Of a stretch of 64,000 bases of DNA, positions 1 through 64,000 are shown one piece after another. The notes under the pieces were generated by a model. The model ran no database searches and had not been told where the DNA came from. It worked only from the letters and a program-made list of their open reading frames with translations. How positions within the stretch are numbered: the stretch's first letter is position 1; every line of letters begins with the position of its first letter. Source of the stretch: Alphaproteobacteria bacterium (GTDB taxonomy: Bacteria; Pseudomonadota; Alphaproteobacteria; Bin95); assembly GCA_963665325.3 (NCBI GenBank), contig OZ224045.1, positions 1,632,001 through 1,696,000 of the forward strand, written 5' to 3'. The position numbers were made by a program, and so were the translations under genes.

Positions 1-326
1 AACCGCGCGCCGCCGGCCACAGCCAGCGCACTCACCACAAGGAACAGCGCCCCGACGTAAAAGCGCCTGCCGAAGAAACGCACCGACGGCGGCTTCACGC
101 GGCGTCGGCACACCGAACAGCACAGGCTGAAGCGCCGAACGTCGTTCCGAAGATTCGCCGCCAGACCGTGCGGCTTGCGCGGGTAGCTCGCGCTGTGAAG
201 CGCGCCGCCGCAGCGCGGGCAACCCGCCGCCCGGCACGCCTCCGCCTCGGCCGCGTCGACCTGCTTCAGAAAATCCCAAACCCGGGCGTTGGAGAGATTG
301 GAGTGCCGGAACAGCTTGTGCGACAT
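1..326 (-). CDS. Cys-rich (zinc-ribbon-like) accessory protein of a transposon-like element, partial (runs off left edge)
   Basis: Own translation from ATG at 326: MSHKLFRHSNLSNARVWDFLKQVDAAEAEACRAAGCPRCGGALHSASYPRKPHG...RFSLCCSVCRRRVKPPSVRFFGRRFY. CPxCGG and CCxxC motifs resemble the small ORF that precedes DDE transposase/ATPase pairs. Absent from the ORF track because there is no stop in the window. Confidence 0.6.
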   Translation of the reverse strand, partial: MSHKLFRHSNLSNARVWDFLKQVDAAEAEACRAAGCPRCGGALHSASYPRKPHGLAANLRNDVRRFSLCCSVCRRRVKPPSVRFFGRRFYVGALFLVVSALAVAGGAR

Positions 327-479
327 TGGGGCCGTCTCAGGTTGATGTCACTGTCACCGAGACAAGCCCTCCGGCGGCCTTCTTGCAAGATCGCCGGGGG
401 GCACCCAATCCAAAACCTCGATTAATCCGAGCCGATCAGCCCCTGATCGCCGCTGAAAGCCTGCGCCCGCTCACCTACA
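1..479 (-). mobile_element. End of a transposable element inserted into istA
   Basis: IstA similarity begins abruptly at about 476 (YNRRF). Read on the minus strand, the flanking DNA starts TGTAGGTGAGCGG at 479 (TGT terminus) and contains the palindrome GATCAGcccCTGATC. Confidence 0.5.
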
Positions 480-1348
480 ACCGCCGCTTCCAGGAGATGT
501 GCTCGCACCATCTGGTGGAGCCAGTGGCGTGCACGCCAGGGGCGGGCTGGGAGAAGGGGCAGGTTGAGAAGCAGGTGGGAGACCTTCGCGGGCGTCTGTT
601 CGCGCGCAGCCCGCGGGGCCGCTCCTACACCGAGATCAACGAGTGGCTGATGGATCGGTGCATCGAGGAGGCCAGGAAGCAGCCGCATCCGACGATCGAG
701 GGCAAGACGGTGTGGCAGGTATTCGAGGAGGAGCGGCCCTTCCTGATGGCATACCGCGGTCCCTTCGACGGCTTCCATGCCAGCGAGGTGTCAGTCTCGA
801 AGACCTGCCTGGTGCGCTTCGACAACAACCAGTACAGCGTCTCTGCCCGCGCGGTGGGACGGCCGGTGGACGTGCGGGCCTATGCCGAGCGGATCGTCAT
901 CCGCCAGGACGGCGAGATCGTCGCCGAGCATCCCCGGAGCTTCGGGCGCGGTCGGTTCGTCTACGATCCGTGGCATTACGTGCCGATCCTGACGAGGAAG
1001 CCCGGCGCACTGAGGAACGGCGCACCCTTCAAGGACTGGCAGTTGCCCAACGCGCTGGGCCGCCTGCGAACCCGGCTCGCCGGCCACGACGACGGCGACC
1101 GGCAGTTCGTCAAGATCCTCGCGGCGGTGCTGGAGGACGGGCTGGAGGCGGTCGAGGCGGCCTGCGCCGAGGCGCTCGCCTGCGGCGCCTGCAGCGCCGA
1201 CGTCGTGCTCAACATCCTCGCCCGGCAGCGCCAGCCGGCACCGCCGGCAATCATCCCGACGCCCGAGGGCCTGAAGCTCCGCCACCAGCCGGTGGCCGAC
1301 TGTCAGCGCTACGACAGCCTGAGGGAGGCCGGTCATGGAGCGTCATGA
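476..1348 (+). pseudogene. istA: IS21-family transposase IstA, 5'-truncated
   Basis: YNRRFQEMCSHHLVEPVACTPGAGWEKGQVE and PWHYVPILTRKPGALRNGAPF are typical IstA motifs. The N-terminal HTH and first DDE residues are missing; the first ~48 aa of ORF 326..1348 are not IstA-like. Confidence 0.85.
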
Positions 1349-2063
1349 TGTGCTGGAGATGATGACCCAGCTGAAGCTCGCAGGCATGCGAGCCGCCTAT
1401 GACGACATCCTCGCCGACGGGCTCAAGCGCCGTCATCCGGTGCAGCAGATCATCGGTACGCTGCTGCAGGTCGAGATCGCCGACAAGAGGGCACGCTCGA
1501 TCAAGTACCAGATGGCGTCCGCCAAGCTGCCCACGGCCAAGGAACTGGCCGACTTCGACTTCGCCGGCTCGCCGGTCAACGAGCCCCTGATCCAGGAGCT
1601 CGCCGGCGGCGGCTTCCTCGAGGGCCAGCGCAACATCGTCCTGGTCGGCGGCACCGGCACCGGCAAGACCCATCTCGCCGTCGCCGTCGCGCGCTCCTGC
1701 ATCCGCAAGGGCGCCCGTGGCCGCTGCTACAACGTCGTCGACCTGGTGAACCACCTCGAGGCCGAACTCCGTGCCGGGCGCCAGGGCCGCACCGCAGACC
1801 AGCTCGTCCGACGCGACTTCGTCATCCTCGACGAACTCGGCTACCTGCCCTTCGCCCAAGCCGGCGGACAGCTCCTCTTCCACCTCATGAGCCGGCTCTA
1901 CGAGCGAACCTCGATCGTCATCACCACCAACCTCGCCTTCGGCGAGTGGCCGTCCGTCTTCGGCGATCCCAAGATGACCACGGCGTTGCTCGATCGTCTC
2001 ACCCACCATTGCGAGATCATCGAGACCGGCAACGAGAGCTGGCGCTTCAAGAACCGCTCCTGA
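1335..2063 (+). CDS. istB: IS21-family helper ATPase IstB
   Basis: Walker A GGTGTGKT, Walker B ILDELGY, TTNL and [10 protein letters not shown] motifs; overlaps the end of istA. Confidence 0.95.
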
Positions 2064-2211
2064 CCCGCCGCCGGCCTCCCCTGCGGCCCGGTTGCCCCGG
2101 TGGGTCAACAGGGACCCCCCACGCGGCTTCGCTCCGCGTAGCGTGAGACGCTACACGAAGCCGCGCGGGTCCCCCCTATTGACTACCGGGACAACCTCCA
2201 CCGTGCCTCTC

Positions 2212-2264
2212 AGGGGGTCAATTTTGCACGCCGATAGGGGGTCATTATTGAAAGCCGATTGACA
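2212..2264. repeat. IS21 right terminal repeat
   Basis: Two tandem copies of AGGGGGTCA-N-GCCGAT ending in TGACA at 2264 (TG...CA terminus with internal repeats, typical of IS21). Confidence 0.85.
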
Positions 2265-5065
2265 GCCTCGGTTCCGAAGCCGTGCGCGCGGCCTTGTTCG
2301 ACCTCGAAAGGTTCGGCATCGCCAGCAACGACACGGTCCTGACTGCGTTCGTACATGTCGGGGTCGAGCATGCGTCGGGACGGCGGCTTGAGGCGGCCGG
2401 AGCGCTGGAGACGGCGCTGATCGAGCATATGCGCGAGGCGGCGCCCGAACTCGAAAGGGGCGAGACCTCCTCGCTTCATCTCAGGATTGCTTCGCAGGCA
2501 CTGCGGGACGGGGGACTGGCCGACCCGCTGCCCGAGCGCCTCTGGCGGATCGTCCGCGGCATCGCTTATGACGGCCGCGGCGAGGACGGGGCGGCCGGGA
2601 GCCTCTCGGTCCGCAAGCAGGATGCGGAGACCGCGCGCATAACGCTCAGGCGGGAATGGGACAGTCTGGAAGAGACTGCCCGTCTTCGGCGCGAGGCGGC
2701 AGCCTGCCTGCTGGAGCATCTGCTCTCCTGCCTGCCGGCAAGAAGCCGCGGCACCGATCTGCTCGCGGAGACCACGCTCGGCAAGCTGAACCGGGCGCTT
2801 GCGGACGACATGGTCCTGAGCGGCAAGGTCAGGTTCCCCGTGAAGCTGCTGGAACGCGCCCTGCTGTGGCTCCACGAACAGGAGGTCATCCGCCTCAACA
2901 AGGGACTGACGGTGTTCCGCCCGGCCATGACCCTTCGCCTGGACCGGGGAGAGCGCCGGGGCTTCACCAACGCCGATTTCGAGCCGCTCTCGCTCCACTA
3001 TGACGGGCAGGTGCGGCAGGTCCACGTCATGGCGGCATTCGCCGAGTGCGGCCTCGTCAGGATGAGGGACGCGCTTCGCCTGGCGGGGGACTACTTCGCC
3101 CTGAACGAGGCGGACTTCCTGAAGCGCTGGCTGCCCGGCCGCGACCGGGAGACCGGGCGGCAGACCACGCCCGCCTCCTGGCGGGCTATCGTCGAGAGCC
3201 TGAACAACCCCGTGCAGCAGCGGATCGTGGCCGACGACCGGGAGCGGACCAATGTGCTGGTGCTCGCAGGTCCGGGATCCGGCAAGACGCGCGTGCTGGT
3301 GCACCGCATCGCGTATCTCGTCCGGGTGAGGCGCGAAGACCCGCGCGGCATCCTGGCGCTTGCCTATAACCGCCATGCGGCGGTCGACATCCGGCGGCGC
3401 CTGGGCGAGCTGGTCGGCAACGATGCGCGGCGCGTGACGGTGCTGACCTGCCATGCGCTCGCGATGCGCCTTGCCGGCGCGAGCTTCACCGGCCGGGCGG
3501 AGAGCCCCGACGAGGAGATGTTCAGGGACGTGGTCCGGCGCGCCGTCGAGGTGCTGCAGGGCGCCGACCTGCCGTCGGAGGACGCCGACGAACGCCGGGA
3601 GCGGCTGCTCGCGGGCTTTCGCTGGATCCTGGTCGACGAATACCAGGACATAGCGGCGGAGCAGTACGACCTGATATCGGCGCTTGCCGGTCGCACGCGC
3701 GAAGACGAGGAAGGCAAACTCACCCTGTTCGCGGTCGGCGATGACGACCAGAACATCTATGCCTTCAACGGCGCCTCGGTGGAGTTCATCAGGCGGTTCG
3801 AGGCCGATTACGGCCCGAGGCCGGCCTATCTGACCGAAAACTACCGTTCCAGTGCCCATATCGTGGCGGCGGCCAATGCAGCGATCGCGCCGGCGCGCGA
3901 GCGGTTGAAGGCAGAGCATCCCGTCCAGATCGACCGGGCGCGCGCCAGGGCGCCGCGGGGTGGCGGATGGGAGCAGCTGGACCCGGTCGGGCGGGGACGG
4001 GTGCAGATCCTGCCGGCGGGCGCCGACGCGGTCTCGCAGGCGCGGACGGCGGTGGCGGAACTGCAGCGCCTGGCTGCACTCACGCCCGATTGGGACTGGT
4101 CCCGCTCTGCCGTCATCGCCCGCGAGTGGGACTATCTCGTCCCGGTCCGCGCCTGTTGCGAGGCGCTGGGCATTCCGGTGCAGATGGGCAATGAGGACAT
4201 TCCGTCGTTCTGGCGCCTGCGGGAGACGCGCTCGCTTGTCGAGTGGCTGAGGAGCCGGCAGCCCCGGATCGTCGACGGCGCGGCACTCATGGACCGGTTG
4301 GCGGCGTGTCCGTCGGACCGCTGGCACGACCTGCTGCGGCAGGCCATGGAGGAACACCGGCTGGAGACCGGGGGCGGCGAGACGCCGGCCGACCATTTCA
4401 TCGAATGGCTGGCCGAATGGGGCCGTGAGATACGCCGGCGGCAGCAGGGGCTGCTGCTGGTTTCCGCGCACCGGGCCAAGGGCCTCGAATTCAATCACGT
4501 GGCGGTACTGGACGGAAACTGGGATCGCATCGGGCCCGGCGAGGACAGGGACGCGCCCCGGCGGCTCTACTATGTCGCCATGACGCGGGCGCGGGAGACC
4601 CTGTCGCTGCTTCGGTTCGACAGCCCGCACCGGATACAGGATGCACTACAGGGCAATCCCTCGGTCCTGCGGCGCGAGCCGGTTCCTCTGGCGCCGGCAA
4701 CTCCGGCGCTGAACAACCGCTTCGTCCGGGCGAGCCTGAAGGACGTGGATCTGGGGTTCGCGGGGCGCCGCCGCGAACGGGACCTCATCCACCGCGCGAT
4801 TGCGGCGCTCGCGCCCGGCGATCCGCTCGAGACGCGGATAAACGAACGCGGACGCTGGCAGCTGCTGGATCGCTCGGGGAGAGTTGTCGGTCGCCTCGCT
4901 GCGGGCTTCGCGCCGCCTCGGGGATATCGGTGCCGCTCGGCCGAGGTCCTCGCGATCGTCGGCTGGAGCCGCGAGGCATCGGAACCCCAATTCCGGGACG
5001 ACATGAAATGCGAGGCTTGGGAGGCGGTGGTTCCGGAACTCGTGTTCGAGCCGGGAACCGGATAG
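2265..5065 (+). pseudogene. C-terminal half of a large RecQ-UvrD fusion helicase (UvrD/Rep SF1 domain), interrupted by IS21
   Basis: Frame is open from the IS21 end. SF1 motifs AGPGSGKT, LVDEYQD, VGDDDQNIYAF, ENYRS, SAHRAKGLEF and RRLYYVAMTRA. The first ~300 aa resemble the linker of RecQ-UvrD fusions, and the GTG at 2282 has no RBS. Confidence 0.75.
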
Positions 5066-5182
5066 GCGGAGCCGGCCCACAATGAGGTCAGCTCGACTTT
5101 CAGGACGCTGCATCCCGGCAAGGGCCGAGCCAGGCTGTCCGAATAGGCGAGGCCACTTCACCCAGTCTGGAAGGAAACGACG

Positions 5183-5623
5183 ATACCCGCAGAATCTATC
5201 GCTTACCTGAATCCGCCGAACACCTGCCCGGCCCAGGGGCTCTATTCACACGCCATGGCGGTACCTGCCGGCTCGACGCTGCTCATCGCCGGTCAGCTCT
5301 CCGTCGGGCGCGACGGTGGCGTGGTCGGCAAGAACGATTTCGACGCCCAGATGCGCCAGGTGTTGGACAATCTGGGCGCGGTCCTCGAAGGCACGGGCGT
5401 CCGCTTCAACCATATCGTCAAATTCACCACTTATCTCGTCCATTCCCAGGATATCGAGCGGTTCATGGCGATCCGGGCCGAGTTGTTTTCCGGGTTCTTC
5501 GGCGGCGAGGCGTATCCGCCGAATACGCTGCTGATCGACGACCGGCTGGCAAATGAGGAGTTCCCGGTCGAGATCGAGGCTGTCGTCTACGCCGACCCGG
5601 ACGGCGGCATGCGCCAGCCCTGA
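5183..5623 (+). CDS. RidA/YjgF family protein
   Basis: YLNPP...GLYSHA...LIAGQ...PPNTLL...VEIEA. Similarity extends upstream of ATG 5255 to an ATA at 5183 preceded by AAGGA. Confidence 0.8.
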   Translation: MPAESIAYLNPPNTCPAQGLYSHAMAVPAGSTLLIAGQLSVGRDGGVVGKNDFDAQMRQVLDNLGAVLEGTGVRFNHIVKFTTYLVHSQDIERFMAIRAELFSGFFGGEAYPPNTLLIDDRLANEEFPVEIEAVVYADPDGGMRQP

Positions 5624-5734
5624 TGCCGGCGCGCGGCGGCGCGGGAACGGTCCGCCGGTTTATCCGCGGCCGGAGCGCCGTATCCGGGTTCGGAAGCCCC
5701 GCTTGCCCGCCTCCTCTTGGCGATCGTGCGCCGG

Positions 5735-6493
5735 CTACATGCTGGTCGCGCCGCCATCGACCACCATTTCGCCGCCGGTCATGTACGAGGCGGCGTCCGA
5801 CGCGAGAAACAGCACTGCCGCGACGACCTCGTCGATCGTCCCGATACGTCCCATGGGAACCCGGGTCACCCGCTCGGCCAGTACTGCCGGCTCGGACAAC
5901 GCACTCCGCAGCATTTCGGTGTCTATCGGGCCGGGAAGCACCGCGTTGCAACGGATGCCGTCCCCGGCATGCTGCGCCGCCGTCACCTTGGTGAATATCC
6001 GCACCGCGCCCTTGCTTGCGGCATAGGCGGGTTCCTGATGGGTCGACTGGCCGATACCGGCCACCGATACGATATTGACAATCGAACCGCCGCCGGACGC
6101 CCGCATCGCCGGTATCGCATGCTTTGTTCCGAGAAAGACACCGCGTGCATTCACGGCCTGCACCCGGTCCCATTCCTCCACCGTCCGATCCTCGATGGCT
6201 GCGCGGGCAATGACGATCGCGGCATTGTTCACCAGGATGTCGAGCCGGCCATGCGCTTCTATCGAGTAGCCGACCGCACGGCGCCAGTCGTCCTCCTTCG
6301 TCACATCCAGATGCCTGTAGGCCGCAACCCCGCCCGACGCCTCGATCCCGGCCTGAACGGCCGCGCCTTCCTGCTCGAGGATATCGCCGAAAACGACTGC
6401 CGCGCCCTCTGCCGCGAAGGCTCGCGCCTCTGCCGCGCCCTGTCCGCGAGCCCCGCCGCTGATCAGCGCAACCTTGCCATCGAATCTGCCCAT
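5735..6493 (-). CDS. Short-chain dehydrogenase/reductase (SDR)
   Basis: MGRFDGKVALISGGARGQG, NNA, YxxxK (YAASK), VDGG; start placed at ATG 6493. Confidence 0.92.
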   Translation of the reverse strand: MGRFDGKVALISGGARGQGAAEARAFAAEGAAVVFGDILEQEGAAVQAGIEASGGVAAYRHLDVTKEDDWRRAVGYSIEAHGRLDILVNNAAIVIARAAIEDRTVEEWDRVQAVNARGVFLGTKHAIPAMRASGGGSIVNIVSVAGIGQSTHQEPAYAASKGAVRIFTKVTAAQHAGDGIRCNAVLPGPIDTEMLRSALSEPAVLAERVTRVPMGRIGTIDEVVAAVLFLASDAASYMTGGEMVVDGGATSM

Positions 6494-6674
6494 GTCGGTT
6501 CCCGTTTGCAGCAAGTTTGCAAGTGGCGCGAGCCTAGCGCCTCCTCGGCCTCGACGGAATGGCGCATGCCCAATACGGGACGGCCGTGGCGAAGGTGGAC
6601 CCGGTCTCGGCCACCGGGCAGCGCAAACCCCAGACCGCAGGGGGAGAGCAACGATGGCGGGAAGATGCCAGCCC

Positions 6675-6923
6675 ATGGCTGAGGCCGACCTCAGGGCGTT
6701 CGTTCCGATCCCCTTCCCCGAGATCGGGCCGGGGGTGAAGTTCAACGCCAATTTCTTCCGCAACCCGATGTGCCCGAATTTCGGGCCGGCGCCCGACCAC
6801 AAGAGCTATGCCGAGCGCTACAAGGTCGAGGCCTGTTCGGATTTCCTGTTCGACCGGCGTTACACATGCCTGGCCTGCGGAATGAGTTCGCGGCTATCCG
6901 GCTCTTGCGTGAATGGACGATGA
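6675..6923 (+). pseudogene. Truncated Cys-rich N-terminal fragment, possibly from a transposase
   Basis: MAEADLR...NFFRNPMCPNFG...YTCLACG, a zinc-ribbon-like fragment that ends abruptly next to a convergent operon. Confidence 0.35.
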
Positions 6924-6948
6924 CGCCGGGTAAGACCGTGACGGTCGG

Positions 6949-8568
6949 CTATCCTCGCAGCGCCCGCATCTGCTGCTGATATCCGGACGCATCGATCCGG
7001 GCGTCGATCAACCGCGGGCCAGCGACAGTGGCAGCGGCCCGCGCTGCGCGGCGCATTTCTTCACGGGTTCGCACTGTCCAGGTCGTGAAACCGAAGCCGT
7101 CGGCAATTCTCGCGAAATCCGGAGCATCCCAGGAGAGACCGAGATCCTGCATCTGGCGTTGCTCGCGCTTGATATCTATCAGCGAGAGGCGCGCATCGTT
7201 GAAGACGACGACGGTGAGGTCGACGCCTGCGGCCGCTGCCGTCTTTAACTCGCCGAGACACATCATCAGGCCCCCGTCGCCGGTCAGCGCGACAGCGCCT
7301 CGGCCGGGATCGTGCAGCGCCGCCGCGATCGCCGCAGGCAGGGCGAAGCCCATGCTGGCGAGGCCGTTCGATATCAGAACGTCGAGCGGCGACCCGGCCA
7401 TCCAGAAGGCGCAGGCCGAAAACATGTGGGCGCCCGCGTCGATCGTCACGCGCGGTGCGAATTCGAAAGCCTGACCGACCTCCCGCACGACCGTCTCGGG
7501 CGAGAGAGCATCTCCAACCGGCATGCCCATGTCCGAGAGGAACCGCTCGCGGCAACGGGCGATCTCCACAGCGCTCCAATCGCTGGCTGTCGGCACGTCG
7601 GTGAGGCTTCGGAGCGTCCCGACAAGGTCGCCCTCAATTCGAACGGTCGGCACAACATAGTGGGGAGAGTGCGTACAGGGACAGAGATCGAGCACCGGCG
7701 CACGGTAGGGCCAGGGCTTCCGGATCAATTCGACAGGATCGAGGCCGGCCAGGATGATCAGGTCCGCGGCGCCGACGGTCGCCTGCTCGATTGCCCCGCC
7801 CGTGAAGATTCCCGCGAACATCGGATCGCTATCCGGGACAACACCCTTGGCCATGTAGGTCACCAACGCCGGCGCTCCCAGTGCCGTGGCAAGGTTCCGA
7901 ACGCCAGACGCGGCCGCAGCGTTTGTTGCCTCAAGCCCCGCGACGATTACCGGCCGGCGTGCGCTGGCGATCAGGTCGCGGGCCCGAAGGATTGCATCCG
8001 GGTCGACGGCTGCCACGGACGCGTTCGGGCCGTTCGGCGGCGCGTCCACCGGGGCCGCCATGAGATCGGGGTCTGCAAGCAGCACAGCCGGGCCCATCGG
8101 CACGACCGTCATCGAGTCCAGCGCTCGGGCGACCTTATCCGCTCCGGGCGCGTGCGCCCGGGCTTTGCCACCGGAAATCCCGCCGAACAGACCCTCGGTC
8201 AGGCCCTTCTGGTCGAAGACTTGGTGAGAGAGGTAATCGAGCTCCGCCGCATCGAACCCTTCCGCCACGAACAGCAGCGGCATCCGGTCAAGCAATGCCG
8301 AGGCAAGGCCGTTGATCGCCGAGGCAAGCCCCGGTCCCTTGGTCGAAAAAGCAAGTCCCGGGGCTCCGGAGAGCCGCCCCGCGACGCCGCCCATTATCGC
8401 GGCGGCATCCTCGCGCGCAGTGATGACCGTGCGCACCCCCGCGTTCTGCGCGGCCAAAAGCAGGTCCAGGCTGACGCCGCCGCCGGGCACGCCGAAGGCA
8501 AAGCGCGTACCGCGCAGGTAGAGCTCGTCCGCAAGCCAGTCGACGAAGCGGCGGGGTTGCGCAGTCAT
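6949..8568 (-). CDS. Thiamine pyrophosphate-binding enzyme (acetolactate synthase/decarboxylase family)
   Basis: FGVPGG, REDAA, KGPG and TPP motif GDGG...VFND. Confidence 0.92.
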   Translation of the reverse strand: MTAQPRRFVDWLADELYLRGTRFAFGVPGGGVSLDLLLAAQNAGVRTVITAREDAAAIMGGVAGRLSGAPGLAFSTKGPGLASAINGLASALLDRMPLLFVAEGFDAAELDYLSHQVFDQKGLTEGLFGGISGGKARAHAPGADKVARALDSMTVVPMGPAVLLADPDLMAAPVDAPPNGPNASVAAVDPDAILRARDLIASARRPVIVAGLEATNAAAASGVRNLATALGAPALVTYMAKGVVPDSDPMFAGIFTGGAIEQATVGAADLIILAGLDPVELIRKPWPYRAPVLDLCPCTHSPHYVVPTVRIEGDLVGTLRSLTDVPTASDWSAVEIARCRERFLSDMGMPVGDALSPETVVREVGQAFEFAPRVTIDAGAHMFSACAFWMAGSPLDVLISNGLASMGFALPAAIAAALHDPGRGAVALTGDGGLMMCLGELKTAAAAGVDLTVVVFNDARLSLIDIKREQRQMQDLGLSWDAPDFARIADGFGFTTWTVRTREEMRRAARAAATVAGPRLIDARIDASGYQQQMRALRG

Positions 8569-10670
8569 CGGTCGATTTTCCGGGTGGCTACCAGGCTCCG
8601 GACCGGATCGACGGTGAGAACGAACTCCGGGGAAAGGACCAGAGTCGACTCGTCCTCCTCGACGACCGCCGGGCCATGCAGGACCTGGCCGGGCCGGAGT
8701 TCGGTCCGCCGGTAGACCGGGGTTTCGATGAAGCGCTCCCCGAAAAAGACGGGTCGTGTGGCATGGGCGGCCGGCGAAGGCGCTTCAGCGGCCATGACCG
8801 CGCCGAGCGCCGCACCGAGCTTCGGGCGTGGGCCCGAAGCTACGACCCGCCATGAGAGGATCTCCGGCGCCGCTGTCTCAGCACGGCCGTATCGGGCCTT
8901 GTAGGCGGCCGAAAAGGCCGCGTGGAGATCGTCGCCACTGCCTGCCAGCCTGTCGGGAGCGACCTCGACCTCGATTTCGTAGCCCTGGCCCACGTAGCGC
9001 ATCATCGCGCTCGTTCGGACCGTGATCGCCTCAAGAGCGATCCCGGCGCCGGTGACGAGTATTTCCGCCTCGGCGCGCATCTCGGCGAGCAAGGTCGAGA
9101 TTCCGGCGATGTCGAGCGCGTCGAGCCGGCACGGCGCGGCATGACCGACCTCGAACGACACCGGTGCTGCGAGCATCCCGATGGCTGAGGCGACGCCGGC
9201 GCCGATCGGGCAGATCAGCCGATCGATGTTCATCTTCGCGGCCATTGCGCAGGCGTGGACCGGTCCGGCACCGCCGATCGGCAGCATTGCGAAGCGGGTC
9301 ACATCGAGCGCCCGTTCGATCGCGTGGATCGTCGCTGCCTGGGCCATGCTGGCGGTGACGGTCTCGTGGACGCCCCAGGCGGCCTGGACGACGGAAATGC
9401 CAAGCGGTTTCGCGAGGCGCGTTTGGATGGCAGTCTCCGCCGCTTCCCGGTCGAGCGGCATGGTCCCGGCCAGGAACGAGCCGGGATCGAGATAGCCGAG
9501 CACCAGATCGCAATCGGTCACAGTGGGATTAGGGTTGCCACGGCCGTAGCAGGCGGGTCCCGGGTCGGCCCCGGCGCTTTGCGGGCCTACCTGGATCAGT
9601 CCGCGCGTGTCGACACTGGCCACCGAGCCGCCGCCGGCGCCGATTTCGATCATGTCGATGGCGGGTATCTGCAGGGGCAGGCCGCTGCCCCCGGCAAAGC
9701 GGGTCTCGCGGGCGACCTCGAAACGGGCGGTGCGCTCCGGCTCCCCGTCGCGGATCAGGCAGGCCTTTGCCGTCGTGCCGCCCATGTCGAAGCAGAGAAC
9801 GTCGCGCGCGCCGGCGAGCTCTCCGAACATCCCCGCGGCCTCCGCCCCGGCGGCCGGGCCGGACTGGATCAGTCGAATCGGGAAACGTCGGGCGGTCTCG
9901 GCCCGGATGCAGCGGCCGTCGGAGAGAATCATCAACAGGTCCCGACAATATCCCAGGCTGGCCAAGGCCTGCTCCAGCCGCTCGACATAGCGGGCGAAGA
10001 CCGGCAGCACATAGGCGTTCGCGGCCACGGTCGACGTTCGTTCGTATTCGCCGAGCTCCGGGCTGACCTCTGACGAGAGCGAAATCTCCACGCCTGGAAG
10101 TTGGGCTGCGAGAACCTCGCCTACACGCCGTTCGTGGGCGGGATTACGGAAGGAATGCAGAAGCGCGACCGCCACCGCCGAGACGCCCGCCATGCGCAAG
10201 GTCGCGGCGGCCGCGGCCACGTCCGTCTCGACCAGGGGCGTAGCGACGCTGCCATCTGCCAGCAACCGCTCGGTCACCTCAAGGCAGAGCGCCCGGGGTA
10301 CCAGCGGCGCCGGCATGGCGATGTCGAGATCGTAGAGGTCGTACCGCCACTCCCGCCCCAGTCCCAGCACGTCACGGAAACCGCGGGTGGCAATCAAGCC
10401 GGTCGGCACGCCCCGCCGCTCGATCAGCGCATTGGCGACCAGAGTCGTGCCGTGCACCACAGTCCCGAGGTCTGCGGCAGCGATGCCCTGGCGGTCGAGC
10501 GCGCGGCGAACCCCCTCGATCACCGCGCGCGATGGATCGTCCGGGGTCGTCAGTAGTTTCTCCCGGAGTATCGCAGCCGCACCGTCACGCCAGAGCACGA
10601 CATCCGTGAAGGTACCGCCGATGTCCACGCCGATGGACCAGCCGCCGCGTTCGATTTCAGTTTCGGCCAT
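8565..10670 (-). CDS. Hydantoinase/oxoprolinase subunit A
   Basis: GVDIGGTFTD, HGTT, SGPAAG, DMGGTT, IGAGGGS and GADPGPACYG motifs. Confidence 0.93.
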   Translation of the reverse strand: MAETEIERGGWSIGVDIGGTFTDVVLWRDGAAAILREKLLTTPDDPSRAVIEGVRRALDRQGIAAADLGTVVHGTTLVANALIERRGVPTGLIATRGFRDVLGLGREWRYDLYDLDIAMPAPLVPRALCLEVTERLLADGSVATPLVETDVAAAAATLRMAGVSAVAVALLHSFRNPAHERRVGEVLAAQLPGVEISLSSEVSPELGEYERTSTVAANAYVLPVFARYVERLEQALASLGYCRDLLMILSDGRCIRAETARRFPIRLIQSGPAAGAEAAGMFGELAGARDVLCFDMGGTTAKACLIRDGEPERTARFEVARETRFAGGSGLPLQIPAIDMIEIGAGGGSVASVDTRGLIQVGPQSAGADPGPACYGRGNPNPTVTDCDLVLGYLDPGSFLAGTMPLDREAAETAIQTRLAKPLGISVVQAAWGVHETVTASMAQAATIHAIERALDVTRFAMLPIGGAGPVHACAMAAKMNIDRLICPIGAGVASAIGMLAAPVSFEVGHAAPCRLDALDIAGISTLLAEMRAEAEILVTGAGIALEAITVRTSAMMRYVGQGYEIEVEVAPDRLAGSGDDLHAAFSAAYKARYGRAETAAPEILSWRVVASGPRPKLGAALGAVMAAEAPSPAAHATRPVFFGERFIETPVYRRTELRPGQVLHGPAVVEEDESTLVLSPEFVLTVDPVRSLVATRKIDR

Positions 10671-12282
10671 GGTCCCGTTCCGCTGCCACCCCGGTCACGA
10701 GCCCGGAGGCAAGATCGGCGTTGATCGCCGCGCGGTCCCGCTCGGTCGGCGAAAACAGCCCGCCGCCGCCGGGTGTCTGGAATGTTACCTCATCGCCCCG
10801 CGCCAATACGGTCCGTGACTTCGGTTCCAACCGCTCGCCGTTCAGCAGGTCGATGCCGGGTGTGCCGCTCTGTCCGCCGATCAGGCCGCGGGGCGGGAAC
10901 TTCACGCGTTCGTGCCGGATCGTCATGGTGATCGGCGCCTCCGAGATCGAACGGAAGCGGATCCGCTGTGCATTGCCGCCCCTGAACCGGCCCGCACCGC
11001 CCGTGTCGGGCACGAAGGCCTTCTCGACGATCATCATCGGCGTCTGGTTTTCGAAGACCTCGGCCGGCTCGTTAGAGACATTGGACGGGAAACTCAGGCA
11101 GCCGGGCCCATCGCCCGTCGCCCGCGCGCCATGGCCGCCGTTCATGAAGTACATCTTCACGAAATTGCCGGTGCCATCCGGCCGTGTGCCGGTGAAATAG
11201 ACGTTCCAGAGAGGAGAGCCCGACTCAGCCACCGCCCGCTCCGGCACCACCTGCGACAACGCACCGATCACAGCTGGCGGGACGTAGTGCCCGGAGAGGT
11301 GTCGCCCCCAGACCGGCGCGGGGGGCGAAGCATTAAGCAGGCATCCCTCCGGCGCCGAGATGTCGATCGGGCGGAGCGAGCCGGCATTGTTGGGCGCTTC
11401 CGGGTCAAGGAGGCACTTCACAGCATAGCGGGCGTAGGCCTGGGTGTAGTTCAGCACACAATTGACCGGCCAGGGCACCTGGGGCGATGTACCGGCAAAG
11501 TCTATCGCCATCCGGTCGCCCTCGACCGTCACCGAGCAGGCGACATGCAGTGGATAATCGAACCCGTCGGTATCGAAAGCGTCCCGATATGTCCCGTCCG
11601 GCAGCGCGGCGATGGCGCGGCGCATGCTCTGTTCGGAGCGATCGATGATCTCGTCGGTTACCTTCTCGAGATCCATCAGCCCCTCGTCGTCCAGGAGGGC
11701 GGTCAGCTTCGCCGCGCAGTCGGCATAGGCCGCGAACTGGGCGCGGACATCGCCCAGGGTTTCATCGGCCATGCGAAGGTTTTCCTTCAGGAAGTCCAGC
11801 ACCGTCCGGCTTTCCTGCCCGCCCTCGACGATCCGGCAGATCGGAATGCACAGCCCTTCCTCGAACCGATCCCGCGCTGTCGGCGAGGGCGCGCCGCCGA
11901 TATCGACCGTGTGGGCGGTGGAGGCGGCAAAAGCGATCAGCCGGCCATCGCGGTGGATCGGGTGCACCATGGATATGTCGTTCAGGTGTCCGGTCCCGAT
12001 CCAGGGATCGTTCGTGATCACGACGTCGCCGGGCGCGAGGGTCTCGGCGGGGAACTTCGCCAGCACGGCCTCCAGCGTCCTGGGCAGCGTGCTTGTAAAG
12101 CTGGGGATGGAGCGCTTGGACTGGGCGACCAGGCGGCCATGCGAATCGAACAGGCTGAAGGCCATGTCGTAGTTGTCGCGCACCACGACCGAGAAGGCCG
12201 CGCGCAGGAAGGTTTCGGCCACCTGGTCGACCAGCCCCTCGATGCGCCGCCAGATCAGCCCGATGCGAATCGGGTCCATCAT
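10657..12282 (-). CDS. Hydantoinase B/oxoprolinase subunit B
   Basis: NDPWIGTGHLND, HTVDIGG, EEGL and TPGGGG; start set at ATG 12282 (ATGA overlap with the upstream stop). Confidence 0.92.
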   Translation of the reverse strand: MMDPIRIGLIWRRIEGLVDQVAETFLRAAFSVVVRDNYDMAFSLFDSHGRLVAQSKRSIPSFTSTLPRTLEAVLAKFPAETLAPGDVVITNDPWIGTGHLNDISMVHPIHRDGRLIAFAASTAHTVDIGGAPSPTARDRFEEGLCIPICRIVEGGQESRTVLDFLKENLRMADETLGDVRAQFAAYADCAAKLTALLDDEGLMDLEKVTDEIIDRSEQSMRRAIAALPDGTYRDAFDTDGFDYPLHVACSVTVEGDRMAIDFAGTSPQVPWPVNCVLNYTQAYARYAVKCLLDPEAPNNAGSLRPIDISAPEGCLLNASPPAPVWGRHLSGHYVPPAVIGALSQVVPERAVAESGSPLWNVYFTGTRPDGTGNFVKMYFMNGGHGARATGDGPGCLSFPSNVSNEPAEVFENQTPMMIVEKAFVPDTGGAGRFRGGNAQRIRFRSISEAPITMTIRHERVKFPPRGLIGGQSGTPGIDLLNGERLEPKSRTVLARGDEVTFQTPGGGGLFSPTERDRAAINADLASGLVTGVAAERDHGRN

Positions 12283-13211
12283 TGTCCGTCTTTCCAGACA
12301 GGGGTCAGCCAGTGGTCGTACTCGGGGACGCGGCCGCGTACGACCGCGTCGTAGCGGACCTGCAGTCTGCGAGTCGCGTCGCCCGGGGTTCCATCGCCCA
12401 CCGGTTTGCGGTCGATGCTGAGTATCGGCACGATCTCCTGGCCCGTGCCGCAGTAGAGCGCCTCCTCGGCGAGGTAGAGTTCGGTCCGGCCGACCTCGCG
12501 CTGGATGACGGAGGAACCGGCCCCGTCGGCAATCTCGATCAGCGTGCGGCGGGTGACGCTCTCGAGGATTCCAGCGGTGACGGGAGAGGTTATCCATTCT
12601 CCGTCCCGCATCAGGAAGATGCAGCCGCCCGGCCCCTCACTGACGGTGCCGTCACGGTTCAGGATGACGGCGGCGTCGAAACCGTTTCGCTTGGCCTCGA
12701 GCCCCGCGAGGCGGTTGTTCAGGTAGTTGGCGGATGCCTTGATCCGGGGCGGGCTGGCATCGTCCTCGATGCGCCGCCAGGTGCTGACGCAGAAATGCAT
12801 GCCGTTCGTGAAGGCCGGCGCCCGGCCGCGCGACCGGCAGACGATAGAGCTGGACGCCGGGCCGGTCGCCGTCATCTCGCCCCAGTCGTCCACATAAACC
12901 TGGATACGGACATAACAGTCCTCGCGCATCCCGCAGGCGCGAATCAGATCGGTCGTCTGGGCGGTCAGAGTCTGGCCGTCCGGCGCGCCGTCGATATCGA
13001 CGACGCTGTTCGAGAAGTCGAGCCGCGCCATGTGCTCCGCGACGCGAAAGAGGAAAAGCTCGCCTGCGTCGGCGTTCCAGTAGCCGCGCAAGCCTTCGAA
13101 GGCGAGGACCGAGAAGGTCAGTCCCGGCGCCATGATCGAGACCTTTGCCTCGTCGAACGGCACAATCCGGCCATTCAGGGTTGCGTAGGGCGGGCGTTCG
13201 TTTCCGGTCAT
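12279..13211 (-). CDS. Class IV (branched-chain type) aminotransferase
   Basis: FEGLRGY, IKASANY (PLP lysine), SEGPG, ILESVTR and GTGQE. Confidence 0.92.
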   Translation of the reverse strand: MTGNERPPYATLNGRIVPFDEAKVSIMAPGLTFSVLAFEGLRGYWNADAGELFLFRVAEHMARLDFSNSVVDIDGAPDGQTLTAQTTDLIRACGMREDCYVRIQVYVDDWGEMTATGPASSSIVCRSRGRAPAFTNGMHFCVSTWRRIEDDASPPRIKASANYLNNRLAGLEAKRNGFDAAVILNRDGTVSEGPGGCIFLMRDGEWITSPVTAGILESVTRRTLIEIADGAGSSVIQREVGRTELYLAEEALYCGTGQEIVPILSIDRKPVGDGTPGDATRRLQVRYDAVVRGRVPEYDHWLTPVWKDGQ

Positions 13212-13229
13212 CGTTTCGGTCTCGTCGGT

Positions 13230-14744
13230 TCAGGTATCTGTGCGTCGGGCCCGGCGTACGCGGCAGCGCCGCCAGAGGACGAAGGCTATGGCGCTACCCA
13301 TGATCGCCAGAAGCGCAAGGAAGGCCGGACGCTTGAAGACGAACAGGATGTGCGCGTCATAGGTCGGGGCGAGGAGCAGCACCGTGCGCAGGTTCTCCTC
13401 GAGCAACGGCATCAGGATGAACCCGATCAGAAGCGGCACCGGCGGGAAGCCGTGGCGCATCATGAGGTAGCCCGCAATCCCGAAGACGAAGACGAGCTGC
13501 ACATCGAAGAGAGAGCCGCGCAGCGCATAGCTCCCGGCCGCCGCGATCGCCAGCACGCTTGCCAGCAACAACCGGCGCGGCACCGAGAAGGCGAACCGCG
13601 CGACATGCAACATGCCGAGGCCGATGACGAGATTGACCAGGTTGGCCATGATCAGCGCCGCATAGATCGCGTAGATCGGCATCGGGTTCTGCGAGAAGGC
13701 GAGCGGCCCGACATTGACCCCCTGCACCATCAGGGCGCCCAGGATCAGTGCCGCCGCGATATCTCCGGGGATGCCAAAGGCCAACAGCGGGATCAGGTTG
13801 GCGCCGGAAACGGCGTTGTTCGCCGCCTCCGGTGCGGCCACGCCTTCGAGTGCGCCCTTGCCGAACGCCTCTGGCTTCCTGGAGGTGCGCCTTGCTTCTC
13901 CGTAGGCAATGAAGGCGGCCACCGTCGAGCCAAGACCCGGCATCGCGCCGATCGCCGTGCCGATGGCGGACGAGCGGAAAAGGACCGGGATACAGCCCCG
14001 GAACTCGGGCCAGGACACGCGGTTGTCCTCACGCTTCCTGGAATAGCGGATCGCTTTCGAGGACAGTTCCGTGTTCGACCCACCCATCTGCCGGAACACC
14101 TCGGACACGGCGAGAAAACCGATCAGCATCGGGATCAGACCGATGCCTTCTTCGAGCTCGGGATTGCCGAAGGTCAGCCGTTCGGTCGCGGTGATCGGGT
14201 CAAGCCCGATGATGCCGATCGTCACGCCCACCAGCGTCGCGACCAGTCCCTTCCAGATCGGCCGGCTGGACAGCATACCGAGCGAGCCGAGCGCCAGGAC
14301 GATAAGCAGCGTGTATTCCGCCGGTCCGAACTTCAACGCGACGAGCGCGAGAACGCTGGCAAAGAAGATGAGGCAGACGTCGCTGAAGGTATCGCCGAAG
14401 ACCGAGGCGTAGAGCGCCATCTTGATAGCCTTGGCCCCCTTGCCGGCTTGCGCCAGCGGATAGCCGTCAAGCACCGTGGCCGATGCCGCGGGCGTTCCCG
14501 GCGTTCGGATCAGGATGGCGGTGACGCTGCTGCCGAACAGCGACCCCTTGAACATGCCGAGCAGCATGGGGATCCCGACCCAGGGGTCGAAGTAGAAGGA
14601 ATAGGGAATCAGCAGGGCGACGGCCATCGACGCCGTCAGCCCCGGGATCGCGCCCAGGATCTGGCCTGCAGCGATCCCCAGCACCACGGCGAGCAGGCTT
14701 TGCCAGGTGAGCGCGAGGCCGATTCCTTCGACGATCGGGTCCAT
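13230..14744 (-). CDS. tctA: Tripartite tricarboxylate transporter large permease
   Basis: GAIPGL, TPGTPAS, APEAANNA and GIPGD motifs; many TM segments. Confidence 0.93.
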   Translation of the reverse strand: MDPIVEGIGLALTWQSLLAVVLGIAAGQILGAIPGLTASMAVALLIPYSFYFDPWVGIPMLLGMFKGSLFGSSVTAILIRTPGTPAASATVLDGYPLAQAGKGAKAIKMALYASVFGDTFSDVCLIFFASVLALVALKFGPAEYTLLIVLALGSLGMLSSRPIWKGLVATLVGVTIGIIGLDPITATERLTFGNPELEEGIGLIPMLIGFLAVSEVFRQMGGSNTELSSKAIRYSRKREDNRVSWPEFRGCIPVLFRSSAIGTAIGAMPGLGSTVAAFIAYGEARRTSRKPEAFGKGALEGVAAPEAANNAVSGANLIPLLAFGIPGDIAAALILGALMVQGVNVGPLAFSQNPMPIYAIYAALIMANLVNLVIGLGMLHVARFAFSVPRRLLLASVLAIAAAGSYALRGSLFDVQLVFVFGIAGYLMMRHGFPPVPLLIGFILMPLLEENLRTVLLLAPTYDAHILFVFKRPAFLALLAIMGSAIAFVLWRRCRVRRARRTDT

Positions 14745-14748
14745 GCGG

Positions 14749-15243
14749 TCAGCCGTCGAAGAGCATGCCGGTCGGAAGCCGGATCGAAAATATCCGGTCG
14801 AAGAGCAGCCAGATCAGCCCCATCACCGCAACCGGCTGGCCGACGAGATAGAGCCGTCGCCGCTCGCCCATCACCATCATCAGCGCCAGAATCATGCAAA
14901 TGCCGGCGATGTAGTATCCGGCAAGCGGGACCAGTACGAACGCGAAGACGAGGGCGACACCGATGCCGGCAGCGTTCCTGAGCCAGGAGCCCGTCCCGAC
15001 CTCCTCGTCCGGTGCAGCAACTCCCCCGCCTATCAATAAGGAGACCAGCCGCACGCCCATGATAAGGGCCATCAGGATCGCCGCAACGTGGGCCGAGAAG
15101 CTGGGCGGCAGGCCCTGGTCCAGGCCGAAACCTTCGGGATTCTCGATTCCGTAGGGAATCACGGCAAAGTAGAACACGGCATCGGCCAGTAGCAGCCCGC
15201 AGAGCAGTAAGATCTCGCGGCGTGGCTGCATATCCATCGTCAC
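14749..15243 (-). CDS. tctB: Tripartite tricarboxylate transporter small permease
   Basis: About 4 TM segments, C-terminal F...LPxG, located between tctA and tctC. Confidence 0.85.
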   Translation of the reverse strand: MTMDMQPRREILLLCGLLLADAVFYFAVIPYGIENPEGFGLDQGLPPSFSAHVAAILMALIMGVRLVSLLIGGGVAAPDEEVGTGSWLRNAAGIGVALVFAFVLVPLAGYYIAGICMILALMMVMGERRRLYLVGQPVAVMGLIWLLFDRIFSIRLPTGMLFDG

Positions 15244-15328
15244 GCTTTGGTCATCCCTGCTGCGATAGGGGCCCGCTCGGCAGGCCCGCTCCCGGACGTG
15301 CGCCGGGAGCGGGAAGAGACCCGCGGCC

Positions 15329-16282
15329 TCACTTCATGCCGATCTCGGCGATCGTTTTCTTCGCGGCTTCGTAGTCCATTGTTACGATCTCGGTGAACTC
15401 GGCGCTTCCGGCGTGCTTCAGCGCCCACTTGCGTTGCTCGGCCAGCTTCCGGAACTCGGGGCTTGCCACGACCTTCGGCAACACCTCGTCCCACTTGGCC
15501 AGCACTTCCTCGGGCAGGTTCGCCGGCCCGGCGAAGCCGAAGAAGATCGCGGGAGCAATCGGATACCCGGCTTCGGTCAAGGTCGGCGCGTCGGGGTTCA
15601 CCGGGTTCCTGCTCGGCGTGCCCTCGGCCAGGATGCGGGTCTGGCCGTCAAGCGTGGCCTTGTTGCCCTCGGAGATCATCGCAAGGTCGATCGTTTCGCC
15701 CAGAAGCGCCGCCAACACCTTCGAGCCGCCGCGGAAAGGCACGTAGGTCGCCGTCACGCCCTCTTTCTTGAACATCGCCTCGACCGCGACGTGCGGGCCG
15801 CCACGCTGGACGGAGGTCGACCAGCGCAGCTTGCCGGGATTTGCCTTCGCATAGGCAATGACGTCGGCGAGCGTCTTCCACTCACTGCCCGAGCGCACGA
15901 TCAACGGCTGGTTGCTCGAGACGATCTGGCCCACATAGCTCAGATCCTTGAGCGGATGGTAGGGCGCGCTCATCATATGCGGCCGGATGGTGATCGGGCT
16001 GGTCGAAATGAAGCCCAGCGTGTAACCGTCCGCCTTTGCCTTGGCCGTAGCGCCGATGCCGATGGTGGCGCCGCCGCCCGTCTTGTTCTCGACATTGATC
16101 TGCACGCCCATCATGTCGCCGGCGAGCTTGGCGACGATCCGGGTCGCAGTATCGCCGCCGCCGCCCGCCGAATAGGGGCAGATCAGCGTGATCGTCTTGT
16201 TGGGATAGCTGTCGGCGGCAGCAATCCCCGACACCGAGACGGCGAGTGCGAACCCGCCAAGAAAACTTGCAATGCGACGCAT
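15329..16282 (-). CDS. tctC: Tripartite tricarboxylate transporter substrate-binding protein
   Basis: Signal peptide, YPNKTITLICPYSAGGGGD, VENKTGGGA and VPFRGGS. Confidence 0.93.
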   Translation of the reverse strand: MRRIASFLGGFALAVSVSGIAAADSYPNKTITLICPYSAGGGGDTATRIVAKLAGDMMGVQINVENKTGGGATIGIGATAKAKADGYTLGFISTSPITIRPHMMSAPYHPLKDLSYVGQIVSSNQPLIVRSGSEWKTLADVIAYAKANPGKLRWSTSVQRGGPHVAVEAMFKKEGVTATYVPFRGGSKVLAALLGETIDLAMISEGNKATLDGQTRILAEGTPSRNPVNPDAPTLTEAGYPIAPAIFFGFAGPANLPEEVLAKWDEVLPKVVASPEFRKLAEQRKWALKHAGSAEFTEIVTMDYEAAKKTIAEIGMK

Positions 16283-16398
16283 TTCGGAACCTCCCTGATG
16301 GCCTTGTCGCGAAGTCGGCGGCGGTGGGATCGCCGTCCGTCGGCAGAGAGGTTATCGCCACGCCAATCATGATGTAAAATTCATTAGCATCATTGGTC

Positions 16399-16415
16399 CA
16401 TGAGCTGGCGTCATG
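16399..16415. promoter_or_regulatory. Putative LysR box
   Basis: CATGA-GCTGGCG-TCATG inverted repeat containing T-N11-A, in the divergent tctC/lysR intergenic region. Confidence 0.5.
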
Positions 16416-16434
16416 CAATTGCAGTGCGGCGTAT

Positions 16435-17340
16435 ATGCTTCAACCTGGTGAACTGAAGGCTTTCCTGGCCGTCGCCGAGACCGGCAGCGTGACCCGCGCG
16501 GCCGAACTGCTGGGCCTTACCCAGTCGGGCGTGAGCCGCAAGATTGCCGGGCTTGAGTCGGCGCTCGGATTCCTGCTCTTCGACCGAAACCGCGGCCGCG
16601 TCACGCTGAACCGGCAGGGCCGGGCATTTGCGCCGCATGCGAGGCGGGTTGTGGACACAGTCGGAAACCTGCCAAGGATTGCTCGGGCCATCGGTGACGG
16701 CGCCTATGACCGCGTTCGGGTCGCAGCCACGAGTTCTCCGATGCACGGCCTCTTGCCGCCGGCGCTCAAGCGCTATCTCGACGAACGCCCCGACCTGCCG
16801 CCAAGCGCGACGATGCGGAGCCTGACCGAAATTCTGAATCTCGAGGCAGCGGACGCCTACGATCTGGTCATTGCGCCGCTGCCGATGCGTCCGCTCGCCT
16901 TTCGGCTGGTAGCGGAGTATCCGTTCAGTCTTGTCTTGGCCGTCCCGAAATCGCTGCTCCCGCCGGATGCCGGCCCGGTCGAAGGCGTCTGGCCCGATCT
17001 GGAGCGCCTCGCCAGACTGCCGTTCATCTCCCTCGACCCGTTCGCGTCGTACCAGGAAAGCGTCGAGGCGGTGCTGGCCCGGCTGGACCTCGGCGTGCAT
17101 TACGTCGCCGAGACCACATCGGTCGTCACCGCCGCGCTGATGACACGGGCAGGCGTCGGCTGCGCCTTTCTCGATCCTTTCATCGCTGCGGCCTTCAGCG
17201 GACCGGCGGTCATGGTCGCCCTTACCAGGCCGGAGGTGCCACACGCCTACGGCGCACACGTCCCGCATGGAACCGAAGTTGCGCCAGAGGCACGTCGTCT
17301 GCTTACAGCGATCGGCCACGTCATGGGAGCCGATATGTGA
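16435..17340 (+). CDS. LysR-family transcriptional regulator
   Basis: LKAFLAVAETGSVTRAAELLGLTQSGVSRKIAGLE...LFDR HTH; divergent from the TTT operon. Confidence 0.93.
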   Translation: MLQPGELKAFLAVAETGSVTRAAELLGLTQSGVSRKIAGLESALGFLLFDRNRGRVTLNRQGRAFAPHARRVVDTVGNLPRIARAIGDGAYDRVRVAATSSPMHGLLPPALKRYLDERPDLPPSATMRSLTEILNLEAADAYDLVIAPLPMRPLAFRLVAEYPFSLVLAVPKSLLPPDAGPVEGVWPDLERLARLPFISLDPFASYQESVEAVLARLDLGVHYVAETTSVVTAALMTRAGVGCAFLDPFIAAAFSGPAVMVALTRPEVPHAYGAHVPHGTEVAPEARRLLTAIGHVMGADM

Positions 17341-17683
17341 GCTGAAACATCTCGCGACGCCGTTCGACACCGGCCGGTTGCAGCAGCGGAATCGCATCGT
17401 TCCAGCGGTTGTTCCTGTCCGATGGAAACGGTCCATCGTCAGGTTGTGGAACGAACGCGACCGGGCGCGTGCGCCGCCGGCCCATCGTCCCAGCCAGGCT
17501 GACGCGCATCGTTACCGCGAAGAAGCCGGGTGCGGCCGTGAGGAGGCCGCAAGGAAGCCCGGAAGGTCGTGGTACTCCGTCAATATTCTCACGAATGCGA
17601 GACATATGGGTGGCTTACGATGTGCCGGCCGGATTCCCGACCACGTGCGTATCCGGGCTGGGGCGGTAGTGAGGGGTAGTGCG

Positions 17684-17807
17684 GTGAATCTCGACGTGTT
17701 GATCAGCGGCGCGATCCGGAAATACGGCCACCGGACGGCTGTCTTCGGCGAGCGGCGCAAGGTCCGCTTCGACGAGTTGGGCGAGCGCACGAACCGGTTG
17801 GGCTCCT
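17684..17807 (+). pseudogene. N-terminal remnant of an AMP-binding (acyl-CoA ligase) gene
   Basis: GAGG then GTG: MNLDVLISGAIRKYGHRTAVFGERRKVRFDELGERTNRLG, after which similarity is lost. Confidence 0.5.
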
Positions 17808-17885
17808 CAGCCTCCCGCGAGCATGTGTACGACACCGACAGCCAGTTCGGGGTCCGCTCCGGTAGCGGGCGAAATCGCCCCCCCT

Positions 17886-18140
17886 TCAGCCGCTTTCCTT
17901 CCCTGTTCCGGCGCTGCCCCAGGGATCCGGCGTGCTGTGTTTCGGCACGGGCGGTTTGCGGAAGAACCGCAGGCCGCAGAGTTCGAGATGCTCCAGAATA
18001 CCGCGGGCGAGGGGCCTGAAGCGGTTGTGATCGCCGGGCCTGTACCGCTTCGGCCACAGCTTCTCTTCCTTGCTGAGCGCCATCTCGATATCGAAGAGCA
18101 CTTCGTCGCGCGGCGCCGACAGGCTGTCTTCCTTGTGCAT
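17886..18140 (-). CDS. Small hypothetical protein (84 aa)
   Basis: GAGG upstream of ATG, natural-looking composition (ILEHLELCGLRFFRKPP). Confidence 0.6.
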   Translation of the reverse strand: MHKEDSLSAPRDEVLFDIEMALSKEEKLWPKRYRPGDHNRFRPLARGILEHLELCGLRFFRKPPVPKHSTPDPWGSAGTGKESG

Positions 18141-18550
18141 GGAGGCCTCTCACGAAATATGGAACATTTCAGCAACATATAGTTTGCCGCCGCGCACCTG
18201 CCAAGCAGGCACTACGTCAGACACGGGCGGGTAGCTGCGAGGCCATTCAACCGGACGGTGCGTTGAGGTCGCCCGGGCGGGGGTCGAATGAGGGCGGCAG
18301 TTTGTCAAGTCGTCGCTCGGGAACCGTGTCCGGAGGCGAGGTCGGAGGTGCTCTTACAGGCCTTCATACGGAACCTCCCCTTCCGACCGGCCGTCGGCTC
18401 ATCGGGTCCTTCATGGCGTCCGGAACACCAAATCTGTACCGGCCGCGTGCTCAGGGTGCAGCGATCCGCCCCGAGGGTGAAAATGCGTGCGGTTGAACAC
18501 ATTGAGGCCGCAACGGCAGCGGGGTTCGAGGGGTATGGCCGTTGCGCAGC

Positions 18551-18832
18551 TCAGTGCATCGAACCACCGAAGCGCTCCGACGGCGTCTCGGCGGCGCCTG
18601 CCGTCCAGTCGAGCAGGCGGCGCAGTGCGGCGAGATCGGCGTGGTGCAGGAAGACCGCCACGCGTGGCGACGCCCGGTTCTCACCGGCTGCACGGCGCGC
18701 CTCGGCAAAGGTGATCTTCGCGCCGCCGGCCATGGGCGAAACGAAGACCTTGTTCGCGAAGATCGCCGGCGTCTCACCGATCGCGGTTTCTTCCTCCGCG
18801 GACGCCGACTGCGGCGCGTCCCGTTCGTCCAT
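18551..18832 (-). CDS. Small hypothetical protein (93 aa)
   Basis: GGAGG RBS; lies directly downstream of the cold-shock gene on the same strand. Confidence 0.6.
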   Translation of the reverse strand: MDERDAPQSASAEEETAIGETPAIFANKVFVSPMAGGAKITFAEARRAAGENRASPRVAVFLHHADLAALRRLLDWTAGAAETPSERFGGSMH

Positions 18833-18873
18833 GCTTTCCTCCGATGCGGCTGTCCGCTGTGATGCCGGCCCGT

Positions 18874-19437
18874 TCAGAGCGGCTCTATTTCCCTTGCCTG
18901 GAGCCCGCGCGGCACGCTTTCGGCTCGGACGAAGACGCGTTGTCCCGGCAGCAGATCGGTCATGCCCGAGCGAAACAGGACGCTGGAATGAACGAACACC
19001 TCGGGGCCGCCATCGTCCGGCACGACAAAGCCGAACCCTCTCGCCGGATCGTAGAACTTGACCGAGCCTGGCGCCTCCACGTCTGCCCGCGGCGGATCAT
19101 CAACCAGCGGGCCCGGGTGCCGGGCTTCGAACGAGCGGTTGCCGACCGCCGGGCCCCCAAATCGGAGTCCGGTGCGAGCGGACCCGGCCGCCGGCGGGTC
19201 AACCGAGAGGATCCTCGACGCCTGGGGTCCCCTGTCGCCCGGTGCGATCTCGCAGGTTACCGCCGCGCCCTGGGGCTGCGTGTCATATCCCGATGCCTGT
19301 ACGGCAGTCAGGTGGCAGAACAGGTCGGCAGAGCCGTCCTCGGGTTCCAGGAAGCCGTAACCCTTTGCCGGATCGTACAATTTGACCGTCGCCGAAATGT
19401 GCGTGCCGGTGCCGGATTCTGAAAACCGGTTCGTCAT
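18874..19437 (-). CDS. Cold-shock protein with two CSD domains
   Basis: Two RNP1/RNP2 sets: KGYGFL...LFCH and RGFGFV...VFVH. Confidence 0.9.
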   Translation of the reverse strand: MTNRFSESGTGTHISATVKLYDPAKGYGFLEPEDGSADLFCHLTAVQASGYDTQPQGAAVTCEIAPGDRGPQASRILSVDPPAAGSARTGLRFGGPAVGNRSFEARHPGPLVDDPPRADVEAPGSVKFYDPARGFGFVVPDDGGPEVFVHSSVLFRSGMTDLLPGQRVFVRAESVPRGLQAREIEPL

Positions 19438-19581
19438 CCCGAATAACTTTCCCTCATACGGTTATGTTCGTATGGATTGCCTCTTCTACCGTCCATCCCG
19501 TGGGCGGTGAAGGTCCCCGGGCAAGCGCCGGTGGACGGGGTTCATCGATACTCGAGACCGGTTGTCCAGACGGCGAGGGAG

Positions 19582-20475
19582 ATGACGATGCGTGTTGCCG
19601 GGTATTGGTCGCTGGCATTTCTGATGCTGTTGCTGGCGCCGGCGGCAGCGGTCGCCGGCGACCTGCACATTGCGGCCTGGAACCTGGAGCATCTGGACGA
19701 TACCGACGGCGAAGGGTGTGTCGGGCGCAGCAGCACCGACTACGCCGCGCTCGCAAGACAGATTGAGGAACTGGGCGCCGATATCGTCGCTTTCCAGGAG
19801 GTGGAGGACGAGGCGGCCGCGCGCCGCGTGTTCCCGGCCTCTGAATGGCACATCGAGATGTCCGGGCGCCCGCCGATGGAGCCCAGCCGGGCCTGCTGGG
19901 GCAAGCCTGAGGCGCGTCTCGGGCATCTGGCGACGGGGTTCGCGATCCGGAAGGGCATTCGTTATCGGCGCAACGCCGATCTGAAGGTGCTGGGAGGCGA
20001 GGACGCTTTCCAGCGCTGGGGTGTCGACATCGCAGCGGGCGCCGGTGGGGAGGAGCTGCGCCTGCTGTCCGTGCATCTCAAGACCGGCTGTTGGGGCAGG
20101 AAACAGGACCGGGACAACAGAAGCAGGAAAGCCTGCGCGACGCTCCGGGGCCAGATCGAGAGCCTCAGGGCCTGGGTCGACGCCCGCCGGGCCGAGGAGG
20201 CAGCTTTCGTCATCCTGGGCGACTTCAACCGCCGTCTGGCATTGCCGGAGGACTGGGCCTGGCGTCTGTTGTCTCCGCCATCGGCGCCGCTTCTGCTGCT
20301 GACCGAAGGTGTGCCGTTCCGTTGCGACCCACGTTTCCCGGCCTTCATCGACCACATTGTGGAAGGCGGCGGTGCGGAGGCGATGCGGGTGGCGGGCTCG
20401 TTCCGGGAATGGCCGCGCGGGGGGCCGCACCCGGATCACTGCGCCGTGTCTGCGGTCTTCAGGGTAGGACCATAG
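19582..20475 (+). CDS. Secreted endonuclease/exonuclease/phosphatase (EEP) family protein
   Basis: Signal peptide, AAWNLEHL, AFQEV, VHLKTGC, ILGDFN, IDH and PDHC. Confidence 0.88.
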   Translation: MTMRVAGYWSLAFLMLLLAPAAAVAGDLHIAAWNLEHLDDTDGEGCVGRSSTDYAALARQIEELGADIVAFQEVEDEAAARRVFPASEWHIEMSGRPPMEPSRACWGKPEARLGHLATGFAIRKGIRYRRNADLKVLGGEDAFQRWGVDIAAGAGGEELRLLSVHLKTGCWGRKQDRDNRSRKACATLRGQIESLRAWVDARRAEEAAFVILGDFNRRLALPEDWAWRLLSPPSAPLLLLTEGVPFRCDPRFPAFIDHIVEGGGAEAMRVAGSFREWPRGGPHPDHCAVSAVFRVGP

Positions 20476-20789
20476 GGCACTGCCGGCGAGTTGCGACAGG
20501 CTGAACTGCTGCCCGACCTGCGGCTTCCTGTGACTGCTGAGAGTGGCGGTCAGCTCTCCAGCGGGAGATGGCTGTCTCCTGTTCCGGCTCCCGGTCGAGC
20601 TCAATCGACACGCGGGGCGCAGACGACCGCACATCCCGGGATGGTTCCGGACGCCTGCGGCGCGGTGCCCGGGGCTCGATACCTGCCCGGCAACTACCGA
20701 GAAGGCAGGCTCCGGGTCCGATGCATCGCTCTTGCGGCCATCGCCCGTTGGCGCTCGCGCCGCATACGGTCTTCAGTTGGCGCTGCCAG

Positions 20790-20993
20790 CATCTGGAGCC
20801 GGCAAAGCTACTGCCGACGCCAGCGGATACCGAAACGTCTCCCTCCAGGCGGATCCGAATTGCGCTTGCGGACGGCTCGCGTGTGACGGTCGACCGGGAC
20901 GTGGACGCGGCGGTGCTGTCGCAGGTGCTCGGGGTTCTGGAGCGGCGATGATCCCGGTTCCGAGCGGGGCGCGGGTCTGGCTCGCAACCGGAG
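20790..20993 (+). mobile_element. IS66 remnant (tnpA 3' end / tnpB 5' end)
   Basis: IALADGSRVTVDRDVDAAVLSQVLGVLERR* overlapping (ATGA at 20948) MIPVPSGARVWLATG. Confidence 0.8.
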
Positions 20994-20994
20994 T

Positions 20995-21097
20995 AGCGGA
21001 GTGGAGCTGGGCAGCCGACTAGGCATGATAATCGCCTCCGGGATGGGCGGCCGGAATCCAAGACTGCTGTGGAGGCGCACGGCGTTGTAATGGCGCC
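20995..21097 (-). mobile_element. IS3-family transposase 3' remnant
   Basis: HYNAVRLHSSLGFRPPIPEA matches the IS3 C-terminal YNxxRxHSSLGYxxP motif. Confidence 0.7.
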
Positions 21098-21367
21098 CCT
21101 GACGGTGCATGCTAGACCGCTATAAGCGAGTTGACTCAGGATTAGATTCTTGGGTTTCACGGGTAAGGATTTGTCGGAATCATGAGACGTCGACGACTCG
21201 TAGAGACGCAATCGGCCCGTGAGGGAGTGGGCCCCAAATTTCCGACATCGTCATCTGGGAATGCTCTAACGGGCTACGCAAGGTCATGACCGTCCAGATA
21301 ATGAGACAAAGGCAGTGCCTATATTCGTTGATGTAAGTCAAATGGTTGCGAGTCAGAGGTTATACAA

Positions 21368-21802
21368 ATGGTAAACAAATTGTTTAAGTTATTGTCGCAA
21401 GTAAAGTCAGTCACTGGAGATGATTTTTCGGGCTTAGGATTGATCATTTGTGACACACCGGAATTCCTCCCTATTGTGCCAATACGCCCCGTGAGCTCTC
21501 CGCCAAGTAAGTTCAATCTAATTGATTCACTCGTCAGTATCTCGACCTTGGACAGTGAATATCATGATGGCTTCCATATACTATCATCCGACTGGACATT
21601 GAGCCGAATATCTCAATACTTTTTGCCACCGATTGTCAATGGTGTAATTGTTGATCGGAGTAAGACCTTTGGTGGTCGCTATATTGCAGCACTGTTCGGA
21701 TCGGCAATACCAAACGTGCGACTGTCAGGAATAGCAAGTAAAGGGTTCGGAATCGCGATCTTTAAGGACGGCGCAGAAACATATTTCCAGGATGCACTAT
21801 GA
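21368..21802 (+). CDS. Stand-alone diadenylate cyclase (DAC/DisA_N)-fold protein with divergent active site
   Basis: GLGLII...EYHDGFHIL...ISQYFLPP...FGGRYIAALFGS...IASKGFGIAIFKDG aligns by eye with the DAC consensus GALIV...LHDGAVII...AxCxLP...LGTRHRAALGIS...VVSEETGxISIAxNG. GAGG RBS; AT-rich. Confidence 0.75.
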   Translation: MVNKLFKLLSQVKSVTGDDFSGLGLIICDTPEFLPIVPIRPVSSPPSKFNLIDSLVSISTLDSEYHDGFHILSSDWTLSRISQYFLPPIVNGVIVDRSKTFGGRYIAALFGSAIPNVRLSGIASKGFGIAIFKDGAETYFQDAL

Positions 21803-22401
21803 TTGGACTTGTACCAATAGGCCGATTTATTGCGCTTGTCGCGGTGTTGTATGCTGTATTAATTTCTGGTTTTGTAGCCGCAGCAGTCGAGTTCGGAGAT
21901 GATTCATGGTCGATTTGGATCAATTTCACATATATATTCTCCGGGGCCACATTACTCCAAATTCTGCTCGCGCTGTCGTTTTGTTATGGTTGGAGGCACT
22001 TGTGGCGATGGTTTCCGACTCTAAATCATTTACTATACCCGGACCTGGGCGGAGAGTGGGACATCAGAATTCATTGGCAAAGCTCTACGGACGATGGGAC
22101 TATCGATGCAAGAGCAGTGGTCCGGCAGAATTTCTTGCAAGTAAGTATGGAGGTATTGTCTGAGAATTCTGATTCAAAGACTCTGATCGCACAGCCCAGA
22201 AAAGATCCGGAATCTGGAACCCCATTCTTGTACTATGTATACCAAGTAAATCCAAAATTCATTGGACCAGAACACAACGAACCTTACTTTGGGGCTGCAA
22301 TCTTGAAGTATTCTCAAGTTGAAGAAGGGGGAAATTTGAGTGGAAATTATTGGACAACTAGAGCGACTAGAGGCCACTTTAACCTAAGGCGTCAAACATA
22401 G
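21799..22401 (+). CDS. Cap15-like 2TM + beta-barrel (S-2TM-beta) nucleotide-sensing membrane effector
   Basis: Two N-terminal TM helices, WRHLWRW..PDLGGEW, VRQ..VSM, SxS, LYYVYQVNP, GAAIL and LSGNYWT.R..G; ATGA overlap with the DAC-like gene. Confidence 0.85.
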   Translation: MIGLVPIGRFIALVAVLYAVLISGFVAAAVEFGDDSWSIWINFTYIFSGATLLQILLALSFCYGWRHLWRWFPTLNHLLYPDLGGEWDIRIHWQSSTDDGTIDARAVVRQNFLQVSMEVLSENSDSKTLIAQPRKDPESGTPFLYYVYQVNPKFIGPEHNEPYFGAAILKYSQVEEGGNLSGNYWTTRATRGHFNLRRQT

Positions 22402-22435
22402 AAATGTTGGACAGGCGGTATTCGCTGACCGCGGC

Positions 22436-23302
22436 TTACCTGCGGAAACGCGGTGTCCAGCGCTCCTCCATATCCTCATCTTCCTCGTCAGGTTCATCGT
22501 CGGCAAATGCGCTCGAAGAAAGTACCGTTAGCGTCTTGCCGTATCGTCCGAGGCCAATCGTCTCCTCGGTGCCCGGCAGGGAACGAGGACCGCCGAACCA
22601 GTCACGAAGATCGACGTCCACATGGCTGCGGTGGGCTCGAAGGATATTTTCGGGATTACGATTGAAGAGAGCGGTCTCAATGCCGGCCGGCAACGGCTGC
22701 CCCTTGCGGAGCCATTCAAGGCCGCTGATGTCCTGAAGGCTCTTGGACATGAAGCAGTAGTCGACCGAATCGCCGGTGCTTACTACGACGGCGACCGGCA
22801 CCGAGGCTGTTTCGGCATATCGGATCGCCGTGGCGGTCAGCGAGGTGCAGCACTCGCGCGCCATGCCTTCGACCGCTTCGAGCCCGTCGCCGAAGCGACG
22901 GACTCTTCGGGAAAAGTGGGGATCGGGCATCAGCAAGCCCGCGGCAAAATGATCGGCTTCCAGTTCGAAGCGATCGCCGGAAACGAAGCCGGCTTCGGAT
23001 GCATGAACTCCATCGCCGGACGGGAAGATGTGATCGACATGGCCGTCCAGCACGTAGTGACCGATCTCGTGGGCAATACTGAACCTCTGAAAGCCTTCAT
23101 TGTCGATGTGGGTGGCGTACATGATCCCGAACATGTCCTGATGGCGGACCAGCATGCCGGAAACACCACCCGCCGTGTCCGGCTTGGGCTCCACGACGAT
23201 GTCGAGGCTCTCGGCGATCATGATCGGATCGACGGGGAGGCTGGCGATGCCCCGGTCGGCGAGGAACTTCTCTGCCTTACGCTTTGCCATTTGGTATCGC
23301 AT
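22436..23302 (-). CDS. ImmA/IrrE-family Zn metallopeptidase (CapP-like)
   Basis: LPVDP, RFSIAHEIGH (HExxH), E.EADHFAAGLLMP and SLTATAIRY; downstream of an XRE gene and divergent from CBASS. Confidence 0.88.
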   Translation of the reverse strand: MRYQMAKRKAEKFLADRGIASLPVDPIMIAESLDIVVEPKPDTAGGVSGMLVRHQDMFGIMYATHIDNEGFQRFSIAHEIGHYVLDGHVDHIFPSGDGVHASEAGFVSGDRFELEADHFAAGLLMPDPHFSRRVRRFGDGLEAVEGMARECCTSLTATAIRYAETASVPVAVVVSTGDSVDYCFMSKSLQDISGLEWLRKGQPLPAGIETALFNRNPENILRAHRSHVDVDLRDWFGGPRSLPGTEETIGLGRYGKTLTVLSSSAFADDEPDEEDEDMEERWTPRFRR

Positions 23303-23314
23303 AGGCCTGACCGT

Positions 23315-23671
23315 TCACGCACCCTCTCCGCCACGCTTCTTGCGGTCGGAGAGCATCTTCATGAAAGAGTGGGCGAGATCGCGATCCGAGGAAGACAGGT
23401 TCTTGAAGTCCCGGTAGAGCGGATCGGCGTCGGCATAGGCTTCCGGATCGTCAACACGGCCCAGCAAGTAATCGGTCGTCACCTCCAGGGCGTTGGCGAG
23501 TCGGCGCAGGTTCTCGAAGGAAGGCTTACGGGAGCTGGCTTCGAAATGCGAGATCGAGGACGGGGGCAGGCCCGACTTCTCCGCCAAGGCTGACTGGTCC
23601 AATCCCCGCATCTCACGCGCGATCCTCAGCCTTTGAGGGAAGGCATCCGAGGGGATCGGATCCTCGGACAT
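23315..23671 (-). CDS. XRE-family HTH regulator (CapH-like)
   Basis: RLRIAREMRGLDQSALAEKSGLPPSSISHFEASSRKPS...VTTDYLLG; start at ATG 23671. Confidence 0.9.
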   Translation of the reverse strand: MSEDPIPSDAFPQRLRIAREMRGLDQSALAEKSGLPPSSISHFEASSRKPSFENLRRLANALEVTTDYLLGRVDDPEAYADADPLYRDFKNLSSSDRDLAHSFMKMLSDRKKRGGEGA

Positions 23672-23737
23672 GTCGATTTCACGATCTGTCACTTGACGTT
23701 CTCGCCATCCAAGTCCATGTATATTCCGACACAGTTT

Positions 23738-23757
23738 GCATGGCGAAGTCGCCATGC
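23738..23757. promoter_or_regulatory. Palindromic candidate operator in the capH/CD-NTase divergent promoter
   Basis: GCATGGCGA-AG-TCGCCATGC with perfect 9-bp arms; a further half-site TCGCCATCC at 23702. Confidence 0.55.
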
Positions 23758-23822
23758 GCAACTCATGGTGCTGCCCGGCGTTTAGGAGCAGGACTGGACC
23801 GGGTGCGGAGAAGGATAGCGGA

Positions 23823-25082
23823 ATGACAAGCAAGAACTATCCACTGCAACAGCCACTAGCCGATCCGGTGGACCTGTTGCTTGCCGACGTAGCGATCAGG
23901 GTGCAGCTGTCCCGGACCAATTACAGCAAGGCAATCGAACGGTACGAGACGATTAATGCCTGGATCGAACGCGACGGAAGTCCGCTGAAGGACCGGATTG
24001 TGCGGTTCTACCCCCAGGGTTCGATGGCGATCGGGGCGACGATCGCTTCGAAGCTGCGGACCGACGAGTTCGATATCGATGTCGTCGCACAGCTTGGTCT
24101 GCCGCTGAGCGTGTTGCCGAAAGACGCCTTGGATCTTTTGTTCCAGGCAATCCGAGGGGAACCGGGGTCGCGCTATTACCGGATGGTGGAACGTCGGACG
24201 CGGTGTGTCACGGTGCACTACGGAAACGATATGCATGTCGACGTGACGCCGGTGCTGCGCATGCTCGGTACGGCGGCGAGGCAAAGCCTGATCTTCCATC
24301 ACAATGAAGAATCGCCGCAGGATCCGGGGGATCGGTTGATCGCGAATCCCTACGGATTTGCTGAGTGGTTCAAGCTGAACACGCCGAACGACCAAGCCTT
24401 CGCCGAAATCTTCGAACAACGGGCTTGGGAGTACGAGGAAGCGTTGCGCATCCTTGCGGAGAAGGCCGAGAGCGAGCCTGTGCCTTCGCAGGAACCGGCG
24501 TTCCGGAAATCCAAGGCGGTCATCGTGCTGCAGCTTCTGAAGCGCTGGCGCAACGTTCAGTATGACGCGCGGTTGGGGCGCAAGCCTCCGTCGATCATGT
24601 TCGCCAAGCTGATCGCGGATGCGGCGAACCATACGGACGGGCTCTCGAAAGAACTGCTCCACCAGGCTCGGCACATGCTGGACGAGTTCCGCCGTTGCCA
24701 GGAGCTGGGGCGCCTCGTCCACATCGCCAACCCCGTTTGCGCCGAAGATGTTCTGACCGACCGGTGGCCAGGTAGCCTGCGTGACCAGGCAATCTTCATT
24801 GGCGACCTCGAGCACTTGGTCCGGCAGATCGAGCGCCTGATCGAGGGGTGCGACTTGGACGAAATGCAGAAAATAATGGCCGAGCTGTTCGGCGAGGCGC
24901 CGACGGGAGAAGCCTTCCGGAGCTTCAACGAGAAGGTCGGCGGCATGGTGCGGGAAGGCCAGAGTCGGCATCGCACCGGCACGGGCGGGCTGGTCTTGCC
25001 GGGTGCTGCTGCGGTCGTCGCGACGCCGTCTTTGGCGACGCCCAGGCACACGTTCTTCGGTGCGGACGACGACGACCGATGA
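23823..25082 (+). CDS. CBASS cGAS/DncV-like nucleotidyltransferase (CD-NTase)
   Basis: YPQGSMAIGAT...EFDIDVV, MHVDVTP, ANPYGFAEWF, QLLKRWRN, PPSI, IANPV and a C-terminal HTFFG followed by ADDDDR. Confidence 0.9.
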   Translation: MTSKNYPLQQPLADPVDLLLADVAIRVQLSRTNYSKAIERYETINAWIERDGSPLKDRIVRFYPQGSMAIGATIASKLRTDEFDIDVVAQLGLPLSVLPKDALDLLFQAIRGEPGSRYYRMVERRTRCVTVHYGNDMHVDVTPVLRMLGTAARQSLIFHHNEESPQDPGDRLIANPYGFAEWFKLNTPNDQAFAEIFEQRAWEYEEALRILAEKAESEPVPSQEPAFRKSKAVIVLQLLKRWRNVQYDARLGRKPPSIMFAKLIADAANHTDGLSKELLHQARHMLDEFRRCQELGRLVHIANPVCAEDVLTDRWPGSLRDQAIFIGDLEHLVRQIERLIEGCDLDEMQKIMAELFGEAPTGEAFRSFNEKVGGMVREGQSRHRTGTGGLVLPGAAAVVATPSLATPRHTFFGADDDDR

Positions 25083-25537
25083 CCCTGTCGATACGGGCAC
25101 AGATGGACCGGATGGGCCGAGCCTGGCCGGATTTCAGGGTTCTTGGCGCGACGGATTGGTTGGCGACCTGGGAAGGGTCGCTCCGGCCGCTGGCCATGCG
25201 CTACAGGGTGCGCGTATCGATGTGTTTCGGCAGGCAATTGAGCAATGCGGTGATCAGGAGTTATGCGCCCCGGATCACGGTGGTCTCTCCAATCCTGCGC
25301 CGGCGACCGGAACAGCCGGAGCAGCCGATCCCGCACATCTACCCGAACAGGTGTTCTCCCGACCGCCCGATCCTGTGCGTCTACCTTCCTGGGGCGGGGG
25401 AATGGGATTGGCGCGATGCGGTGGCCGACACGACGATCCCTTGGACCATCGACTGGCTGGCCTGTTACGAGGGCTGGCTCGCGACGGGAGAGTGGGCGGG
25501 CGGAGGCGTTCATCCGACAAAGGAGCGGGCGGCGTGA
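25079..25537 (+). CDS. CBASS E2/UBC-like protein (short type II Cap2)
   Basis: WEGSLRP, PHIY...LCVY (catalytic Cys), TIPW..WL..YE.WLATGEW.GGG.HP; ATGA overlap with the CD-NTase. Confidence 0.85.
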   Translation: MTLSIRAQMDRMGRAWPDFRVLGATDWLATWEGSLRPLAMRYRVRVSMCFGRQLSNAVIRSYAPRITVVSPILRRRPEQPEQPIPHIYPNRCSPDRPILCVYLPGAGEWDWRDAVADTTIPWTIDWLACYEGWLATGEWAGGGVHPTKERAA

Positions 25538-26625
25538 TGCCGGCGCCGGTGGGCGAAGGGTCGCCGAGACGGTCGTCGGGGGCGCTTGATCGTCGCCGTG
25601 TTCCGCTTCCTTGGCCGGAGGATCGGCCGTTTCGCATTCTTTCAATCGACGGAGGCGGCATTCGGGGTATCTATCCCGCCGCTTTCCTGGCGGAGCTCGA
25701 ACGGCGCTACCTTGGCGGGGAATCCGTGGCGCGGCACTTCGATCTCATCGCGGGGACTTCGACCGGCGGGATCCTCGCCGTGGGCCTGGGAGCGGGCATC
25801 ACGGCCGCAGAGTTACGCGACCTCTATGTCAATCGTGGATGCGAAATCTTCCCGCCGATCAGGCCGAGAGCGCTGGAGGGGATCCTCCGACGGTGCCGGA
25901 GCGCATGCCAAGTGTTCAAGTACCGATACAACCGAAGAGCGTTGGAAGGAATTCTGAAGGAGACGCTGGGCGAACGGAAGTTCGGAGAGGCAGGGACACG
26001 CCTCTGCATTCCGTCCTTCGATGGTCGGTATGGGGAGGTTTACATCTTCAAGACACCTCATCACCCGGATTTCCGGAAAGATGGGCGTGAGTTCATGACG
26101 AAGGTGGCTGAAGCCACATCGGCGGCTCCGACATTTTTTCGGCCGCTCGAAGACGGCGGCTACACCTTCGTCGACGGCGGGGTATGGGCGAACAATCCGG
26201 TAATGATCGGCTTAGTCGACGCGTTGACCTGCTTTGCGGTCAAGGCGGAGCAGGTTCGGATTTTGAGCGTTGGATGTGGCGACGATCCCTACGTTGTCGA
26301 CCGACGCAAGATTGTGGGAGGCGGCATATGGGCGTGGCGGGACGTGATCTTCGCCGCAATGCGGCTTCAGTCGCAGAACGCCCTCGGGCAGGCGGGGCTC
26401 CTTATCGGCGCCGACAGGATCGTCCGAATCGATGCGCCGACAACCGAGGCGAAGATTGAGATGGACGACTGGAGACGCGCGGTGGACGAACTGCCCGGCG
26501 CGGCGGAAACGGCGACTGACGAAATGGGTCCCGAAGTGGCTGCAAGGTTTCTGCGCGAACCTGCGGTACCGTACAGGCCGATTAGAACAACAGACATCCA
26601 AATGGCCCCGGTTCAGAGCAGATGA
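25537..26625 (+). CDS. capV: CBASS patatin-like phospholipase effector
   Basis: ILSIDGGGIRG, GTSTG, KTPHH, TSAAPTFF and DGGVWANNP. Confidence 0.9.
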   Translation: MPAPVGEGSPRRSSGALDRRRVPLPWPEDRPFRILSIDGGGIRGIYPAAFLAELERRYLGGESVARHFDLIAGTSTGGILAVGLGAGITAAELRDLYVNRGCEIFPPIRPRALEGILRRCRSACQVFKYRYNRRALEGILKETLGERKFGEAGTRLCIPSFDGRYGEVYIFKTPHHPDFRKDGREFMTKVAEATSAAPTFFRPLEDGGYTFVDGGVWANNPVMIGLVDALTCFAVKAEQVRILSVGCGDDPYVVDRRKIVGGGIWAWRDVIFAAMRLQSQNALGQAGLLIGADRIVRIDAPTTEAKIEMDDWRRAVDELPGAAETATDEMGPEVAARFLREPAVPYRPIRTTDIQMAPVQSR

Positions 26626-27113
26626 CGAAGACTGCAATTGGGTGGCCGGGTAGTTGTCAACGGCGGAGCAAGAATGTACCGGCGCGGCGACTGGCCTCGA
26701 CCGCGCACACGGGCTAGGTGGACAAGTCCGGAGCGCCCTATATCGAACACGTGACGAGAGTGTCCCAGGCAGTCGAGATGAAGGTGGCGCCGGAACTGCG
26801 GGACCATGCCGTCACGGTCGCGTACCTGCACGACGTGGTGGAAGACACCAATGTCACGCTGGACTTCATCCGGAAAAGGTTCGGCAACGATGTTGCCGAA
26901 GACGTGGAGACGCTGACACACCGCGACCGCGAGGAGTATCCCGACTACATCAACCGCGTGGCCCGCGGCAGCGCAGCGGCCAGGGCGGTCAAGCTCGCTG
27001 ATCTGGAGGACCATCTGCGCGACACATCACACATCAGAGCCGATCAGGTGGAGAAGTACGTTCAGGCGCTGGCTGTCCTGACCGGCTCCCGCGCACCTGA
27101 TCCTGCCGGGTGA
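26622..27113 (+). pseudogene. HD-domain hydrolase (Mesh1/SpoT-like) with in-frame amber codon
   Basis: ATG 26622 overlaps the capV stop. Reads ...LASTAHTG*VDKSGAPYIEH...YLHDVVEDT...VKLAD; the TAG at 26715-26717 replaces the Gln of the AHxGQxDK motif. Confidence 0.8.
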
Positions 27114-27301
27114 CGACTCCGTCCGGCGGGAAACCGGCGATGCCGGCCGGTGGCGCGCACCGTGTTCAATCGCTGCTGCTCAACCAGGCGTCACCGGGAC
27201 GACCGATCCCGGGGGCAGACTTCGTCAGGCATTCCGACAGCCCCGTCGGCAACAAGTGTGCGTGTGCGCGCCGATTGGAAAACCGGCAACACCGCTGCAT
27301 C

Positions 27302-28129
27302 TCAAGCGGCGGCGCGGCTAGTTCCCATCCGTGACGCGCTCCGTGCGAGGATGCGAAGGGCCGTGCGAAGCTGCTGGCCGCTGCCGGCGGCCACGCGCAC
27401 GCACACACCGCTGCCGTCACGCGTCGGCGCGATGCCTGTCCAGATGCCGTCGTCCAGCCTGTCCGCCGTCGAAGTCATGACCCCCAGTGCCCCGTCCGGG
27501 TCTTCCGACAGGACGATCACCGTGCCGAACGATGTCCATGTGCCGGGCATCTCGGCGAGCCGGGCCAGCAGTTCTCCGGTCACCTGCTGACGGTCCTCGA
27601 ACAGGACGGTGCCGTCGGGGCGCCGGACGACGACTTCGGATCTCCAGCACCGCCTGCCCGGCAAGGCCGCACAGATACCCTCGCAGGAAACCAGAGTTGA
27701 GACTCGCGGGAGCGTGATCGTCTGTCGAAGGGTCAGGTCCGCATCGTCGAACAACACGTAGGGTTCCGACAGCAGCACGGCCCGCGACCCGTGGCCCAGA
27801 TCAATCGCCCAGTCCGAAACGCTGCCCTGTCCGCCCGGCGTCCCGTAGGTCAGCATCGCACCGGCACTCTCAAGATGCAGAGCCGCGCCGTCCTCGATGC
27901 GAATGCGCTGCCCGATCCGGTCTCCTGCCAGCAAACCGGCTCCGGCAACCTGGGGGATCAACGTGACCGGCGTCCCGGGTGGTCCGGGATATCCCCGGCC
28001 CAGCGACCAGGGGAAGGAAACACGGCGGAACGCCAGGCGGCTGCGCCCGTCTGCCCCCAGGCCGATGATCAGGTCCATGGACGGCGCGCCCGGTGAGGTG
28101 GACGGGCCCGTGGCCGGCAACGCGTTCAC
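27302..28129 (-). CDS. ureD: Urease accessory protein UreD
   Basis: AGLLAGD motif; last gene of the ure cluster. Confidence 0.8.
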
Positions 28130-28731
28130 CGGAACAGCACGGCGTCCCTGATCTGCGTGGCCACCGCGCCGATACCCCGGCCCGCGCGACAGTTCGTGCC
28201 CAGGACCGGGGCGTTGCCACGGACCCGTGTTGCCTCCTCGAACATCCTTGCCAGGTCGACACCGACATGCGGGGCCAGATCGATCTTGTTGATCACCAGA
28301 AGATCGCTCTTAAGCACCCCCGGTCCGCGCTTGCGGGGAATGTCGTCGCCGCCCGAGACGTCAATCACGAACATCCACCAGTCGACCAGGTCCAGCGAAA
28401 AGGTCGAGGCCAGGTTGTCGCCGCCGCTTTCCAGCAGAACCAGGTCCAGGTCGGGAAATTGCCGGTCCAGCCGGTCTGCGGCGGCCAGGTTCGGTGTCGG
28501 GTCTTCGCGGATCACCGTATGCGGGCAGGCGCCGGCCTGCACGGCAAGAATCCTCTCGGGCGGCAGGCGGCCGCCGCGGCGCAGGCGCTCGGCGTCTTCA
28601 TCGGTGACCAGGTCGTTGGTGATGACGGCGGCTTCCACACCCTCATGGGCGAAGGACACCAGGAGGCGCTCTATCAGTGCCGTCTTGCCCGAGCCCACGG
28701 GCCCGCCTATGCCCACGCGGGCGGCGGTCAT
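28126..28731 (-). CDS. ureG: Urease accessory GTPase UreG
   Basis: [21 protein letters not shown] and NKIDLA. Confidence 0.95.
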
Positions 28732-30431
28732 CGCAGGAAGTGGCTGCGTGCCAGCGGCACGCGGGTTGCGGGTTCAGCCTGCAGCAGCACACCATCGGCG
28801 CGGACCTCGAAGGTGGCCGGATCCACCGCGATGTCAGGACAGGCGCGGTTGCGGATCATGTCAGGCTTGCCGAGGGAACGCACCGAGGTGATTGGCAGGA
28901 TCTCCTTCTGCACGCCGAGGCGTTTGGCAATGTCGTTGTCGATGGCAAGCCGGCTGGCGAAGGTTGCGCCAAGCCGGTGTTTCACGGTTCCCAGGGCTCC
29001 CCACATCGGCCTGTGCAGAAGCGGCTCCGCCCCGATGAAGCTGCCGTTGCCGTCCCCCATGACCGACCAGACGATTTCGCCGGATTTCACCACCATCTTC
29101 GGCTTGGCGGCGAAGTGGTCGGGCCGCCAGAATACCAGGTCGGCCATCTTGCCAGGCTCGATCGAGCCCACATGCGCATCGATTCCGGCCGCGATCGCCG
29201 GGTTGACGGTCAGCTTGGCCATGTAGCGCAGGATGCGTTCATTGTCGGCACAGGCCGTTTTCTCTTCGGCCAGACGTCCGGTCCGGTCCTTCATGATCGA
29301 TGCCAGCTGGAACGCCTTGGTCGCGTTCTCGGCCAGACGGCCCATACCCTGGGTGTCGGTCGCAAAGATCGAGATTGCGCCCAGGTCGTGCAGGAAATCC
29401 TCCGCGACCATGGTCTGCGGGCGGATGCGCGCCTCCGCAAAGGCCACGTCCTCCGGCAACTCGTAGCTCATCGCGTGGGCCAGCATGGTCATCGGCACCC
29501 CCTCCTCCAGTGCCGCCGGCGTGAAGGGGTTGGTGGGGTTGGTCGAGGACGGCAGCACGTTGGCGAAACCGTTCACGGCGAGGATGTCGGGCGCATGACC
29601 GCCGCCCGCGCCCTCGGTGTGGTACATGTGAATGGTCCGACCGGCGACGGCGGCCATGGTGTCCTCGTAGAACCCGAACTCGTTGATGGTATCGGTGTGG
29701 ATGTGGACCGAGAAGTCCGCCGCATCCGCGGCGCGCAGGCACCCGTCGATCACGGCGGGCGAGGCACCGAAGTCCTCATGGATCTTCACCCCGAGCGCGC
29801 CGCCCGCAACGCTCTCCGCCACTGCGCCCGCGTCCGAGCATCCGCGCCCCAGGAACCCGAAATTGAGCGGATATTCGTCGCAGGCCTGGATCAGCCGGCC
29901 CAGGGTATGTGGGCCCGAGCAGGACACATCGAAATGCGGCCCGGGGCTCATCCCGATCATCGTGGTGCAGCCCCCCGCGAGTGCATGGTACGCCTGTTGA
30001 GGTGACAGGAAATGCGCGTGCGCCTCGATCACGCCGGGGGTCACGATCAACTGGTCGCCATGCATGATCGTCGTGTTGGGTCCGGTATCCAGGCCGGGTG
30101 TGACACCGGCCATGATCTCCGGGTTCCCGGCCTTTCCGACGCCCACGATACGCCCGCGGCGCACGCCGATATCGGCCTTGATGATCCCCAGAACCGGATC
30201 GATGATCAACGCGTTGTGCACGACCAGGTCCAGGGCCTGTTCGGCATCGGTACCGCGGGTGCGGAATCCCTCGCCATCGCGCATGACCTTGCCGGCCCCG
30301 GTGGTCAGTTCGTCGCCAGGATGGGTGTGGTCGTGCTCGACCTCCGCCAGCAGGGACGTATCGCCCAGGCGGATCATGTCGCCGGTGCTCGGCCCGTAGA
30401 GGCGGGCGTACTGGCCGCGATCCATTTTCAC
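28728..30431 (-). CDS. ureC: Urease alpha subunit homolog (divergent)
   Basis: YGPSTGD..RLGDT, Hx[32 protein letters not shown] and DTQGMGR; the flap Cys is absent. Confidence 0.92.
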
Positions 30432-31120
30432 GGCGCGTCCTCCAGATACCCGCGATCCCTGGCGCGCTGGAACGCGGCCTCGCGTGTGGCCGGGTCATCC
30501 GCCGGGCCCTCGGCCAGACCGGCAAAACCGCGGATTTCACGCGTCCCGGCATAGGGCACGAGGCGCACGCGCCGACCGATTCCGGGGTCGAAGCGTTCCC
30601 CGCCACCGGAGGGACGGTCCAGCCGCATGCCCCAGGCCCTGGTCCGGTCAAACTGCAGCACTCTGTTGACCTCGAAGAAATGTGCATGGCTTCGGACCTG
30701 TATGGACCGGTCGCCGGTGTTCAGCACGTCGATTTCGACGCCCTCGCGCCCGGCGTTGAGCTCGATCTCTCCCGCTTTCGGGATGATCTCGCCGGGGACA
30801 GGCGCCGCATCGCCGCCCGGAGGGATCGGATCAAAGACCGTCACCAGCTTGGTGCCCTCGGCCATCGAAACCTCGACCGAGACCATCCGCAGCATTTCCG
30901 GCACGCCCGCCTCGACGTCCTCTGCCGTCAGGATGGTTCCGCCCAGCGAAACCAGCGCCGGGTGGTCCAGCCCCTTCCGGGCCGCCAGCAGGATTTCGTC
31001 GGCGATGAGGGCATTGGCCTCGGGCAGCGACAGGCGCACGCCTTCGCTTCGATATCGTCGCGCGAGTTCGGCCGCCTGGAAGATGACCAGTCGGTCCATT
31101 TCTGTCGGGGTCAGGTTCAT
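30428..31120 (-). CDS. ureAB: Fused urease gamma/beta subunit
   Basis: MNLTPTEMDRL...GTKLVTV..PI (gamma) followed by PGEI...NTGDRSIQV..H.HFFEVN (beta). Confidence 0.92.
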   Translation of the reverse strand: MNLTPTEMDRLVIFQAAELARRYRSEGVRLSLPEANALIADEILLAARKGLDHPALVSLGGTILTAEDVEAGVPEMLRMVSVEVSMAEGTKLVTVFDPIPPGGDAAPVPGEIIPKAGEIELNAGREGVEIDVLNTGDRSIQVRSHAHFFEVNRVLQFDRTRAWGMRLDRPSGGGERFDPGIGRRVRLVPYAGTREIRGFAGLAEGPADDPATREAAFQRARDRGYLEDAP

Positions 31121-31130
31121 TGGCGTCTCT

Positions 31131-31781
31131 TCAGTTGGCGAACAACCGCCCGTCGCCGGGGCGCATCATCGCGATTTCCGAGATCGGGGCAAAGCTGGCG
31201 GGCAGCGTGCCGGGCAGCGGCGGGGCCGTGAAAGGGGCGAATTCCGGCTGCAGGTCCCGCAGGATGCCCTGCGCTTCCAGTGCTCCGACCAGGCCCAGCC
31301 GCACCGCGGCGCCGGCCAGTCCCTGTGCCGCGGCGTGGGCGGAAACGGCCAATGCCGGTGCAAGCTCAAGTCCCATGGACCGGAACACCGCGCCCTGGGC
31401 AACCGGCAGGTGCCCGGCGGCCTCTCCGTCCAGCACCGCCCCGCGGAACCGCACTGCCACGGGGTCGCCCAGGCGCGCCGTTGCCGAGAGAAACGCCTGC
31501 CCGGCCTCGGCCGAGCGGGCCCGCAACGGTTCGGCCATGAACAGACGATCGGTCCTGGCATCGACCGGCAACTCGTCATCGGTCCGATATGCATCCGCCA
31601 GCACGACCCGGTCGAACTGCGCCCAGCGGCCGAGCATCTCGACAGCCAGCCAGGGACCGAAGCCCGCACGGTCAAGCCGGCCGTTTTCCGCAGCGGTCTC
31701 CATCCCCCATGAATAGGCGAAGGCGCCTGACGGAAAGCCGCTGTCAGCCAGCTGCAGGGCGCGCAGGGTATCCAGGCTCAC
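31131..31781 (-). CDS. ureF: Urease accessory protein UreF
   Basis: LQLADSGFPSGAFAYSWGME and C-terminal RLFAN; GTG start overlaps the ureE stop. Confidence 0.9.
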   Translation of the reverse strand: MSLDTLRALQLADSGFPSGAFAYSWGMETAAENGRLDRAGFGPWLAVEMLGRWAQFDRVVLADAYRTDDELPVDARTDRLFMAEPLRARSAEAGQAFLSATARLGDPVAVRFRGAVLDGEAAGHLPVAQGAVFRSMGLELAPALAVSAHAAAQGLAGAAVRLGLVGALEAQGILRDLQPEFAPFTAPPLPGTLPASFAPISEIAMMRPGDGRLFAN

Positions 31782-32233
31782 TGCCCGGCCTCCAAGCGTT
31801 CGATCGCAAAACTGCAGAACACTTCCGCATCGGCCAGCCGGGCACGGTAGGTATCCTCCGGCCCGTCCATGTGGACGACAATGGCGCCGCCGCAAAAGTC
31901 GGCCTTCCAGTGCAGATTGCCGCAGAAGTAGCCGAGCCGCAGCCCGGAGGCGACGTCAGCGGGTATCAGGCGCAGGCGTGGGCCGCCATCGATGCGGGCG
32001 ACGATCATCAGGCCCTCGTCCGAATACAGGACGGCGCCGTCCTCCAGTGCCGCATCGCGGGGCAGGGCAAGGGCCACATCCCTTCCCCTGTCCGTTACCA
32101 GGCGCATTCTGCGCCGCGGTGCGTCGACGCGCGCGATCCGCACGGTCTCCAGCGCACCCCTCGCCTCTGACGCATGAGCCCGGTCGTGCCACGGTTGCTC
32201 GACGGTGCGGCCGAGCACGGCAGAGAGCACCAT
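31778..32233 (-). CDS. ureE: Urease accessory protein UreE
   Basis: RRRMRLVTDRG, LEDGAVL and GNLHW; no His-rich tail. Confidence 0.85.
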   Translation of the reverse strand: MVLSAVLGRTVEQPWHDRAHASEARGALETVRIARVDAPRRRMRLVTDRGRDVALALPRDAALEDGAVLYSDEGLMIVARIDGGPRLRLIPADVASGLRLGYFCGNLHWKADFCGGAIVVHMDGPEDTYRARLADAEVFCSFAIERLEAGQ

Positions 32234-32266
32234 CGGCCCTCCGCCCGATGTCGCGTCGCCCGGCAC

Positions 32267-33781
32267 CTACATCGCCGTCCAGTCACCCGATTGTTCGAAC
32301 GCATGCGCGGCGCGGTAGATGCTCGTCTCGTCGAAATGCCTGCCTGTCAGCATCATCGAAACCGGCAGCCCGTCGGACATGCCGCAGGGCACCGCCATGG
32401 CCGGGTGCCCGGTGACGTCGAAGGGAGCGGTGTTGGCGAGCATCTCGAACGCCCGGGCGAAGGTGCCCTCTCGCGCATCGCCGGGGCCGGGCAACCTGGT
32501 TGCCTTCAAGGGCAGGGTCGGCATGAGCAGGAGATCATGCTCGGCCAGCACGGCGTCATAGGCCGCGCGGAGCCGCCGGGCGATGTTCTGGGCCTTCGCG
32601 TAGTACCGGCCCCGGTAGGCATTGATGCCGTACTGGCCCGCAAACATTGAAATCTTCAGTGTCTCGGAAAGCTCGTCGGCCCTGGCCCGCCAGCCTGCAT
32701 GGGCATCGATCAGTGTCGGGGAGTACAGCCCCTTGTAGTTCATGCCATAGCCGTTCCCCTGCATCATCTGCCACTGCAGTCCTTCCAGCGCGATGGGGGT
32801 CCAGACGACGATGCCCTGGCTGTGCATCGGGATCGAAACCTCGGTCACCGTGGCGCCAAGGCTCTCCAGCTTCCCGGCAGCGGCGCGGACCTTCGCATCG
32901 ACATCGGCTTCTGAGTTCTCGTGCCCGAAGCCCTCCCTGACAACCGCGATCCTCATGCCCTGCACGCCCGCGCCCAGTGCCTCGGTGTACGGTGCCGTCG
33001 CCGGGTCGTACTGCCGGGGATCCAATCCGTCCGCACCGGCCAGGACCTCGAGGAACAGGGCATTGTCGGCGACGGTCCGGCTCATCGGGCCGGTGTGGTC
33101 GATTGTCAGCTCGATCGGCATCACCCCGGTATAGGGCACAAGACCATGGGTGGGTTTCAGGCCGTACACTCCGCAATATGCGGCGGGCATGCGGATCGAG
33201 CCTCCCTGGTCACCGCCAATCGCTAGGTCGACCTCGTTGGCCACCAGCAGCGCGCCCGAGCCGGATGACGATCCTCCGGCCGAATAGCCGGGCTTGCGCG
33301 GGTTTTCCACCGGCGCCGGACTGGACGTATGGCTGCCGCCCGACAGGCAGAAATACTCGCAGGTCGCCTTGCCGAGGATCGTTCCGCCCGCGTCCAGGAT
33401 ACGCTGGACGATCGTGGCGTCGACATCGGGAACAAAGCCCTCGAGCGTCGAGGCGCCGTTCATCATCGGCACGCCGGCAACCATGACATTGTCCTTGATG
33501 GCCACCGTCTTGCCTGCCAGCTTGCCCGTGGGCGCGCCCTTGATCTCGGATTTCCAGTACCAGGCGTTGTACGGGTTTTCCTCGGGTTTCGGGCGATGGC
33601 CGGGGGTGCGGGGCCAGGTCACCGCCGGGATCTCGTCGGGCATTTCGTCCAGGGCGTCGTAGCGATCGAAAATGCCCTGCATGTTCTCCAGGTAGAAGTC
33701 GACTTCTCCGCTGTCCATCGACATGCCCAGTTTCGCGATGATCCCGGACATCTGCGCGGTGGTAGGCCTCTTGATCGCCAT
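32267..33781 (-). CDS. Amidase signature enzyme
   Basis: IKDN, GGSSSGS and GDQGGSIRMP (Ser-cisSer-Lys triad). Confidence 0.93.
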   Translation of the reverse strand: MAIKRPTTAQMSGIIAKLGMSMDSGEVDFYLENMQGIFDRYDALDEMPDEIPAVTWPRTPGHRPKPEENPYNAWYWKSEIKGAPTGKLAGKTVAIKDNVMVAGVPMMNGASTLEGFVPDVDATIVQRILDAGGTILGKATCEYFCLSGGSHTSSPAPVENPRKPGYSAGGSSSGSGALLVANEVDLAIGGDQGGSIRMPAAYCGVYGLKPTHGLVPYTGVMPIELTIDHTGPMSRTVADNALFLEVLAGADGLDPRQYDPATAPYTEALGAGVQGMRIAVVREGFGHENSEADVDAKVRAAAGKLESLGATVTEVSIPMHSQGIVVWTPIALEGLQWQMMQGNGYGMNYKGLYSPTLIDAHAGWRARADELSETLKISMFAGQYGINAYRGRYYAKAQNIARRLRAAYDAVLAEHDLLLMPTLPLKATRLPGPGDAREGTFARAFEMLANTAPFDVTGHPAMAVPCGMSDGLPVSMMLTGRHFDETSIYRAAHAFEQSGDWTAM

Positions 33782-33855
33782 GGTGGGTGTTCCTTCCGTG
33801 TTGTCGTGACAACGCGTCTCGGCCGGACCGGACGCGGTGTTTGCGCCCGGTGGTT

Positions 33856-35250
33856 TCAGAGCACTGGACGGCGTTCACCCCAGTCGGTCATGCGCTGATA
33901 TGCATCGCAAAGCCGGATCGACGTTGCCTCGCCGAACGGCCGGGCGATGGCCTGGAAGGCAACCGGCAGGCCGGCTTCGGTAAACCCGCAGGGAGTGGCG
34001 ATCGACGGCAGGCCCGTGACATTGGCCGGAGCCGAGAGCCTCACGAAGACCGGGGTTACCGGCTCGATGACGCCATTGCCCCAGTCCACGGTTTCCTGCC
34101 CGACCCTCGTGGCGGGCGACGGCACGGCCGGCGCGACGATCAGGTCGATGTCTTCATAGGCCTTCGCCCACGCCCGTTGCATCAACTGGCGAACGCGCAG
34201 GGCCTGAATATACCGGGTCGCGGGCATCAGCTCGCCCGCCTCCAGGAAGGTACGCACGTCGTCGGTGTAGAGATCCGGGTCATCGCGCAGCATCACCCTG
34301 TGGTATTCGCTGGCTTCCGGCAGGCACAGGGCAAACTCGACCGACATGATCTGGTCGGCATATGGGATCTCGACATCCGAGATCACCGCCCCTTCCGCCG
34401 CGAACAGGTCGATGGCGGCCCGCACGGCGACCTCGACCTCGGCGTCGCACCTGTCGAAATAGTAGTTGGTCGGAACGCCGATACGCAGACCCCTGACGTC
34501 CTGTCCCAGTGCCGCGGTGTAATCCTCGGCCGGGATATCGACGCTACCCGGATCGCGCGGGTCGTATCCCGCCAGCGCATTCAGGCAGACCGCAGCATCG
34601 GCCACCGTCCGCGTGAGAGGCCCGACATGGTCCAGCGACCACGACAGCGAGGTGACTCCGGCCCGGCTGCAGCGCCCGAAGGTCGGCTTGAGCCCCACGG
34701 TCCCGCACACGGCGGCCGGTATGCGGATCGACCCGCCGGTGTCCGATCCCATGGCCATGAACGTGCTGCCGACCGCAACCGACGCGCCCGAGCCGCCCGA
34801 AGACCCCCCGGGGATGCACCCGGTGTTCCATGGATTGCGCGTATTCGGCGTCGAAATGCCGTAGGCGAACTCGTGTGTGTGTGTCTTGCCGAGGATCACG
34901 GCGCCGGCTTCGCGCAACTGCGCGACACTGGCCGAGTCCGTCTGCGCGCTCCAGTTCTCGCGAACCTTCGACGAGGAGGTCGTGGGCACGCCCGCCACGT
35001 CGTAGAGTTCCTTTATGCCGACCGGGATGCCATGCAGTTCGCCGCGCCAGGCGCCGGCGGAAATCTCGGCTTCGGCGGCCCTGGCCTCCGCCATTGCGCT
35101 GTCGGCCAGGATGCAGGAGAAGGCGTTCAGCTTGGGTTCGGTTGCGGTCGCCCGGTCCAGGCACTCCCGTGTGACGTCGACGGGCGAAACCTCACCGGAC
35201 CTGATCTTCGCCGCGACATAGCGCAGGCTCATGTCGGTCAACGCTGTCAT
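33856..35250 (-). CDS. Amidase signature enzyme (GatA/AtzE-like)
   Basis: GIPVGIKE, GKTHTHEFA, GGSSGGS and GSDTGGSIRIP. Confidence 0.93.
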   Translation of the reverse strand: MTALTDMSLRYVAAKIRSGEVSPVDVTRECLDRATATEPKLNAFSCILADSAMAEARAAEAEISAGAWRGELHGIPVGIKELYDVAGVPTTSSSKVRENWSAQTDSASVAQLREAGAVILGKTHTHEFAYGISTPNTRNPWNTGCIPGGSSGGSGASVAVGSTFMAMGSDTGGSIRIPAAVCGTVGLKPTFGRCSRAGVTSLSWSLDHVGPLTRTVADAAVCLNALAGYDPRDPGSVDIPAEDYTAALGQDVRGLRIGVPTNYYFDRCDAEVEVAVRAAIDLFAAEGAVISDVEIPYADQIMSVEFALCLPEASEYHRVMLRDDPDLYTDDVRTFLEAGELMPATRYIQALRVRQLMQRAWAKAYEDIDLIVAPAVPSPATRVGQETVDWGNGVIEPVTPVFVRLSAPANVTGLPSIATPCGFTEAGLPVAFQAIARPFGEATSIRLCDAYQRMTDWGERRPVL

Positions 35251-35456
35251 GGCAGGTCTCTCCACCGCGGATCAAAGGAATTCGTCGGTGGGGTTTCGCC
35301 GAGATCAACAGCATCGAGCGCATCGAGAAGGCCCAGGATGCCGTCGAGAGCAGGCGTGACGACTGCCCGTCTATCGGAAGTCAGTTCCAGCCGTGCGGCC
35401 CTGCCCAGTACAAGCAACTCAGACGGTTCGATCTGCTTGGGAACGGAGTCACTCAT
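35247..35456 (-). CDS. Small GatC/AtzG-like amidase partner protein (69 aa)
   Basis: GGAGG RBS; MSDSVPKQIEPSELLVLGRAARLELTSDRR...LDAVDLGETPP..SFDP; stop overlaps the amidase ATG. Confidence 0.75.
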   Translation of the reverse strand: MSDSVPKQIEPSELLVLGRAARLELTSDRRAVVTPALDGILGLLDALDAVDLGETPPTNSFDPRWRDLP

Positions 35457-36146
35457 CTGGAAGCCTCCTTCGGGTGCGTACCATTCATCCGCGGTACCAT
35501 AACCCAGCTTGGCGGGACTTCCGACTGATCGGGCGCGAGGGTGGCGGGTCCATGCCGTGACGTGCCGCCATATGCCCGACATCGGCTCTGAAAGGACGAT
35601 CATGGAACCGTGACCTGTCGGCCGCGTCGATCGTCGCCGAGCCTGAAGCGCCGTGACGATCGTGCCTTCCGCCCTGCGGGGACCCGTCCGACTGGCCCCG
35701 CCGGTCCGGACAGGGACGGTGTCGCCGCCGGCGAGCGGGCTCACGCGGCGCTCGTCGCCGACGAAATGGGGCGGATCCGGTGCTCCGGCTTGCATCGCAT
35801 TCACGGATCCGGCCGGGATGGCGCAGCGTCGTTTCCCGGAGCACCCCGCTCAGGCGAAGGCCCGGGCCAACCTGGTTCATTCCGACGGAATGTGAGGGTT
35901 CGGCCGGAACTGGACGTGAAAACTATCGTTTTGAATCAATGCGATCTAGGACAGAAAAAGTGACAAGGCGCCAGGCGGCGACAACGGTGTCGTCCGCTCC
36001 CCCGCCGCCGCACAGGCCCTGAAACAGTCCTGGAGATCGTACTGCGCCGCAACAAGCGGCTTGCACGTGTGCGGGTTCAGTGACCAATATTGCGGTGTTG
36101 GCGAAGACCTGTGCTTTGCGTCGGGTCAACGAGGTACTCCTGCAGT

Positions 36147-37031
36147 ATGGATGACGCGATCAAGCTGATCTTTGACGTTGCCGCCTTTGCATCGATCATG
36201 GTGCTCGTCGTTTCAGGGCTTGCGGTCATTGCCAGCTTGATGGGGATCTTCAACCTGGGTCATGGCGAATTCGTCCTGCTCGGCGCCTACACGGTCTTTC
36301 TGTTTCGCGAATGGGGTCTGCCGATCTGGCTGGGCATGATGGTGGCACCTTTCGTGGTCGGCGCGTTCGGCGCAGGTGTCGAGCGCACCGTGATCCGGCG
36401 ACTGTATGCCCAGCCCGTCATTGCGATGCTGGCCACCTATGCGATCGGACTGATCATCCGCGAAATCGTTCGCGGACTGATCGGCGGAAAGTACTACGCG
36501 ATCGAGGAACCGCTGGCCGGCGCGTTCCAGATGGGGGATATCAGCTTTTCGGTGTGGCGGACCGTGATCATCTGCGCGACCGTCGCAACCATGGTGGGTG
36601 CGTGGATGTTCCTGACGCGCAGCCGCGCCGGCCTGCAGATCCGCGGTGCGTTGGAGAACGCGGCGCTGGCGCGGGCGTCCGGTGTCTCGACCGCCCGCCT
36701 TTATGCGCTGACCTTTGCCATGGGTGCAGCGCTAGCCGGTCTGGCCGGAGCGCTGATGGTGCCCCTGTTCTCGCTGTCCGCGGACCTGGGCGTGCGTTTC
36801 CTGGTGCAGGCATTCCTCTCGGTCATGCTGGGCGGCATCGGCACGTTCAGCGGGCCTGTGATCGGTGGCGCGATGATCGGGTCCATGGTGCCCGGATTCC
36901 AGTGGCTGCGCGAGATTCCGGGCGTGGCCGGACAGGTCAGTCCCGTCGTCGCCGAGGTTCTGGTCTTCGTCACCGCCTTGATTATAGTGAAATTCTGGCC
37001 GAACGGCCTCATCAGCGCAGGGAGGAAGTAG
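36147..37031 (+). CDS. HAAT-family ABC permease (LivH/UrtB-like)
   Basis: MGIFNLGHGEF, GLAGAL and LGGIG. Confidence 0.92.
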   Translation: MDDAIKLIFDVAAFASIMVLVVSGLAVIASLMGIFNLGHGEFVLLGAYTVFLFREWGLPIWLGMMVAPFVVGAFGAGVERTVIRRLYAQPVIAMLATYAIGLIIREIVRGLIGGKYYAIEEPLAGAFQMGDISFSVWRTVIICATVATMVGAWMFLTRSRAGLQIRGALENAALARASGVSTARLYALTFAMGAALAGLAGALMVPLFSLSADLGVRFLVQAFLSVMLGGIGTFSGPVIGGAMIGSMVPGFQWLREIPGVAGQVSPVVAEVLVFVTALIIVKFWPNGLISAGRK

Positions 37032-37032
37032 A

Positions 37033-38256
37033 GTGGCAATTCACAAGGGCATGACACGTCGCACCTTTCTACGCGGCACCAGCGCGCTCGCGGCAGCAGG
37101 CTGGACCGCCGTCGGAACGTCCTGGGTGCTTTCGCCCGAATGGGCGCATGCGGCGGGCCCGATCAAGATGGGCATCGCCACCGACATCACCGGTGCAATC
37201 GCCCCGGGCGGCAACTCGAACTGGCAGACCGCCCAATTCGCGGCCAAGCAGATCAATGAGGCCGGCGGCATCCTCGGACGGCCGGTCGAACTGATCCTGG
37301 AGGACACCGCGTCCGACCCCGGCACCGCGGTCGGCAATGTCCGCCGCCTGATCCAGCAGGCGCAGGTCGATGTCGTGCTGGGCGGCATCACGTCGGCCAT
37401 GCGCGAGGCGATCAAGAATCCGATCGTGCGACGCGGCAAGACGCTCTACATCTACCCGCAGCTCTACGAGGGTCAGGAGTGCACCCAGCATCTCTACTGC
37501 ACCGGTCCCACGCCGTTCCAGCAGTGTGGCGCGTTGCTGCCCTACCTGATCAAGGAGAAAGGCATGAAGCGGTTCGCCATGCCTTCGGCCAACTACATCT
37601 GGCCACAGCTTCTGAACGAGTGGGCGCGGCGCGTGATCGAGGAGAATGGCGCCGAGGTGGTGATGGAGGAGTACTTCCCCCTCGACCAGCTCGAGTATTC
37701 GGCGACGGTCGCCAAGATCATGTCGGAGGGCGTCGATCACGTCTTCAACACCGTCATCCCGCCGGGACTGCAGGCATTCACCAAGCAGCTGTACGAGGCC
37801 GGGTATCATGACAAGGGCGGAACTCTCAGCTGTGTCTACTACGACGAGAACTCGGTGAACTACGTCGCTCCGCGCGAGCTCGAGGGTGTCTATTCCTGCG
37901 TCGACATGTTCCACACCGTCGATGACCCGTTCACCCACCAGCTCATCGCCGACTACAACAAGATGTGGCCGGATTCGCCGTATCTCTTCACCGCCGGAAC
38001 CGCGGCAACCGGCATGTACCGGGGCATCAAGTTCTACGAAGCGGCCGTGATCGAAACGAACGGCGACCTGTCGCGGGAGGCGACAAGTGCCGCTATCGAC
38101 CACGCCATGATCGAGCAGGGGCCGGGTGGAGGCGCACGGATGGTTCCCGGAACCGGACACTGCGAGATGAACATGTACATCGCGCAGTCCAGGTCCGGTG
38201 TCTGGAACATCATCCAGGCAGACCAGGCGGTCGATCCGAAAGAATGCATCGGTTGA
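37033..38256 (+). CDS. Amide/urea-type (AmiC/UrtA-like) substrate-binding protein with Tat signal
   Basis: TRRTFLR twin-arginine motif, GGILGRPVE, YPQLYEGQE and NYIWP. Confidence 0.88.
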   Translation: MAIHKGMTRRTFLRGTSALAAAGWTAVGTSWVLSPEWAHAAGPIKMGIATDITGAIAPGGNSNWQTAQFAAKQINEAGGILGRPVELILEDTASDPGTAVGNVRRLIQQAQVDVVLGGITSAMREAIKNPIVRRGKTLYIYPQLYEGQECTQHLYCTGPTPFQQCGALLPYLIKEKGMKRFAMPSANYIWPQLLNEWARRVIEENGAEVVMEEYFPLDQLEYSATVAKIMSEGVDHVFNTVIPPGLQAFTKQLYEAGYHDKGGTLSCVYYDENSVNYVAPRELEGVYSCVDMFHTVDDPFTHQLIADYNKMWPDSPYLFTAGTAATGMYRGIKFYEAAVIETNGDLSREATSAAIDHAMIEQGPGGGARMVPGTGHCEMNMYIAQSRSGVWNIIQADQAVDPKECIG

Positions 38257-38265
38257 ACCGGAACA

Positions 38266-38294
38266 CGCGGCTGCGGGTCAGTCCCGCAGCCGCG
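38266..38294. other. Intercistronic stem-loop after the binding-protein gene
   Basis: CGCGGCTGCGGG-TCAGT-CCCGCAGCCGCG, perfect 12-bp stem with no U-tract. Confidence 0.6.
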
Positions 38295-38319
38295 ACTGTC
38301 CTGCCCCGGACCTGACTAG

Positions 38320-39375
38320 ATGGCCCCGCCCGGCACTCCGCCCCGCAAGCAGCGGAAGATCATGCCGATCCTTGAGGTCGGCGTGCTTGTTGCGCTCCTG
38401 CTCGTTCCCCTGGTCACGAGCGACTTCCACACCATTATCGCCTCCCGCATGCTCCTGTTGGCGTTCCTGGCCATTAGCTTCGATCTCTGCTGGGGGTATT
38501 CGGGTATCATGACCTTTGGCCAGGCCTTGTTCTTCGGCATGGCCGGTTATGTGTCGGCCCTGTTGGCCAACAAGGCGGGCTTTGTCCAGATCTGGGGAAT
38601 CGTGCCGGTCTCGATGGCGGTCGGTCTGGTCAGTGCGTTCCTGATCGGCTGGTTCCTGTTGCTCGGCAGGCGTACGCCCACGATCATCTTTGTCGCGCTC
38701 GGCACGCTGACGGCGTCCTACGCGGCAGAACGACTGGTCGCAGGCTGGCAGTGGGTCGGAGCAGCAAACGGCATGTCGGTCTGGGACTTCCTGAAGGTCG
38801 GCCCCTACGAGATCGAGCCGGGCCCAACCTTCTACTACATCATCCTCGGCTTCCTGATCGTCTGTTACGTGGCCAGCCGATGGATCGTGCGCTCGCAGTT
38901 CGGACTGGTGCTGGTGGGCATGCGCCAGAACGAGGAACGGCTCGCCTTCTTCGGGTACAGGGTACAGCGGTTCAAGGCGCTGGTGTTTTCCTTCGCGGGA
39001 ATGGTCACGGGGCTGGCGGGAGGGCTCTACGCCTTCCACGAAGGGTTCATCGGCCCGGGCAACCTTGGCATCGTTCAATCCACCTACGCGGTTCTCTACG
39101 GTCTGTTCGGCGGCGTCGGGACCCTGCTCGGCCCGGTCCTGGGCGTCGGCGCCATCGAGATGATCGCCTTCAACCTGTCCGACATCGATGAGCTGAAACC
39201 CTACTGGCCGGTCGTGCTGGGAGCCATCATGCTCGTCGTCGTTACCTACCGGCCCACCGGGATCATGGGCTTCCTGGTCTCGACCCGCGAGCGCATCGGA
39301 ACCTTCGGCCTGATCAGGGATGCCTGGCGAGACCGGACGAAACCGGACGACAAGGGTTCCGGTGGCCCTGCTTGA
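38320..39375 (+). CDS. HAAT-family ABC permease (LivM/UrtC-like)
   Basis: DLCWGYSGIMTFGQ, RQNEER..F.GY and GGVGTLLGP. Confidence 0.92.
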   Translation: MAPPGTPPRKQRKIMPILEVGVLVALLLVPLVTSDFHTIIASRMLLLAFLAISFDLCWGYSGIMTFGQALFFGMAGYVSALLANKAGFVQIWGIVPVSMAVGLVSAFLIGWFLLLGRRTPTIIFVALGTLTASYAAERLVAGWQWVGAANGMSVWDFLKVGPYEIEPGPTFYYIILGFLIVCYVASRWIVRSQFGLVLVGMRQNEERLAFFGYRVQRFKALVFSFAGMVTGLAGGLYAFHEGFIGPGNLGIVQSTYAVLYGLFGGVGTLLGPVLGVGAIEMIAFNLSDIDELKPYWPVVLGAIMLVVVTYRPTGIMGFLVSTRERIGTFGLIRDAWRDRTKPDDKGSGGPA

Positions 39376-40096
39376 AGTCAGCGGCGTTGCAAAGACCTTC
39401 GGTGCGCTGAGGGCGCTCGACGGCGTCAGCCTTTCGGTCGTGTCCAACAGCTTTCACGGGCTCATCGGGCCAAACGGGTCCGGAAAGAGCACGCTGCTCA
39501 AGGCCATTGCCGGAGACCACTTTGCCGACAGCGGGCGCATCCGGTTTGACGGTCGCGACATCACGACAATGCGCCCGGCGCGGCGGTCCCGTCTCGGTCT
39601 GAGTCTCAAGTTCCAGATCACCGCCGTGCTGCCGGAGCTCTGCGTCTATGACAACGTCCTGCTGGCCCTCCAGGCCCACCTGTCGATCTGGGGGCTTCTC
39701 AGGTCGAACTCGCGGCGCGCACTGCACGGAGAAATCAGCGAAACGCTCGACAGGTTCCAGCTGCTCGACCGGGCAGACGACCTGGCGGGCGAGTTGAGCC
39801 ATGGGCAGCAACAATGGCTCGAGATCGCCATGGCGTTGATGCAGCGCCCGAAACTCCTGCTGCTCGATGAGCCCACCGGCGGGATGAGCCCGGAGGAACG
39901 CCGGGCCACCGGCGAATTGCTGGCCCCGATCCGCGCGCACTGTGCGATGGTGATCGTCGAGCATGATCTCGACTTCATCAAGGATATCTGTGACCGGCTG
40001 ACCGTCATGGACAATGGCCGGATCCTGGATGACGGCACCGTCGAGGAAATAGAACGCTCGGCAAGGGTTCAGGAGGTCTACACAACCCGTGTCTGA
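39362..40096 (+). CDS. ABC ATPase (LivG/UrtD-like)
   Basis: GPNGSGKS, LSHGQQQWLE, LLDEP and EHD. Confidence 0.92.
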   Translation: MALLEVSGVAKTFGALRALDGVSLSVVSNSFHGLIGPNGSGKSTLLKAIAGDHFADSGRIRFDGRDITTMRPARRSRLGLSLKFQITAVLPELCVYDNVLLALQAHLSIWGLLRSNSRRALHGEISETLDRFQLLDRADDLAGELSHGQQQWLEIAMALMQRPKLLLLDEPTGGMSPEERRATGELLAPIRAHCAMVIVEHDLDFIKDICDRLTVMDNGRILDDGTVEEIERSARVQEVYTTRV

Positions 40097-40790
40097 CGAG
40101 CCGCTTCTCCGTGTCGACGGGCTTTCCGCAGGCTATGGCCGCAGCCAGGTCCTGTTCAATGTCTCGATGACCGCTCCGCGCACCGGCGCGGTGGCCATCC
40201 TCGGGCGCAACGGCGCGGGGAAGACAACGCTTCTGAACACGCTGGTCGGCGAGATCACGCCGATGGGTGGCAGCATTGCGTTTGATGGCCAGGAGTGCGC
40301 CGGTGAGGGGACCGAACACCGGGTGCGACGGGGGCTCGGCTACGTCCCGCAGGAGCAGGCGATCTTCGGCTCGCTGACCGTTCGCGAGAACCTTGCGCTC
40401 GGCACAATGGCGCAGCCTGAGACAGTCAGCCTTGACATGGCCCTCGAGTTTTTCCCCAAGCTTGCCGAACGGCTAGGTCAGCAGGCCGGCACGCTGTCCG
40501 GCGGCGAACGCAAGATGCTGGCAATCAGCCGGGCGATCCTGGGCCGCCCGAGACTGCTTATGCTCGACGAACCCACCGAGGGTGTGTGGGTCGGGGTGAT
40601 CGAGGAGATCGCAGAGCGCCTGCAGCGCCTCGCGCGCGAGATCAGCCTGGTCATCGTTGAACAGCACGTGGAACTGGCGCTGCGCGTCACTGACCACGCC
40701 TATGTCATGGACCGGGGCACCGTGGCGCTCGACGGGCCCTCGGCAGAAATCCGCAACGACCCGGACCTGGTGCGCTACCTCGCGCCGTAG
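40089..40790 (+). CDS. ABC ATPase (LivF/UrtE-like)
   Basis: GRNGAGKT, LSGGE and LDEPTEG. Confidence 0.92.
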   Translation: MSDEPLLRVDGLSAGYGRSQVLFNVSMTAPRTGAVAILGRNGAGKTTLLNTLVGEITPMGGSIAFDGQECAGEGTEHRVRRGLGYVPQEQAIFGSLTVRENLALGTMAQPETVSLDMALEFFPKLAERLGQQAGTLSGGERKMLAISRAILGRPRLLMLDEPTEGVWVGVIEEIAERLQRLAREISLVIVEQHVELALRVTDHAYVMDRGTVALDGPSAEIRNDPDLVRYLAP

Positions 40791-40913
40791 GACTGCGACG
40801 CGGCTGCCCGCAAGAACCACGGCCGAAGGGAACTGCACGCCGCTAGCATCCGGAAGGAACCGGTTGCCAGCAAGAAGGACCGATCTGACCTGAGCCGGCA
40901 CTGCGAGGCGGTA

Positions 40914-41768
40914 ATGGAGTGTACGATTGTAGATGTCTTTGCGGAGACGCCGTTGTCAGGCAACCAGCTGGCAGTGATTCGTGGTGCGAGTGATCTGGAC
41001 ACCGCCGCAATGCAGGCCATCGCACTGGAGATGAACTTCTCGGAGTCCTCGTTTGTCGTGAACGAACGGTCCGGGGAGGCGCGGGTGAGAATATTCACTC
41101 CGACCCGTGAGCTTCCGTTTGCCGGGCATCCGACCCTTGGAACGGCCTGGGTGCTGGGCCACGACCGTGATTCCTACAGCCTGCACCTCCGGGCCGGGTG
41201 CGTGCAGGTGACGTTCGAAGCGGGCGGTATTGCCTGGATGAAACCTCCGCCCGTCAAGCAGGGCGAAACTCTGGACGTACGATCGGCCGCCGCGTTGCTT
41301 GGATTGTCGCCGGACGATATCGATACGCGCTACCCTTGCGGGTTTGCCACGGTCGGACCGCGTTTCGCGCTCATCAGCGTCAACGGCCTCGACGTCCTGC
41401 GGCGCGCGAGGGTCCGATCCGACGCGTACACCGATCTCCTGGGAAGCAGCGAGATCGGCGTATTTGCCTTTACCGAGGGCGCCTACAGCGTCGACGCCCA
41501 CTTTGCCGCGCGCATGTACCACCACCGTGGACTGCGGGAAGACCCTGCAACCGGAAGTGCCAATACGGCGTTCGCCGCGCATATTCGCTCGCTAGGCGTG
41601 CGCGGCAACATCGTGGTCGAGCAGGGCTTCGAGATCGGTCGTCCGTCCCGGTTGTACCTGGACATCGCCGAGACCATCCGCGTCGGCGGAAAGGTCCGTC
41701 CGGTGATGACCGGTCGTTTCGACCCTGGCTGCGTCGATGCCGCCACTTCCGCAGGGACCGGACCGTGA
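40914..41768 (+). CDS. PhzF-family protein
   Basis: VDVF...GNQLAV, EMNFSES, ELPFAGHP, EDPATGSA and EQG.E.GRPS. Confidence 0.92.
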   Translation: MECTIVDVFAETPLSGNQLAVIRGASDLDTAAMQAIALEMNFSESSFVVNERSGEARVRIFTPTRELPFAGHPTLGTAWVLGHDRDSYSLHLRAGCVQVTFEAGGIAWMKPPPVKQGETLDVRSAAALLGLSPDDIDTRYPCGFATVGPRFALISVNGLDVLRRARVRSDAYTDLLGSSEIGVFAFTEGAYSVDAHFAARMYHHRGLREDPATGSANTAFAAHIRSLGVRGNIVVEQGFEIGRPSRLYLDIAETIRVGGKVRPVMTGRFDPGCVDAATSAGTGP

Positions 41769-41879
41769 GAGGCCTGTCGAGCCGGCAGGTGGCAACCTGT
41801 TGCACTGACCGGGACCATGCCCTGCCACAGGGATACTGATGTGGGTGTCGCCAGGCAGGAAGCTGTACCCGAAGCGCGT

Positions 41880-42270
41880 TCGCGGCGGGAACCACGGTTC
41901 AGCAGCGGACAGTCTGGCTGCCGTGGCGGGGCTATAACGCCCACCGCGGGCCGGACTGCCGGGTGCTGTCGGCAGCGGCGCTGCAGGCCTGCATGGCGAC
42001 CGCAGCGCCCCTGCACCCCGCCTGGAACCGCTGCTCGCCGGCCGTCCGCAAGCTGCATGCCAGGAACGCCGCGGTGCTCGGATTGACGCTGGATCGGCCG
42101 GTCGATGCGGTCGCGTGCTGGACTGCCATGGGACGGGACAGGGCGGGACGGGCATGGCCATTCGCATCGCCGAGGCCCGTGCCATCCCGGTGCTCAATCT
42201 CCGATCGATGGCGCCGCGGGCCGTCTGCGAGCGCCTGGCCGCGATCCACCGCGCCGTCCATCCGTCGTAG
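41880..42270 (+). pseudogene. Frameshifted remnant of a DprA/SLOG-like protein
   Basis: Pieces in different frames: WLPWRGYN; LHPAWNRCSPAVRKLHARNAAVLGLTLDRPVDAVACWT; GGTGMAIRIAEARAIPVLNL. Confidence 0.55.
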
Positions 42271-42383
42271 AGGAAGAGAGGAGCGCCTGTCGGGCAAGTG
42301 CCCGGCAGGCCGGAGGGAGTGGTCCCCCGCGCCGATGCCGGGCAGGGCAACGGCAAAGGAGTTCCCGCCATGTTTCGTCGCGA

Positions 42384-42503
42384 GTAAGCGGTGTGAGCGG
42401 AGCACCCGGATTTCAGCTTGACGAGGTCGGAACGCTCCAGGGCAGGAGCTCGTCGATGCGGCTGTTTGGATGGCCGGCGGCGATGGCTTCGAGGGTGGCC
42501 TTT
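42384..42503 (-). mobile_element. IS66 right-end remnant (tnpC 3' end and terminus)
   Basis: KATLEAIAAGHPNSRIDELLPW on the minus strand; GTAAGCG terminus at 42384. Confidence 0.75.
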
Positions 42504-42546
42504 GGCCCTGGCGAGACCTTCGCGCGTGCGTTCGGAGATGAGGTCG

Positions 42547-43983
42547 CTACGCCATTAGGTCGATGAGATTCGGGCGCGGCCTGCGCCGGGCAGGCAGGCT
42601 GCCGGCGATGTAACGCTCGAGCGCCGCGGCAACGCCGAGCAGTTCGCGATCACCATAGCGTTTGCCGGAGACCTGCAACCCAAACGGCGCGCCGGTTGGG
42701 TCGAGGCCGCAGGGCAACGTCACTGCCGGATGCGCGGTCAAGGTGATGCCGTAAGTGAGGCCCAGCCAGTGGAAATAGCTCCTCAGTTCCTCGCCGCTAA
42801 TGTGTGTCGGGTAGAGCTGTTCGACGGGGAAGGGCGGCACAGCCGCGGTCGGCGACAGGAGGATGTCGAACTCCTCCATGAAGTTGAGGAAATCGCGGTA
42901 GAGCCGGTTCTGCCGGGCCTGCGCGAAGGCCGCATCGGCGAAGGAATAGCCGCGCGCCTGCTCCATGTTGGCGACCAGGTTTGGGCCGAGCAATTCGGGC
43001 CGGTTCTCGTAGTGATCGATGAAGCCCGTGTAGAAGGACATCGCGCGCAGAATCTCGAAGATTTCATTGCTGCCTTCGAGCGGCGGATCGACCTCGACTG
43101 TCTCGCGGAAGCAGCTCTTCAGATCGGCGACGGCCGCATTGAAGGTTTCGCGGATACGCGTATCCACCGGCGCGAAACCGAGATCGGCCGAGACCGCTAC
43201 GCGCAAACTGCCGAGATCGATCTCGGGCGGCGTTGCGAGCGCCGTCGGGTCGACCGGGTATGAGAGCGGGTCCACGGGATCGTAACCGGCGATCGCCGAG
43301 AACATCAGTGCCGTATCCGCGACATCCCGGCCCATCGGTCCTTGCACCGAGATCGGCGTGTAGCCGATGCCGCGCCGCGACATCGGCACGAGACCCGGGC
43401 TCGGCCGGAAGCCGATGACGCCGCAATAGGCTGCAGGCGTCCTGAGCGAGCCGCCGGTGTCGGAGCCGGTGGCCAACGGCGCCATGTCGCAGGCCAATGC
43501 CACTGCCGAGCCGCCGGACGAGCCGCCGCAGATCCGTGTCGGGTCGAACGGATTGCCGGTCGGCCCGAAGACCGGGTTTCTGGTGTTAGCGCCGGCGCCG
43601 AACTCGGGAACGTTGGTCTTGCCTACCGTGATCGCGCCGGCCTTGCGCACTGCCGCCACCAGCCGTTCATCCTCTTCCGGCACATTGTCGGCGAAGATCG
43701 GGCTGCCGAAGGTTGTCCGCACGCCCCCCGAGACCATCGTCTCCTTGATGCCGATCGGCAGTCCGTGGAGCGGTCCGAGAGCTTCTCCGGACAGCACCGC
43801 GCTCTCGGCGGCGCGGGCCTCTTCTTCCGCGCGTTCCCAGCAGAAGGTGACGAAGGCGTTGAGGCGCGGATTCACCGCCTCGATCCGCGACCGGCAGCTT
43901 TGCAGGAGCTCGACGGGGGAGATTTCCCGGGCGCCGATCATCCGCCGGAGCTCGACGGCAGAGAGTTCGCAGAGTTCGTCCAT
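42547..43983 (-). CDS. Amidase signature enzyme
   Basis: GLPIGIKE, GKTNVPEF, GGSSGGS and GSDTGGSLRTP. Confidence 0.93.
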   Translation of the reverse strand: MDELCELSAVELRRMIGAREISPVELLQSCRSRIEAVNPRLNAFVTFCWERAEEEARAAESAVLSGEALGPLHGLPIGIKETMVSGGVRTTFGSPIFADNVPEEDERLVAAVRKAGAITVGKTNVPEFGAGANTRNPVFGPTGNPFDPTRICGGSSGGSAVALACDMAPLATGSDTGGSLRTPAAYCGVIGFRPSPGLVPMSRRGIGYTPISVQGPMGRDVADTALMFSAIAGYDPVDPLSYPVDPTALATPPEIDLGSLRVAVSADLGFAPVDTRIRETFNAAVADLKSCFRETVEVDPPLEGSNEIFEILRAMSFYTGFIDHYENRPELLGPNLVANMEQARGYSFADAAFAQARQNRLYRDFLNFMEEFDILLSPTAAVPPFPVEQLYPTHISGEELRSYFHWLGLTYGITLTAHPAVTLPCGLDPTGAPFGLQVSGKRYGDRELLGVAAALERYIAGSLPARRRPRPNLIDLMA

Positions 43984-44966
43984 TATCGGACCTCGCCGGT
44001 TTCCATGGCCGGATCGAACAGGTGGCACTCCACCATCGCGCCGCCGACCTTCATGTTTTTCGGCGCCTTGCCGGCGCACATATCGCGCTTGTGTATGCAG
44101 CGCGGATGGAAGGTGCAGCCGGAGGGCGGGTCGATTGGGTTCGGGAAGGTTGCGCCGAGATGGGCGTCCGGCACGCCAAGCTCGGGCTCGGGTGTAAGCA
44201 CCGAGTTCAGGAGCGCCTGGGTATAGGGATGCCGAGGCTCACCGAACAGCGTCTTGTTGTCGGTCTCCTCGATGATCCGGCCGAGATACATCACGGCAAC
44301 CCGCGTTGCGATGTGCTCGACCACCGCCAGGTTGTGGCTGATCAATACGTATGTCAGGTCGAATTCGCGGCGCAGGTCGAGGAGCAGGTTGAGAATCTGG
44401 CTCTGCACCGAGACGTCGAGCGCCGAGGTCGGCTCGTCGCAGATCACCACTTCGGGCCGCATGACCAGCGCGCGAGCTATTGCGACGCGCTGGCGCTGAC
44501 CGCCGGACAGTTGGTTCGGGTAACTGTCGTAAGCGCGGGACGGCAGGCCGCAGAGGTCCATGATCCGCCTGACCTCGCGCTCCCAGTCGCCCGGTCCGCC
44601 GACGCCGTGGACGCGCAGGGGCAGCGAGATGATCGAAGCGACGGACTTCCGGGGATTGAGAGAGGAATAGGGGTCCTGAAAGATCGGCTGAATGCGGCGC
44701 GCGACCTGCCTGCGGCCGAGGGAAGAGAGCGGCTCGCCATCGACCAGAATATCGCCCGAGGCCGGTGCCAGCAGGCCGAGCATCATCTTGGCGAGCGTGG
44801 ACTTACCGCAGCCGGACTCGCCTACCAGCCCCAGCACCTCGCCCTTGGCGATTTTCACCGAGACACCGTTGACAGCGGTCAGCGGACGCTTCGGGTGGAA
44901 TATGCCCTGGCGGACCCTGAAGACGCAGGTGAGATCGCGAGTTTCGAGGATCGGCTGCACGGTCAC
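43983..44966 (-). CDS. Oligopeptide/dipeptide ABC ATPase (OppF/DppF-like)
   Basis: GESGCGKS, LSGGQRQR, HPYT and C-terminal Cys motif. Confidence 0.93.
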   Translation of the reverse strand: MTVQPILETRDLTCVFRVRQGIFHPKRPLTAVNGVSVKIAKGEVLGLVGESGCGKSTLAKMMLGLLAPASGDILVDGEPLSSLGRRQVARRIQPIFQDPYSSLNPRKSVASIISLPLRVHGVGGPGDWEREVRRIMDLCGLPSRAYDSYPNQLSGGQRQRVAIARALVMRPEVVICDEPTSALDVSVQSQILNLLLDLRREFDLTYVLISHNLAVVEHIATRVAVMYLGRIIEETDNKTLFGEPRHPYTQALLNSVLTPEPELGVPDAHLGATFPNPIDPPSGCTFHPRCIHKRDMCAGKAPKNMKVGGAMVECHLFDPAMETGEVR

Positions 44967-45976
44967 TGCCCGGCTTCCCTTCTGTCGAGGTCATCCGGGT
45001 CGAAGACGCAGCGCACCGACCGGCCCGGGCCGATCTCGCGGGACGGCACCGTCTTGCGGCAGCGCTCAATGGCGTGTTCGCACCGGTTTGCGAAGGCACA
45101 GCCTTTGATCTCGCCTATCAGCGACGGGACGATACCGGGAATCGAACCGAGATACTCGCCGGGCTCGGTGCGCCCGGGCACCGGGATGCAGCGCAGGAGG
45201 CCGCGTGTATAGGGGTGGCGGGGGTCGGAGAAGATTTCCTTGCCCGTGCCGGTCTCGACGATCTCGCCCGCGTACATCACCGCCACCCGGTCCGCAATGC
45301 GCGCTACCACGCCGAGATCGTGGGTAATGAGCATGACCGCCATCTGGAACTCGCGCTGGAGTTCCTTCAGGAGGTGCAGAATCTGCGCCTGGATGGTGAC
45401 ATCGAGCGCGGTTGTCGGCTCGTCGCAGATCAGAAGGTCCGGTCCGCACATCAGCGCCATCGCAATCATCACCCTCTGGCGAAGCCCTCCGGAGAGCTGG
45501 TGCGGGTACTGTCCCAACCGGCTGGCCGCCGCGGTGATGCCGACCTTCTCCAGGAGGAACATGGCTCGCTCGCGGGCCTCCCTCCGGCCGACATTGCGGT
45601 GCCGGAGCAGCGCCTCCACGAGCTGGTTGCCGATCGTGTAGGCCGGGTTCAGCGAAGTCATCGGCTCCTGGAAGATCATCGCCATCTTCAGCCCGCGCAC
45701 ATCCGACATCCTGCTCTCGCTGAGCGCGCTCAGGTCCTCGCCGTCAAGCTCCAGACAACCGGCCATCCGGATGGCGCCGGACGGCAACAGGTTCATCAGC
45801 GCTAGCGAGGTCAACGACTTGCCGCAGCCCGACTCGCCCACGATGCAGACCGTCTCGCCCTGATCGACATGGAAGCTAACGTCGCGCACGGGGTGCAGCG
45901 TTCCGGCCATCAGCGGGATGGACACGGACAGATTCTCGACCCGGAGGGTGACAGGGGTATGATCGATCGCAACCAT
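44963..45976 (-). CDS. Oligopeptide/dipeptide ABC ATPase (OppD/DppD-like)
   Basis: GESGCGKS, FQEPMTSLNP and LSGGLRQR. Confidence 0.93.
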   Translation of the reverse strand: MVAIDHTPVTLRVENLSVSIPLMAGTLHPVRDVSFHVDQGETVCIVGESGCGKSLTSLALMNLLPSGAIRMAGCLELDGEDLSALSESRMSDVRGLKMAMIFQEPMTSLNPAYTIGNQLVEALLRHRNVGRREARERAMFLLEKVGITAAASRLGQYPHQLSGGLRQRVMIAMALMCGPDLLICDEPTTALDVTIQAQILHLLKELQREFQMAVMLITHDLGVVARIADRVAVMYAGEIVETGTGKEIFSDPRHPYTRGLLRCIPVPGRTEPGEYLGSIPGIVPSLIGEIKGCAFANRCEHAIERCRKTVPSREIGPGRSVRCVFDPDDLDRREAGQ

Positions 45977-45981
45977 CGGCG

Positions 45982-46896
45982 CTACCCGCGACTCTCGGGC
46001 GCGGTAACGTCCCGCGCGCCGTCGCCGAGCATATTGACCGCGAGAAGGAGCAGGAACAGCGCCGCTCCCGGGATCGCGATCAGCCAGGGATCGAACAGGA
46101 TGTAATTCCGTCCTTCCGAGACCATCAGTCCCCAGGACGGCAAGGGCGGCTGCACGCCGAGGCCGAGAAAGCTGAGCGCTGCCTCCAGAAGCACCGCATG
46201 GGCGAATTCCAGCGTTGCAACTACGATCAGCTGGTTCATCACGTTCGGCAGGATCTCGCGACTCAGGATGTACCAGGTCGAGCAGCCTGCTGCCTGCGCC
46301 GCGGCAACATAATCGAGCGCCCGTACCTGAAGCGTGCTGGCCCGCATCACCACCGCGTAGCGGTCCCAGAGGAGGAGGCCGAGGACCAGGACCACGATCT
46401 CAAGCGAGCCGCCGATCAACGCGACGACAGCGAGGCTGACCAGGATCACGGGCAGTGACAGGCGGCAGGTTATGAGGAAGGTGACGAATAGATCGATCCG
46501 CCCGCCGAAATAGCCTGCCGCCACCCCCATGACAGTGCCGATGACGCCTGAGATGATCGCCGCCAGGAAACCGATCGTCAGACTGATCCGGGCGCCGTAG
46601 ATCAGCCGGCTGAGATAGTCGCGGCCATTCTGGTCGGTGCCGAAAAAGTGCATCCAAGAGCCGCCCTCGTACCAGACCGGCGGCAGCAAGCGCTCATCCA
46701 GCACCTGGGCGTAGGGGTCGTAGGGCGCAATCAGCGGTGCGGCGAGAGCCATCAGGACGATCAGCCCGAGGACGATCCCCCCGATGACGATGCCTCGGTG
46801 GCCAAGCACGCGGCGGCGCATCCGCTGCCCCGGCGTCGGTCCGACGATCTCTGCTGGATCGGGCAGCGAGCGCATGACGATGCTCATGTCAGCCAA
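45982..46896 (-). CDS. Oligopeptide ABC permease (OppC/DppC-like)
   Basis: FGTDQNGRD, ILPN and EAALSFLGLG. Confidence 0.92.
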   Translation of the reverse strand: MADMSIVMRSLPDPAEIVGPTPGQRMRRRVLGHRGIVIGGIVLGLIVLMALAAPLIAPYDPYAQVLDERLLPPVWYEGGSWMHFFGTDQNGRDYLSRLIYGARISLTIGFLAAIISGVIGTVMGVAAGYFGGRIDLFVTFLITCRLSLPVILVSLAVVALIGGSLEIVVLVLGLLLWDRYAVVMRASTLQVRALDYVAAAQAAGCSTWYILSREILPNVMNQLIVVATLEFAHAVLLEAALSFLGLGVQPPLPSWGLMVSEGRNYILFDPWLIAIPGAALFLLLLAVNMLGDGARDVTAPESRG

Positions 46897-47806
46897 CCCG
46901 GATGCGCGGATCGAGCCAGGCGTTCAGCAGGTCCGCCAGGAAGGTAAGGAAGATGTAGAAGAGCGCGAACAGGAGCAGCACCGCCTGCACAGTCGGGAAG
47001 TCGGAGCGTGAGATCGACTCCCAAGCCAGGTAACCCGCCCCGTGCAGCGCGAACACCGTCTCGATGATGACCGATCCGCCGAGCATGAAGCCGAACTGCA
47101 CGGCGCCGAGGCTGACCACCGGGATGATCGCATTGCGGAGCGCGTGCTTGAAGAGCACCTTCAGGGGCCGGAGCCCCTTGGCCCGCGCAGTGCGGATGTA
47201 GTCGGAATGCAGCACGTCCAGCATGCCTGTGCGCGTCAACCGCATGAACGCAGGCGTCGCGTAGTAGCCGAGCACGATCGTCGGCAGGATGAAGTTCTGC
47301 CATCCGTCCGAGCCCGAAGCGGGTAGGATCGGCCAGGTGAAGGCGAAGAGGACGATCAGCATCAGCGCGAACCAGAAGCTGGGCATCGCCTGACCAACCA
47401 CCGCAAGAAACAGCGCCGTTCGGTCGACTGCGCTGTTCGGGTACATCGCCGCCAGCACACCCAGCGGAATGGACAGGACGATGGCGAAGGAGATGGCGCA
47501 CACGCCCAATGTCATTGTCGTCGGCAGGCGTTCGGCGATGAGATCGGAGACGGGCAGACGGAAATAGATCGACTTGCCGAAGTCTCCTTGCACCGCATTA
47601 CCCAGCCAAGAAATATATTGCAGCCAGATCGGCCGGTCGAAACCGTAAGCCTTACGGATTGCCTCGATATCGGTGTCGGTCGCGTTCTCGCCGGCGAGCG
47701 CGGTCGCCGGGTCGCCCGTCATGTACAGGAGGCTGAACACCAAGGCCGAGACCACCAGCGAGACCAGGAGTGCCAGCAGAATGCGCTTGAACGTGTAGAG
47801 AAGCAT
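46889..47806 (-). CDS. Oligopeptide ABC permease (OppB/DppB-like)
   Basis: GDP, GDFGKS, TARAKG and HALRNA. Confidence 0.93.
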   Translation of the reverse strand: MLLYTFKRILLALLVSLVVSALVFSLLYMTGDPATALAGENATDTDIEAIRKAYGFDRPIWLQYISWLGNAVQGDFGKSIYFRLPVSDLIAERLPTTMTLGVCAISFAIVLSIPLGVLAAMYPNSAVDRTALFLAVVGQAMPSFWFALMLIVLFAFTWPILPASGSDGWQNFILPTIVLGYYATPAFMRLTRTGMLDVLHSDYIRTARAKGLRPLKVLFKHALRNAIIPVVSLGAVQFGFMLGGSVIIETVFALHGAGYLAWESISRSDFPTVQAVLLLFALFYIFLTFLADLLNAWLDPRIRVG

Positions 47807-47860
47807 CGGAACCGGCTGCCCGAAAGGACGGACCGCCGCCGGAGCGGCGGCCCGTTCAGC

Positions 47861-49402
47861 CTATTGCCAGGACGCGGTGAAGAACCGCGGGATTTCATCC
47901 GCCGTCGGCGTCCAGTTCAGGTCCTTCGTCATGGCGTAGTTGGTCGGCCAGGTGAAAAGCGGTACCCAGTAGACTCGGTCGGCGATCTTTCCGAGAGCCT
48001 TGGTATAAGCGGCCTGACGGACTTCCCGGTTCATCGTCGAGCCGCCTTCCTTCAGCCATGCCTGCACCTCAGCGTCCTGATAAGTGTCGTCCGCGCCGCC
48101 GCCGAAAAAGTAGGTCGTGATCGCGTCGACATCCGGCACCGAGCCCGACCCCCAGGTCATGAACGCGAAGGGCACCTTGCCGCCGCGGATCGCATCGCGC
48201 GTCGCGGCGTATTTGCCGTAGCGAAGGTCGGTCTTGATGCCGACCGCGGAAAGGTAGCCGATCATCGGCTCCAGATAGTTGCGGTCGCGATAGGCGTAAA
48301 TCGGCGTCGAGAAGCCGTCCGGGTAACCCGCCTCGGCCAACAGCGCCTTGGCCTTCTCGACGTCGTAATCGTAGCGGGCGACATCCTGGGTGCAGCCGAA
48401 CTGTTCAGGATAGCATGCCGAGTGCACCACAACGGACCCGCCCTGCACGATGTTGTCGGCGATCGCCTGGCGGTCGATGGCGTGCGCGACGGCCTTGCGG
48501 ACGCGGACATCCTGGAAGGGGTTTTCGCCCGACCGGCCGGCTGCATCGAATGTGATGTAGCCGATCCGCATGGTCGATGCTGCCTTCACCTGAAGGTCGC
48601 CCATGCTCTCCAGACGATTGGCTTGGTCGGCCGGCACCTTGAATATCCAGTCGAGCTTGCCCGAGGCGAGCTCGATGATCTGGGTGTTTACGTCTGGAAT
48701 AGTGCGCTGGACGATCTTTCCGATCTGCGGCTGGCCCTTCGGGCTCCCTGCGAAATAATCGGGGAATTTCTCGAAGACGATGCGTTTGCCGGGCTCGACC
48801 TCCGTCACCATGTAGGGGCCGGTGCCCACAGGCTTCAGGCCCATGCCCTCTGGCCCGACCTCGGCATAGTAGTCCTTCGGGTAGATGGGAATATCGCCGG
48901 CGATGTACAGCAGTGCGAGCGGCGTCGTTTCCTTGGCGTGGACGCGCACGCTCATCGGGCCGGTCTTCTCGACGCTGGCGATCCAGTCGATCTGCTGGGA
49001 AATCAGTTTGGTGGAGCCCGGCTGCAACAGGAACTCGACGGTCGCCACCACATCCTCCGCCGTCAGGTCGGTGCCGTTGTGGAATTTCACACCCTCGCGC
49101 AGGACGAAATCGAACGTCTTGTCATCGACTACCTCGTAGCTTTCGGCGAGCAGCGGTTCGAATGCGCCGGACTTCGGGTCGCGCCAGATCAGCGTGTCCC
49201 AGACCAGACGGTTGACGATGATGCCCTCGCGCGCGTTCTGGAAGTAATAATCCAGCGTCGGTTGCTCGCGGCCCCAGGCGATATTCAGCGTATCGTCCGC
49301 CTTGCCGGCCATGGCCGGCCCGTGAATCCACACCGTTGCCGCGACCGCAATCGTCATCAGCAAGCGGGTCAGTCCTCCCTTTCGGGCCGAGATCCTCTTC
49401 AT
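47861..49402 (-). CDS. Family 5 (OppA/DppA-like) substrate-binding protein
   Basis: Signal peptide, LREGVKFHNG, PVGTGPY and VRKAVAHAIDR. Confidence 0.93.
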   Translation of the reverse strand: MKRISARKGGLTRLLMTIAVAATVWIHGPAMAGKADDTLNIAWGREQPTLDYYFQNAREGIIVNRLVWDTLIWRDPKSGAFEPLLAESYEVVDDKTFDFVLREGVKFHNGTDLTAEDVVATVEFLLQPGSTKLISQQIDWIASVEKTGPMSVRVHAKETTPLALLYIAGDIPIYPKDYYAEVGPEGMGLKPVGTGPYMVTEVEPGKRIVFEKFPDYFAGSPKGQPQIGKIVQRTIPDVNTQIIELASGKLDWIFKVPADQANRLESMGDLQVKAASTMRIGYITFDAAGRSGENPFQDVRVRKAVAHAIDRQAIADNIVQGGSVVVHSACYPEQFGCTQDVARYDYDVEKAKALLAEAGYPDGFSTPIYAYRDRNYLEPMIGYLSAVGIKTDLRYGKYAATRDAIRGGKVPFAFMTWGSGSVPDVDAITTYFFGGGADDTYQDAEVQAWLKEGGSTMNREVRQAAYTKALGKIADRVYWVPLFTWPTNYAMTKDLNWTPTADEIPRFFTASWQ

Positions 49403-49649
49403 GCGTTTTCTCCCCTGTTTCCCGATTGGCCACGACGCCAACGCTTCTCGCCCCGCGGAGCCAATCTACTGCCCGCCTCGACTGGGCGCGAATGCCCGTG
49501 CCGCAACATTGCCGCCGTTCGAGGCTGCCCGATGGAAGCCTCCGCAGGATCATCTGCCGAACGTATTAGTGCATACTCGGCCTCCGGTCCATTTCGCCAA
49601 TCGTTTCCGGGCCCAGTCGGGCTGGAGTGGGTCCCTGGGGCCGGACAGT

Positions 49650-50050
49650 TTCATGCGGCGGCGTAAGAATGTGCCATGGGCTTGGCGGTAGCTTGTCCCC
49701 ATAGTCCATGGGAGGGCCCCGCGCGCGGGGCGGCGCGCCCTCCACCTGGCTGGCGTCGGCCCGCGCGTGGGAGGGACCTGTGGTCTATGGGGGCAAGCGG
49801 GTTATTCGGAGGGGGCCCTCGTCGCGACCGGCTCTGCTTGAGCCTGCAGCTTTCGCCGTTCATCTCCAGGATGTGGAAATGGTGGGTGATACGGTCGAGC
49901 AGCGCGCCGGTGAGGCGCTCGCTGGCGAAGAGCGAGGTCCGTTCCTGGAAGGGCAGGTTCGAGGTGACGATGGTGGCGCTGTTTTCGTAGCGGCGGCTGA
50001 AGATGTCGAACAGCAGCTCGCTTCCGGTCTGCGAGAGGGGCACGTAGCCC
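49650..50050 (-). mobile_element. IS21 remnant (istB 3' part and partial right end)
   Basis: GYVPLSQTGSELLFDIFSRRYE...TSNLPF...ALLDRITHH..ILEMNGES; downstream repeat TGGCACATTCTTACGCCGCCGC. Confidence 0.8.
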
Positions 50051-50208
50051 TTCTCGTAAAACGGCATGGTTGCCTTCTCCTTGCGGCACCGGCGGTCCGC
50101 GCGACCTGGTTCGCGAACCCGGCTTCATTCCAAGGCCCATGCGCTTGCAGCGCGAGGAGGCGCGCATATGCTTGGCCGGATCCCCGAACGCCAGGAGCCC
50201 GGACCCCC

Positions 50209-51327
50209 ATGACCGTCCCGGACACCGAAGAGTTGCTCGACGGCATCAACCGCTGGGTCGCCATCGAGAGCAAGACGGACGACCGCGACGGCATCGCCCG
50301 GATGATGGCGGTGGCGGAGGCGGATTTCCGCGTGGCCGGGCTGGTCACGGAGACGATCCCCGGCCGTGCCGGCTTCGGGGATCTCTTGGCGGCGCGCGCA
50401 CCCTGGGGCGGCGACGGGCAGGGCATCCTGGTGCTCTGCCATCTCGACACGGTCCACCCGGCCGGGACGCTGGCCGCCAACCCGTTGCGCACCGAGGGCG
50501 ACCGGGCCTACGGACCCGGCATCTACGACATGAAGGGCGGCGTGTGGATCGCGCTGTCTGCGATCCGCTCCCTCGCCGAAGCGGGAGAGAAGACGCCGCT
50601 GCCGGTCCGCTTCCTGGTGGTGTCCGAAGAAGAGGTCGGCTCTCCCACTTCGCAACCCCACATCGTTGCGGCGGCGGAGCGGGCGAAATACGTGCTGGTG
50701 ACGGAGCCCGCACGCGACGGCGGATGCTGCGTGACCGGCCGCAAGGGCGCGGCGCGGATGAAGATTGCGGCGCGCGGAAAGCCCGCCCATTCCGGCGTGT
50801 CGCACCGGGACGGAGAAAGCGCGGTGCTGGAGATCGCCCGGCAGATCGTCGATCTGGAGGCGATGACGGATTACGAGACCGGCGTGACCGTCAATGTCGG
50901 CCTGCTCTCCGGCGGCACGGGCGTCAATGTCGTGCCGGAATACTGCACGGCGGAGCTGGATATCCGCATGACCCGGCCGGAGGACGGCGCGGCCGCGGTG
51001 GCGAGGGTGCAGGGGATCAAGCCCTACAACCCCGCGGTCGAGCTGACCGTCAGCGGGGGGATGAACCGGCCCCCTTACCGGAAATCGAACGCCATCGCCT
51101 CGCTCTACGAACATGCGCGCGAACTGGCCTCCGAGATCGGCTTCGAGCTGGGCGAGACCTTCACCGGCGGCGGCAGCGACGGCAATTTCACCGCGCCGGT
51201 CGCGCCGACTCTGGACGGTCTTGGGGTAGACGGGGCCGGCGCGCACACGCTGGAGGAGCATCTCTACGTCTCCTCGCTGGTTCCCCGCACGATGCTGCTG
51301 AGGCGGCTCTTCCAGACATTGAGCTAG
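50209..51327 (+). CDS. M20 metallopeptidase (glutamate carboxypeptidase-like)
   Basis: HLDTV, GPGIYDMKGG, EEEVGS, AHSG, GGSDGN and GAH. Confidence 0.92.
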   Translation: MTVPDTEELLDGINRWVAIESKTDDRDGIARMMAVAEADFRVAGLVTETIPGRAGFGDLLAARAPWGGDGQGILVLCHLDTVHPAGTLAANPLRTEGDRAYGPGIYDMKGGVWIALSAIRSLAEAGEKTPLPVRFLVVSEEEVGSPTSQPHIVAAAERAKYVLVTEPARDGGCCVTGRKGAARMKIAARGKPAHSGVSHRDGESAVLEIARQIVDLEAMTDYETGVTVNVGLLSGGTGVNVVPEYCTAELDIRMTRPEDGAAAVARVQGIKPYNPAVELTVSGGMNRPPYRKSNAIASLYEHARELASEIGFELGETFTGGGSDGNFTAPVAPTLDGLGVDGAGAHTLEEHLYVSSLVPRTMLLRRLFQTLS

Positions 51328-52375
51328 AGCGTGATGATTTCATACGGAAGCGTATCCGGCGTTTTGGATGTAGTTGGCACATTCTTGGGGTGAGAAGCGG
51401 TCGAGGAGGGTGCCGATACGCTGCCATGTGGTTTCGGTGGTTCGTTCGGCGGCGTCTCGCAACAGATGTTTGAGTTTGGCGAAGACCTGCTCGATCGGGT
51501 TCAGGTCGGGACTGTATGGCGGCAGGAACAGCAAGTGGGCGCCGGCATTTCGGATGGCCTTTCTGACGGTTGCGTTTTTGTGGCTGGCAAGATTGTCCAT
51601 AACGACCACATCGCTTGGGGTCAGCGTGGGGACGAGGAAGTGTTCGACATAGGTTTGGAAGGCCTTGGCGTTGACCGGTCCGTCGAGGACGCAAGGCGCG
51701 TCGATCCGGTCGACGCGCAGTGCGGCAATGAAGGTCATGGTGCGCCAGTGGCCGTGCGGCGCGCGCCCGATCAGGCGTTTGCCCTTCGGCGCCCAGCCGC
51801 GCAGCGGAGCCATGTTGGTTTTGGCCCAGGTCTCGTCGATGAAGACCAGCCGGCGCGGATCAACCCGTTTCTGGTGGCGCTTCCAGCGCGTCCGTCGGCG
51901 CGCGACGTCCGGGCGGCATTGCTCGCTGGCCAGCGCGGTTTTTTTTGAACGAGTAGCCCGCCCGATGCACCGCCGACCAGACCGTGCGGTAATCCACCCG
52001 GAGGCCGCGCGCGGCCAACTCGCTCACCAGACCACGCAGGGTGAACGGGGTTTCGATCCGCTCCAGAAGCCAGTCCTCATACGCCCCGACGATCTTGCGC
52101 GGACGCCGCCCGCCGATCTTCGCCGGCGCGCAACTGCCGGTCGCCCGCAGACGCTGCGACCACTTCACGATACTCGACGGCGCCACAGCGAGCGCCGACG
52201 CCACCTGACGGACGCTCTGTCCCTCGGCCAACCGGACCATCGCACGTTCGCGCAAGTCCATCGAAATTGCACGGCTCATCGACCAAGCCTCCCCTGTCGC
52301 AAAAACAACAGTGAATCAGCTCAAGCCTGAAACTGGAATCCCCTTGCGATTCTCAATTAAATCATCACGCTCTAG
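51324..52375 (-). mobile_element. Intact IS630-family element
   Basis: Perfect 17-bp inverted ends CTAGAGCGTGATGATTT / AAATCATCACGCTCTAG, including the CTAG target at both sides. Confidence 0.93.
51340..52279 (-). CDS. IS630 transposase split over two frames at an A8 run (51939-51946)
   Basis: OrfA MSRAISMDLRER...GYSFKK; second frame KTALASEQ...LVFIDETW...MDNL...LPPYSPDLNPIE. Confidence 0.88.
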
Positions 52376-52649
52376 TATCCCGGAATCGCAGTGCGTTGCA
52401 CTGCAAAACAGCCGTCCGGGCGCCTCCATCCTGTCATGCTGTCTAACGTCAGCGCCTGTGGGACAGGCTGAGGAATTTTCATAAGGGAGGATTTCTGGCT
52501 CATCGCAGTGACCGAAGGGAACGAAGATGAGACTCCCGGCCGTTGCGGCCGCCGCTACTATTGGGCGGCGGGGCGGCCCGGTTCGAAGAGGTACGTCAGC
52601 CGGTCGAATTTGCCCGCTTGCGCATGAACCGGCCTGCTGCGAATACCCC

Positions 52650-52880
52650 GGCCAGGATGACGAAGCCGGCGGCGTTCGAGGACGCGGAGAATCGTATTCG
52701 GGAGAGCGTGAACGCGCTGGGCTACGAGGTACTGGGGCCTGGATCGAGCACCTTGACGACGGGGCTCTGCGGGTCGAACGGGCCGGGCAGCGGCGGTTCC
52801 GTGTGGCGGCCCCCGCCTTCGCGAGGGCAGGCTTTGCCGAAGACGATCATGAGCACACTCGGCCCGGTGACCTACAGGCG
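52650..52880 (+). pseudogene. Degenerate transposase fragment (ISKra4-like?)
   Basis: Fragments AFEDAENRIRESVNALG / WIEHLDDGALRVERAG / KTIMSTLGPVTYRR in shifting frames. Confidence 0.35.
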
Positions 52881-53135
52881 GGGGATATCCGCGGGCCAGT
52901 GGTCGGAAGAGTGCTGGATCATTTGGGCATTGAGACGGCCTGCCGCGAGGCAGCGAATGCCTCCGGATCGGAGTCCGGGGCCGGGCGCGGGACGGCGGCG
53001 GCGATGGAGGAGACGGGCGCCGGCCGTGCGGCGCGCGGTTTCAACGCCGGTCGGCGCCGCTAGCTGTCGAACCTGCCTGACTTCGAGGGTGAAAGACCGT
53101 CCGCTCGACAACAGGCGGATCGGTCCTGCCTGCCG

Positions 53136-54308
53136 TTATCGTCTCAATGTCATGCCTTCTGTCGCCTCTCCCGCCATGACCCGCGCCATCGCGGCCCCAA
53201 CCCGCTCCGCTGCCTTTTCAATGTCGCGATCCGCGAGATGGGCGTAACGCAGCGTCATCTGCACGTTGGAGTGCCCGAGCAGGCGGGAGACGACCGGCAC
53301 CGGCACGCCGTTCATCACGGCATGGCTTGCCATCGTGTGACGCAGGTCGTGAAGGCGGACGTCCTCGATTCCGGCCTCGCGGCGCACGCGATACCACAGT
53401 TTGAGATCGTGGCAGCGCGGCCGGGCGGGGTCGTGCGGCGAGGGAAACACGAACGGGCCGGCCCTGCGCGGCTGCCGGTCGAGGATCGCGCGGGCGCCGC
53501 TGCCGATCGGCACCGTCCTCGGCCCCGTCTTGCTGTCCTTGAGGGCCAGCATGCCGTCGTGAACCTCGGACCAGCGCAGGCCCATGATCTCGCCTTTGCG
53601 GCAGCCGGTGAGCAGCAGCAGGCGGACGATGTCGGCCTGCTGCCGGTCGCCGTTGCGGGTCTGCGCGTCGAGGACCCGGTGGAGACGGGTGAGTTCCTCC
53701 GTGGACAGGAAGCGCGTGAGCTTCCGCTGCCGGTTGAACGCGATGCCTTCGGCGGGATTGCGTTCGATATGGCCGCAGGCGGCGGCGAAGTTCAGGATCT
53801 GCCGCAGGCGCTCAAGGATATGATTGGCATTGCCAGGGGCCGTGCGGCTGTGTCGCTCGAACCAGCGCCGGATGCCTGCATCGTTTATGCGGTCCAGCGG
53901 TTTCTCCCCGAAGATCGGCAGAAGATGGCCCGCCATCTGATAACGGACCGTCCGCTGCGTCGAAGGCTTGTAGGCGTCGAAATGCGCTTCCTTCCACGGA
54001 CCGGCGACGAAGTCCCGAAACAGCGGGGCCGCAGGCGCCGCCGCCTTCCCCTCAAGTTCCGGGCTCGCCCGGCGGACGTGGCATTCCCGGCGGGCTTTTT
54101 CCAGGCTCTTCACGCCGACCGGACCGAGCGAGACGCGTTTCGTGCGCCTGCCCGCGTCCAGCAACAGCACATAGCTGCGCCCGCCGGAGGGACGGACCCG
54201 AATGCCGAGGCCGGAAGCGCGGCTGTCCCAGACGGTGTATTCGCGCTCGCGGGGACGGAGGCGGACGATGGCCGCGTCGGTCAGTTTCATCCTCTCCCTC
54301 GCCGGCAT
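53136..54308 (-). CDS. Tyrosine recombinase with N-terminal arm-binding domain (second of pair)
   Basis: KLTD...WD...GLGIRV.PSG; catalytic TGCR, SKTG, HDLRH, LLGH and RYAH. Confidence 0.93.
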   Translation of the reverse strand: MPARERMKLTDAAIVRLRPREREYTVWDSRASGLGIRVRPSGGRSYVLLLDAGRRTKRVSLGPVGVKSLEKARRECHVRRASPELEGKAAAPAAPLFRDFVAGPWKEAHFDAYKPSTQRTVRYQMAGHLLPIFGEKPLDRINDAGIRRWFERHSRTAPGNANHILERLRQILNFAAACGHIERNPAEGIAFNRQRKLTRFLSTEELTRLHRVLDAQTRNGDRQQADIVRLLLLTGCRKGEIMGLRWSEVHDGMLALKDSKTGPRTVPIGSGARAILDRQPRRAGPFVFPSPHDPARPRCHDLKLWYRVRREAGIEDVRLHDLRHTMASHAVMNGVPVPVVSRLLGHSNVQMTLRYAHLADRDIEKAAERVGAAMARVMAGEATEGMTLRR

Positions 54309-54311
54309 GGG

Positions 54312-55433
54312 TCAGCCCTCGAGAGCGGCGCCGACCGTCTCGGCGGCGTCGCGTACCATGGCGTCGGCAAGGTGGATGTATTTCAGGGTCGTCTCCGGCT
54401 TGCGGTGACCGAGCAGCCGGCCGATCGCCAGCACGGTCTCGCCCTGCCTGAGGGCCAGACTGGCCACGGTGTGGCGCAGGTCGTGCAGATGTGCGTCTCC
54501 GAGGTCCGCCTCGGCGCGGACCCTGAACCAGAAATGATCCAGCCAGTCGATGCTCCGGTGCCGGTCGCCCCGCAAGGACGGGAACACCCAGCGCCCGTTT
54601 CTCCCGATGCCGTCGAGAACGCCGCGCGCCGGTCCGGACAACCAGACGGTTCTCGGACCGGTCTTGCTGTCGCGGAGATGTAAATGACCGTCCCGGTAGT
54701 CGGACCATTGCAGGGTCAGTATCTCGCTCTTGCGGCATCCGGTGAGCAAAAGCAGGCGGATGAGCGCGACCTGCCCGGGCCATCGGGCTTCGTGCGCGGC
54801 GAGCCTGGCGGACAGGCGGCGGATTTCATCGTCGGACAGGAACCGTTCGCGGCCCTTGCGGCGGTAGCGCCTGATGCCCCGGCAGGGATTGGAGCCTTCC
54901 GGGCGCAGACCCATCCGCTCCGCTTCTCTCATGATGACGGACAGCACCGGCATGGACCGGTCGGCGGCGGCGGGCGTGGCCCGCAGGCGGGCGAACCAGT
55001 TCCGCACCTCCTGCCGGTTGATGTCGGCAATCGGACGCCTGGCGAAATGCGGCAGGATCTGGTTGTGCAGATAGCCGCGATTGACTGCGAGCGTTCCCGG
55101 CTTCCAGACCCCCTCGTGACGCCGGAACGCGGCTTCGGCGACGGCCCCGAACGGCATCTCGCCGGGCGGGGCAGGTTCGTCCTCGCCGCGCCGGATGGCG
55201 ATGAGCATCTCGCCTGCCAGAAACCGCGCCTCGGACACGCTCAGGCTGCCGGCGTTGCCGACGATCTTCCAGACGCGCTCTCCATGATGCTGGCACTGGA
55301 TGAAGAACTGCTTGCGGCCCGAGGGCGACACGCGGACGCCAAAGCCTCTCAGCTTGCCGTCGCGGATGTCGCGGACCGTCTTGCGGGGTTTGAGCGCCCT
55401 GACGCGGGCGTCGGTAAGGGTGGCTCTGGGCAA
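54312..55433 (-). CDS. Tyrosine recombinase with N-terminal arm-binding domain (first of pair)
   Basis: LTD...GFGVRVSPSG; catalytic TGCR, SKTG, HDLRH, LLGH and KYIH; 3 bp from the second recombinase. Confidence 0.93.
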   Translation of the reverse strand: MPRATLTDARVRALKPRKTVRDIRDGKLRGFGVRVSPSGRKQFFIQCQHHGERVWKIVGNAGSLSVSEARFLAGEMLIAIRRGEDEPAPPGEMPFGAVAEAAFRRHEGVWKPGTLAVNRGYLHNQILPHFARRPIADINRQEVRNWFARLRATPAAADRSMPVLSVIMREAERMGLRPEGSNPCRGIRRYRRKGRERFLSDDEIRRLSARLAAHEARWPGQVALIRLLLLTGCRKSEILTLQWSDYRDGHLHLRDSKTGPRTVWLSGPARGVLDGIGRNGRWVFPSLRGDRHRSIDWLDHFWFRVRAEADLGDAHLHDLRHTVASLALRQGETVLAIGRLLGHRKPETTLKYIHLADAMVRDAAETVGAALEG

Positions 55434-55534
55434 ATGACTTCTCCCGGCTCCGGTTGCAGTCGGGGAACAGGCACTTGCGAACCCGTGTCCCGACCGCTAC
55501 ATTTCGGGAGAAAAAACGACGCTATATCCGATAG

Positions 55535-58500
55535 TTAGCACCCACCGGTGCGTGTGACGGTGTGGGCGGTCGTGGTTGCAGTGCTGTCGGGAACGTCGGT
55601 CCAGTCGCCGTAACCGCCCGTGGTCTTGTAGCTGTATTGCCAGCTGGTGATGGTGCTGTTGCCGGGGTCGGTCCAGCTCAGCGAGACCTGCCCGTCGCCC
55701 GCGGTCGCGGCGAAGCCTGTCGGCTTGGCCGGCACGGCGAGCGGGGTTGCGGTTTTCTCGTCGGATGCCGCACCGTTTCCGCTGACGTTTACGGCGCGGA
55801 CCTTGAAGGTGTGAGCGGTGCCGTTGGTGAGCCCGGTGACGATGTGGGCGGTCGTGGTTGCAGTGCTGTCGGGAACGTCGGTCCAGTCACCGTAACCGCC
55901 CGTGGTCTTGTAGCTGTATTGCCAGCCGGAGATGGTGCTGTTGCCGGGGTCGGTCCAGCTCAGCGAGACCTGTCCGTCGCCCGCTGCGGCGGCGAAGCCC
56001 GTGGGCTTGGCCGGTACGGCGAGCGGGGTTGCGGTTTTCTCGTCGGATGCCGCACCGTTTCCGCTGACGTTTACGGCGCGGACCTTGAAGGTGTGGGCGG
56101 TTCCGTTGGTGAGCCCGGTGACGATGTGGGCGGTCGTGGTTGCAGTGCTGTCGGGAACGTCGGTCCAGTCGCCATAGCCGCCCGTGGTCTTGTAGCTGTA
56201 TTGCCAGCCGGCGATGGTCGCGTTCGACGGGTCGTCCCATGCCAAGACAACCAGTGCCTCTCCGGGCGTCGCCGTGAAACCGGCCGGTTTGGCCGGAGGG
56301 GGCAATATCGGCGTCACCGTCACCTCGTCCGATGCCTCGCTGTTGCCTCCGCCGTTTACAGCGCGAATCGTGAGCGTATGGGCGACGCCGTTGGTGAGCC
56401 CGGTGACGGGATAACCGGTTGTCGTTGCGGTGCTGTCGGGAATGTCGGCCCAGTCGCCATAGCCGCCTGTTGTTTTGTAGGCGTATTGCCATTTGGAAAT
56501 GGTTGCGTTCGACGGATCGTCCCATGTCAACGCCGCCCGGCCATCGCCCGCTGTCGCCGAAAGGCCCGTAGGCTTGGCCGGAGGCGGCGGCTGTGGCGTC
56601 GCGGTCCGCTCGTCCGATTCGTAGCCATTGGTGCCGTTAACCGCACGAATCTTGAAAACATAAGTCGTGCCGTTATCGAGGCTCATTACAGCGTATCGGG
56701 CGGTCTTCGCGCCGCTGCCGGGAATGCTCCTCCAATGGTCCATATAATCGCTGCCCGGCGTCTTGTAGTTGTATTGCCAGTCCTCGATGCTGGCATCGTC
56801 TGGGTCGTTCCATGTCAGCACGACTTGGCCGTTGCCGGCCTCGGCCCCGAAGCCCGTTGGCTTGGCCGGAGCCGCAAATTGAGGCGTAGCGAACGCCTCG
56901 TCGGACTGCAGCCCGGCGCCGCTTCCGTTGACTGCGTGAATCCTGAAAGTATAGGCCGTGCCGTTGGTCAGGCCGGTTACGGTGTAGCGGACCGTCGTGG
57001 CGCCGCTACCGGGGATGTCCGTCCAGGCGCCGTAATCCCCGGTCGTCTTCAGGCTGTATTGCCAGCCGGCGATGCTGCTGTTGCCGGGGTCGGTCCAGAG
57101 CAGCCTTGCCTGCGTGTTGCCTGCTACGATCCGGAAGCCGGCAGGCTTCGCCGGGACCGGTATGGGTGTGGCGGCGACGCCTTCGGACTCCGCTCCATCG
57201 CCGCTGCCGTTGACAGCCCTGATCCTGAATACATGCTCCACTTCGTTCGTGAGGCCCGTAACGGTATGTTCCGTGGTTTGGGCGCCGCTGCCGGAAATAT
57301 CGATCCAGTCGCCATAGTCGCCTGCGGTTTTCCAAGAATACTGCCACCCGGCGATCGAGGCGTTCATCGGGTCGTTCCATTCGAGGACGACCTGCGCATC
57401 CCTCGCGGTGACGGCAAAGCCCGCCGGCTTCGCCGGAACCGAAAGCGGCGTCGCGGAAGCCTCGTCGGACTCCGGGCCGTCGCCGACATCGTTCACCGCC
57501 CGTATCCTGATCGTATAGGTCGTTCCGTTGATTAGGCTACCGACCGTATGGCTGGTGGTAGTTGCGCCGCTGCCGGGAATATCGGTCCAATCTCCGTAAT
57601 CTCCGGAGGTCTTGTAGGTGTATTGCCACTTCAGGATCGAGGCGTCGGAAGGGTCCGTCCACGACAGGGTAATCTGTCCATCGCCCGTCAGCACGGCGAG
57701 GCCCGTCGGCTTGTCCGGAGTCCTTGCCGTCGGAGTAGTCGAAACTTCATCAGATTCCGCGCCACCGCCGACATTGTTGACGGCGCGAATCTTGAATGTG
57801 TAAAGGGTGTCGTTTGCAAGCGTGGAAACGACATGGCGCACCGTGGTCGCGCCGCTTTCCGCGATGTCGGTCCAGTCGCCGTAACCGGCTGTCGTCTTGT
57901 AGGCGTATTGCCATTTTTCGATCGTATCGTCGTCCGGGTTGTCCCAGGTCAGCGTGGCCTTGCGGTTCCCGGGCTCGACCGAGAATCCTGTCGGTTTTTC
58001 GGGAGCAGAAACCATCGGTATGGTCGATACTTCATCTGAAATAGGGCTGAATCCAAAGGAATTATATGATCTTACCTGAAACGTGTATTCGGTGCTGTTT
58101 TCGAGACTGTCGACGATATGGGTTGTCGTGTAGGCACTGGAACCTGGTATGGGGTCCCAGCTTCCGTATGAGCCACCCGATTCTTTCTGTCTGTAGTCCC
58201 AGATCTGTATGCTGATATAATCTGCCTCGTCCCATGTCAGAGTAGCTGTTCCGTTGCCGGGGGCGACTTGCAACCCTGTCGGTTTGTTCGGAGAAAAGCC
58301 GTAAGATTCGCCAGTTTTCTCTGAAGATTGAATGCCATTACCGGTATCATTAACCGCTCGAATCGCCAAATCATAGAACTTGTTATTTGCGAGTCCGGTA
58401 ACGGTATGGCGTCTTGTGTTCGGACCACTCCCTTCCATATCCATCCATTCACCGTAGGAGATGTCCGTATTCAGTTTGTATCTATATTGCCACTTGGTAA

Positions 58501-58738
58501 TCGTCGCATCGTCCGGGCCCGTCCAACGCAAGCCGATCTCCTTGTAGCCATCGACTACCGTGAATCCAGTCGGCTTCGCCGGGGCCGTCTGCGCGCCGAC
58601 TCCGCCTGGCATGACCACCGCGGCGCAGGCCAGCAGGGCCGCTACAGAAGCGCACCGCCAGCACTGCGAAATCGCGGCCAGGCGCGGCAATCCGAGGCCG
58701 CCCGGCGTCGAAAACAAAAGCTGCCCCCCTCTCTGCAC
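55535..58738 (-). CDS. Secreted fibronectin type III repeat protein, C-terminally truncated
   Basis: Signal-like N-terminus, then 10 complete and 1 partial ~94-aa FN3 units (PxKPxG...LxW...WQY...GLTNGxxYxFxIRAVN). The last unit breaks at 55554 into unrelated RTGGC*. Confidence 0.88.
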   Translation of the reverse strand: MQRGGQLLFSTPGGLGLPRLAAISQCWRCASVAALLACAAVVMPGGVGAQTAPAKPTGFTVVDGYKEIGLRWTGPDDATITKWQYRYKLNTDISYGEWMDMEGSGPNTRRHTVTGLANNKFYDLAIRAVNDTGNGIQSSEKTGESYGFSPNKPTGLQVAPGNGTATLTWDEADYISIQIWDYRQKESGGSYGSWDPIPGSSAYTTTHIVDSLENSTEYTFQVRSYNSFGFSPISDEVSTIPMVSAPEKPTGFSVEPGNRKATLTWDNPDDDTIEKWQYAYKTTAGYGDWTDIAESGATTVRHVVSTLANDTLYTFKIRAVNNVGGGAESDEVSTTPTARTPDKPTGLAVLTGDGQITLSWTDPSDASILKWQYTYKTSGDYGDWTDIPGSGATTTSHTVGSLINGTTYTIRIRAVNDVGDGPESDEASATPLSVPAKPAGFAVTARDAQVVLEWNDPMNASIAGWQYSWKTAGDYGDWIDISGSGAQTTEHTVTGLTNEVEHVFRIRAVNGSGDGAESEGVAATPIPVPAKPAGFRIVAGNTQARLLWTDPGNSSIAGWQYSLKTTGDYGAWTDIPGSGATTVRYTVTGLTNGTAYTFRIHAVNGSGAGLQSDEAFATPQFAAPAKPTGFGAEAGNGQVVLTWNDPDDASIEDWQYNYKTPGSDYMDHWRSIPGSGAKTARYAVMSLDNGTTYVFKIRAVNGTNGYESDERTATPQPPPPAKPTGLSATAGDGRAALTWDDPSNATISKWQYAYKTTGGYGDWADIPDSTATTTGYPVTGLTNGVAHTLTIRAVNGGGNSEASDEVTVTPILPPPAKPAGFTATPGEALVVLAWDDPSNATIAGWQYSYKTTGGYGDWTDVPDSTATTTAHIVTGLTNGTAHTFKVRAVNVSGNGAASDEKTATPLAVPAKPTGFAAAAGDGQVSLSWTDPGNSTISGWQYSYKTTGGYGDWTDVPDSTATTTAHIVTGLTNGTAHTFKVRAVNVSGNGAASDEKTATPLAVPAKPTGFAATAGDGQVSLSWTDPGNSTITSWQYSYKTTGGYGDWTDVPDSTATTTAHTVTRTGGC
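55554..56210. repeat. Near-identical 282-bp tandem repeats (FN3 units 9-11)
   Basis: GTCGTGGTTGCAGTGCTGTCGGGAACGTCGGTCCAGTC recurs at 55569, 55851 and 56133. Confidence 0.9.
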
Positions 58739-58988
58739 GCCGAAGCTGAGCGGCTACGGAGTACCTGTGTTCGCAATCACCGATTCGGAAGTGAACCGGC
58801 TCGCTCCCCAAGGTCGTCGGTGTTCATGTCCTTCCTGCCGATGCAGTTCCCGAATGATCACATCCCGCAAATCGATCCGGTAACGCGGACGCGCTATCGT
58901 CTGCACGTCCCGCCGAACTTCCGTAATGCTGTGCATTTGAAGTTCCAAATGCATTTTTCAAAAAACCAAATGCAAAACAGGAATAATG

Positions 58989-59548
58989 TGTATTAGCTGG
59001 GACTTAATCTGGCAGATTGGTAATAACTGGCGGGTTTCTGACCACGGGGCGGGGCATGCCCTGGTCCGTGGTCGCCCGAAAAGGAACCTGAGGATGATTA
59101 AGGACCAGAAGATCATTCGAGCGAAGGTGGGCCTGCTGGAGCTGGCCAAGCAGCTCGGCAATGTCAGCCAGGCCTGCAAGATGATGGGCTACAGCCGGGA
59201 CAGCTTCTACCGCTTCAAGGAGCTCTACGACAAAGGCGGGGAAGCGGCCCTGATGGAGATCAGCCGCTCGAAGCCGATCCTGAGGAACCGGGTGGCGCCG
59301 GAGATCGAGAAGGCGGTGGTGGCGCTGGCGATCGACCAGCCGGCCTGGGGCCAGGTGCGGGTGTCGAACGCGCTGCGCTCGTGCGGCCTGTCGGTCTCGC
59401 CGGCCGGGGTTCGCTGCGTGTGGCAGCGCCACGACCTGGAGAACATGAACAAGCGTCTGAAGGCGCTGGAGGCCAAGGCCGCACAGGATGGCCTCGTGTT
59501 CACCGAAGACCAGATCGCGGCGCTCGAGAAGGCCAAGGCCGACAAGGG
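58989..59548 (+). mobile_element. IS481-family left end with 5' part of the transposase (ATG 59094)
   Basis: TGTATTAGCTGGGACTTAATCTGGCAG terminus; [35 protein letters not shown]...; truncated before the DDE domain. Confidence 0.85.
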
Positions 59549-59552
59549 GGCA

Positions 59553-59630
59553 TCACTGGCGCAATTCTGCGCCGCCGCGACCCGACCAACCGGGCGCTTC
59601 CTGTGGAGCATTATTCCGCCGCCGTTAACA
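59553..59630 (+). mobile_element. Orphan IS21-type right end
   Basis: Repeats TGGCGCAATTCTGCGCCGCCG and TGGAGCATTATTCCGCCGCCG ending in TTAACA. Confidence 0.65.
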
Positions 59631-59744
59631 CCCGTATCTATCGCCCACGCGACCGGGAGCGGCCCCCTGCCTGTTGAGAGGCACAATCCACCGCCGGCGC
59701 GCATTCCCCTGCAGTTTGAATTGCGGCCCGACGGCGCGCCAGTA

Positions 59745-61283
59745 TCAGGTTCGCGAGCGACGCTCCAGCGGCGGGTTGCGCGGCTCGGGGAATCCTTCGC
59801 GGATCTTGTCGGCCAGTTCGTCCCGGACGGAGCGGTAGCCGGGGTCGTCCCAGAGGTTCACCCATTGCCGCGGGTCTTCCCGGACATCGTACAACTCGCC
59901 CTCGCCGCCATGGTAATAGTTGGTCGGCGCGTAAGTCGTGCAAAGGAACCCCGAGCGGTCGTAAATCGATCGCAGGCGTATCTCCAGGCCGGATTTCTCC
60001 GCATCCCACTGGCAAATCGCGTGCTCCCGCTCCGGTGCCGGTGCAAGCGGAAGGGCCGCGCCCTCCATCCACGACGCCCGGTCCAGCCCGGCAATCCCTG
60101 CAAATGTAGGCGCGAGGTCCACATGACCCACCGGATCGTCGATGCGCGTCCCCGCCACGTCGAGCCCGGCGCTTGCGGCCGGCAGCCAGATCAGCGGCAG
60201 CCGCATCAGGGCATCGACATGGAACGGCCCCTTGAACATCAGCCCGAAATCGCCCTGAGTGGTGCCATGATCGGTGGTGAAGAAGACGTCGGTCTCCGCG
60301 AGCCACCCGCGCGCCTCCAGCCAATCGAGAATTCGTCCCAGCGCCTCGTCGATCAACTCGTTCTGGACGTGCACCATCGCGTCGATTTCCCGAACATTGT
60401 CCGCTGTCATCGTCGACGGCACGAAATCGTCCGGGGTTTCCTCGGCGATGTCCGCCTTGCCGAGATAGAAGTCGAGCCAGTGCCTGGGCTTTTGCGACAG
60501 CAGTTCAACCGCTTTCTTGTGCGAGCCCGGATGGCCGGGCGGCAGGTCGAGATCGCGCCAGGGAACTCGGCCGAGCTCGGAGTGGGGTGGATCGAAGGGG
60601 TGATGCGGATCGGGGAAGCTTACCCAGAGGAACCAGTCGTCGCCGGCGCCGAGCGTCGCGAGCCAGTCGGTCGCCCGGTCCGCCACCCATTCGGTGTGGT
60701 AGAGTTCGCGCGGACAACCGTTGAAATGGACTTGGATCGCGTCGGTCTCCCCGCCTCGCAGATTATTGGGGCCGTTCCTGGGCCCCACCGGTGGGTAGAA
60801 CATCTCAACTTGCTCGCGATGGTTGTCCGCCATCCAGCTGCTGTAATGCGTCACGCAGCGATAGGAGTGTGCGCTGTGGACCGCGAGCGAGAGATGGTCG
60901 AAACCGCGATAGGGGCCGTGATTGTCAGCGGTCGCGGCGGTTGCCTCGAAGGCGGTGGAATCCACCATCGGCTGCCAGTGCGCCTTGCCTACCAACGCCG
61001 TTCGGTAGCCGGCCTGCCGTTTCAGCATGGCGGCGATACTTGGGTCGGCTTCGGGTAGCGAGTAGCCGTTGCGGAAGACGCCATGGGTGTTGACGTGCTG
61101 GCCGGTGACGATAGTGGAACGCGCAGGCATGCAGGTGACGTTCTGGGCGTAGGCGCGCTCATACAGCACGCCTTCCGCCGCCAGCCGATCCGCGACGGGG
61201 GTCCTCGCGATCCGCCCGCCATAGCAGCCGAGCCCGTCGAAGCGCTGCTCGTCGGTCGTCACGAAGAGTATGTTGCGTCCCAC
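59745..61283 (-). CDS. Sulfatase-family hydrolase
   Basis: [16 protein letters not shown] (CxPxR), GKxH, DPHHP, TTDHG and ELYD..EDP; GTG start with GGAGAGG RBS. Confidence 0.92.
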
Positions 61284-61314
61284 TGGATAATCCTCTCCGG
61301 GCGCACGGCCCCGC

Positions 61315-62148
61315 TCAGCGGTCGGAGCCTTGGGTTGCACCCTGCACGAAGTGCCGCTGGACGAAGTAGCTGATCGCGAACATGGGCAGCAGGATGAAGG
61401 TTCCTGTCGCCGCCATCAGCTCCCAGCGGTCGCCTTCCTCGGTATAGAACGTACTCAGCGTCACCGGCAGGGTGACCGCCTCTTTCCTGGTCAGGATGAG
61501 CGCGTAGAGAAAATCGTTCCACGAGAAGATGAAGCAGAAGATCCCGGCAACGAACACGCCCGGGATGGTGACCGGGAGCACGATGTCCCGGATGACGCGC
61601 AGTCGTGTCGCTCCGTCCGTCATTGCCGCTTCCTCCATCTCGACCGGGATGGTGTCGATGAACCCCTTCAGCATCCAGATCGCGAAGGGCAGCACGATCG
61701 ACAGATTGATCCAGACCATGCCGGTCCAGGTATCGAGCAGATGGAGCTGCCGGAACATGAGAAAGAACGGCAGCACCACGACGATGGGCGGGACGAACTG
61801 AGTGGCCAGCACACCGAGAAACAGCGTCTTCTTGAACCTCATCGCGAAGCGGGAGAAGCTGTAGGCGGCAGCCAGCGCGACGGGAACGCCGATCAGAACC
61901 GTGAAGCCCGAGATCGCGATCGAGTTCAGCAGCCGATCGCCGACATAGAAGGGCCGTTCGAATATGGTGCGGAAATTGTCGAGCGTCGGCTCGAACCAGA
62001 GCGACATCGTATAAACTTCCGAGAGCGGCTTGATCGAGGTGAGGAAAATCCAGGCGATCGGTCCCAGCAGCACCGCCAGCAGGACCGCGATCGCAATCCC
62101 ACGCAGGCAGAAGAGAATATGTCCGCGACGCCGCGGGGAGACCGCCAT
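61315..62148 (-). CDS. CUT1 carbohydrate ABC permease (MalG-like)
   Basis: EEAAMTDGA and SWNDFLYA. Confidence 0.92.
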   Translation of the reverse strand: MAVSPRRRGHILFCLRGIAIAVLLAVLLGPIAWIFLTSIKPLSEVYTMSLWFEPTLDNFRTIFERPFYVGDRLLNSIAISGFTVLIGVPVALAAAYSFSRFAMRFKKTLFLGVLATQFVPPIVVVLPFFLMFRQLHLLDTWTGMVWINLSIVLPFAIWMLKGFIDTIPVEMEEAAMTDGATRLRVIRDIVLPVTIPGVFVAGIFCFIFSWNDFLYALILTRKEAVTLPVTLSTFYTEEGDRWELMAATGTFILLPMFAISYFVQRHFVQGATQGSDR

Positions 62149-63029
62149 CACCCCGCCTCCCCCTTCGGGAACAGCAGACGGAAATAGACCGCGGACACGC
62201 CGACCAGCAGCAGCGCGAGCACGAAGGCGATCGCGGATGCATAACCCATGTCGTAGGCGGTGAACCCCATGCGGAAGGCGTAGTAGGTCATCGTGCTGGT
62301 CGACTCGCCGGGGCCGCCGCCGGTCAGAAGATAGACATAGTCGAACATCTTGAAGGAGAAGACCGTCTTGAGGACGAACGCGATGGCGAGCACCGGCATG
62401 AGCTGCGGCAGGACGACCGTCCAGAACGATGTCCAGGCCGACGCCCCATCGACCCGCGCCGCCTCGAGCGTATCGCGCGGGATCGACAGCAGCCCGCCGA
62501 TCAGCATCAGCGACAGGAACGGCCCCCAGTGCCACATGTCGGTGAGAATCAGCCAGGTCATCGCCCAGCCAGAACTTCCCAGCCAGTCTACATGGGCGAG
62601 GAACGGGAACAGCGCATCCAGGACCGCATCGAAGATCCCGAACTCGGGGTTGAGGAAGAAGCGGAACGAGGTGCCCTGGAGCGCGGGCGACATGGCGAAC
62701 GGCAGCACGAGCACGGTGCGGGCAACCGAATAGGTGCGCCCGCGGCGCGCAAGCAGGAGCGCGATCAGCAGCCCGAAAACGACGGCGCCGCCCGCCGACC
62801 CTGCGACGAAGGTAATGGTGACGCCGAGCGAGTTGAGAAAGGATGGGTCGTCGGCGAAGGCGCGCCAGAAATTGTCCAGGAAGACGAAATCGGTCGGCAC
62901 ACGGGACCGGCTCAGGCGCCAGTCCATGAAGCTGATGATGCCGGCATAGCCGAGCGGGTAGATGACGGTTGCCGTGACCAGGAGAAAGGCCGGCATCATC
63001 AACAGGTATTTCAGGTGTCGGTCACGCAT
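62148..63029 (-). CDS. CUT1 carbohydrate ABC permease (MalF-like)
   Basis: EAARVDGAS and LTGGGPG. Confidence 0.92.
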   Translation of the reverse strand: MRDRHLKYLLMMPAFLLVTATVIYPLGYAGIISFMDWRLSRSRVPTDFVFLDNFWRAFADDPSFLNSLGVTITFVAGSAGGAVVFGLLIALLLARRGRTYSVARTVLVLPFAMSPALQGTSFRFFLNPEFGIFDAVLDALFPFLAHVDWLGSSGWAMTWLILTDMWHWGPFLSLMLIGGLLSIPRDTLEAARVDGASAWTSFWTVVLPQLMPVLAIAFVLKTVFSFKMFDYVYLLTGGGPGESTSTMTYYAFRMGFTAYDMGYASAIAFVLALLLVGVSAVYFRLLFPKGEAG

Positions 63030-63069
63030 CGCGATGCGCCCGGCTCACACCTCCATCGGTCGTCGCATC

Positions 63070-64000
63070 TCAGCCGCGATCGACCAGCTTCTGCGCCTGC
63101 TCGGCGGCCGCGTCGAGCGCTTCCTTGGGATCGGCACCGTTGCTGACCGCATCCGAGATGGCGTTGGCCAGAACCTGCATGACCTCCGGCCAGACGGCCA
63201 GTTGCGGGAAGATCCGCGAACTCTCGAGGCTGCCCGCAGCGGCCATCTGCAGCCCTTGGTTCGCCGCGTTGACCTCCTCGTCCATCATGTTCTTCTTGTG
63301 CAGCGCGACGATGACGTTGCGCTTTTCCTTCTCGATGACGTTGCGCTTCTCCAGATCCGGGTTGCTGACCCATTTCAGGAACTCCCAGGCGGCTTCCTGC
63401 TTGCTGGAGTTGACGTTAATCGCTGTCGGCATCGACATCGCGAACGTCGTCGACTTGTCGCCTTTGAACGCAGGCAAAGGTGCGAAACCCACCTGCTCCG
63501 GCGTGAGCTTGGTGTTCTTGCCAAGGATGCGGGAGCCGTAATGCCACCACCAGCCCATGAAGAACGCGCTCTGCCCGGCACCCATGGACAGCGAGCCGTC
63601 ATACTGCTCGAAGGACTTGGCGCCTTCGGAGTTCACCTGCAGGTCGTTCTCCAGCGCGACATAGTATTTGAGCGCCTCGACCGCTTCCGGCGAGTTGAAG
63701 GTCACCTTGCCGTCCTTGAACAGGTCGCCGCCGTTGCTCCACAGTATGTTCATCCACACCGCGACGTTCTGGGCGGCCTTCGGCGAGTAGTACATGCCGA
63801 TGCCGATGCCTTCCTTGTCCTTGATGACCTTCGCCACCTCGGCGAGTTCATCCCATGTCTTCGGCACCGGAAGCCCGTGCTTCTCCAGCAAATCCTTGCG
63901 GTAGAACATGAGCTGGGCATGGCCGCGCAGCGGCAGGCCGTAGATCATGCCGTCATAGGTGACCCCGAGCTGGTGTGCGGGGTAGTAGCGGTCGAGCGTG
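63070..64000 (-). CDS. CUT1 substrate-binding protein, partial (start beyond right edge)
   Basis: YGLP...FYRKDL...PKTWDEL and AAWEFLKW; the frame stays open to 64000. Confidence 0.9.
   Translation of the reverse strand, partial: TLDRYYPAHQLGVTYDGMIYGLPLRGHAQLMFYRKDLLEKHGLPVPKTWDELAEVAKVIKDKEGIGIGMYYSPKAAQNVAVWMNILWSNGGDLFKDGKVTFNSPEAVEALKYYVALENDLQVNSEGAKSFEQYDGSLSMGAGQSAFFMGWWWHYGSRILGKNTKLTPEQVGFAPLPAFKGDKSTTFAMSMPTAINVNSSKQEAAWEFLKWVSNPDLEKRNVIEKEKRNVIVALHKKNMMDEEVNAANQGLQMAAAGSLESSRIFPQLAVWPEVMQVLANAISDAVSNGADPKEALDAAAEQAQKLVDRG

Follow-up and report, generated by a model that had tools for sequence, protein, structure and literature searches.

A probable PanS-PanE (Panoptoo/PanDA) guard pair of foreign composition beside a CBASS operon in an alphaproteobacterial genome

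Two preprints dated 11 Aug 2026 describe a two-gene guard system, which was named Panoptoo in one (Ragucci, Haley & Kranzusch, bioRxiv 10.64898/2026.08.10.743927) and PanDA in the other (Nabhani, Sullivan et al., PMC13640721, cited throughout from the available parts of its text). In the homologs studied, constitutive synthesis of 3′3′-cUA and/or c-di-AMP by the synthase PanS represses the toxic protein PanE (10.64898/2026.08.10.743927; PMC13640721). PanE is toxic when alone and is rescued by active PanS, which co-purifies with its product, and withdrawal of the signal by phage sponges such as Acb4 leads to PanE toxicity and membrane damage (10.64898/2026.08.10.743927; PMC13640721). Homologous operons protect against phage (PMC13640721). 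The physiological signal is disputed between cUA (Ragucci et al., 10.64898/2026.08.10.743927) and c-di-AMP (Nabhani et al., PMC13640721), and the latter authors found that EcPanE bound c-di-AMP but not cUA. For approximately 50% of PanDA systems a CBASS is encoded no more than 10 genes away, and this CBASS usually combines ubiquitin-like machinery with a patatin or 2TM-beta effector (PMC13640721). According to Ragucci et al. (10.64898/2026.08.10.743927), language-model studies have also flagged minimal diadenylate cyclase (DAC) proteins.

The window analysed here is a 64,000-nucleotide stretch of an alphaproteobacterial contig that carries two AT-rich genes, which very probably form a PanS-PanE system of this type (Table 1). 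A first-pass annotation made from the letters alone had proposed that these overlapping genes constitute an antiphage module in which a minimal DAC-fold synthase is paired with an S-2TM-beta effector. The ORF coordinates and the local drop in GC content agree with the gene arrangement it described, and the module matches the PanS-PanE family. Its designation as a candidate new system does not hold, since the system had already been named, although its reservation that a recent description could exist proved well placed.

Table 1. Coordinates of the panS-panE pair and the adjoining CBASS genes within the window.
Feature	Position	Strand	Basis
panS, minimal diadenylate-cyclase-fold synthase, 144 aa, ATG start	21368..21802	+	PDB 37jy match, AF2 model, Foldseek
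HDGFH motif (H66-H70)	21563..21577	+	Invariant in alignment A1; translation checked
Leu86 codon TTG, lid position at which the family has Ser (RePanS S90)	21623..21625	+	Homolog alignment
GGRY motif (G102-Y105), in place of canonical RHR	21671..21682	+	Alignment; translation checked
ATGA start/stop overlap coupling panS to panE	21799..21802	+	Four bases common to both ORFs
panE, 2TM + Cap15-type cyclic-dinucleotide-receptor beta-barrel effector, 200 aa, ATG start	21799..22401	+	Pfam, PADLOC, AF2, Foldseek
capP (IrrE/M78 peptidase), convergent with panE, 34-bp gap	22436..23302	-	PADLOC capP 2.2e-63; Pfam Peptidase_M78
capH (XRE-type HTH repressor); likely start ATG 23671, longest ORF to 23833	23315..23671	-	PADLOC capH 1.3e-25, residues 63-165 of long ORF
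CD-NTase; likely start ATG 23823, longest ORF from 23736	23823..25082	+	PADLOC cyclase PDLC00800 2.5e-153
E2-like (Cap2-short), ATG overlapping CD-NTase stop	25079..25537	+	PADLOC E2 7.6e-46
Patatin-like phospholipase effector of CBASS, start GTG 25534 or ATG 25537	25534..26625	+	PADLOC phospholipase effector 9e-115; Pfam Patatin 5.6e-24

The assignment of the first gene is carried by PDB entry 37jy_A, 'Panoptoo PanS synthase', which matches residues 2-137 of the window protein with an E value of 7e-34 in a single-sequence search and is matched by the family profile at 2.3e-49. This entry is the crystallised R. etli PanS, and the match is a direct one at the level of sequence. The AF2 model of the protein (pLDDT 92.7, pTM 0.88) forms one compact domain with the DAC fold. 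It yields 70 Foldseek matches at E≤0.001, the best at 4.8e-06, and the top matches listed are DacM, CdaA/DacA, DisA and one structural-genomics entry. Searches of Pfam, NCBIfam and PADLOC (2023) returned nothing for PanS at E≤1, even for the curated Pfam DAC model PF02457 (DisA_N). The blank in the curated libraries is explained by their dates and by the divergence of the family rather than by novelty. Weak profile matches to DacM and CdaA (E 0.026-0.18) together with the fold identify PanS as a divergent DAC.

The motif order noted in the initial annotation is also borne out, as is the absence of any further domain. No transmembrane segment is evident in PanS, for which the maximum Kyte-Doolittle mean over 19 residues is 1.31. 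The catalytic residues D68/G69 of EcPanS, which are D71/G72 in RePanS, have their counterparts in D67/G68 of the window protein, and those of EcPanS G103/R105 are G102/R104. All four, along with the HDGFH motif, are present in the window protein and invariant in alignment A1. The EcPanS mutants D68A and R105A lost both activity and rescue (Nabhani et al., PMC13640721). Relative to canonical DACs, DGA is altered to DGF and RHR to R-Y-I, but these are traits of the PanS family and are not peculiar to the window copy.

The second gene was described at first reading as a 2TM plus beta-barrel protein, and each part of that description is confirmed. Its product matches Pfam Cap15_CD_rec at 1.2e-15 and the PADLOC CBASS 2TM effector at 3.7e-26. 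The AF2 model (pLDDT 89.4) contains helices at residues 7-32 and 39-71 followed by eight strands over residues 85-198, with hydropathy peaks centred at residues 10-25 and 50-55. The best Foldseek match is Cap15 of Yersinia aleksiciae (7n34), with a TM score of 0.86 on the target and an rmsd of 2.2.

Linkage of the two genes was assessed in 36 other genome loci that carry a PanS homolog. In 35 of these 36, the PanS homolog is abutted by an ORF of 100 aa or more, and Cap15_CD_rec matches 36 of 37 aligned downstream proteins, the window protein included. Of the 36 genomes, 35 or 36 have a Cap15-type gene after the PanS homolog, which is the conserved pairing that the first-pass annotation had suggested looking for. 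The genes overlap by 4 nt in 22 loci and abut directly in eight. Two loci (L003 and L036) hold broken copies of the pair.

The pair stands out from its surroundings in composition. GC content is 0.46-0.48 over positions 21000-22500 versus 0.64-0.69 in the flanks, and GC3 is 0.428 for panS and panE alike, whereas the neighbouring CBASS genes have values of 0.69-0.77 and three genes of the host 0.76-0.80. PanS is found in none of 40 relatives searched, 16 of which belong to the same genus. On both grounds the composition and origin of panS-panE are foreign. The genome from which the window derives is 100% complete, and a search of it for PF02457 DACs gave no match (the control was found in 11 of 14 genomes), in agreement with the statement of Nabhani et al. 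(PMC13640721, available parts) that PanS genomes lack another DAC. A search for repeats that could mark the borders of an insertion returned nothing beyond short, imperfect pairs, which we regard as chance. These data bear on the notion that PanS is a housekeeping c-di-AMP synthase serving osmotic or cell-wall homeostasis. Its DAC fold would suit such a role, as would the production of c-di-AMP by some PanS homologs (10.64898/2026.08.10.743927; PMC13640721). However, a gene of foreign composition that was not found in any of the 40 relatives searched, lacks a regulatory domain, overlaps a toxic effector gene and adjoins a CBASS is extremely unlikely to fill it.

A complete CBASS, comprising capP, capH, CD-NTase, E2 and patatin genes, begins 34 bp downstream of panE, a neighbour that the first-pass annotation of the pair left unmentioned. 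In searches against the PDB, its CD-NTase matches the CD-NTase 7ljn (5.9e-69) and then CdnG (1.3e-16). This context agrees with the published PanDA neighbourhood pattern. Single-sequence phmmer searches with the window CBASS proteins found counterparts of the CD-NTase in four of the 36 loci, the patatin in eight, CapP in one, CapH in two and E2 in none. With uncurated iterative profiles, which may have drifted, a CD-NTase-like ORF is present within 8 kb in 22 loci and in none of the remaining 14. At one locus, L016, CD-NTase-like and patatin-like matches overlap on opposite strands, and at least one of the two is spurious.

Given the Cap15-type barrel and a distance of 34 bp to capP, one might regard PanE as a second effector of this CBASS, answering the CD-NTase product with PanS as an accessory; in the survey by Ragucci et al. 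(10.64898/2026.08.10.743927), CBASS accounts for 73.4% of 617 S2TM-beta effectors. We consider this highly improbable. The CBASS already has a patatin effector that is translationally coupled within its own operon, the GC3 of the pair (0.43) sets it apart from the CBASS genes, and the 14 PanS-PanE loci without a nearby CD-NTase-like ORF, by the same uncurated profile, also argue against it. Moreover, the pair is convergent with capP and is therefore a separate transcription unit. In this high-GC genome, PanS-PanE was acquired separately and lies next to a CBASS of the patatin type that is regulated by CapH/CapP and has E2 only.

The identities and folds of both proteins, the operon structure, the CBASS neighbourhood, the foreign composition and the lack of another DAC in the genome are established for this pair, and we infer that the window copy is active. 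By analogy with the homologs, PanS, as a DAC domain without a regulatory domain, would dimerise and constitutively make a 3′3′ cyclic dinucleotide (cUA and/or c-di-AMP). The Cap15-type barrel of PanE would bind this dinucleotide, and the two-helix membrane effector would thereby be held inactive. A phage sponge or other dinucleotide-removing protein (Acb4, probably also of the Acb2 type), brought to evade the neighbouring CBASS, could then deprive PanE of its ligand. Ligand-free PanE would permeabilise the membrane, and infection would presumably be aborted.

The first-pass annotation had left open whether such a module follows the logic of CBASS or that of Panoptes. In CBASS, the ligand activates Cap15 effectors, and on that model PanS would be silent until infection, whereupon its dinucleotide would activate PanE. 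Such a scheme is very unlikely here, because the 144-residue PanS consists of the DAC fold only, with no sensor or regulatory domain. In addition, homologous PanE is toxic without PanS and rescued by its active form, the product co-purifies with PanS, and sponges trigger toxicity. Of the two options offered, it is the Panoptes-like decoy logic that has been demonstrated experimentally for homologs (Ragucci et al.; Nabhani et al.).

The toxicity of PanE and the protection provided by PanS are, formally, the logic of addiction. Accordingly, the pair might serve mainly as a small-molecule toxin-antitoxin module that stabilises the island, or the copy might be silent or in decay and play no part in defence at present. 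The broken copies at two other loci are in keeping with the latter, as are an unusual residue in PanS (Leu86) and the lack of a promoter-like site upstream. Specifically, neither of the two sigma-70-like promoter sites detected lies upstream of panS; both are inside the gene (mean of 2.3 in shuffles), and a scan for promoters and terminators gave sites no more numerous than in shuffled sequence. Against these points, both ORFs are intact and all catalytic residues are kept. Among positions conserved in at least 80% of homologs, PanE deviates only at Y80 (F) and V108 (I). Five of eight listed differences from an approximately 97% identical relative in run X6 are synonymous by reading of the codons, and homologous operons protect against phage. 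Addiction or decay as the main explanation is thus improbable, and a functional PanS-PanE guard is the reading we retain. X6 is an RNA library, but because such libraries can hold DNA and the match is not identical, it is no proof of transcription. Neither the holes in the contigs from X4 and X5 nor the small shares in X6-X8 are informative on absence or habitat, and run X1 may be the source from which the window itself came.

The sole departure of the window PanS from conserved positions of its family is Leu86. At this position in the lid, Ser is present in 155 of 155 close homologs, and among other members of the G103/A107 type there is Ser in 191 of 194 and Ala in three. The Leu86 allele also occurs in a contig of run X5 and in the X6 relative. 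The product or activity of the Leu86 protein could differ from that of the family, because the replaced Ser (S90 of RePanS) contacts bases in the RePanS structure (Ragucci et al., 10.64898/2026.08.10.743927). The equivalent S85 of VcPanS is reported to be dispensable for activity in the same work, and the lid Ser is not given as a defining PanS feature either there or in the available parts of PMC13640721. The PanE encoded here is intact and would be toxic without ligand, so either the operon is silent or PanS, Leu86 included, must still supply a ligand to which PanE can bind.

A bolder and rather doubtful proposal is that a lineage-specific change from Ser86 to Leu, which takes one base (TCG to TTG) and is kept in the X6 relative from another study, may shift the decoy signal, for example from the uracil-containing 3′3′-cUA towards c-di-AMP or another dinucleotide. 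If true, Leu86 would be a natural specificity switch that retunes which phage sponges the guard detects. The variant would also be an inexpensive means of testing what determines whether cUA or c-di-AMP is made, on which the two preprints disagree. We rejected a prediction of the product from residues 86, 103 and 107. Ser86 accompanies G103/A107, yet two Bacteroidota loci (L034 and L035) have the same S/G/A combination, and a Flavihumibacter PanS is reported to make c-di-AMP (Ragucci et al., 10.64898/2026.08.10.743927).

The system has been public since August 2026, together with its mechanism and products and with two crystal structures, and the discovery value of this locus is gone. The locus instead illustrates the guard arrangement cleanly in a natural setting, with PanS-PanE beside a CBASS and no other DAC in the genome.

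Several known systems share parts of this arrangement. The housekeeping DACs (DisA, CdaA and DacM) and the large DAC known as DS-2C or CdaG (CBASS-DAC) share with the window protein the core of the DAC fold and the catalytic Asp-Gly and Gly-Arg. In contrast to these, the window PanS lacks TM, HhH, DACNG and DACNH domains, has an extended flexible lid, and carries DGF and RYI. DS-2C is a protein of approximately 550 aa inside a CBASS operon (PMC13069673; PMC13092281; 10.64898/2026.08.10.743927), and the available passages of the NAR paper (PMC13069673) and the DefensePredictor paper (PMC13092281) concern this large DAC of CBASS-DAC/DS-2 rather than the minimal pair. CBASS with a Cap15 effector resembles the locus in that the PanE barrel matches 7n34 and PADLOC models for CBASS 2TM effectors match PanE. 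However, the panE operon has PanS rather than a CD-NTase as the upstream partner, and PanE homologs are repressed by their ligand instead of being activated. The convergent capP and capH separate panE from the nearby CD-NTase operon, which has its own patatin effector.

Panoptes (OptS mCpol with OptE) is likewise a two-gene system in which a Cap15-type 2TM-beta effector is held off by a constitutive decoy, guarding CBASS against phage sponges, as the window pair would do by homology. The synthases are distinct, with OptS being an mCpol (minimal CRISPR polymerase, Cas10 palm-like) and the window enzyme a DAC, judging from the top Foldseek matches listed. Their products differ as well, with 3′3′-cUA or 3′3′-c-di-AMP made by PanS homologs and 2′3′-c-di-AMP or cA3 by Panoptes (10.64898/2026.08.10.743927). 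The correspondence with Panoptoo/PanDA extends to a DAC-only synthase of approximately 145-150 aa with HDGFH and GGR motifs, an S-2TM-beta gene directly downstream, an adjoining CBASS with patatin and ubiquitin-like machinery, a GC content below that of the host, and no other DAC in the genome. The window PanS differs from that family in having Leu rather than Ser at lid position 86.

The two adjoining genes panS and panE constitute an already known PanS-PanE phage-defence system, described under the names Panoptoo and PanDA. As stated in the first-pass annotation, the genes are AT-rich and share an ATGA overlap (21799-21802). GC content across them falls to 0.46-0.48, compared with 0.64-0.69 on either side, and GC3 is 0.428 for each gene versus 0.69-0.77 for the following five genes and 0.76-0.80 for three host genes.

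Features of the panS-panE locus and its surroundings
Feature	Coordinates	Strand or arrangement	Evidence
EEP-family gene, last host-like gene left of panS	19477-20475		
rve_3 integrase-core tail, weak	20808-21110	-	family search, E 0.0039
panS, 144 aa, ATG start	21368-21802	+	ORF call
panE, 200 aa, ATG start	21799-22401	+	ORF call
CBASS, entire	22436-26625		
capP	22436-23302	convergent with panE	PADLOC, 2.2e-63
capH	beside capP	convergent with panE	PADLOC, 1.3e-25
CD-NTase gene		divergent operon	PADLOC PDLC00800, 2.5e-153
E2-like gene		divergent operon	PADLOC, 7.6e-46
Patatin phospholipase effector gene		divergent operon	PADLOC, 9e-115
ORF with in-frame TAG at codon 32	26622-27113	+	
Portion of this ORF past the TAG	26718-27110		Pfam HD_4, 3e-07

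Searches of Pfam, NCBIfam and PADLOC with the 144-aa protein gave no match at E ≤ 1. Judged by sequence similarity, the protein is a member of a sizeable family, with 196 of 220 candidates at E ≤ 0.001 in a collection clustered at 90% (most of them ~144 aa) and 262 representatives with E ≤ 0.001 at 50% clustering. Names within the 196 include one 'DAC domain-containing protein' (UniRef) and two DisA (JGI). Invariant positions in a 33-member alignment include F20, G22, G24, P35, H66-D67-G68-F69-H70, Q83, Y84, P87, F101, G102, R104, Y105, A107, A108, G111 and S112. Six family representatives of 300-440 aa (P0190, P0191, P0230, P0251, P0260 and P0264) carry a PanS-like domain at one end and could be fusion proteins, or relatives of the minimal DAC that are membrane-bound.

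An AlphaFold2 model built from the same alignment (pLDDT 92.7, pTM 0.88) yielded 70 Foldseek matches with E ≤ 0.001 in a PDB copy holding entries to April 2026 (best E 4.8e-06, TM ~0.6-0.66). Among the top matches listed are DacM, CdaA/DacA and DisA together with one structural-genomics entry, which supports the diadenylate cyclase identity proposed earlier. The decisive match came from a sequence search of a fuller 2026 PDB sequence file, in which 37jy_A, 'Panoptoo PanS synthase' (147 aa), matched the family profile at 2.3e-49 and the window PanS as a single sequence at 7e-34 over residues 2-137; weaker profile matches followed for DacM (0.026) and CdaA (0.18). The system is thus already described with solved structures, and the proposal of a candidate new module does not hold.

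Cap15_CD_rec of Pfam matches PanE at residues 80-198 (1.2e-15), and 17 PADLOC CBASS '2TM effector' models also match the protein (best 3.7e-26). Its AlphaFold2 model (pLDDT 89.4) contains helices at 7-32 and 39-71, consistent with the hydropathy peaks, and eight strands over 85-198. At E ≤ 0.001, Foldseek returned three Yersinia aleksiciae Cap15 receptor chains and nothing else, with a TM of 0.86 on target and an rmsd of 2.2 for 7n34. The predicted 2TM and beta-barrel architecture is therefore confirmed. Only two positions conserved at ≥80% differ in the window protein, both conservatively (Y80 and V108).

CBASS genes begin 34 bases downstream of panE, with a second operon divergent from capP and capH whose three genes are likely translationally coupled, given the likely gene starts. 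The solved structures nearest to the CD-NTase are 7ljn, 'CD-NTase' (5.9e-69), and then CdnG (1.3e-16). These genes make up a complete CBASS of the short type II (E2-only) kind, regulated by CapH/CapP and combining a CdnG-like CD-NTase with a patatin effector. A complete CBASS with an effector of its own sets the AT-rich pair apart as a separate module, which contradicts the possibility that PanE is a second CBASS effector. GC content is 0.59-0.61 in the CBASS, above the 0.44 of the pair and below the 0.67-0.69 of the host, suggesting that pair and CBASS were acquired separately. The interrupted ORF, whose ATG overlaps the stop of the patatin gene, is perhaps a disrupted fourth member of the operon. 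Upstream of panS, the stretch 20459-21340 holds no convincing gene, the family search giving the rve_3 tail alone, and is probably mobile-element debris at the left edge of the island.

A scan covering one genome per species returned 36 PanS homolog loci, spread over Alpha-, Beta- and Gammaproteobacteria and Bacteroidota. In 35 of them PanS is abutted by an ORF of 100 aa or more, with the 4-nt overlap in 22 and direct abutment in 8, and Cap15_CD_rec was found in 36 of 37 scanned downstream proteins, the window counted in. Pair GC is below flank GC in 33 of the 35 loci holding a pair. Iterative profiles built from the window's proteins without curation, which gave conflicting matches in one locus, tentatively placed CD-NTase-like ORFs within 8 kb in 22/36 loci and patatin-like ORFs in 8/36. 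By these uncurated profile matches, six loci (L010, L012, L017, L024, L025 and L031) have a second Cap15-like ORF near the pair, beside a CD-NTase-like ORF in all except L031, and resemble CBASS-Cap15 operons with PanSE as their guard. In two other loci the pair looks degraded: PanE is split in two in L003 (L003:6798-7444), and L036 retains broken pieces alone, a 49-aa PanS and PanE in two parts (L036:8001-9036).

The Panoptoo preprint (Ragucci, Haley & Kranzusch, bioRxiv 10.64898/2026.08.10.743927, dated 11 Aug 2026) describes operons of two genes in which a minimal DAC protein of ~150 aa is paired with an S2TM-beta protein. The lone effector is toxic and the whole operon tolerated; 3'3'-cUA co-purified with 9 of 11 PanS homologs and 3'3'-c-di-AMP with two, and Acb4 of phage SPO1 triggers toxicity. 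According to a second report (Nabhani, Sullivan et al., PMC13640721, also 11 Aug 2026), which names the system PanDA, it defends against Schitoviridae encoding Acb4, D68A and R105A mutants lose function, and EcPanE binds c-di-AMP (7.7 uM) and not cUA. The report also places ~50% of systems no more than 10 genes from a CBASS, which usually has a patatin or 2TM-beta effector together with Ub-like machinery, and gives a GC ~10% under that of the host.

The published decoy-guard mechanism is the best-supported reading, and we infer it for the window copy from homology, anatomy and context: PanS would make a decoy ligand that PanE binds, PanE being toxic without it. The two-gene antiphage module proposed at first, including its decoy option, stands, and its infection-activated option, which follows CBASS-type logic, is contradicted, as is a merely addictive or decaying module. 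A housekeeping role for PanS is likewise contradicted. Each of these alternatives, like that of a second CBASS effector, is at odds with the anatomy here or with experiments on homologs. Searching the genome that carries the window (5.58 Mb in 5 contigs, completeness 100%) gave no match to Pfam DAC PF02457, the same search being positive in 11 of 14 control genomes; the PanDA report states that no genome has both PanS and a non-immune DAC. PanS was not found in any of the 40 relatives searched (16 same genus, 8 same family, 16 same class).

In the R. etli structure, D71, G72, G107 and R108 hold the backbone, and a flexible lid (A86-I93, including S90) takes two conformations, fitting adenine or uracil (10.64898/2026.08.10.743927). 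Position 86 of the window PanS, which aligns with RePanS S90 (offset +4, 37jy alignment), is encoded by TTG (Leu) and is its sole departure from positions conserved at ≥85%. Serine occupies this position in 155/155 close homologs having a residue there and in 191 of 194 other family members with G103 and A107, the other three having Ala; elsewhere in the family, Leu occurs in one sequence, a 104-aa fragment. The allele is no assembly slip, as contigs from two sequencing runs carry the same base: X5 shows zero differences over 21577-21727, and X6, an RNA library from a different study (~97% identical over 21507-21846), matches at 21624. Five of the eight listed X6 differences are synonymous by codon reading, and the remaining three (V90I, N91D and V93A) fall immediately past the lid. 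An intact PanE deprived of its ligand would be toxic, so the PanS with Leu86 presumably goes on making one that PanE binds, or else the operon is silent; a search for promoter-like sites found none upstream of panS. The equivalent of the lid serine in VcPanS, S85, is reported to be dispensable for activity (10.64898/2026.08.10.743927). With the system already described and its structures solved, the locus is an ordinary member of it, with a single unusual lid residue.

Follow-up and report, generated by a model that had tools for sequence, protein, structure and literature searches.

A Panoptes system of type I (Nature, 2025) reportedly consists of optS, encoding an mCpol, and optE, encoding a 2TM-beta protein.

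A related logic has been described under the names Panoptoo (Ragucci, Haley and Kranzusch; bioRxiv 10.64898/2026.08.10.743927) and PanDA (Nabhani et al., PMC13640721), in preprints of 11 August 2026. In the parts of these preprints consulted, both show anti-phage defence. Constitutive synthesis of 3'3'-cUA and/or 3'3'-c-di-AMP by the synthase PanS keeps PanE, an effector toxic when alone, repressed; the phage sponge Acb4 takes the signal away and PanE is released. The two groups conflict over which dinucleotide matters: the primary signal is cUA according to Ragucci et al., and EcPanE binds c-di-AMP, not cUA, according to Nabhani et al. Both preprints usually find the pair next to a CBASS: about 50% of panSE systems have one at most 10 genes away, as a rule with ubiquitin-like machinery and an effector of the patatin or 2TM-beta kind. 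Control of CBASS by CapH/CapP is treated in the consulted part of Lau et al. 2022 (bioRxiv 10.1101/2022.04.27.489752), and E2-CBASS with long clade-G CD-NTases in that of Xiao et al. 2026 (PMC12948482).

We analysed a window of 64,000 nucleotides from an alphaproteobacterial genome. Judging from sequence and from analogy with the published family, positions 21368-22401 very probably encode a Panoptoo/PanDA guard against removers of cyclic-dinucleotide signals, immediately adjacent to the one CBASS detectable in the genome.

Island layout and CBASS genes

A gene-by-gene check of 21368..27113 bore out the order, orientation and coordinates of the eight genes given in a preliminary description (Table 1). 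It also bore out the spacing of 34 nt given there: panE stops at 22401, and the stop codon of capP occupies 22436-22438.

Table 1. Features of the island, in positions of the window
Feature	Position	Strand	Basis
Low-GC leader of acquired panSE cassette, presumed promoter region	21100..21367	+	GC drop
panS, minimal diadenylate cyclase, 144 aa, decoy-signal synthase	21368..21802	+	phmmer vs PDB 37jy_A
panE, S-2TM-beta effector, 200 aa	21799..22401	+	Pfam Cap15_CD_rec, PADLOC, predicted model
Tail-to-tail spacer panE/capP, 34 nt, junction of two modules	22402..22435	.	Sequence, GC step
capP, M78/IrrE-type peptidase, CBASS regulator	22436..23302	-	PADLOC, Pfam
capH, XRE-type repressor of CBASS promoter	23315..23671	-	PADLOC, Pfam
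Divergent capH / CD-NTase control region, candidate CapH operator	23672..23822	.	Inverted repeat
CD-NTase, 419 aa, clade-G-like, E2-CBASS type	23823..25082	+	PADLOC, PDB, Pfam
Stand-alone E2, 152 aa, CD-NTase regulator	25079..25537	+	PDB 8hsb_B match
capV, patatin-like phospholipase, CBASS effector	25537..26625	+	NCBIfam, PADLOC, Pfam
Small stand-alone HD hydrolase, 131 aa, RelA/SpoT hydrolase domain-like	26718..27113	+	Pfam, TIGR00691, phrog_990

Next to panSE, and distinct from it, lies an E2-type (type II short) CBASS made up of CD-NTase, E2 and CapV. The CD-NTase, sole SMODS (Pfam) match of the genome, is found by PADLOC cyclase model PDLC00800 (2.5e-153) and matches PDB entries 7ljn (5.3e-69) and SmCdnG (8hsb_A, 1.6e-16). 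The E2 gene, whose start overlaps the CD-NTase stop (ATGA), gave nothing in Pfam or NCBIfam profile searches; its product matches PDB 8hsb_B, 'E2' (E 8e-13). CapV is recognized by NCBIfam CBASS_lipase (1e-73, score 248 against a cut-off of 200 bits), PADLOC phospholipase (9e-115) and Pfam Patatin (5.6e-24).

Of the two regulatory genes, capP matches PADLOC capP (2.2e-63, covering 241/242 profile positions) and Pfam Peptidase_M78 (1.3e-12), with a HEIGH motif in its translation, and capH matches PADLOC capH (1.3e-25) and Pfam HTH_3 (2e-15); from the profile range we infer its start at ATG 23671. An inverted repeat upstream of capH (23702-23712 / 23736-23746, 10/11 complementary) flanks TATATT at 23720-23725 and is a candidate CapH operator by analogy with the consulted part of Lau et al. 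2022.

At the far end of the island, the HD protein matches Pfam HD_4 (3e-07), the N-terminal part of TIGR00691 spoT_relA (4.4e-12) and phrog_990 'metal-dependent phosphohydrolase' (3.1e-30). Only one of 30 relatives (G008) has a stand-alone homologue, at 48% identity, the remaining HD matches there being SpoT/RelA genes of 700-800 aa; none was found in 84 PanS loci. The gene is joined to capV on contigs from runs X4 and X6, and the HD hydrolase travels with the island.

The panS and panE genes

With phmmer, PanS matches PDB 37jy_A, 'Panoptoo PanS synthase', at E 7e-34, ungapped over residues 2-137 (136 residues); Pfam and PADLOC profile searches gave no match. A structure search with its AlphaFold2 model (pLDDT 92.5) returned 70 chains at E <= 0.001 and, as top folds, the diadenylate cyclases DacM, CdaA and DisA. 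The catalytic motifs DGF, GGR and HDGFH are kept (H66-D67-G68-F69-H70 and G102-G103-R104). Residues D67, G68, G102/G103 and R104 correspond to D71, G72, G107 and R108 of RePanS and to D68, G69, G103 and R105 of EcPanS, catalytic residues mutated in the work reported in the consulted parts of bioRxiv 10.64898/2026.08.10.743927 and PMC13640721. By sequence this PanS clearly belongs to the Panoptoo PanS family. An AGAGG Shine-Dalgarno lies 8 nt upstream of its ATG, and near 21100 GC drops from 0.65-0.73 to 0.36-0.57 (per 100 nt); the promoter of panSE is presumed to lie within 21100..21367, where a scan for the sigma-70 consensus found no match.

The start of panE overlaps the end of panS by 4 nt (ATGA), making the two genes one translationally coupled operon. 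PanE matches Pfam Cap15_CD_rec (1.2e-15, residues 80-198) and PADLOC '2TM effector' (3.7e-26). Its predicted model (pLDDT 86.9) combines N-terminal helices (7-32 and 39-71) with an 8-stranded barrel, and has as best PDB match Cap15 (7n34; E 4e-06, TM 0.86 by target length, rmsd 2.1); a phmmer search of PanE against the PDB matched zero chains, Cap15 included. Identity to 29 effectors found 3' of PanS elsewhere is 32-61%, and PanE retains 22/22 invariant columns of 30 PanS-following effectors, including G182-N183-Y184.

At a lid position of PanS, residue 86 is Leu (TTG, 21623-21625), a change from Ser that one C-to-T step (TCG to TTG) produces. Ser stands there in 188 of 190 sequences, among which Leu is unique to this copy at an otherwise near-invariant position. 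Since the crystal structure shows the equivalent Ser of RePanS, S90, pointing into the pocket for uracil (consulted part of bioRxiv 10.64898/2026.08.10.743927), this PanS may differ from the family in its product or even in its activity; a figure legend in that preprint describes the equivalent Ser of VcPanS, S85, as dispensable for activity. The L86 codon is fully covered by a contig of one run only, possibly the source sample. Over parts of the island that include panS, contig pieces of X4, from another study, show 0-1 differences per piece, and those of X6, under another organism label, are ~96-98% alike.

Origins of the two modules

GC content is 0.442 in panSE, 0.616 in the CBASS and 0.656 in the rest of the window (genome, 66%), and GC3 is 0.43, as against 0.70-0.78 and 0.80-0.84. 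The GC deficit of panSE, 21 points, exceeds those of all 39 comparison loci, whose maximum is 19. At the panE/capP spacer, in which no terminator-like hairpin was found, GC climbs from 0.40 to 0.57-0.62; similarity at the DNA level to CBASS cassettes in two relatives starts at ~22395 (G015) and ~22435 (G001). These two carry capP through capV at 85-86% DNA identity without panSE, and PanS was found in none of the 60 relatives searched.

The CBASS cassette circulates inside the genus. A GC of 44% and the lack of a match in 60 relatives, with a CBASS common to the genus, argue that panSE arrived recently and separately, probably as an import from a low-GC donor that was inserted stop-to-stop against capP.

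Census of PanS loci

Our census covered a non-redundant set of 39 PanS loci, each with 5 kb or more of flanking sequence, examined up to 10 kb per side. A CD-NTase was present in the flank of 26, the best matches being spread over 13 PADLOC cyclase models, and 13 of these 26 loci also have a patatin effector. Any other defence type occurs in at most ~3 of the 39, so that the co-occurrence with CBASS, which the preliminary description had proposed to count, goes beyond chance. The 13 loci with no CD-NTase in the flank examined indicate that panSE can do without an adjacent CBASS.

A PanE match lies directly 3' of PanS in 74 of 84 PanS loci, and six of the other ten end <600 nt past PanS. By tblastn, a weak test here, CapH was matched in 1/84 and CapP in 0/84, and CapH/CapP control of the guarded CBASS would seem to be rare among the sampled loci. 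Six plasmid records have a PanS match, four of them typed as conjugative; a conjugative plasmid of Agrobacterium fabrum has CBASS genes, annotated as such by NCBI, directly upstream of its PanS homologue. The Pfam DAC family (PF02457) has zero matches in the genome analysed here, which fits the exclusion between PanS and housekeeping DACs reported in the consulted part of PMC13640721.

Mechanism and alternative explanations

If the steps established for the family apply to this locus, PanS would act as a regulator-less DAC dimer that makes 3'3'-cUA and/or 3'3'-c-di-AMP continuously, and PanE, a membrane protein, would be kept off by the dinucleotide lodged in its beta-barrel. A phage sponge (Acb4, Acb2) or nuclease directed against CBASS would also deplete the PanS signal, on the assumption that inhibitors of the product of this clade-G-like CD-NTase overlap with those of the PanS signal. 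Freed PanE would permeabilize the membrane and abort the infection. CapH would silence CBASS transcription, and activation of the peptidase CapP by ssDNA or DNA damage would lift the silencing. The cell would then combine a CBASS that is induced on demand with a permanently set tripwire for CBASS inhibitors. That the pair, like Panoptes, senses anti-CBASS proteins was proposed in the preliminary description, and is supported by family membership and context, the mechanism of the family being given in both preprints.

The preliminary description also offered the 2TM-beta protein as a second effector of the adjoining CBASS, (also) activated by the CD-NTase product; PanS would then be an accessory cyclase widening the signal. 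PanE does share its receptor fold with Cap15, a ligand-activated CBASS effector, CBASS holds 73.4% of the 617 S-2TM-beta effectors surveyed by Ragucci et al., and Nabhani et al. leave open, in the parts consulted, whether shared effectors answer two cyclases in CdaG-type operons. We found no support for this proposal and consider it very unlikely: panE overlaps panS and has its 44% GC, against 62% in the CBASS, which is already served by CapV and occurs without panSE in G001 and G015; PanE shares 42-61% identity with PanS-following effectors, and no PDB chain is matched by phmmer; and in both preprints the ligand represses PanE, toxic alone, rather than activating it.

Two further explanations set the guarding of CBASS aside. 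As loss of the PanS product lets PanE kill, panSE might be mainly a toxin-antitoxin-like addiction module stabilizing the island or a mobile element, with phage defence and CBASS adjacency secondary. The conjugative plasmids (4/6) and the recent foreign insertion would suit this, but both preprints report phage defence and specific triggering by Acb4, and unspecific addiction does not predict a CBASS neighbour in 26/39 loci across 13 cyclase models; we give it little credence, and note that addiction and guard roles are compatible with each other. It is most improbable that this copy is a crippled or drifting remnant guarding nothing, through S86L or an undetected PanE defect. Such a reading draws on the unique Leu at a near-invariant lid residue, a single C-to-T change away; against it, both frames are intact with all catalytic and invariant residues retained, an inactive PanS next to intact PanE is expected to be lethal, the equivalent VcPanS Ser is dispensable, and the X4 and X6 contigs match parts of the island including panS.

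Comparison with described systems

The CBASS module resembles two published arrangements. Like the CapH/CapP of Lau et al. 2022, its regulators are an HTH repressor and an M78 peptidase divergent from the CBASS core, and no difference from the consulted part of that account was noticed. As in Serratia marcescens CdnG-E2 (PDB 8hsb; consulted part of Xiao et al. 2026, PMC12948482), a long CD-NTase (419 aa) resembling SmCdnG is followed by an overlapping gene for a stand-alone E2 resembling SmE2; these are distant relatives (phmmer ~1e-16 and ~1e-13 only), and the window adds CapV as effector and the CapH/CapP regulator.

DS-2 / CdaG-type CBASS likewise brings a DAC-domain protein together with a CD-NTase and a 2TM-beta protein; however, its DACs, of ~550-575 aa, carry DACNG and DACNH domains and lie inside the CBASS operon (both 2026 preprints, parts consulted), whereas PanS has 144 aa and an operon of its own. 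Type I Panoptes shares the constitutive decoy nucleotide repressing a 2TM-beta effector, the triggering by phage sponges and the habitual CBASS neighbour. Its synthase has the minimal CRISPR polymerase (palm) fold, PanS the DAC fold, and the linkage is 2'3'-c-di-AMP there and 3'3' for PanS (consulted part of bioRxiv 10.64898/2026.08.10.743927); panSE is a sister system of type I Panoptes, not a member.

As in Panoptoo/PanDA, the locus pairs a minimal DAC synthase of ~150 aa, bearing DGF/GGR and HDGFH, with an S-2TM-beta effector encoded immediately 3' of it; further common points are a CBASS neighbour with patatin effector and ubiquitin-like machinery, a GC below that of the host and a genome without housekeeping DAC. 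It differs in the Leu replacing the lid Ser (RePanS S90), in its larger GC deficit and in a guarded CBASS under CapH/CapP. The placement of panSE beside CBASS has already been described and explained in print: the reading is correct, and the system is now a known one.

Identity of the synthase and effector

The DAC and 2TM-beta genes of the island, here panS and panE (together panSE), are assigned from their sequences and modelled folds to Panoptoo, also called PanDA. The system is already known, having been described in print in August 2026, and the locus adds small points only.

PanS is a protein of 144 aa. In a phmmer search of PDB sequences it matched 37jy_A, 'Panoptoo PanS synthase', with an E-value of 7e-34 and without gaps over residues 2-137. 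This alignment, together with the preprints' numbering, places D71, G72, G107 and R108 of RePanS (a PanS protein studied there) at D67, G68, G103 and R104 of the window PanS; the motifs H66-D67-G68-F69-H70 (HDGFH) and G102-G103-R104 are both present, and the catalytic D, G and R are conserved in 188-190 of 190 distinct aligned sequences. A homologue search confined to the length class of PanS gave 196 sequences at E <= 0.001; among the 120 that were listed, most have 133-184 aa. An AlphaFold2 model built from a 32-row alignment (pLDDT 92.5) retrieved only diadenylate cyclases as top folds (DacM, CdaA and DisA), which marks the synthase as a DAC and not an mCpol.

PanE, whose gene overlaps panS by 4 nt, matches Pfam Cap15_CD_rec at 1.2e-15. 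Its model (30 rows, pLDDT 86.9) places two long helices at the N-terminus ahead of a barrel of eight strands; the closest fold was 7n34, the receptor domain of Cap15 (E 4e-06; TM 0.86 on target length). A phmmer search of PDB sequences with PanE gave no match, and at the PDB the link to Cap15 comes from the fold search only.

Pfam (even at E <= 10), NCBIfam, PADLOC and PHROGs gave no match to PanS, its family being too recent or too diverged for these libraries, and none of 50,697 phage records matched it. There is accordingly an annotation gap: PADLOC 2.0.0, Pfam and NCBIfam are blind to PanS and at most call PanE a CBASS 2TM effector, so that such loci would be filed as an orphan Cap15 adjoining CBASS.

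Two preprints describe the family, both dated 11 August 2026: Ragucci, Haley and Kranzusch (Panoptoo; bioRxiv 10.64898/2026.08.10.743927) and Nabhani et al. (PanDA; PMC13640721). Both report DAC-only proteins of ~150 aa encoded in two-gene operons with an S-2TM-beta effector that is toxic when alone. The effector is kept repressed by 3'3'-cUA and/or 3'3'-c-di-AMP, a constitutive product of the synthase, and is freed by the sponge Acb4; triggering by dinucleotide-removing phage proteins (Acb4, Acb2) was demonstrated in E. coli systems. In most cases, according to both, the systems adjoin CBASS (10.64898/2026.08.10.743927; PMC13640721). By analogy with these homologues, the window PanS would synthesize such a product, PanE would be toxic and held repressed by it, and a sponge would be the trigger.

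The preliminary description had proposed that the pair guards the neighbouring CBASS by sensing anti-CBASS proteins. This reading is supported by the PanS/PanE membership and by the guard logic printed for the family in August 2026. That raw sequence alone had led to the logic published by two laboratories is a calibration point, not a discovery.

Gene order and junctions

All of the gene elements first listed for the island (DAC, 2TM-beta, peptidase, XRE, CD-NTase, E2, CapV and HD) proved real in the ORF list and profile searches (see table). The starts of capH, CD-NTase, E2 and capV were picked from profile ranges and candidate start codons. Genes within the operons are tightly joined, panS to panE and CD-NTase to E2 by ATGA overlaps and E2 to capV by a one-base overlap; 34 nt separate the panE stop from the capP stop.

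Genes of the island and its flanks (window coordinates)
Feature	Position	Strand	Source
Exo_endo_phos gene and cold-shock-domain gene	left of island		
panS	21368-21802	+	ORF list and profile searches
panE	21799-22401	+	ORF list and profile searches
capP	22436-23302	-	ORF list and profile searches
capH	23315-23671	-	ORF list and profile searches
CD-NTase	23823-25082	+	ORF list and profile searches
E2	25079-25537	+	ORF list and profile searches
capV	25537-26625	+	ORF list and profile searches
Small HD gene	26718-27113	+	ORF list and profile searches
Urease operon, right of HD gene	ureD 27302-28129 and onward	-	profile searches

Scans for tRNA genes and Rfam families around the island gave no match. 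Promoter and terminator consensus sites were no commoner than in shuffled sequences, and neither the region upstream of panS nor the 34-nt spacer contained one. An inverted repeat (21229-21257 / 26619-26647, complementary at 22 of 29 positions) brackets panS through capV, and was considered as a sign of a transposable unit; it was rejected as such evidence, an equal or better repeat arising in 4 of 60 shuffles, and is probably due to chance.

Several repeated sequences lie in or near the island. Just left of the low-GC panSE insert, a stretch of ~206 nt (20795-21000) recurs at 82-88% identity in most genomes of the genus, at up to five places in one genome and, more weakly, at three in the source genome itself; contig depth over it is several-fold above its surroundings, its frames have no Pfam match and Rfam gave none. 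Between capV and the HD gene (26650-26690) is an element of 30-40 nt with many copies of 94-97% identity in relatives (on five contigs in one of them, G004), which looks like a REP-type intergenic repeat; contig depth rises there also. The Exo_endo_phos gene region of the left flank (19400-20512) occurs a second time on the same contig (1115023-1116134), with 88% DNA identity. Contigs of three sequencing runs join 26240-26261 to 21032-21052, with two letters between and depths up to 140, probably because another part of the genome holds a short repeat similar to both stretches.

The small HD gene, at the right edge of the island, encodes 131 aa resembling the hydrolase half of RelA/SpoT and phage phosphohydrolases (phrog_990, 3.1e-30). 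It is joined to capV in contigs of two public sequencing runs (X4 and X6), has no counterpart in any of 84 PanS loci, and has one stand-alone homologue among 30 relatives. A function as a small hydrolase of alarmones or nucleotides, acting within signalling or against it, is possible.

The neighbouring CBASS and its regulation

The CD-NTase (419 aa) matches PDB 7ljn at 5e-69 and, at 1.6e-16, SmCdnG of the CdnG-E2 complex 8hsb, whose E2 chain is in turn matched by the E2 gene (8e-13). CapV passes the cut-off of NCBIfam CBASS_lipase. No frame of E1 or JAB size occurs between 25082 and 26625. A CD-NTase with a stand-alone E2, lacking E1 and JAB, and a cyclic-nucleotide-activated effector make up an E2-CBASS (type II short) with CapV. 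The CD-NTases of E2-CBASS are described as longer and mostly of clade G (Xiao et al. 2026, PMC12948482); that of the window appears clade-G-like, on its likeness to SmCdnG and that statement rather than on a tree. It is the sole SMODS match in the 5.58-Mb genome.

PADLOC identifies capP (2.2e-63) and capH (1.3e-25). Together with the gene layout, in which the genes for the HTH repressor and the M78 peptidase run divergently from the operon under their presumed control, these matches predict a CapH/CapP-regulated operon. CapH is reported to repress the CBASS promoter until ssDNA-activated CapP cleaves it (Lau et al. 2022, bioRxiv 10.1101/2022.04.27.489752). The 151-nt divergent region between capH and the CD-NTase gene holds an 11-nt inverted repeat flanking TATATT (23702-23746), a putative CapH operator. 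The guarded CBASS would be kept transcriptionally silent by design through CapH and CapP, which suggests that labour is divided: the tripwire is on at all times, and the main system is inducible. An insensitive tblastn test with the window proteins found CapH in one of the 84 PanS loci, L017, and CapP in none of them; the pairing of a guard with a CBASS silenced by CapH/CapP seems to be uncommon.

Adjacency of panSE to CBASS

The 84 PanS loci comprise four from reference genomes, found with PanS alone as query, and 80 from metagenomes, scanned with an alignment. In 74 of the 84, PanS is directly followed by a tblastn match to the window PanE. In six of the other ten the sequence breaks off within 600 nt downstream of PanS. 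The last four (L032, L080, L084 and L085) leave room for an effector gene, which may be of another kind; Nabhani et al. (PMC13640721) mention a beta-barrel-PNP type, for example. In L032 a 232-aa frame stands in the place of PanE.

Merging PanS sequences at identities of at least 97% left 69 loci, 39 of which had 5 kb of flank or more. From these 39, 210 non-nested frames (270-520 aa) were submitted to PADLOC, plus 30 extra frames for eight blank loci. A CD-NTase (PADLOC 'Cyclase') was found in 26 of the 39, always within ~4 kb of panSE, and this count is a lower bound, the second batch, with its six negative loci, having been read only at E <= 1e-40. One negative locus (L046) ends short of the place where its relative L045 carries the cyclase. 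Thirteen different cyclase models score best among the 26 loci, that of the window, PDLC00800, recurring in L013 only; effectors there include patatin (13 loci), SAVED-2TM (2) and 4TM (2). On A. fabrum plasmid pAt2, an NCBI-annotated CBASS cGAMP synthase, ThiF, JAB and CBASS phospholipase directly precede the PanS homologue.

Other defence types (type I R-M, Septu-like, dGTPase, retron, TIR, parts of BREX and Wadjet, and Gabija/AbiL-like ATPases) each occur in at most about three of the 39 flanks, a comparison that serves as a rough internal control since the size filter disfavours large proteins. The guard reading calls for enrichment near CBASS beyond the defence-island background, and such enrichment was found; it is specific to CBASS and matches the published figures.

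Two of the metagenome loci have two CD-NTases each: in L069 (1162-10538) two complete pairs of capV and CD-NTase flank panSE, and in L090 (3986-9883) both CD-NTases are upstream of panS.

History of the locus

The GC content of the window is 0.64-0.69 save for a trough at 21000-23000; low GC extends from ~21100 as far as the panE stop. By module it is 0.442 for panSE, 0.616 for the CBASS and 0.656 for the rest of the window; GC3 is 0.43 in both pan genes, 0.70-0.78 in the CBASS genes and HD, and 0.80-0.84 in the urease genes. The deficit of panSE relative to its flanks, 21 points here, averages 7 and reaches at most 19 in the 39 comparison loci.

A profile of 32 PanS sequences was run against 60 relatives, of which 16 represent the genus, 20 the family and 24 the class, and detected panS in not one of them. 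Two genomes of the genus, G001 and G015, carry the capP-to-capV segment with 85-86% DNA identity; similarity sets in at 22435 in the first and at ~22395 in the second, and stops just short of the capV stop codon. Its neighbours differ: AbiEi/AbiEii in G001 (L003 3-1563), and a tyrosine integrase with an unrelated 496-aa frame in G015 (L004 5767-6933). Composition, the absence of panS from the relatives searched and the presence of the CBASS cassette in two of them together indicate two histories: a CBASS cassette that moves about in the genus, and a panSE acquired afterwards from a donor of lower GC and set down stop-to-stop against capP. A panE remnant in G015 was considered and rejected: the likeness at the panE stop spans ~25 nt, and the 496-aa frame upstream of capP is unrelated to PanE (best E 2.9). 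In no relative searched do the two flanks of the island lie next to each other, which leaves no empty site to define.

The joined panSE-CBASS form is not a one-off assembly product. In X4, a run from another study under the same organism label, there are no differences across a piece spanning the panE/capP junction (22003-22651) and one across HD; X6, under another organism label, has pieces at ~96-98% for panS, capP, capH, CD-NTase, E2 and the capV/HD junction. These pieces are short and of low depth and are read as presence only; X6 and a further run, X5, leave parts of the window uncovered.

A guard/guarded pairing can thus arise by the very recent landing of a foreign panSE against a resident CBASS. 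This landing, taken with the 13 cyclase models at other loci, argues for repeated, independent assembly of guard and guarded system.

The L86 variant of PanS

L86 of the window PanS (TTG, 21623-21625) falls in a column that is Ser in 188 of 190 sequences and a gap in one; its codon is fully covered by a contig of run X2 only, and X2 may be the source sample. In RePanS, S90 swings ~4 Å into the uracil pocket in the cUA complex, and the equivalent Ser of VcPanS is reported to be dispensable for activity (Ragucci et al., 10.64898/2026.08.10.743927). Nabhani et al. (PMC13640721) link the space available to uracil with Gly at position 104 of EcPanS and Ala at 108; the corresponding residues of the window PanS are G103 and A107, as in cUA makers. 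The substitution S86L might mark a re-tuned decoy, for example c-di-AMP or another dinucleotide, which would make panSE a natural specificity variant matched to the E2-CBASS signal; we regard this as quite improbable. In its boldest form, if true, PanE would also read the CD-NTase product, and the two modules would share one signalling space.

Comparison with known systems

The Panoptoo/PanDA assignment was compared with other DAC or guard systems. In DS-2/CdaG-type CBASS, a DAC protein of ~550-575 aa with DACNG and DACNH lies inside the CBASS operon, unlike the short window PanS, whose stop overlaps the panE start. Panoptes (optSE) is defined by an mCpol (palm/GGDEF-like) synthase, whereas the window synthase lacks any Pfam match at E <= 10, has DAC enzymes as its top folds and matches PanS in sequence; the locus would act like Panoptes but belongs to a sister family, not to Panoptes itself.

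The sequence features of Panoptoo/PanDA are found in the window: a stand-alone minimal DAC synthase of ~150 aa without a regulatory domain; the DGF and GGR motifs (EcPanS D68, G69, G103, R105) and HDGFH; and an S-2TM-beta (Cap15/OptE-like) effector, panE, directly downstream in the same operon. The family's usual company, reported regularities rather than strict criteria, is also seen: a CBASS begins 34 nt away, and the source genome has no match to PF02457, the model for a housekeeping DAC, whose control matched in 11 of 14 reference genomes. The window panSE is an ordinary, intact-looking member of Panoptoo/PanDA in that family's commonest company.

Follow-up and report, generated by a model that had tools for sequence, protein, structure and literature searches.

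A ureC homologue with a remodelled flap in an amidase-linked operon: a predicted second urease-type nickel system in an alphaproteobacterium

Urease is the archetypal nickel enzyme and, to our knowledge, is regarded as nearly specific for urea. The C319A variant of the K. aerogenes enzyme, altered at the flap cysteine, retains substantial urease activity. The UreA2B2 urease of Helicobacter mustelae contains iron and has no accessory genes, and RhAmidase belongs to a nitrile hydratase cluster. In Brucella, according to an excerpt of PMC2868824, active urease is encoded by ure1 only, while ure2 carries urea and nickel transporters. The roles of the catalytic residues His219, Asp221, His320 and Arg336 are set out in an excerpt of PMC7433671, in which Ala167 and Ala363 act via their backbone carbonyl oxygens, and the distal nitrogen of bound urea faces the channel beside the flap Cys, His and Ala366. 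One of the closest described systems is the second operon (ureEFACGD) of Rhodoalgimonas zhirmunskyi 10Alg 79, presented in an excerpt of PMC10608839 as a second, laterally acquired urea-catabolic operon, an account that in this excerpt makes no remark on active-site changes or an amidase. Within the limited literature collection searched, we found no paper that describes, for this type of operon, changes in the active-site motifs, a substrate other than urea or a connection with amidases.

The operon analysed here lies in an alphaproteobacterial window (the whole stretch of DNA analysed, 64,000 nucleotides) and, together with a divergent importer, comprises the following genes.

27302..28129, minus strand: ureD, 275 aa (PF01774, 78 bits); 4-nt overlap with ureG
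28126..28731, minus strand: ureG GTPase, 201 aa (TIGR00101, 230 bits, cut-off 204); 4-nt overlap with ureC
28728..30431, minus strand: ureC-like catalytic (alpha) subunit, 567 aa, P0001 (profile and structure alignments)
30428..31120, minus strand: fused gamma/beta ureAB, 230 aa (NF009671, 298 bits, cut-off 243); 4-nt overlap with ureC
31131..31781, minus strand: ureF, 216 aa (PF01730, 72 bits); GTG start overlaps the ureE stop (GTGA)
31778..32233, minus strand: ureE, 151 aa (UreE_N, 49.5 bits; NF009752, 126 bits, below the cut-off of 162)
32267..33781, minus strand: RhAmidase-type (Rhodococcus N-771) amidase-signature amidase, 504 aa (NF005565, 811 bits, cut-off 545)
33856..35265, minus strand: AtzE/GatA-like amidase-signature amidase, 469 aa (NF006631, 351 bits, cut-off 461; 6C62, 255 bits)
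35247..35456, minus strand: GatC/AtzG-like small ORF, 69 aa (weak: Pfam GatC E=0.012, 16 bits, below the gathering score)
36090..40790, plus strand: five-gene Urt/LIV-type ABC importer, divergent from the operon, with best matches UrtB/A/C/D/E, as follows
36090-37031, plus strand: permease (UrtB 179, cut-off 250)
37033-38256, plus strand: binding protein, 407 aa (UrtA 198, cut-off 493)
38320-39375, plus strand: permease (UrtC 148, cut-off 296)
39320-40096, plus strand: ATPase (UrtD 249, cut-off 304)
40089-40790, plus strand: ATPase (UrtE 222, cut-off 286)

The operon order is gatC-like, AtzE-like amidase, RhAmidase-type amidase, ureE, F, AB, C, G, D. The ureE-F-AB-C-G-D set is complete, as a preliminary description had stated in crediting the cluster with its own UreDEFG (ureE being located at 31778-32233); neighbouring genes in it overlap by 4 nt or are separated by no more than 33 nt, and it is directly joined to the amidase gene, with ureE, which lacks a His-rich tail and has GGAGG ahead of its ATG, 33 nt past the amidase stop. 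The 504-aa amidase is of RhAmidase type by the NF005565 subfamily cut-off, the amidase signature (GGSSSGS at residue 169) and the catalytic Lys motif (AIKD at residue 94), and matches PDB 3A1K with 500 bits over residues 11-497. The 469-aa amidase falls below the cut-offs for AtzE 1-carboxybiuret hydrolase, both for NF006631 (351 against 461) and for TIGR02715 (336 against 426). The GatC/AtzG-like ORF has GAAGGAGG upstream and overlaps the AtzE-like gene by 19 nt. All five importer genes score below the UrtABCDE urea-transporter equivalog cut-offs, with urea-binding proteins and AmiC as the closest structural matches. We found no regulator gene next to the operon. Rfam gave nothing in the whole window at gathering scores and nothing in 35200-36300 at E<=1, where no riboswitch was found before either the operon or the importer; a sigma-54 consensus scan returned 25 matches against 24.2 expected, none of them in the intergenic region, and a promoter and terminator scan stayed at chance level. 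In coral metatranscriptome run X1, short contigs from a relative (155-320 nt, 2-16 differing letters) cover parts of ureC, the ureAB/ureC junction, ureF, the ureE/ureF junction and the AtzE-like gene, leaving many bins uncovered; the library may contain DNA, and these contigs are a weak hint at most of transcription and give no indication of co-transcription. Elsewhere in this neighbourhood, the sequence at 40914-41768 resembles, by eye, a putative PhzF-type protein, and a low-GC island with a defence system adjoins the urease cluster.

P0001, the stop-free 567-aa translation of the minus-strand ORF 28728-30431, was aligned by HMMER to jack-bean urease (3LA4) and Yersinia urease (4Z42), and also by MAFFT, which placed the motifs below.

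30012-30020, minus strand: HAH (H138, H140), by alignment
29913..29954, minus strand: pocket loop, residues 160-173, by alignment; canonical form GGGTGPxxGTxATTCTPG
29772-29786, minus strand: KIHED (K216, H218, D220), by alignment
29469..29507, minus strand: first helix of the mobile flap, residues 309-321, aligned to DEHLDMLMVCHHL
29337..29357, minus strand: DTQGMGR, with ligand D359, a Ser358Thr-type change and Gly362 at the Ala363 position

The di-nickel ligands had been described as intact, and all six are indeed kept: H138, H140, K216, H245 (within HTD), H271 (within HTEG) and D359 match solved ureases and are invariant in a 31-sequence alignment. The catalytic set is present as H218, D220, H319 and R335, equivalent to K. 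aerogenes His219, Asp221, His320 and Arg336, and P0001 matches the K. aerogenes pocket at the six ligands and at H218, E219, D220, G276, H319, R335 and M363; 7 of the 10 pocket residues listed in the excerpt of PMC7433671 are unchanged. Both the N-terminal Urease_alpha domain (PF00449, 148 bits) and the amidohydrolase barrel (PF01979, 169.5 bits) are recognised. P0001 scores 742 bits with NF009686 and passes the TIGR01792 equivalog cut-off marginally (694 against 680); sister lineages score 733-769 with that profile, and more distant homologues that keep the Ni ligands score 527-727, with P0128, at 727, exceeding the cut-off. The intact catalytic residues and the UreE/F/G/D set support the earlier suggestion of a nickel-type amidohydrolase, which we likewise predict.

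Around this conserved centre, several segments are remodelled. Relative to GGGTGPAAGTRATTCTPS the pocket loop has a net gap of 4 residues, so that the shortening of about 4 aa first noted from the gene alone is borne out by HMMER and MAFFT alignments, and it reads GMSPGP where the canonical loop has GGGTGP, gaining a Met. The flap helix differs from DEHLDMLMVCHHL at 8 of 13 residues, a helix that is identical in all 26 canonical long-loop ureases compared, one eukaryotic-type fused sequence among them; P0001 retains the catalytic His319 and has Ala318 in place of the Cys. The change of DSQAMGR to DTQGMGR was likewise correctly noted (29337-29357). At the positions of Ala167, Cys319 and Ala363, which the preliminary description placed around the K. 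aerogenes pocket in agreement with the excerpt of PMC7433671, P0001 has H166, A318 and G362. These motifs are not due to chance and are nearly universal in the best 120 database homologues (representatives of 90%-identity clusters that share 70-99% identity with P0001): the loop motif GM[ST][PL]GP occurs in 119 of them, the G.PMTM flap in all 120 and TD[TS]QGMGR in 117. The remodelled flap described earlier is thus real in P0001; the loss of its Cys holds for P0001 but not as a trait of the clade, where, of the 120, 97 have Ala at this position and 20 have Cys. The Ala167-equivalent position also varies in the clade (H 96, N 19, K 2, A 1, Y 1), and tables compared by eye revealed no link between residue 166 or 318 and the presence of the amidase.

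The UreC phylogeny that had been proposed as a check places these homologues in a separate, monophyletic clade outside the canonical long-loop ureases, on a stem of 0.71 changes per site with an SH-aLRT of 100; a search of 50%-identity representatives, in which the clade was merged with ordinary ureases, yielded only distant outgroups. Thirteen substitutions are fixed and clade specific, all within residues 46-372; they include D136E, G161M and S358T beside ligands and four that fall within the flap helix or immediately ahead of it. With segments defined post hoc, 5 of the 13 are flap residues or lie no more than 3 residues from a ligand or another residue of the pocket. P0001 is under strong purifying selection, with dN/dS of 0.07-0.14 against close relatives at unsaturated dS of 0.07-0.77. 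One clade copy in a MAG (G437) is split and contains a TGA, and some members are carried on plasmids.

Two of the features that had seemed distinctive, the loop and the Ala363Gly change, are present in P0001 but are common to a wider short-loop lineage, in which the loop lacks 3-4 residues, DSQ(A/G)MGR carries Gly for Ala, and the flap is canonical. These nearest wider relatives (53-56% identity; for example Marivibrio halodurans, L077, and Rhodovastum atsumiense, L080) share with the P0001 system the loop deletion, the DSQGMGR-type Gly, fused ureAB and gene order, and often a Urt-like transporter upstream; unlike P0001, they keep GGSLGP and the DEHLDMxMVCHHLN flap. We know of no characterised member, but the lineage probably contains working ureases, because in 4 of 12 sampled genomes it is the only UreC found.

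A second, canonical urease, whose presence the preliminary description had suggested checking, does exist in the source genome, in a cluster with true urtBCDE (urtA falls outside the stretch read), and all four of these genes pass the cut-offs (B-E 420, 445, 366, 335). Its ureC is split by a 4.4-kb insertion, so any urease activity in this strain must come from the variant. Another UreC accompanies the clade in 29 of 38 genomes, a canonical urease is retained in 11 of 11 isolates, and three UreC types occur in 7 of 24 genomes of one clade sample. The variant cluster adjoins a PRK07235-type amidase and a five-gene LIV/Urt-type importer in 15 of 38 clade loci (L034-L071), many of the other 23 scanned having short flanks; of the members whose flanks are long, about half (Acidocella, Acidisoma, Reyranella, Burkholderiales) lack a neighbouring amidase. 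The combination of amidase, importer and urease is found repeatedly, in at least three arrangements, among Thalassobaculaceae, Paracoccaceae, Labrys, Kordiimonadales and Oharaeibacter, and plasmid pSM30-1 carries the modules in a different order. Other neighbours in relatives include isochorismatase-family and FmdA/AmdA proteins, further amidases and hydantoinase B, and a 62%-identical lineage with an EEGVPM flap like that of P0001 adjoins an asparaginase-domain protein and an FmdA-family protein.

On this basis, P0001 is predicted to be a functional urease-type nickel hydrolase with a differentiated role, which may act on urea or a urea-like compound. We give urea itself about an even chance of being the substrate, and a substituted urea or acylurea a chance somewhat short of even. 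Following standard urease chemistry, UreE/F/G/D would mature P0001 by carbamylation of Lys216 and insertion of two Ni, and the protein would assemble with the fused gamma/beta subunit; a Ni-bridging hydroxide would then attack the carbamoyl C-N bond, its carbonyl polarised by His218, and departure of the leaving nitrogen would be assisted by His319 of the flap, held in place by Asp220 and Arg335. The reading we put forward, for which belief and doubt are about evenly balanced, is that P0001 provides the catalytic subunit for a second nickel urease system, one that diverged anciently and serves a dedicated catabolic operon rather than general nitrogen scavenging. The Urt-like importer would take up a small amide or ureide, the amidase-signature enzymes would cleave amide bonds, and the urease would free the remaining nitrogen from urea that is co-imported or released from the substrate; in that case the flap changes would affect gating or kinetics rather than specificity. 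The catalytic residues, operon structure, clade conservation, purifying selection and recurrent linkage to amidase and importer are observed; we infer the nickel dependence, the activity, urea as substrate and the order of these steps. Urea as substrate is consistent with the intact catalytic residues, the TIGR01792 score above cut-off, the complete accessory set, the low dN/dS, the occurrence of the wider canonical-flap relatives as sole UreC found in 4 of 12 genomes, and the published naming of the Rhodoalgimonas operon as a second urease operon (excerpt of PMC10608839). The dedicated role is suggested by the amidase and importer linkage in 15 of 38 loci and by the rearranged modules on pSM30-1, and is weakened by the roughly half of long-flank members without a nearby amidase.

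Against urea, a complete second seven-gene nickel system would be costly if a canonical urease handled the same urea, and all 11 clade isolates retain one; a flap helix identical in all 26 canonical ureases compared is changed at 8 of 13 residues and then fixed throughout the clade, together with 13 substitutions of which some lie beside ligands or flap; and the importer misses all five urea cut-offs, whereas the one on the canonical side passes the four tested. The importer scores and the canonical ureases of the isolates, with the long and fully supported stem, the loop and flap fixed in 119-120 of 120 homologues, and 5 of the 13 substitutions near the active site or flap, make it possible, if tentative, that the enzyme has been neofunctionalised, keeping the di-nickel mechanism and preferring a urea derivative. 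Candidates would be an N-acylurea, decarbamoylated to a primary amide for the RhAmidase-type amidase, an N-alkylurea, or a small carbamoyl or amide compound imported by the Urt-like importer, and smaller residues at Cys319 and Ala363 with a rebuilt flap would fit a substituent on the flap-facing distal nitrogen, the changed positions being those around that nitrogen in the excerpt of PMC7433671. The other UreC types in these genomes (29 of 38, with three types in 7 of 24) and the neighbours of relatives, which are amidohydrolases of nitrogen-rich compounds and, for the 62%-identical lineage, asparaginase-domain and FmdA-family proteins, point the same way. The EGxP-flap clade might then represent a new nickel activity, a substituted-urea decarbamoylase or amidohydrolase, as one branch of a wider and so far unrecognised diversification of urease paralogues that keep their di-nickel sites but differ in the flap, all now annotated 'urease subunit alpha'; in its simplest form the substrate would be an N-acylurea whose product amide is hydrolysed by the co-operonic amidase. 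We hold this wider proposal to be somewhat doubtful. The different or larger substrate proposed in the preliminary description does not follow from the pocket, where 7 of 10 residues are identical and the Ala167 and Ala363 equivalents act via the backbone, and a loop that is shorter and has gained a Met is by itself no argument for a larger pocket. Moreover, the Ala167 position varies and Cys is kept in 20 of 120, the loop deletion and Ala363Gly are common to flap-canonical relatives, K. aerogenes C319A is substantially active, and contexts that differ among genera indicate no single substrate. The amidases, the non-equivalog importer and the co-occurring canonical urease neither prove nor exclude a new substrate. 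An ordinary spare urease gained by lateral transfer, with incidental amidase adjacency, would suit the lateral origin given for this operon type (excerpt of PMC10608839), the plasmid-borne members, the unrelated neighbours in Acidocella, Acidisoma and Burkholderiales, and the adjoining low-GC island with its defence system; the 33 nt between amidase and ureE, the 4-nt overlaps that follow, the recurrence of amidase, importer and urease in five named taxa and at least three arrangements, and the purifying selection on a clade-wide fixed active-site signature make this improbable. Far less probable still is an inactive or decaying relic, for which one could cite the marginal equivalog score, the split MAG copy and the Brucella ure2 that gives no urease activity (excerpt of PMC2868824): ligands, catalytic residues and accessory genes are intact, dN/dS is low, and the clade is conserved across orders.

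If the clade acts on another compound, a new reaction would join the small list of those of nickel enzymes, the use of ureC to indicate "urea use" in surveys of marine and soil habitats would need re-reading, and the two or three "ureases" of many Alphaproteobacteria would be explained. If P0001 is simply a urease, it offers a natural experiment on how far catalysis depends on the supposedly invariant flap. Compared with canonical ureases (K. aerogenes, S. pasteurii and jack bean; PDB 1FWJ, 4CEU and 3LA4 classes), to which it is about 50% identical over its full length, P0001 shares the two domains, six ligands, His/Asp/His/Arg set, Met364 and Gly277 equivalents, and gamma, beta and UreDEFG partners; it differs in the loop shorter by 4 residues, the 8 of 13 flap changes, Cys319Ala and Ala363Gly, and its system differs in the fused gamma/beta subunit, the order ureE-F-AB-C-G-D and an operon shared with amidases. 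RhAmidase (Rhodococcus sp. N-771, PDB 3A1K) has as its counterpart here an amidase whose partner is a urease-type enzyme. Helicobacter mustelae UreA2B2 (PDB 3QGA, among the structure matches of P0001) and Brucella ure2 are precedents for a second urease with a nonredundant or unclear role. The Rhodoalgimonas zhirmunskyi operon is itself a member of the clade (L047, 74% identity), with genes in the same order as in the P0001 operon, and is accompanied by an additional Urt-like operon and a PRK07235 amidase.

P0001, the ureC-like product of window 28728–30431, is an intact urease-type catalytic subunit that is under selection and comes with its own maturation set, and we infer that it is nickel dependent and active. 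It combines a urease alpha N-terminal domain with an amidohydrolase barrel, can be aligned over its whole length with ureases of known structure (e.g., jack bean 3LA4, E = 1e-172), matches the NCBIfam "urease subunit alpha" models (NF009686, 742 bits), and scores 694 bits against the equivalog TIGR01792, for which the cut-off is 680. The motifs picked out in the preliminary description—metal ligands, a shortened loop, an altered flap, and DTQGMGR in place of DSQAMGR—were all borne out by alignments. These place the ligands at H138, H140, K216, H245, H271, and D359; the pocket loop at residues 160–173 (window 29913–29954), lacking four residues of the aligned GGGTGPAAGTRATTCTPS; and the flap at residues 309–321 (window 29469–29507), the canonical counterpart of which is DEHLDMLMVCHHL. 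Across 31 aligned sequences, down to 40% identity, the six ligands, H218, E219, D220, H319, R335, R337, and M363-G364-R365 are invariant, and ureC dN/dS against close relatives is 0.07–0.14 at dS 0.07–0.77. The surrounding features, with gene starts inferred from ORFs and ribosome-binding sites, are as follows.

Features of the window around P0001
21799–22401: ORF matching 2TM effector models
23736–25082: CBASS oligonucleotide cyclase (PADLOC, 509 bits)
25003–26625: CBASS patatin-like phospholipase effector (381 bits)
28728–30431, minus strand: ureC-like, P0001, 567 aa (ORF translation)
30428–31120, minus strand: ureAB, fused gamma/beta
31131–31781, minus strand: ureF, GTG start overlapping the ureE stop
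31778–32233, minus strand: ureE, without a His-rich tail (UreE_N, 49.5 bits)
32267–33781, minus strand: amidase-signature amidase, 504 aa, ending 33 nt before ureE
33856–35265, minus strand: AtzE/GatA-like amidase, 469 aa
35247–35456, minus strand: GatC-like ORF, 69 aa (weak GatC match)
36090–40790, divergent from the ure operon: five-gene ABC importer (best NCBIfam models UrtB/A/C/D/E)

ureG and ureD follow downstream of ureC, with a 4-nt overlap at each junction. The 504-aa amidase scores 811 bits against NF005565 and 500 bits against PDB 3A1K, which is described as the amidase of Rhodococcus sp. N-771 (PMC11732141). The 469-aa amidase scores under the AtzE cut-offs. All five importer proteins score under the cut-offs of the urea-transporter equivalogs; among solved structures, those closest to the importer are urea-binding proteins and AmiC, an amide sensor. 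Expression evidence consists solely of short contigs in one metatranscriptome. Right after the importer is a 284-aa ORF (window 40914–41768) that by eye resembles PhzF-type isomerases, followed by a third amidase-signature amidase (window 42547–44079; best model NF005686, 391 bits, under its cut-off). Within window 42547–49441, the ORFs beside the latter may form a peptide-type ABC transporter, 44963–45976 having ABC_tran and oligo_HPY domains. On the other side, a low-GC stretch adjoining ureD (window 21799–26625; GC 0.57–0.58 at 20–24 kb) harbors a CBASS-type defense pair.

P0001 represents a conserved paralogue clade rather than a single oddity. Its best 120 matches in a collection of 5.8 billion proteins are 70–99% identical to it, come from Paracoccaceae, Mesorhizobium, Oharaeibacter, Geminicoccus, Kiloniellales, Sneathiellaceae, and Burkholderiales, and, where named, are all called "urease subunit alpha." Among these 120, GM[ST][PL]GP is found in 119, G.PMTM in all, and TD[TS]QGMGR in 117; at the Cys319 position, 97 have Ala and 20 have Cys, and the Ala167 position is H in 96, N in 19, K in 2, and A or Y in 1 each. 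In an IQ-TREE quick search with 83 UreC (46 near-duplicates and ligand-less homologues dropped from 129 rows), the 32 rows of the variant clade are set apart from all others by a single branch (SH-aLRT 100), and the stem length is 0.71 changes per site. This is the separate clade that the preliminary description had expected, apart from the canonical long-loop ureases, 26/26 of which form their own clade (support 100). Three odd short-loop sequences (L007, L010, L021) group with the variant clade (support 99), and next comes a short-loop, canonical-flap group with GGSLGPI-TVGIDCGG, DEHLDMxMVCHHLN, and DSQGMGR, from which it follows that the loop deletion and Ala363Gly predate the clade. What is clade specific is GG to GM, GT to SP, the EGxP flap, and the ligand-adjacent residues. 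At 13 positions the clade has a fixed residue of its own where the other two groups agree with each other (G46A, D136E, G161M, Q207S, L249I, I284L, T307A, H311G, D313P, V317L, S358T, V369N, and R372K), none of them in the last 195 residues. The flap type extends beyond the clade, since a 62%-identical Rhizobium tumorigenes plasmid homologue has the same EEGVPM flap, with loop GNGPGP. Two clade copies look damaged: one in a MAG (G437 C19 64743–66445), in two pieces with an internal TGA, and one in Salipiger thiooxidans (L073), where the match is confined to residues 1–282.

According to the review by Mazzei, Musiani, and Ciurli (PMC7433671), the residues that make up the pocket in K. aerogenes are Ala167, His219, Glu220, Asp221, Gly277, Cys319, His320, Arg336, Ala363, and Met364, to which H166, H218, E219, D220, G276, A318, H319, R335, G362, and M363 correspond in P0001. 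The review also states that the Ala167/170 and Ala363/366 equivalents contact urea via backbone carbonyls, and that the distal urea nitrogen is directed to the channel, next to the Cys and His of the flap. Because seven of these 10 positions are identical and the Ala167 and Ala363 equivalents bind by backbone carbonyls, the direct pocket is less remodeled than first thought; the remodeling stands for the loop bearing the Ala167 carbonyl and the first flap helix, where the main changes sit.

In isolates, the clade constantly coexists with a canonical urease. Counted over related, non-independent genomes, a further UreC homologue (47–53% identity) is present in 23/24 genomes reached via clade loci, including all 11 named isolates (Pseudodonghicola, Rhodalgimonas, three Labrys, Acidocella, Kordiimonadales IMCC3096, Reyranella, two Acidisoma, and Vineibacter), and seven of the 24 have three UreC types. 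In 14 more genomes, all MAGs, mostly of 1.8–3 Mb and possibly incomplete, another UreC was found in six and none in eight. The short-loop, canonical-flap type is the sole UreC found in four of 12 sampled genomes, these four being 82–100% complete. The window's own genome also has the second, canonical urease whose presence was to be checked, in a contig 3 locus with urtBCDE and ureDABCEFG (urtA lies outside the stretch read), in which UrtB–E all score above equivalog cut-offs. The two systems are deeply diverged, with identities of 47–53% for UreC, 54% for UreG, 36% for UreF, 30% for UreD, and 31% for UreE. A 4387-bp insert (contig 3 ~175647–180033; L004 7648–12034) cleanly interrupts the canonical ureC between ...NVIP and SSTNPT.... 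Its three ORFs encode 491, 277, and 204 aa, and the 491-aa one has just a weak integrase core match (E = 7e-4). The interruption is recent, because in close relatives (G401, G423) the gene is in one frame.

The urease clade is linked to amide hydrolases and a non-equivalog Urt-like importer tightly, within operons, and repeatedly. Fifteen loci (L034–37, 39–42, 44, 47–49, 61, 70, and 71), belonging to Thalassobaculaceae, Paracoccaceae, Labrys, and Kordiimonadales, have a PRK07235-type amidase immediately upstream of ureE/F along with a LIV/Urt-type importer of five genes; in five of these loci the amidase is a tandem pair. An isochorismatase-family protein, a further amidase, and a binding protein come after in both L040 and L044, L040 also having an FmdA/AmdA protein. 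Plasmid pSM30-1 has these three modules arranged differently (ure cluster, marR, two binding proteins, permeases, ATPases, then a 67%-identical amidase), one genome (G188) has hydantoinase B and a molybdenum dehydrogenase ahead of the ure cluster, and the Rhizobium tumorigenes lineage has FmdA-family and asparaginase-domain proteins upstream. Beside ureE-F-AB-C(-G)-D in Acidocella, Acidisoma, Reyranella, and Burkholderiales members, amidases are absent and neighbors unrelated. Such an importer/amidase module can stand alone, since contig 1 of the window's genome (2171458–2179200; L106 8453–16207) has a second LIV/Urt-like importer, then a tandem pair of PRK07235-type amidases (61% and 52% identity with the window amidase) without an adjacent urease. 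About 3.8 kb from this pair lies an IS21-type element (IstB and rve/Mu-type transposase).

In our view, there is about an even chance that P0001 is a dedicated pathway urease acting on urea, as suggested by the conservation of first-shell residues, a score just over the equivalog cut-off, and the probable ureases among its nearest relatives. Action on a different substrate, a urea derivative, is a serious possibility, albeit short of even. It is favored by the cost of maintaining a second system of seven genes alongside the canonical urease, a flap rebuilt and thereafter frozen, an importer that is a non-equivalog of urea transporters, amidohydrolases as gene neighbors, and changes at ligand-adjacent sites and in two side chains that, going by the review, face the distal nitrogen. 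We conjecture that this derivative might be an N-acylurea, which would link the enzymes neatly because its decarbamoylation yields a primary amide for the 504-aa, RhAmidase-type enzyme. That P0001 is a plain spare urease seems improbable, and that it is inactive more improbable still.

Curated families label the whole UreC radiation examined "urease subunit alpha," which is the best NCBIfam model in 9/9 cases checked (two of the three odd short-loop loci and seven proteins). In a wider group of such homologues (L007, L010, L021, P0128, P0130, P0133, P0135–P0137, and P0140), every di-nickel ligand and the flap His are retained, but the loops are short and the flap helices differ greatly (e.g., DEQLDMTMACHLL, AELFPMTMTVHRQ, DELLGMITPVHQM); L010 is the sole UreC found in its 98%-complete genome. 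Six full-length UreC-like proteins of 35–39% identity (P0142, P0159, P0164, P0166, P0171, and P0173), with substitutions at several metal-ligand positions, are probably non-catalytic urease homologues. Outside subscription journals, our search found a single account of this operon type. The passage on it in that account, which concerns Rhodoalgimonas zhirmunskyi (PMC10608839), leaves the active site and the amidase unremarked, and presents the operon as a second one for urease, gained by lateral transfer and equipped with an additional urea transporter.
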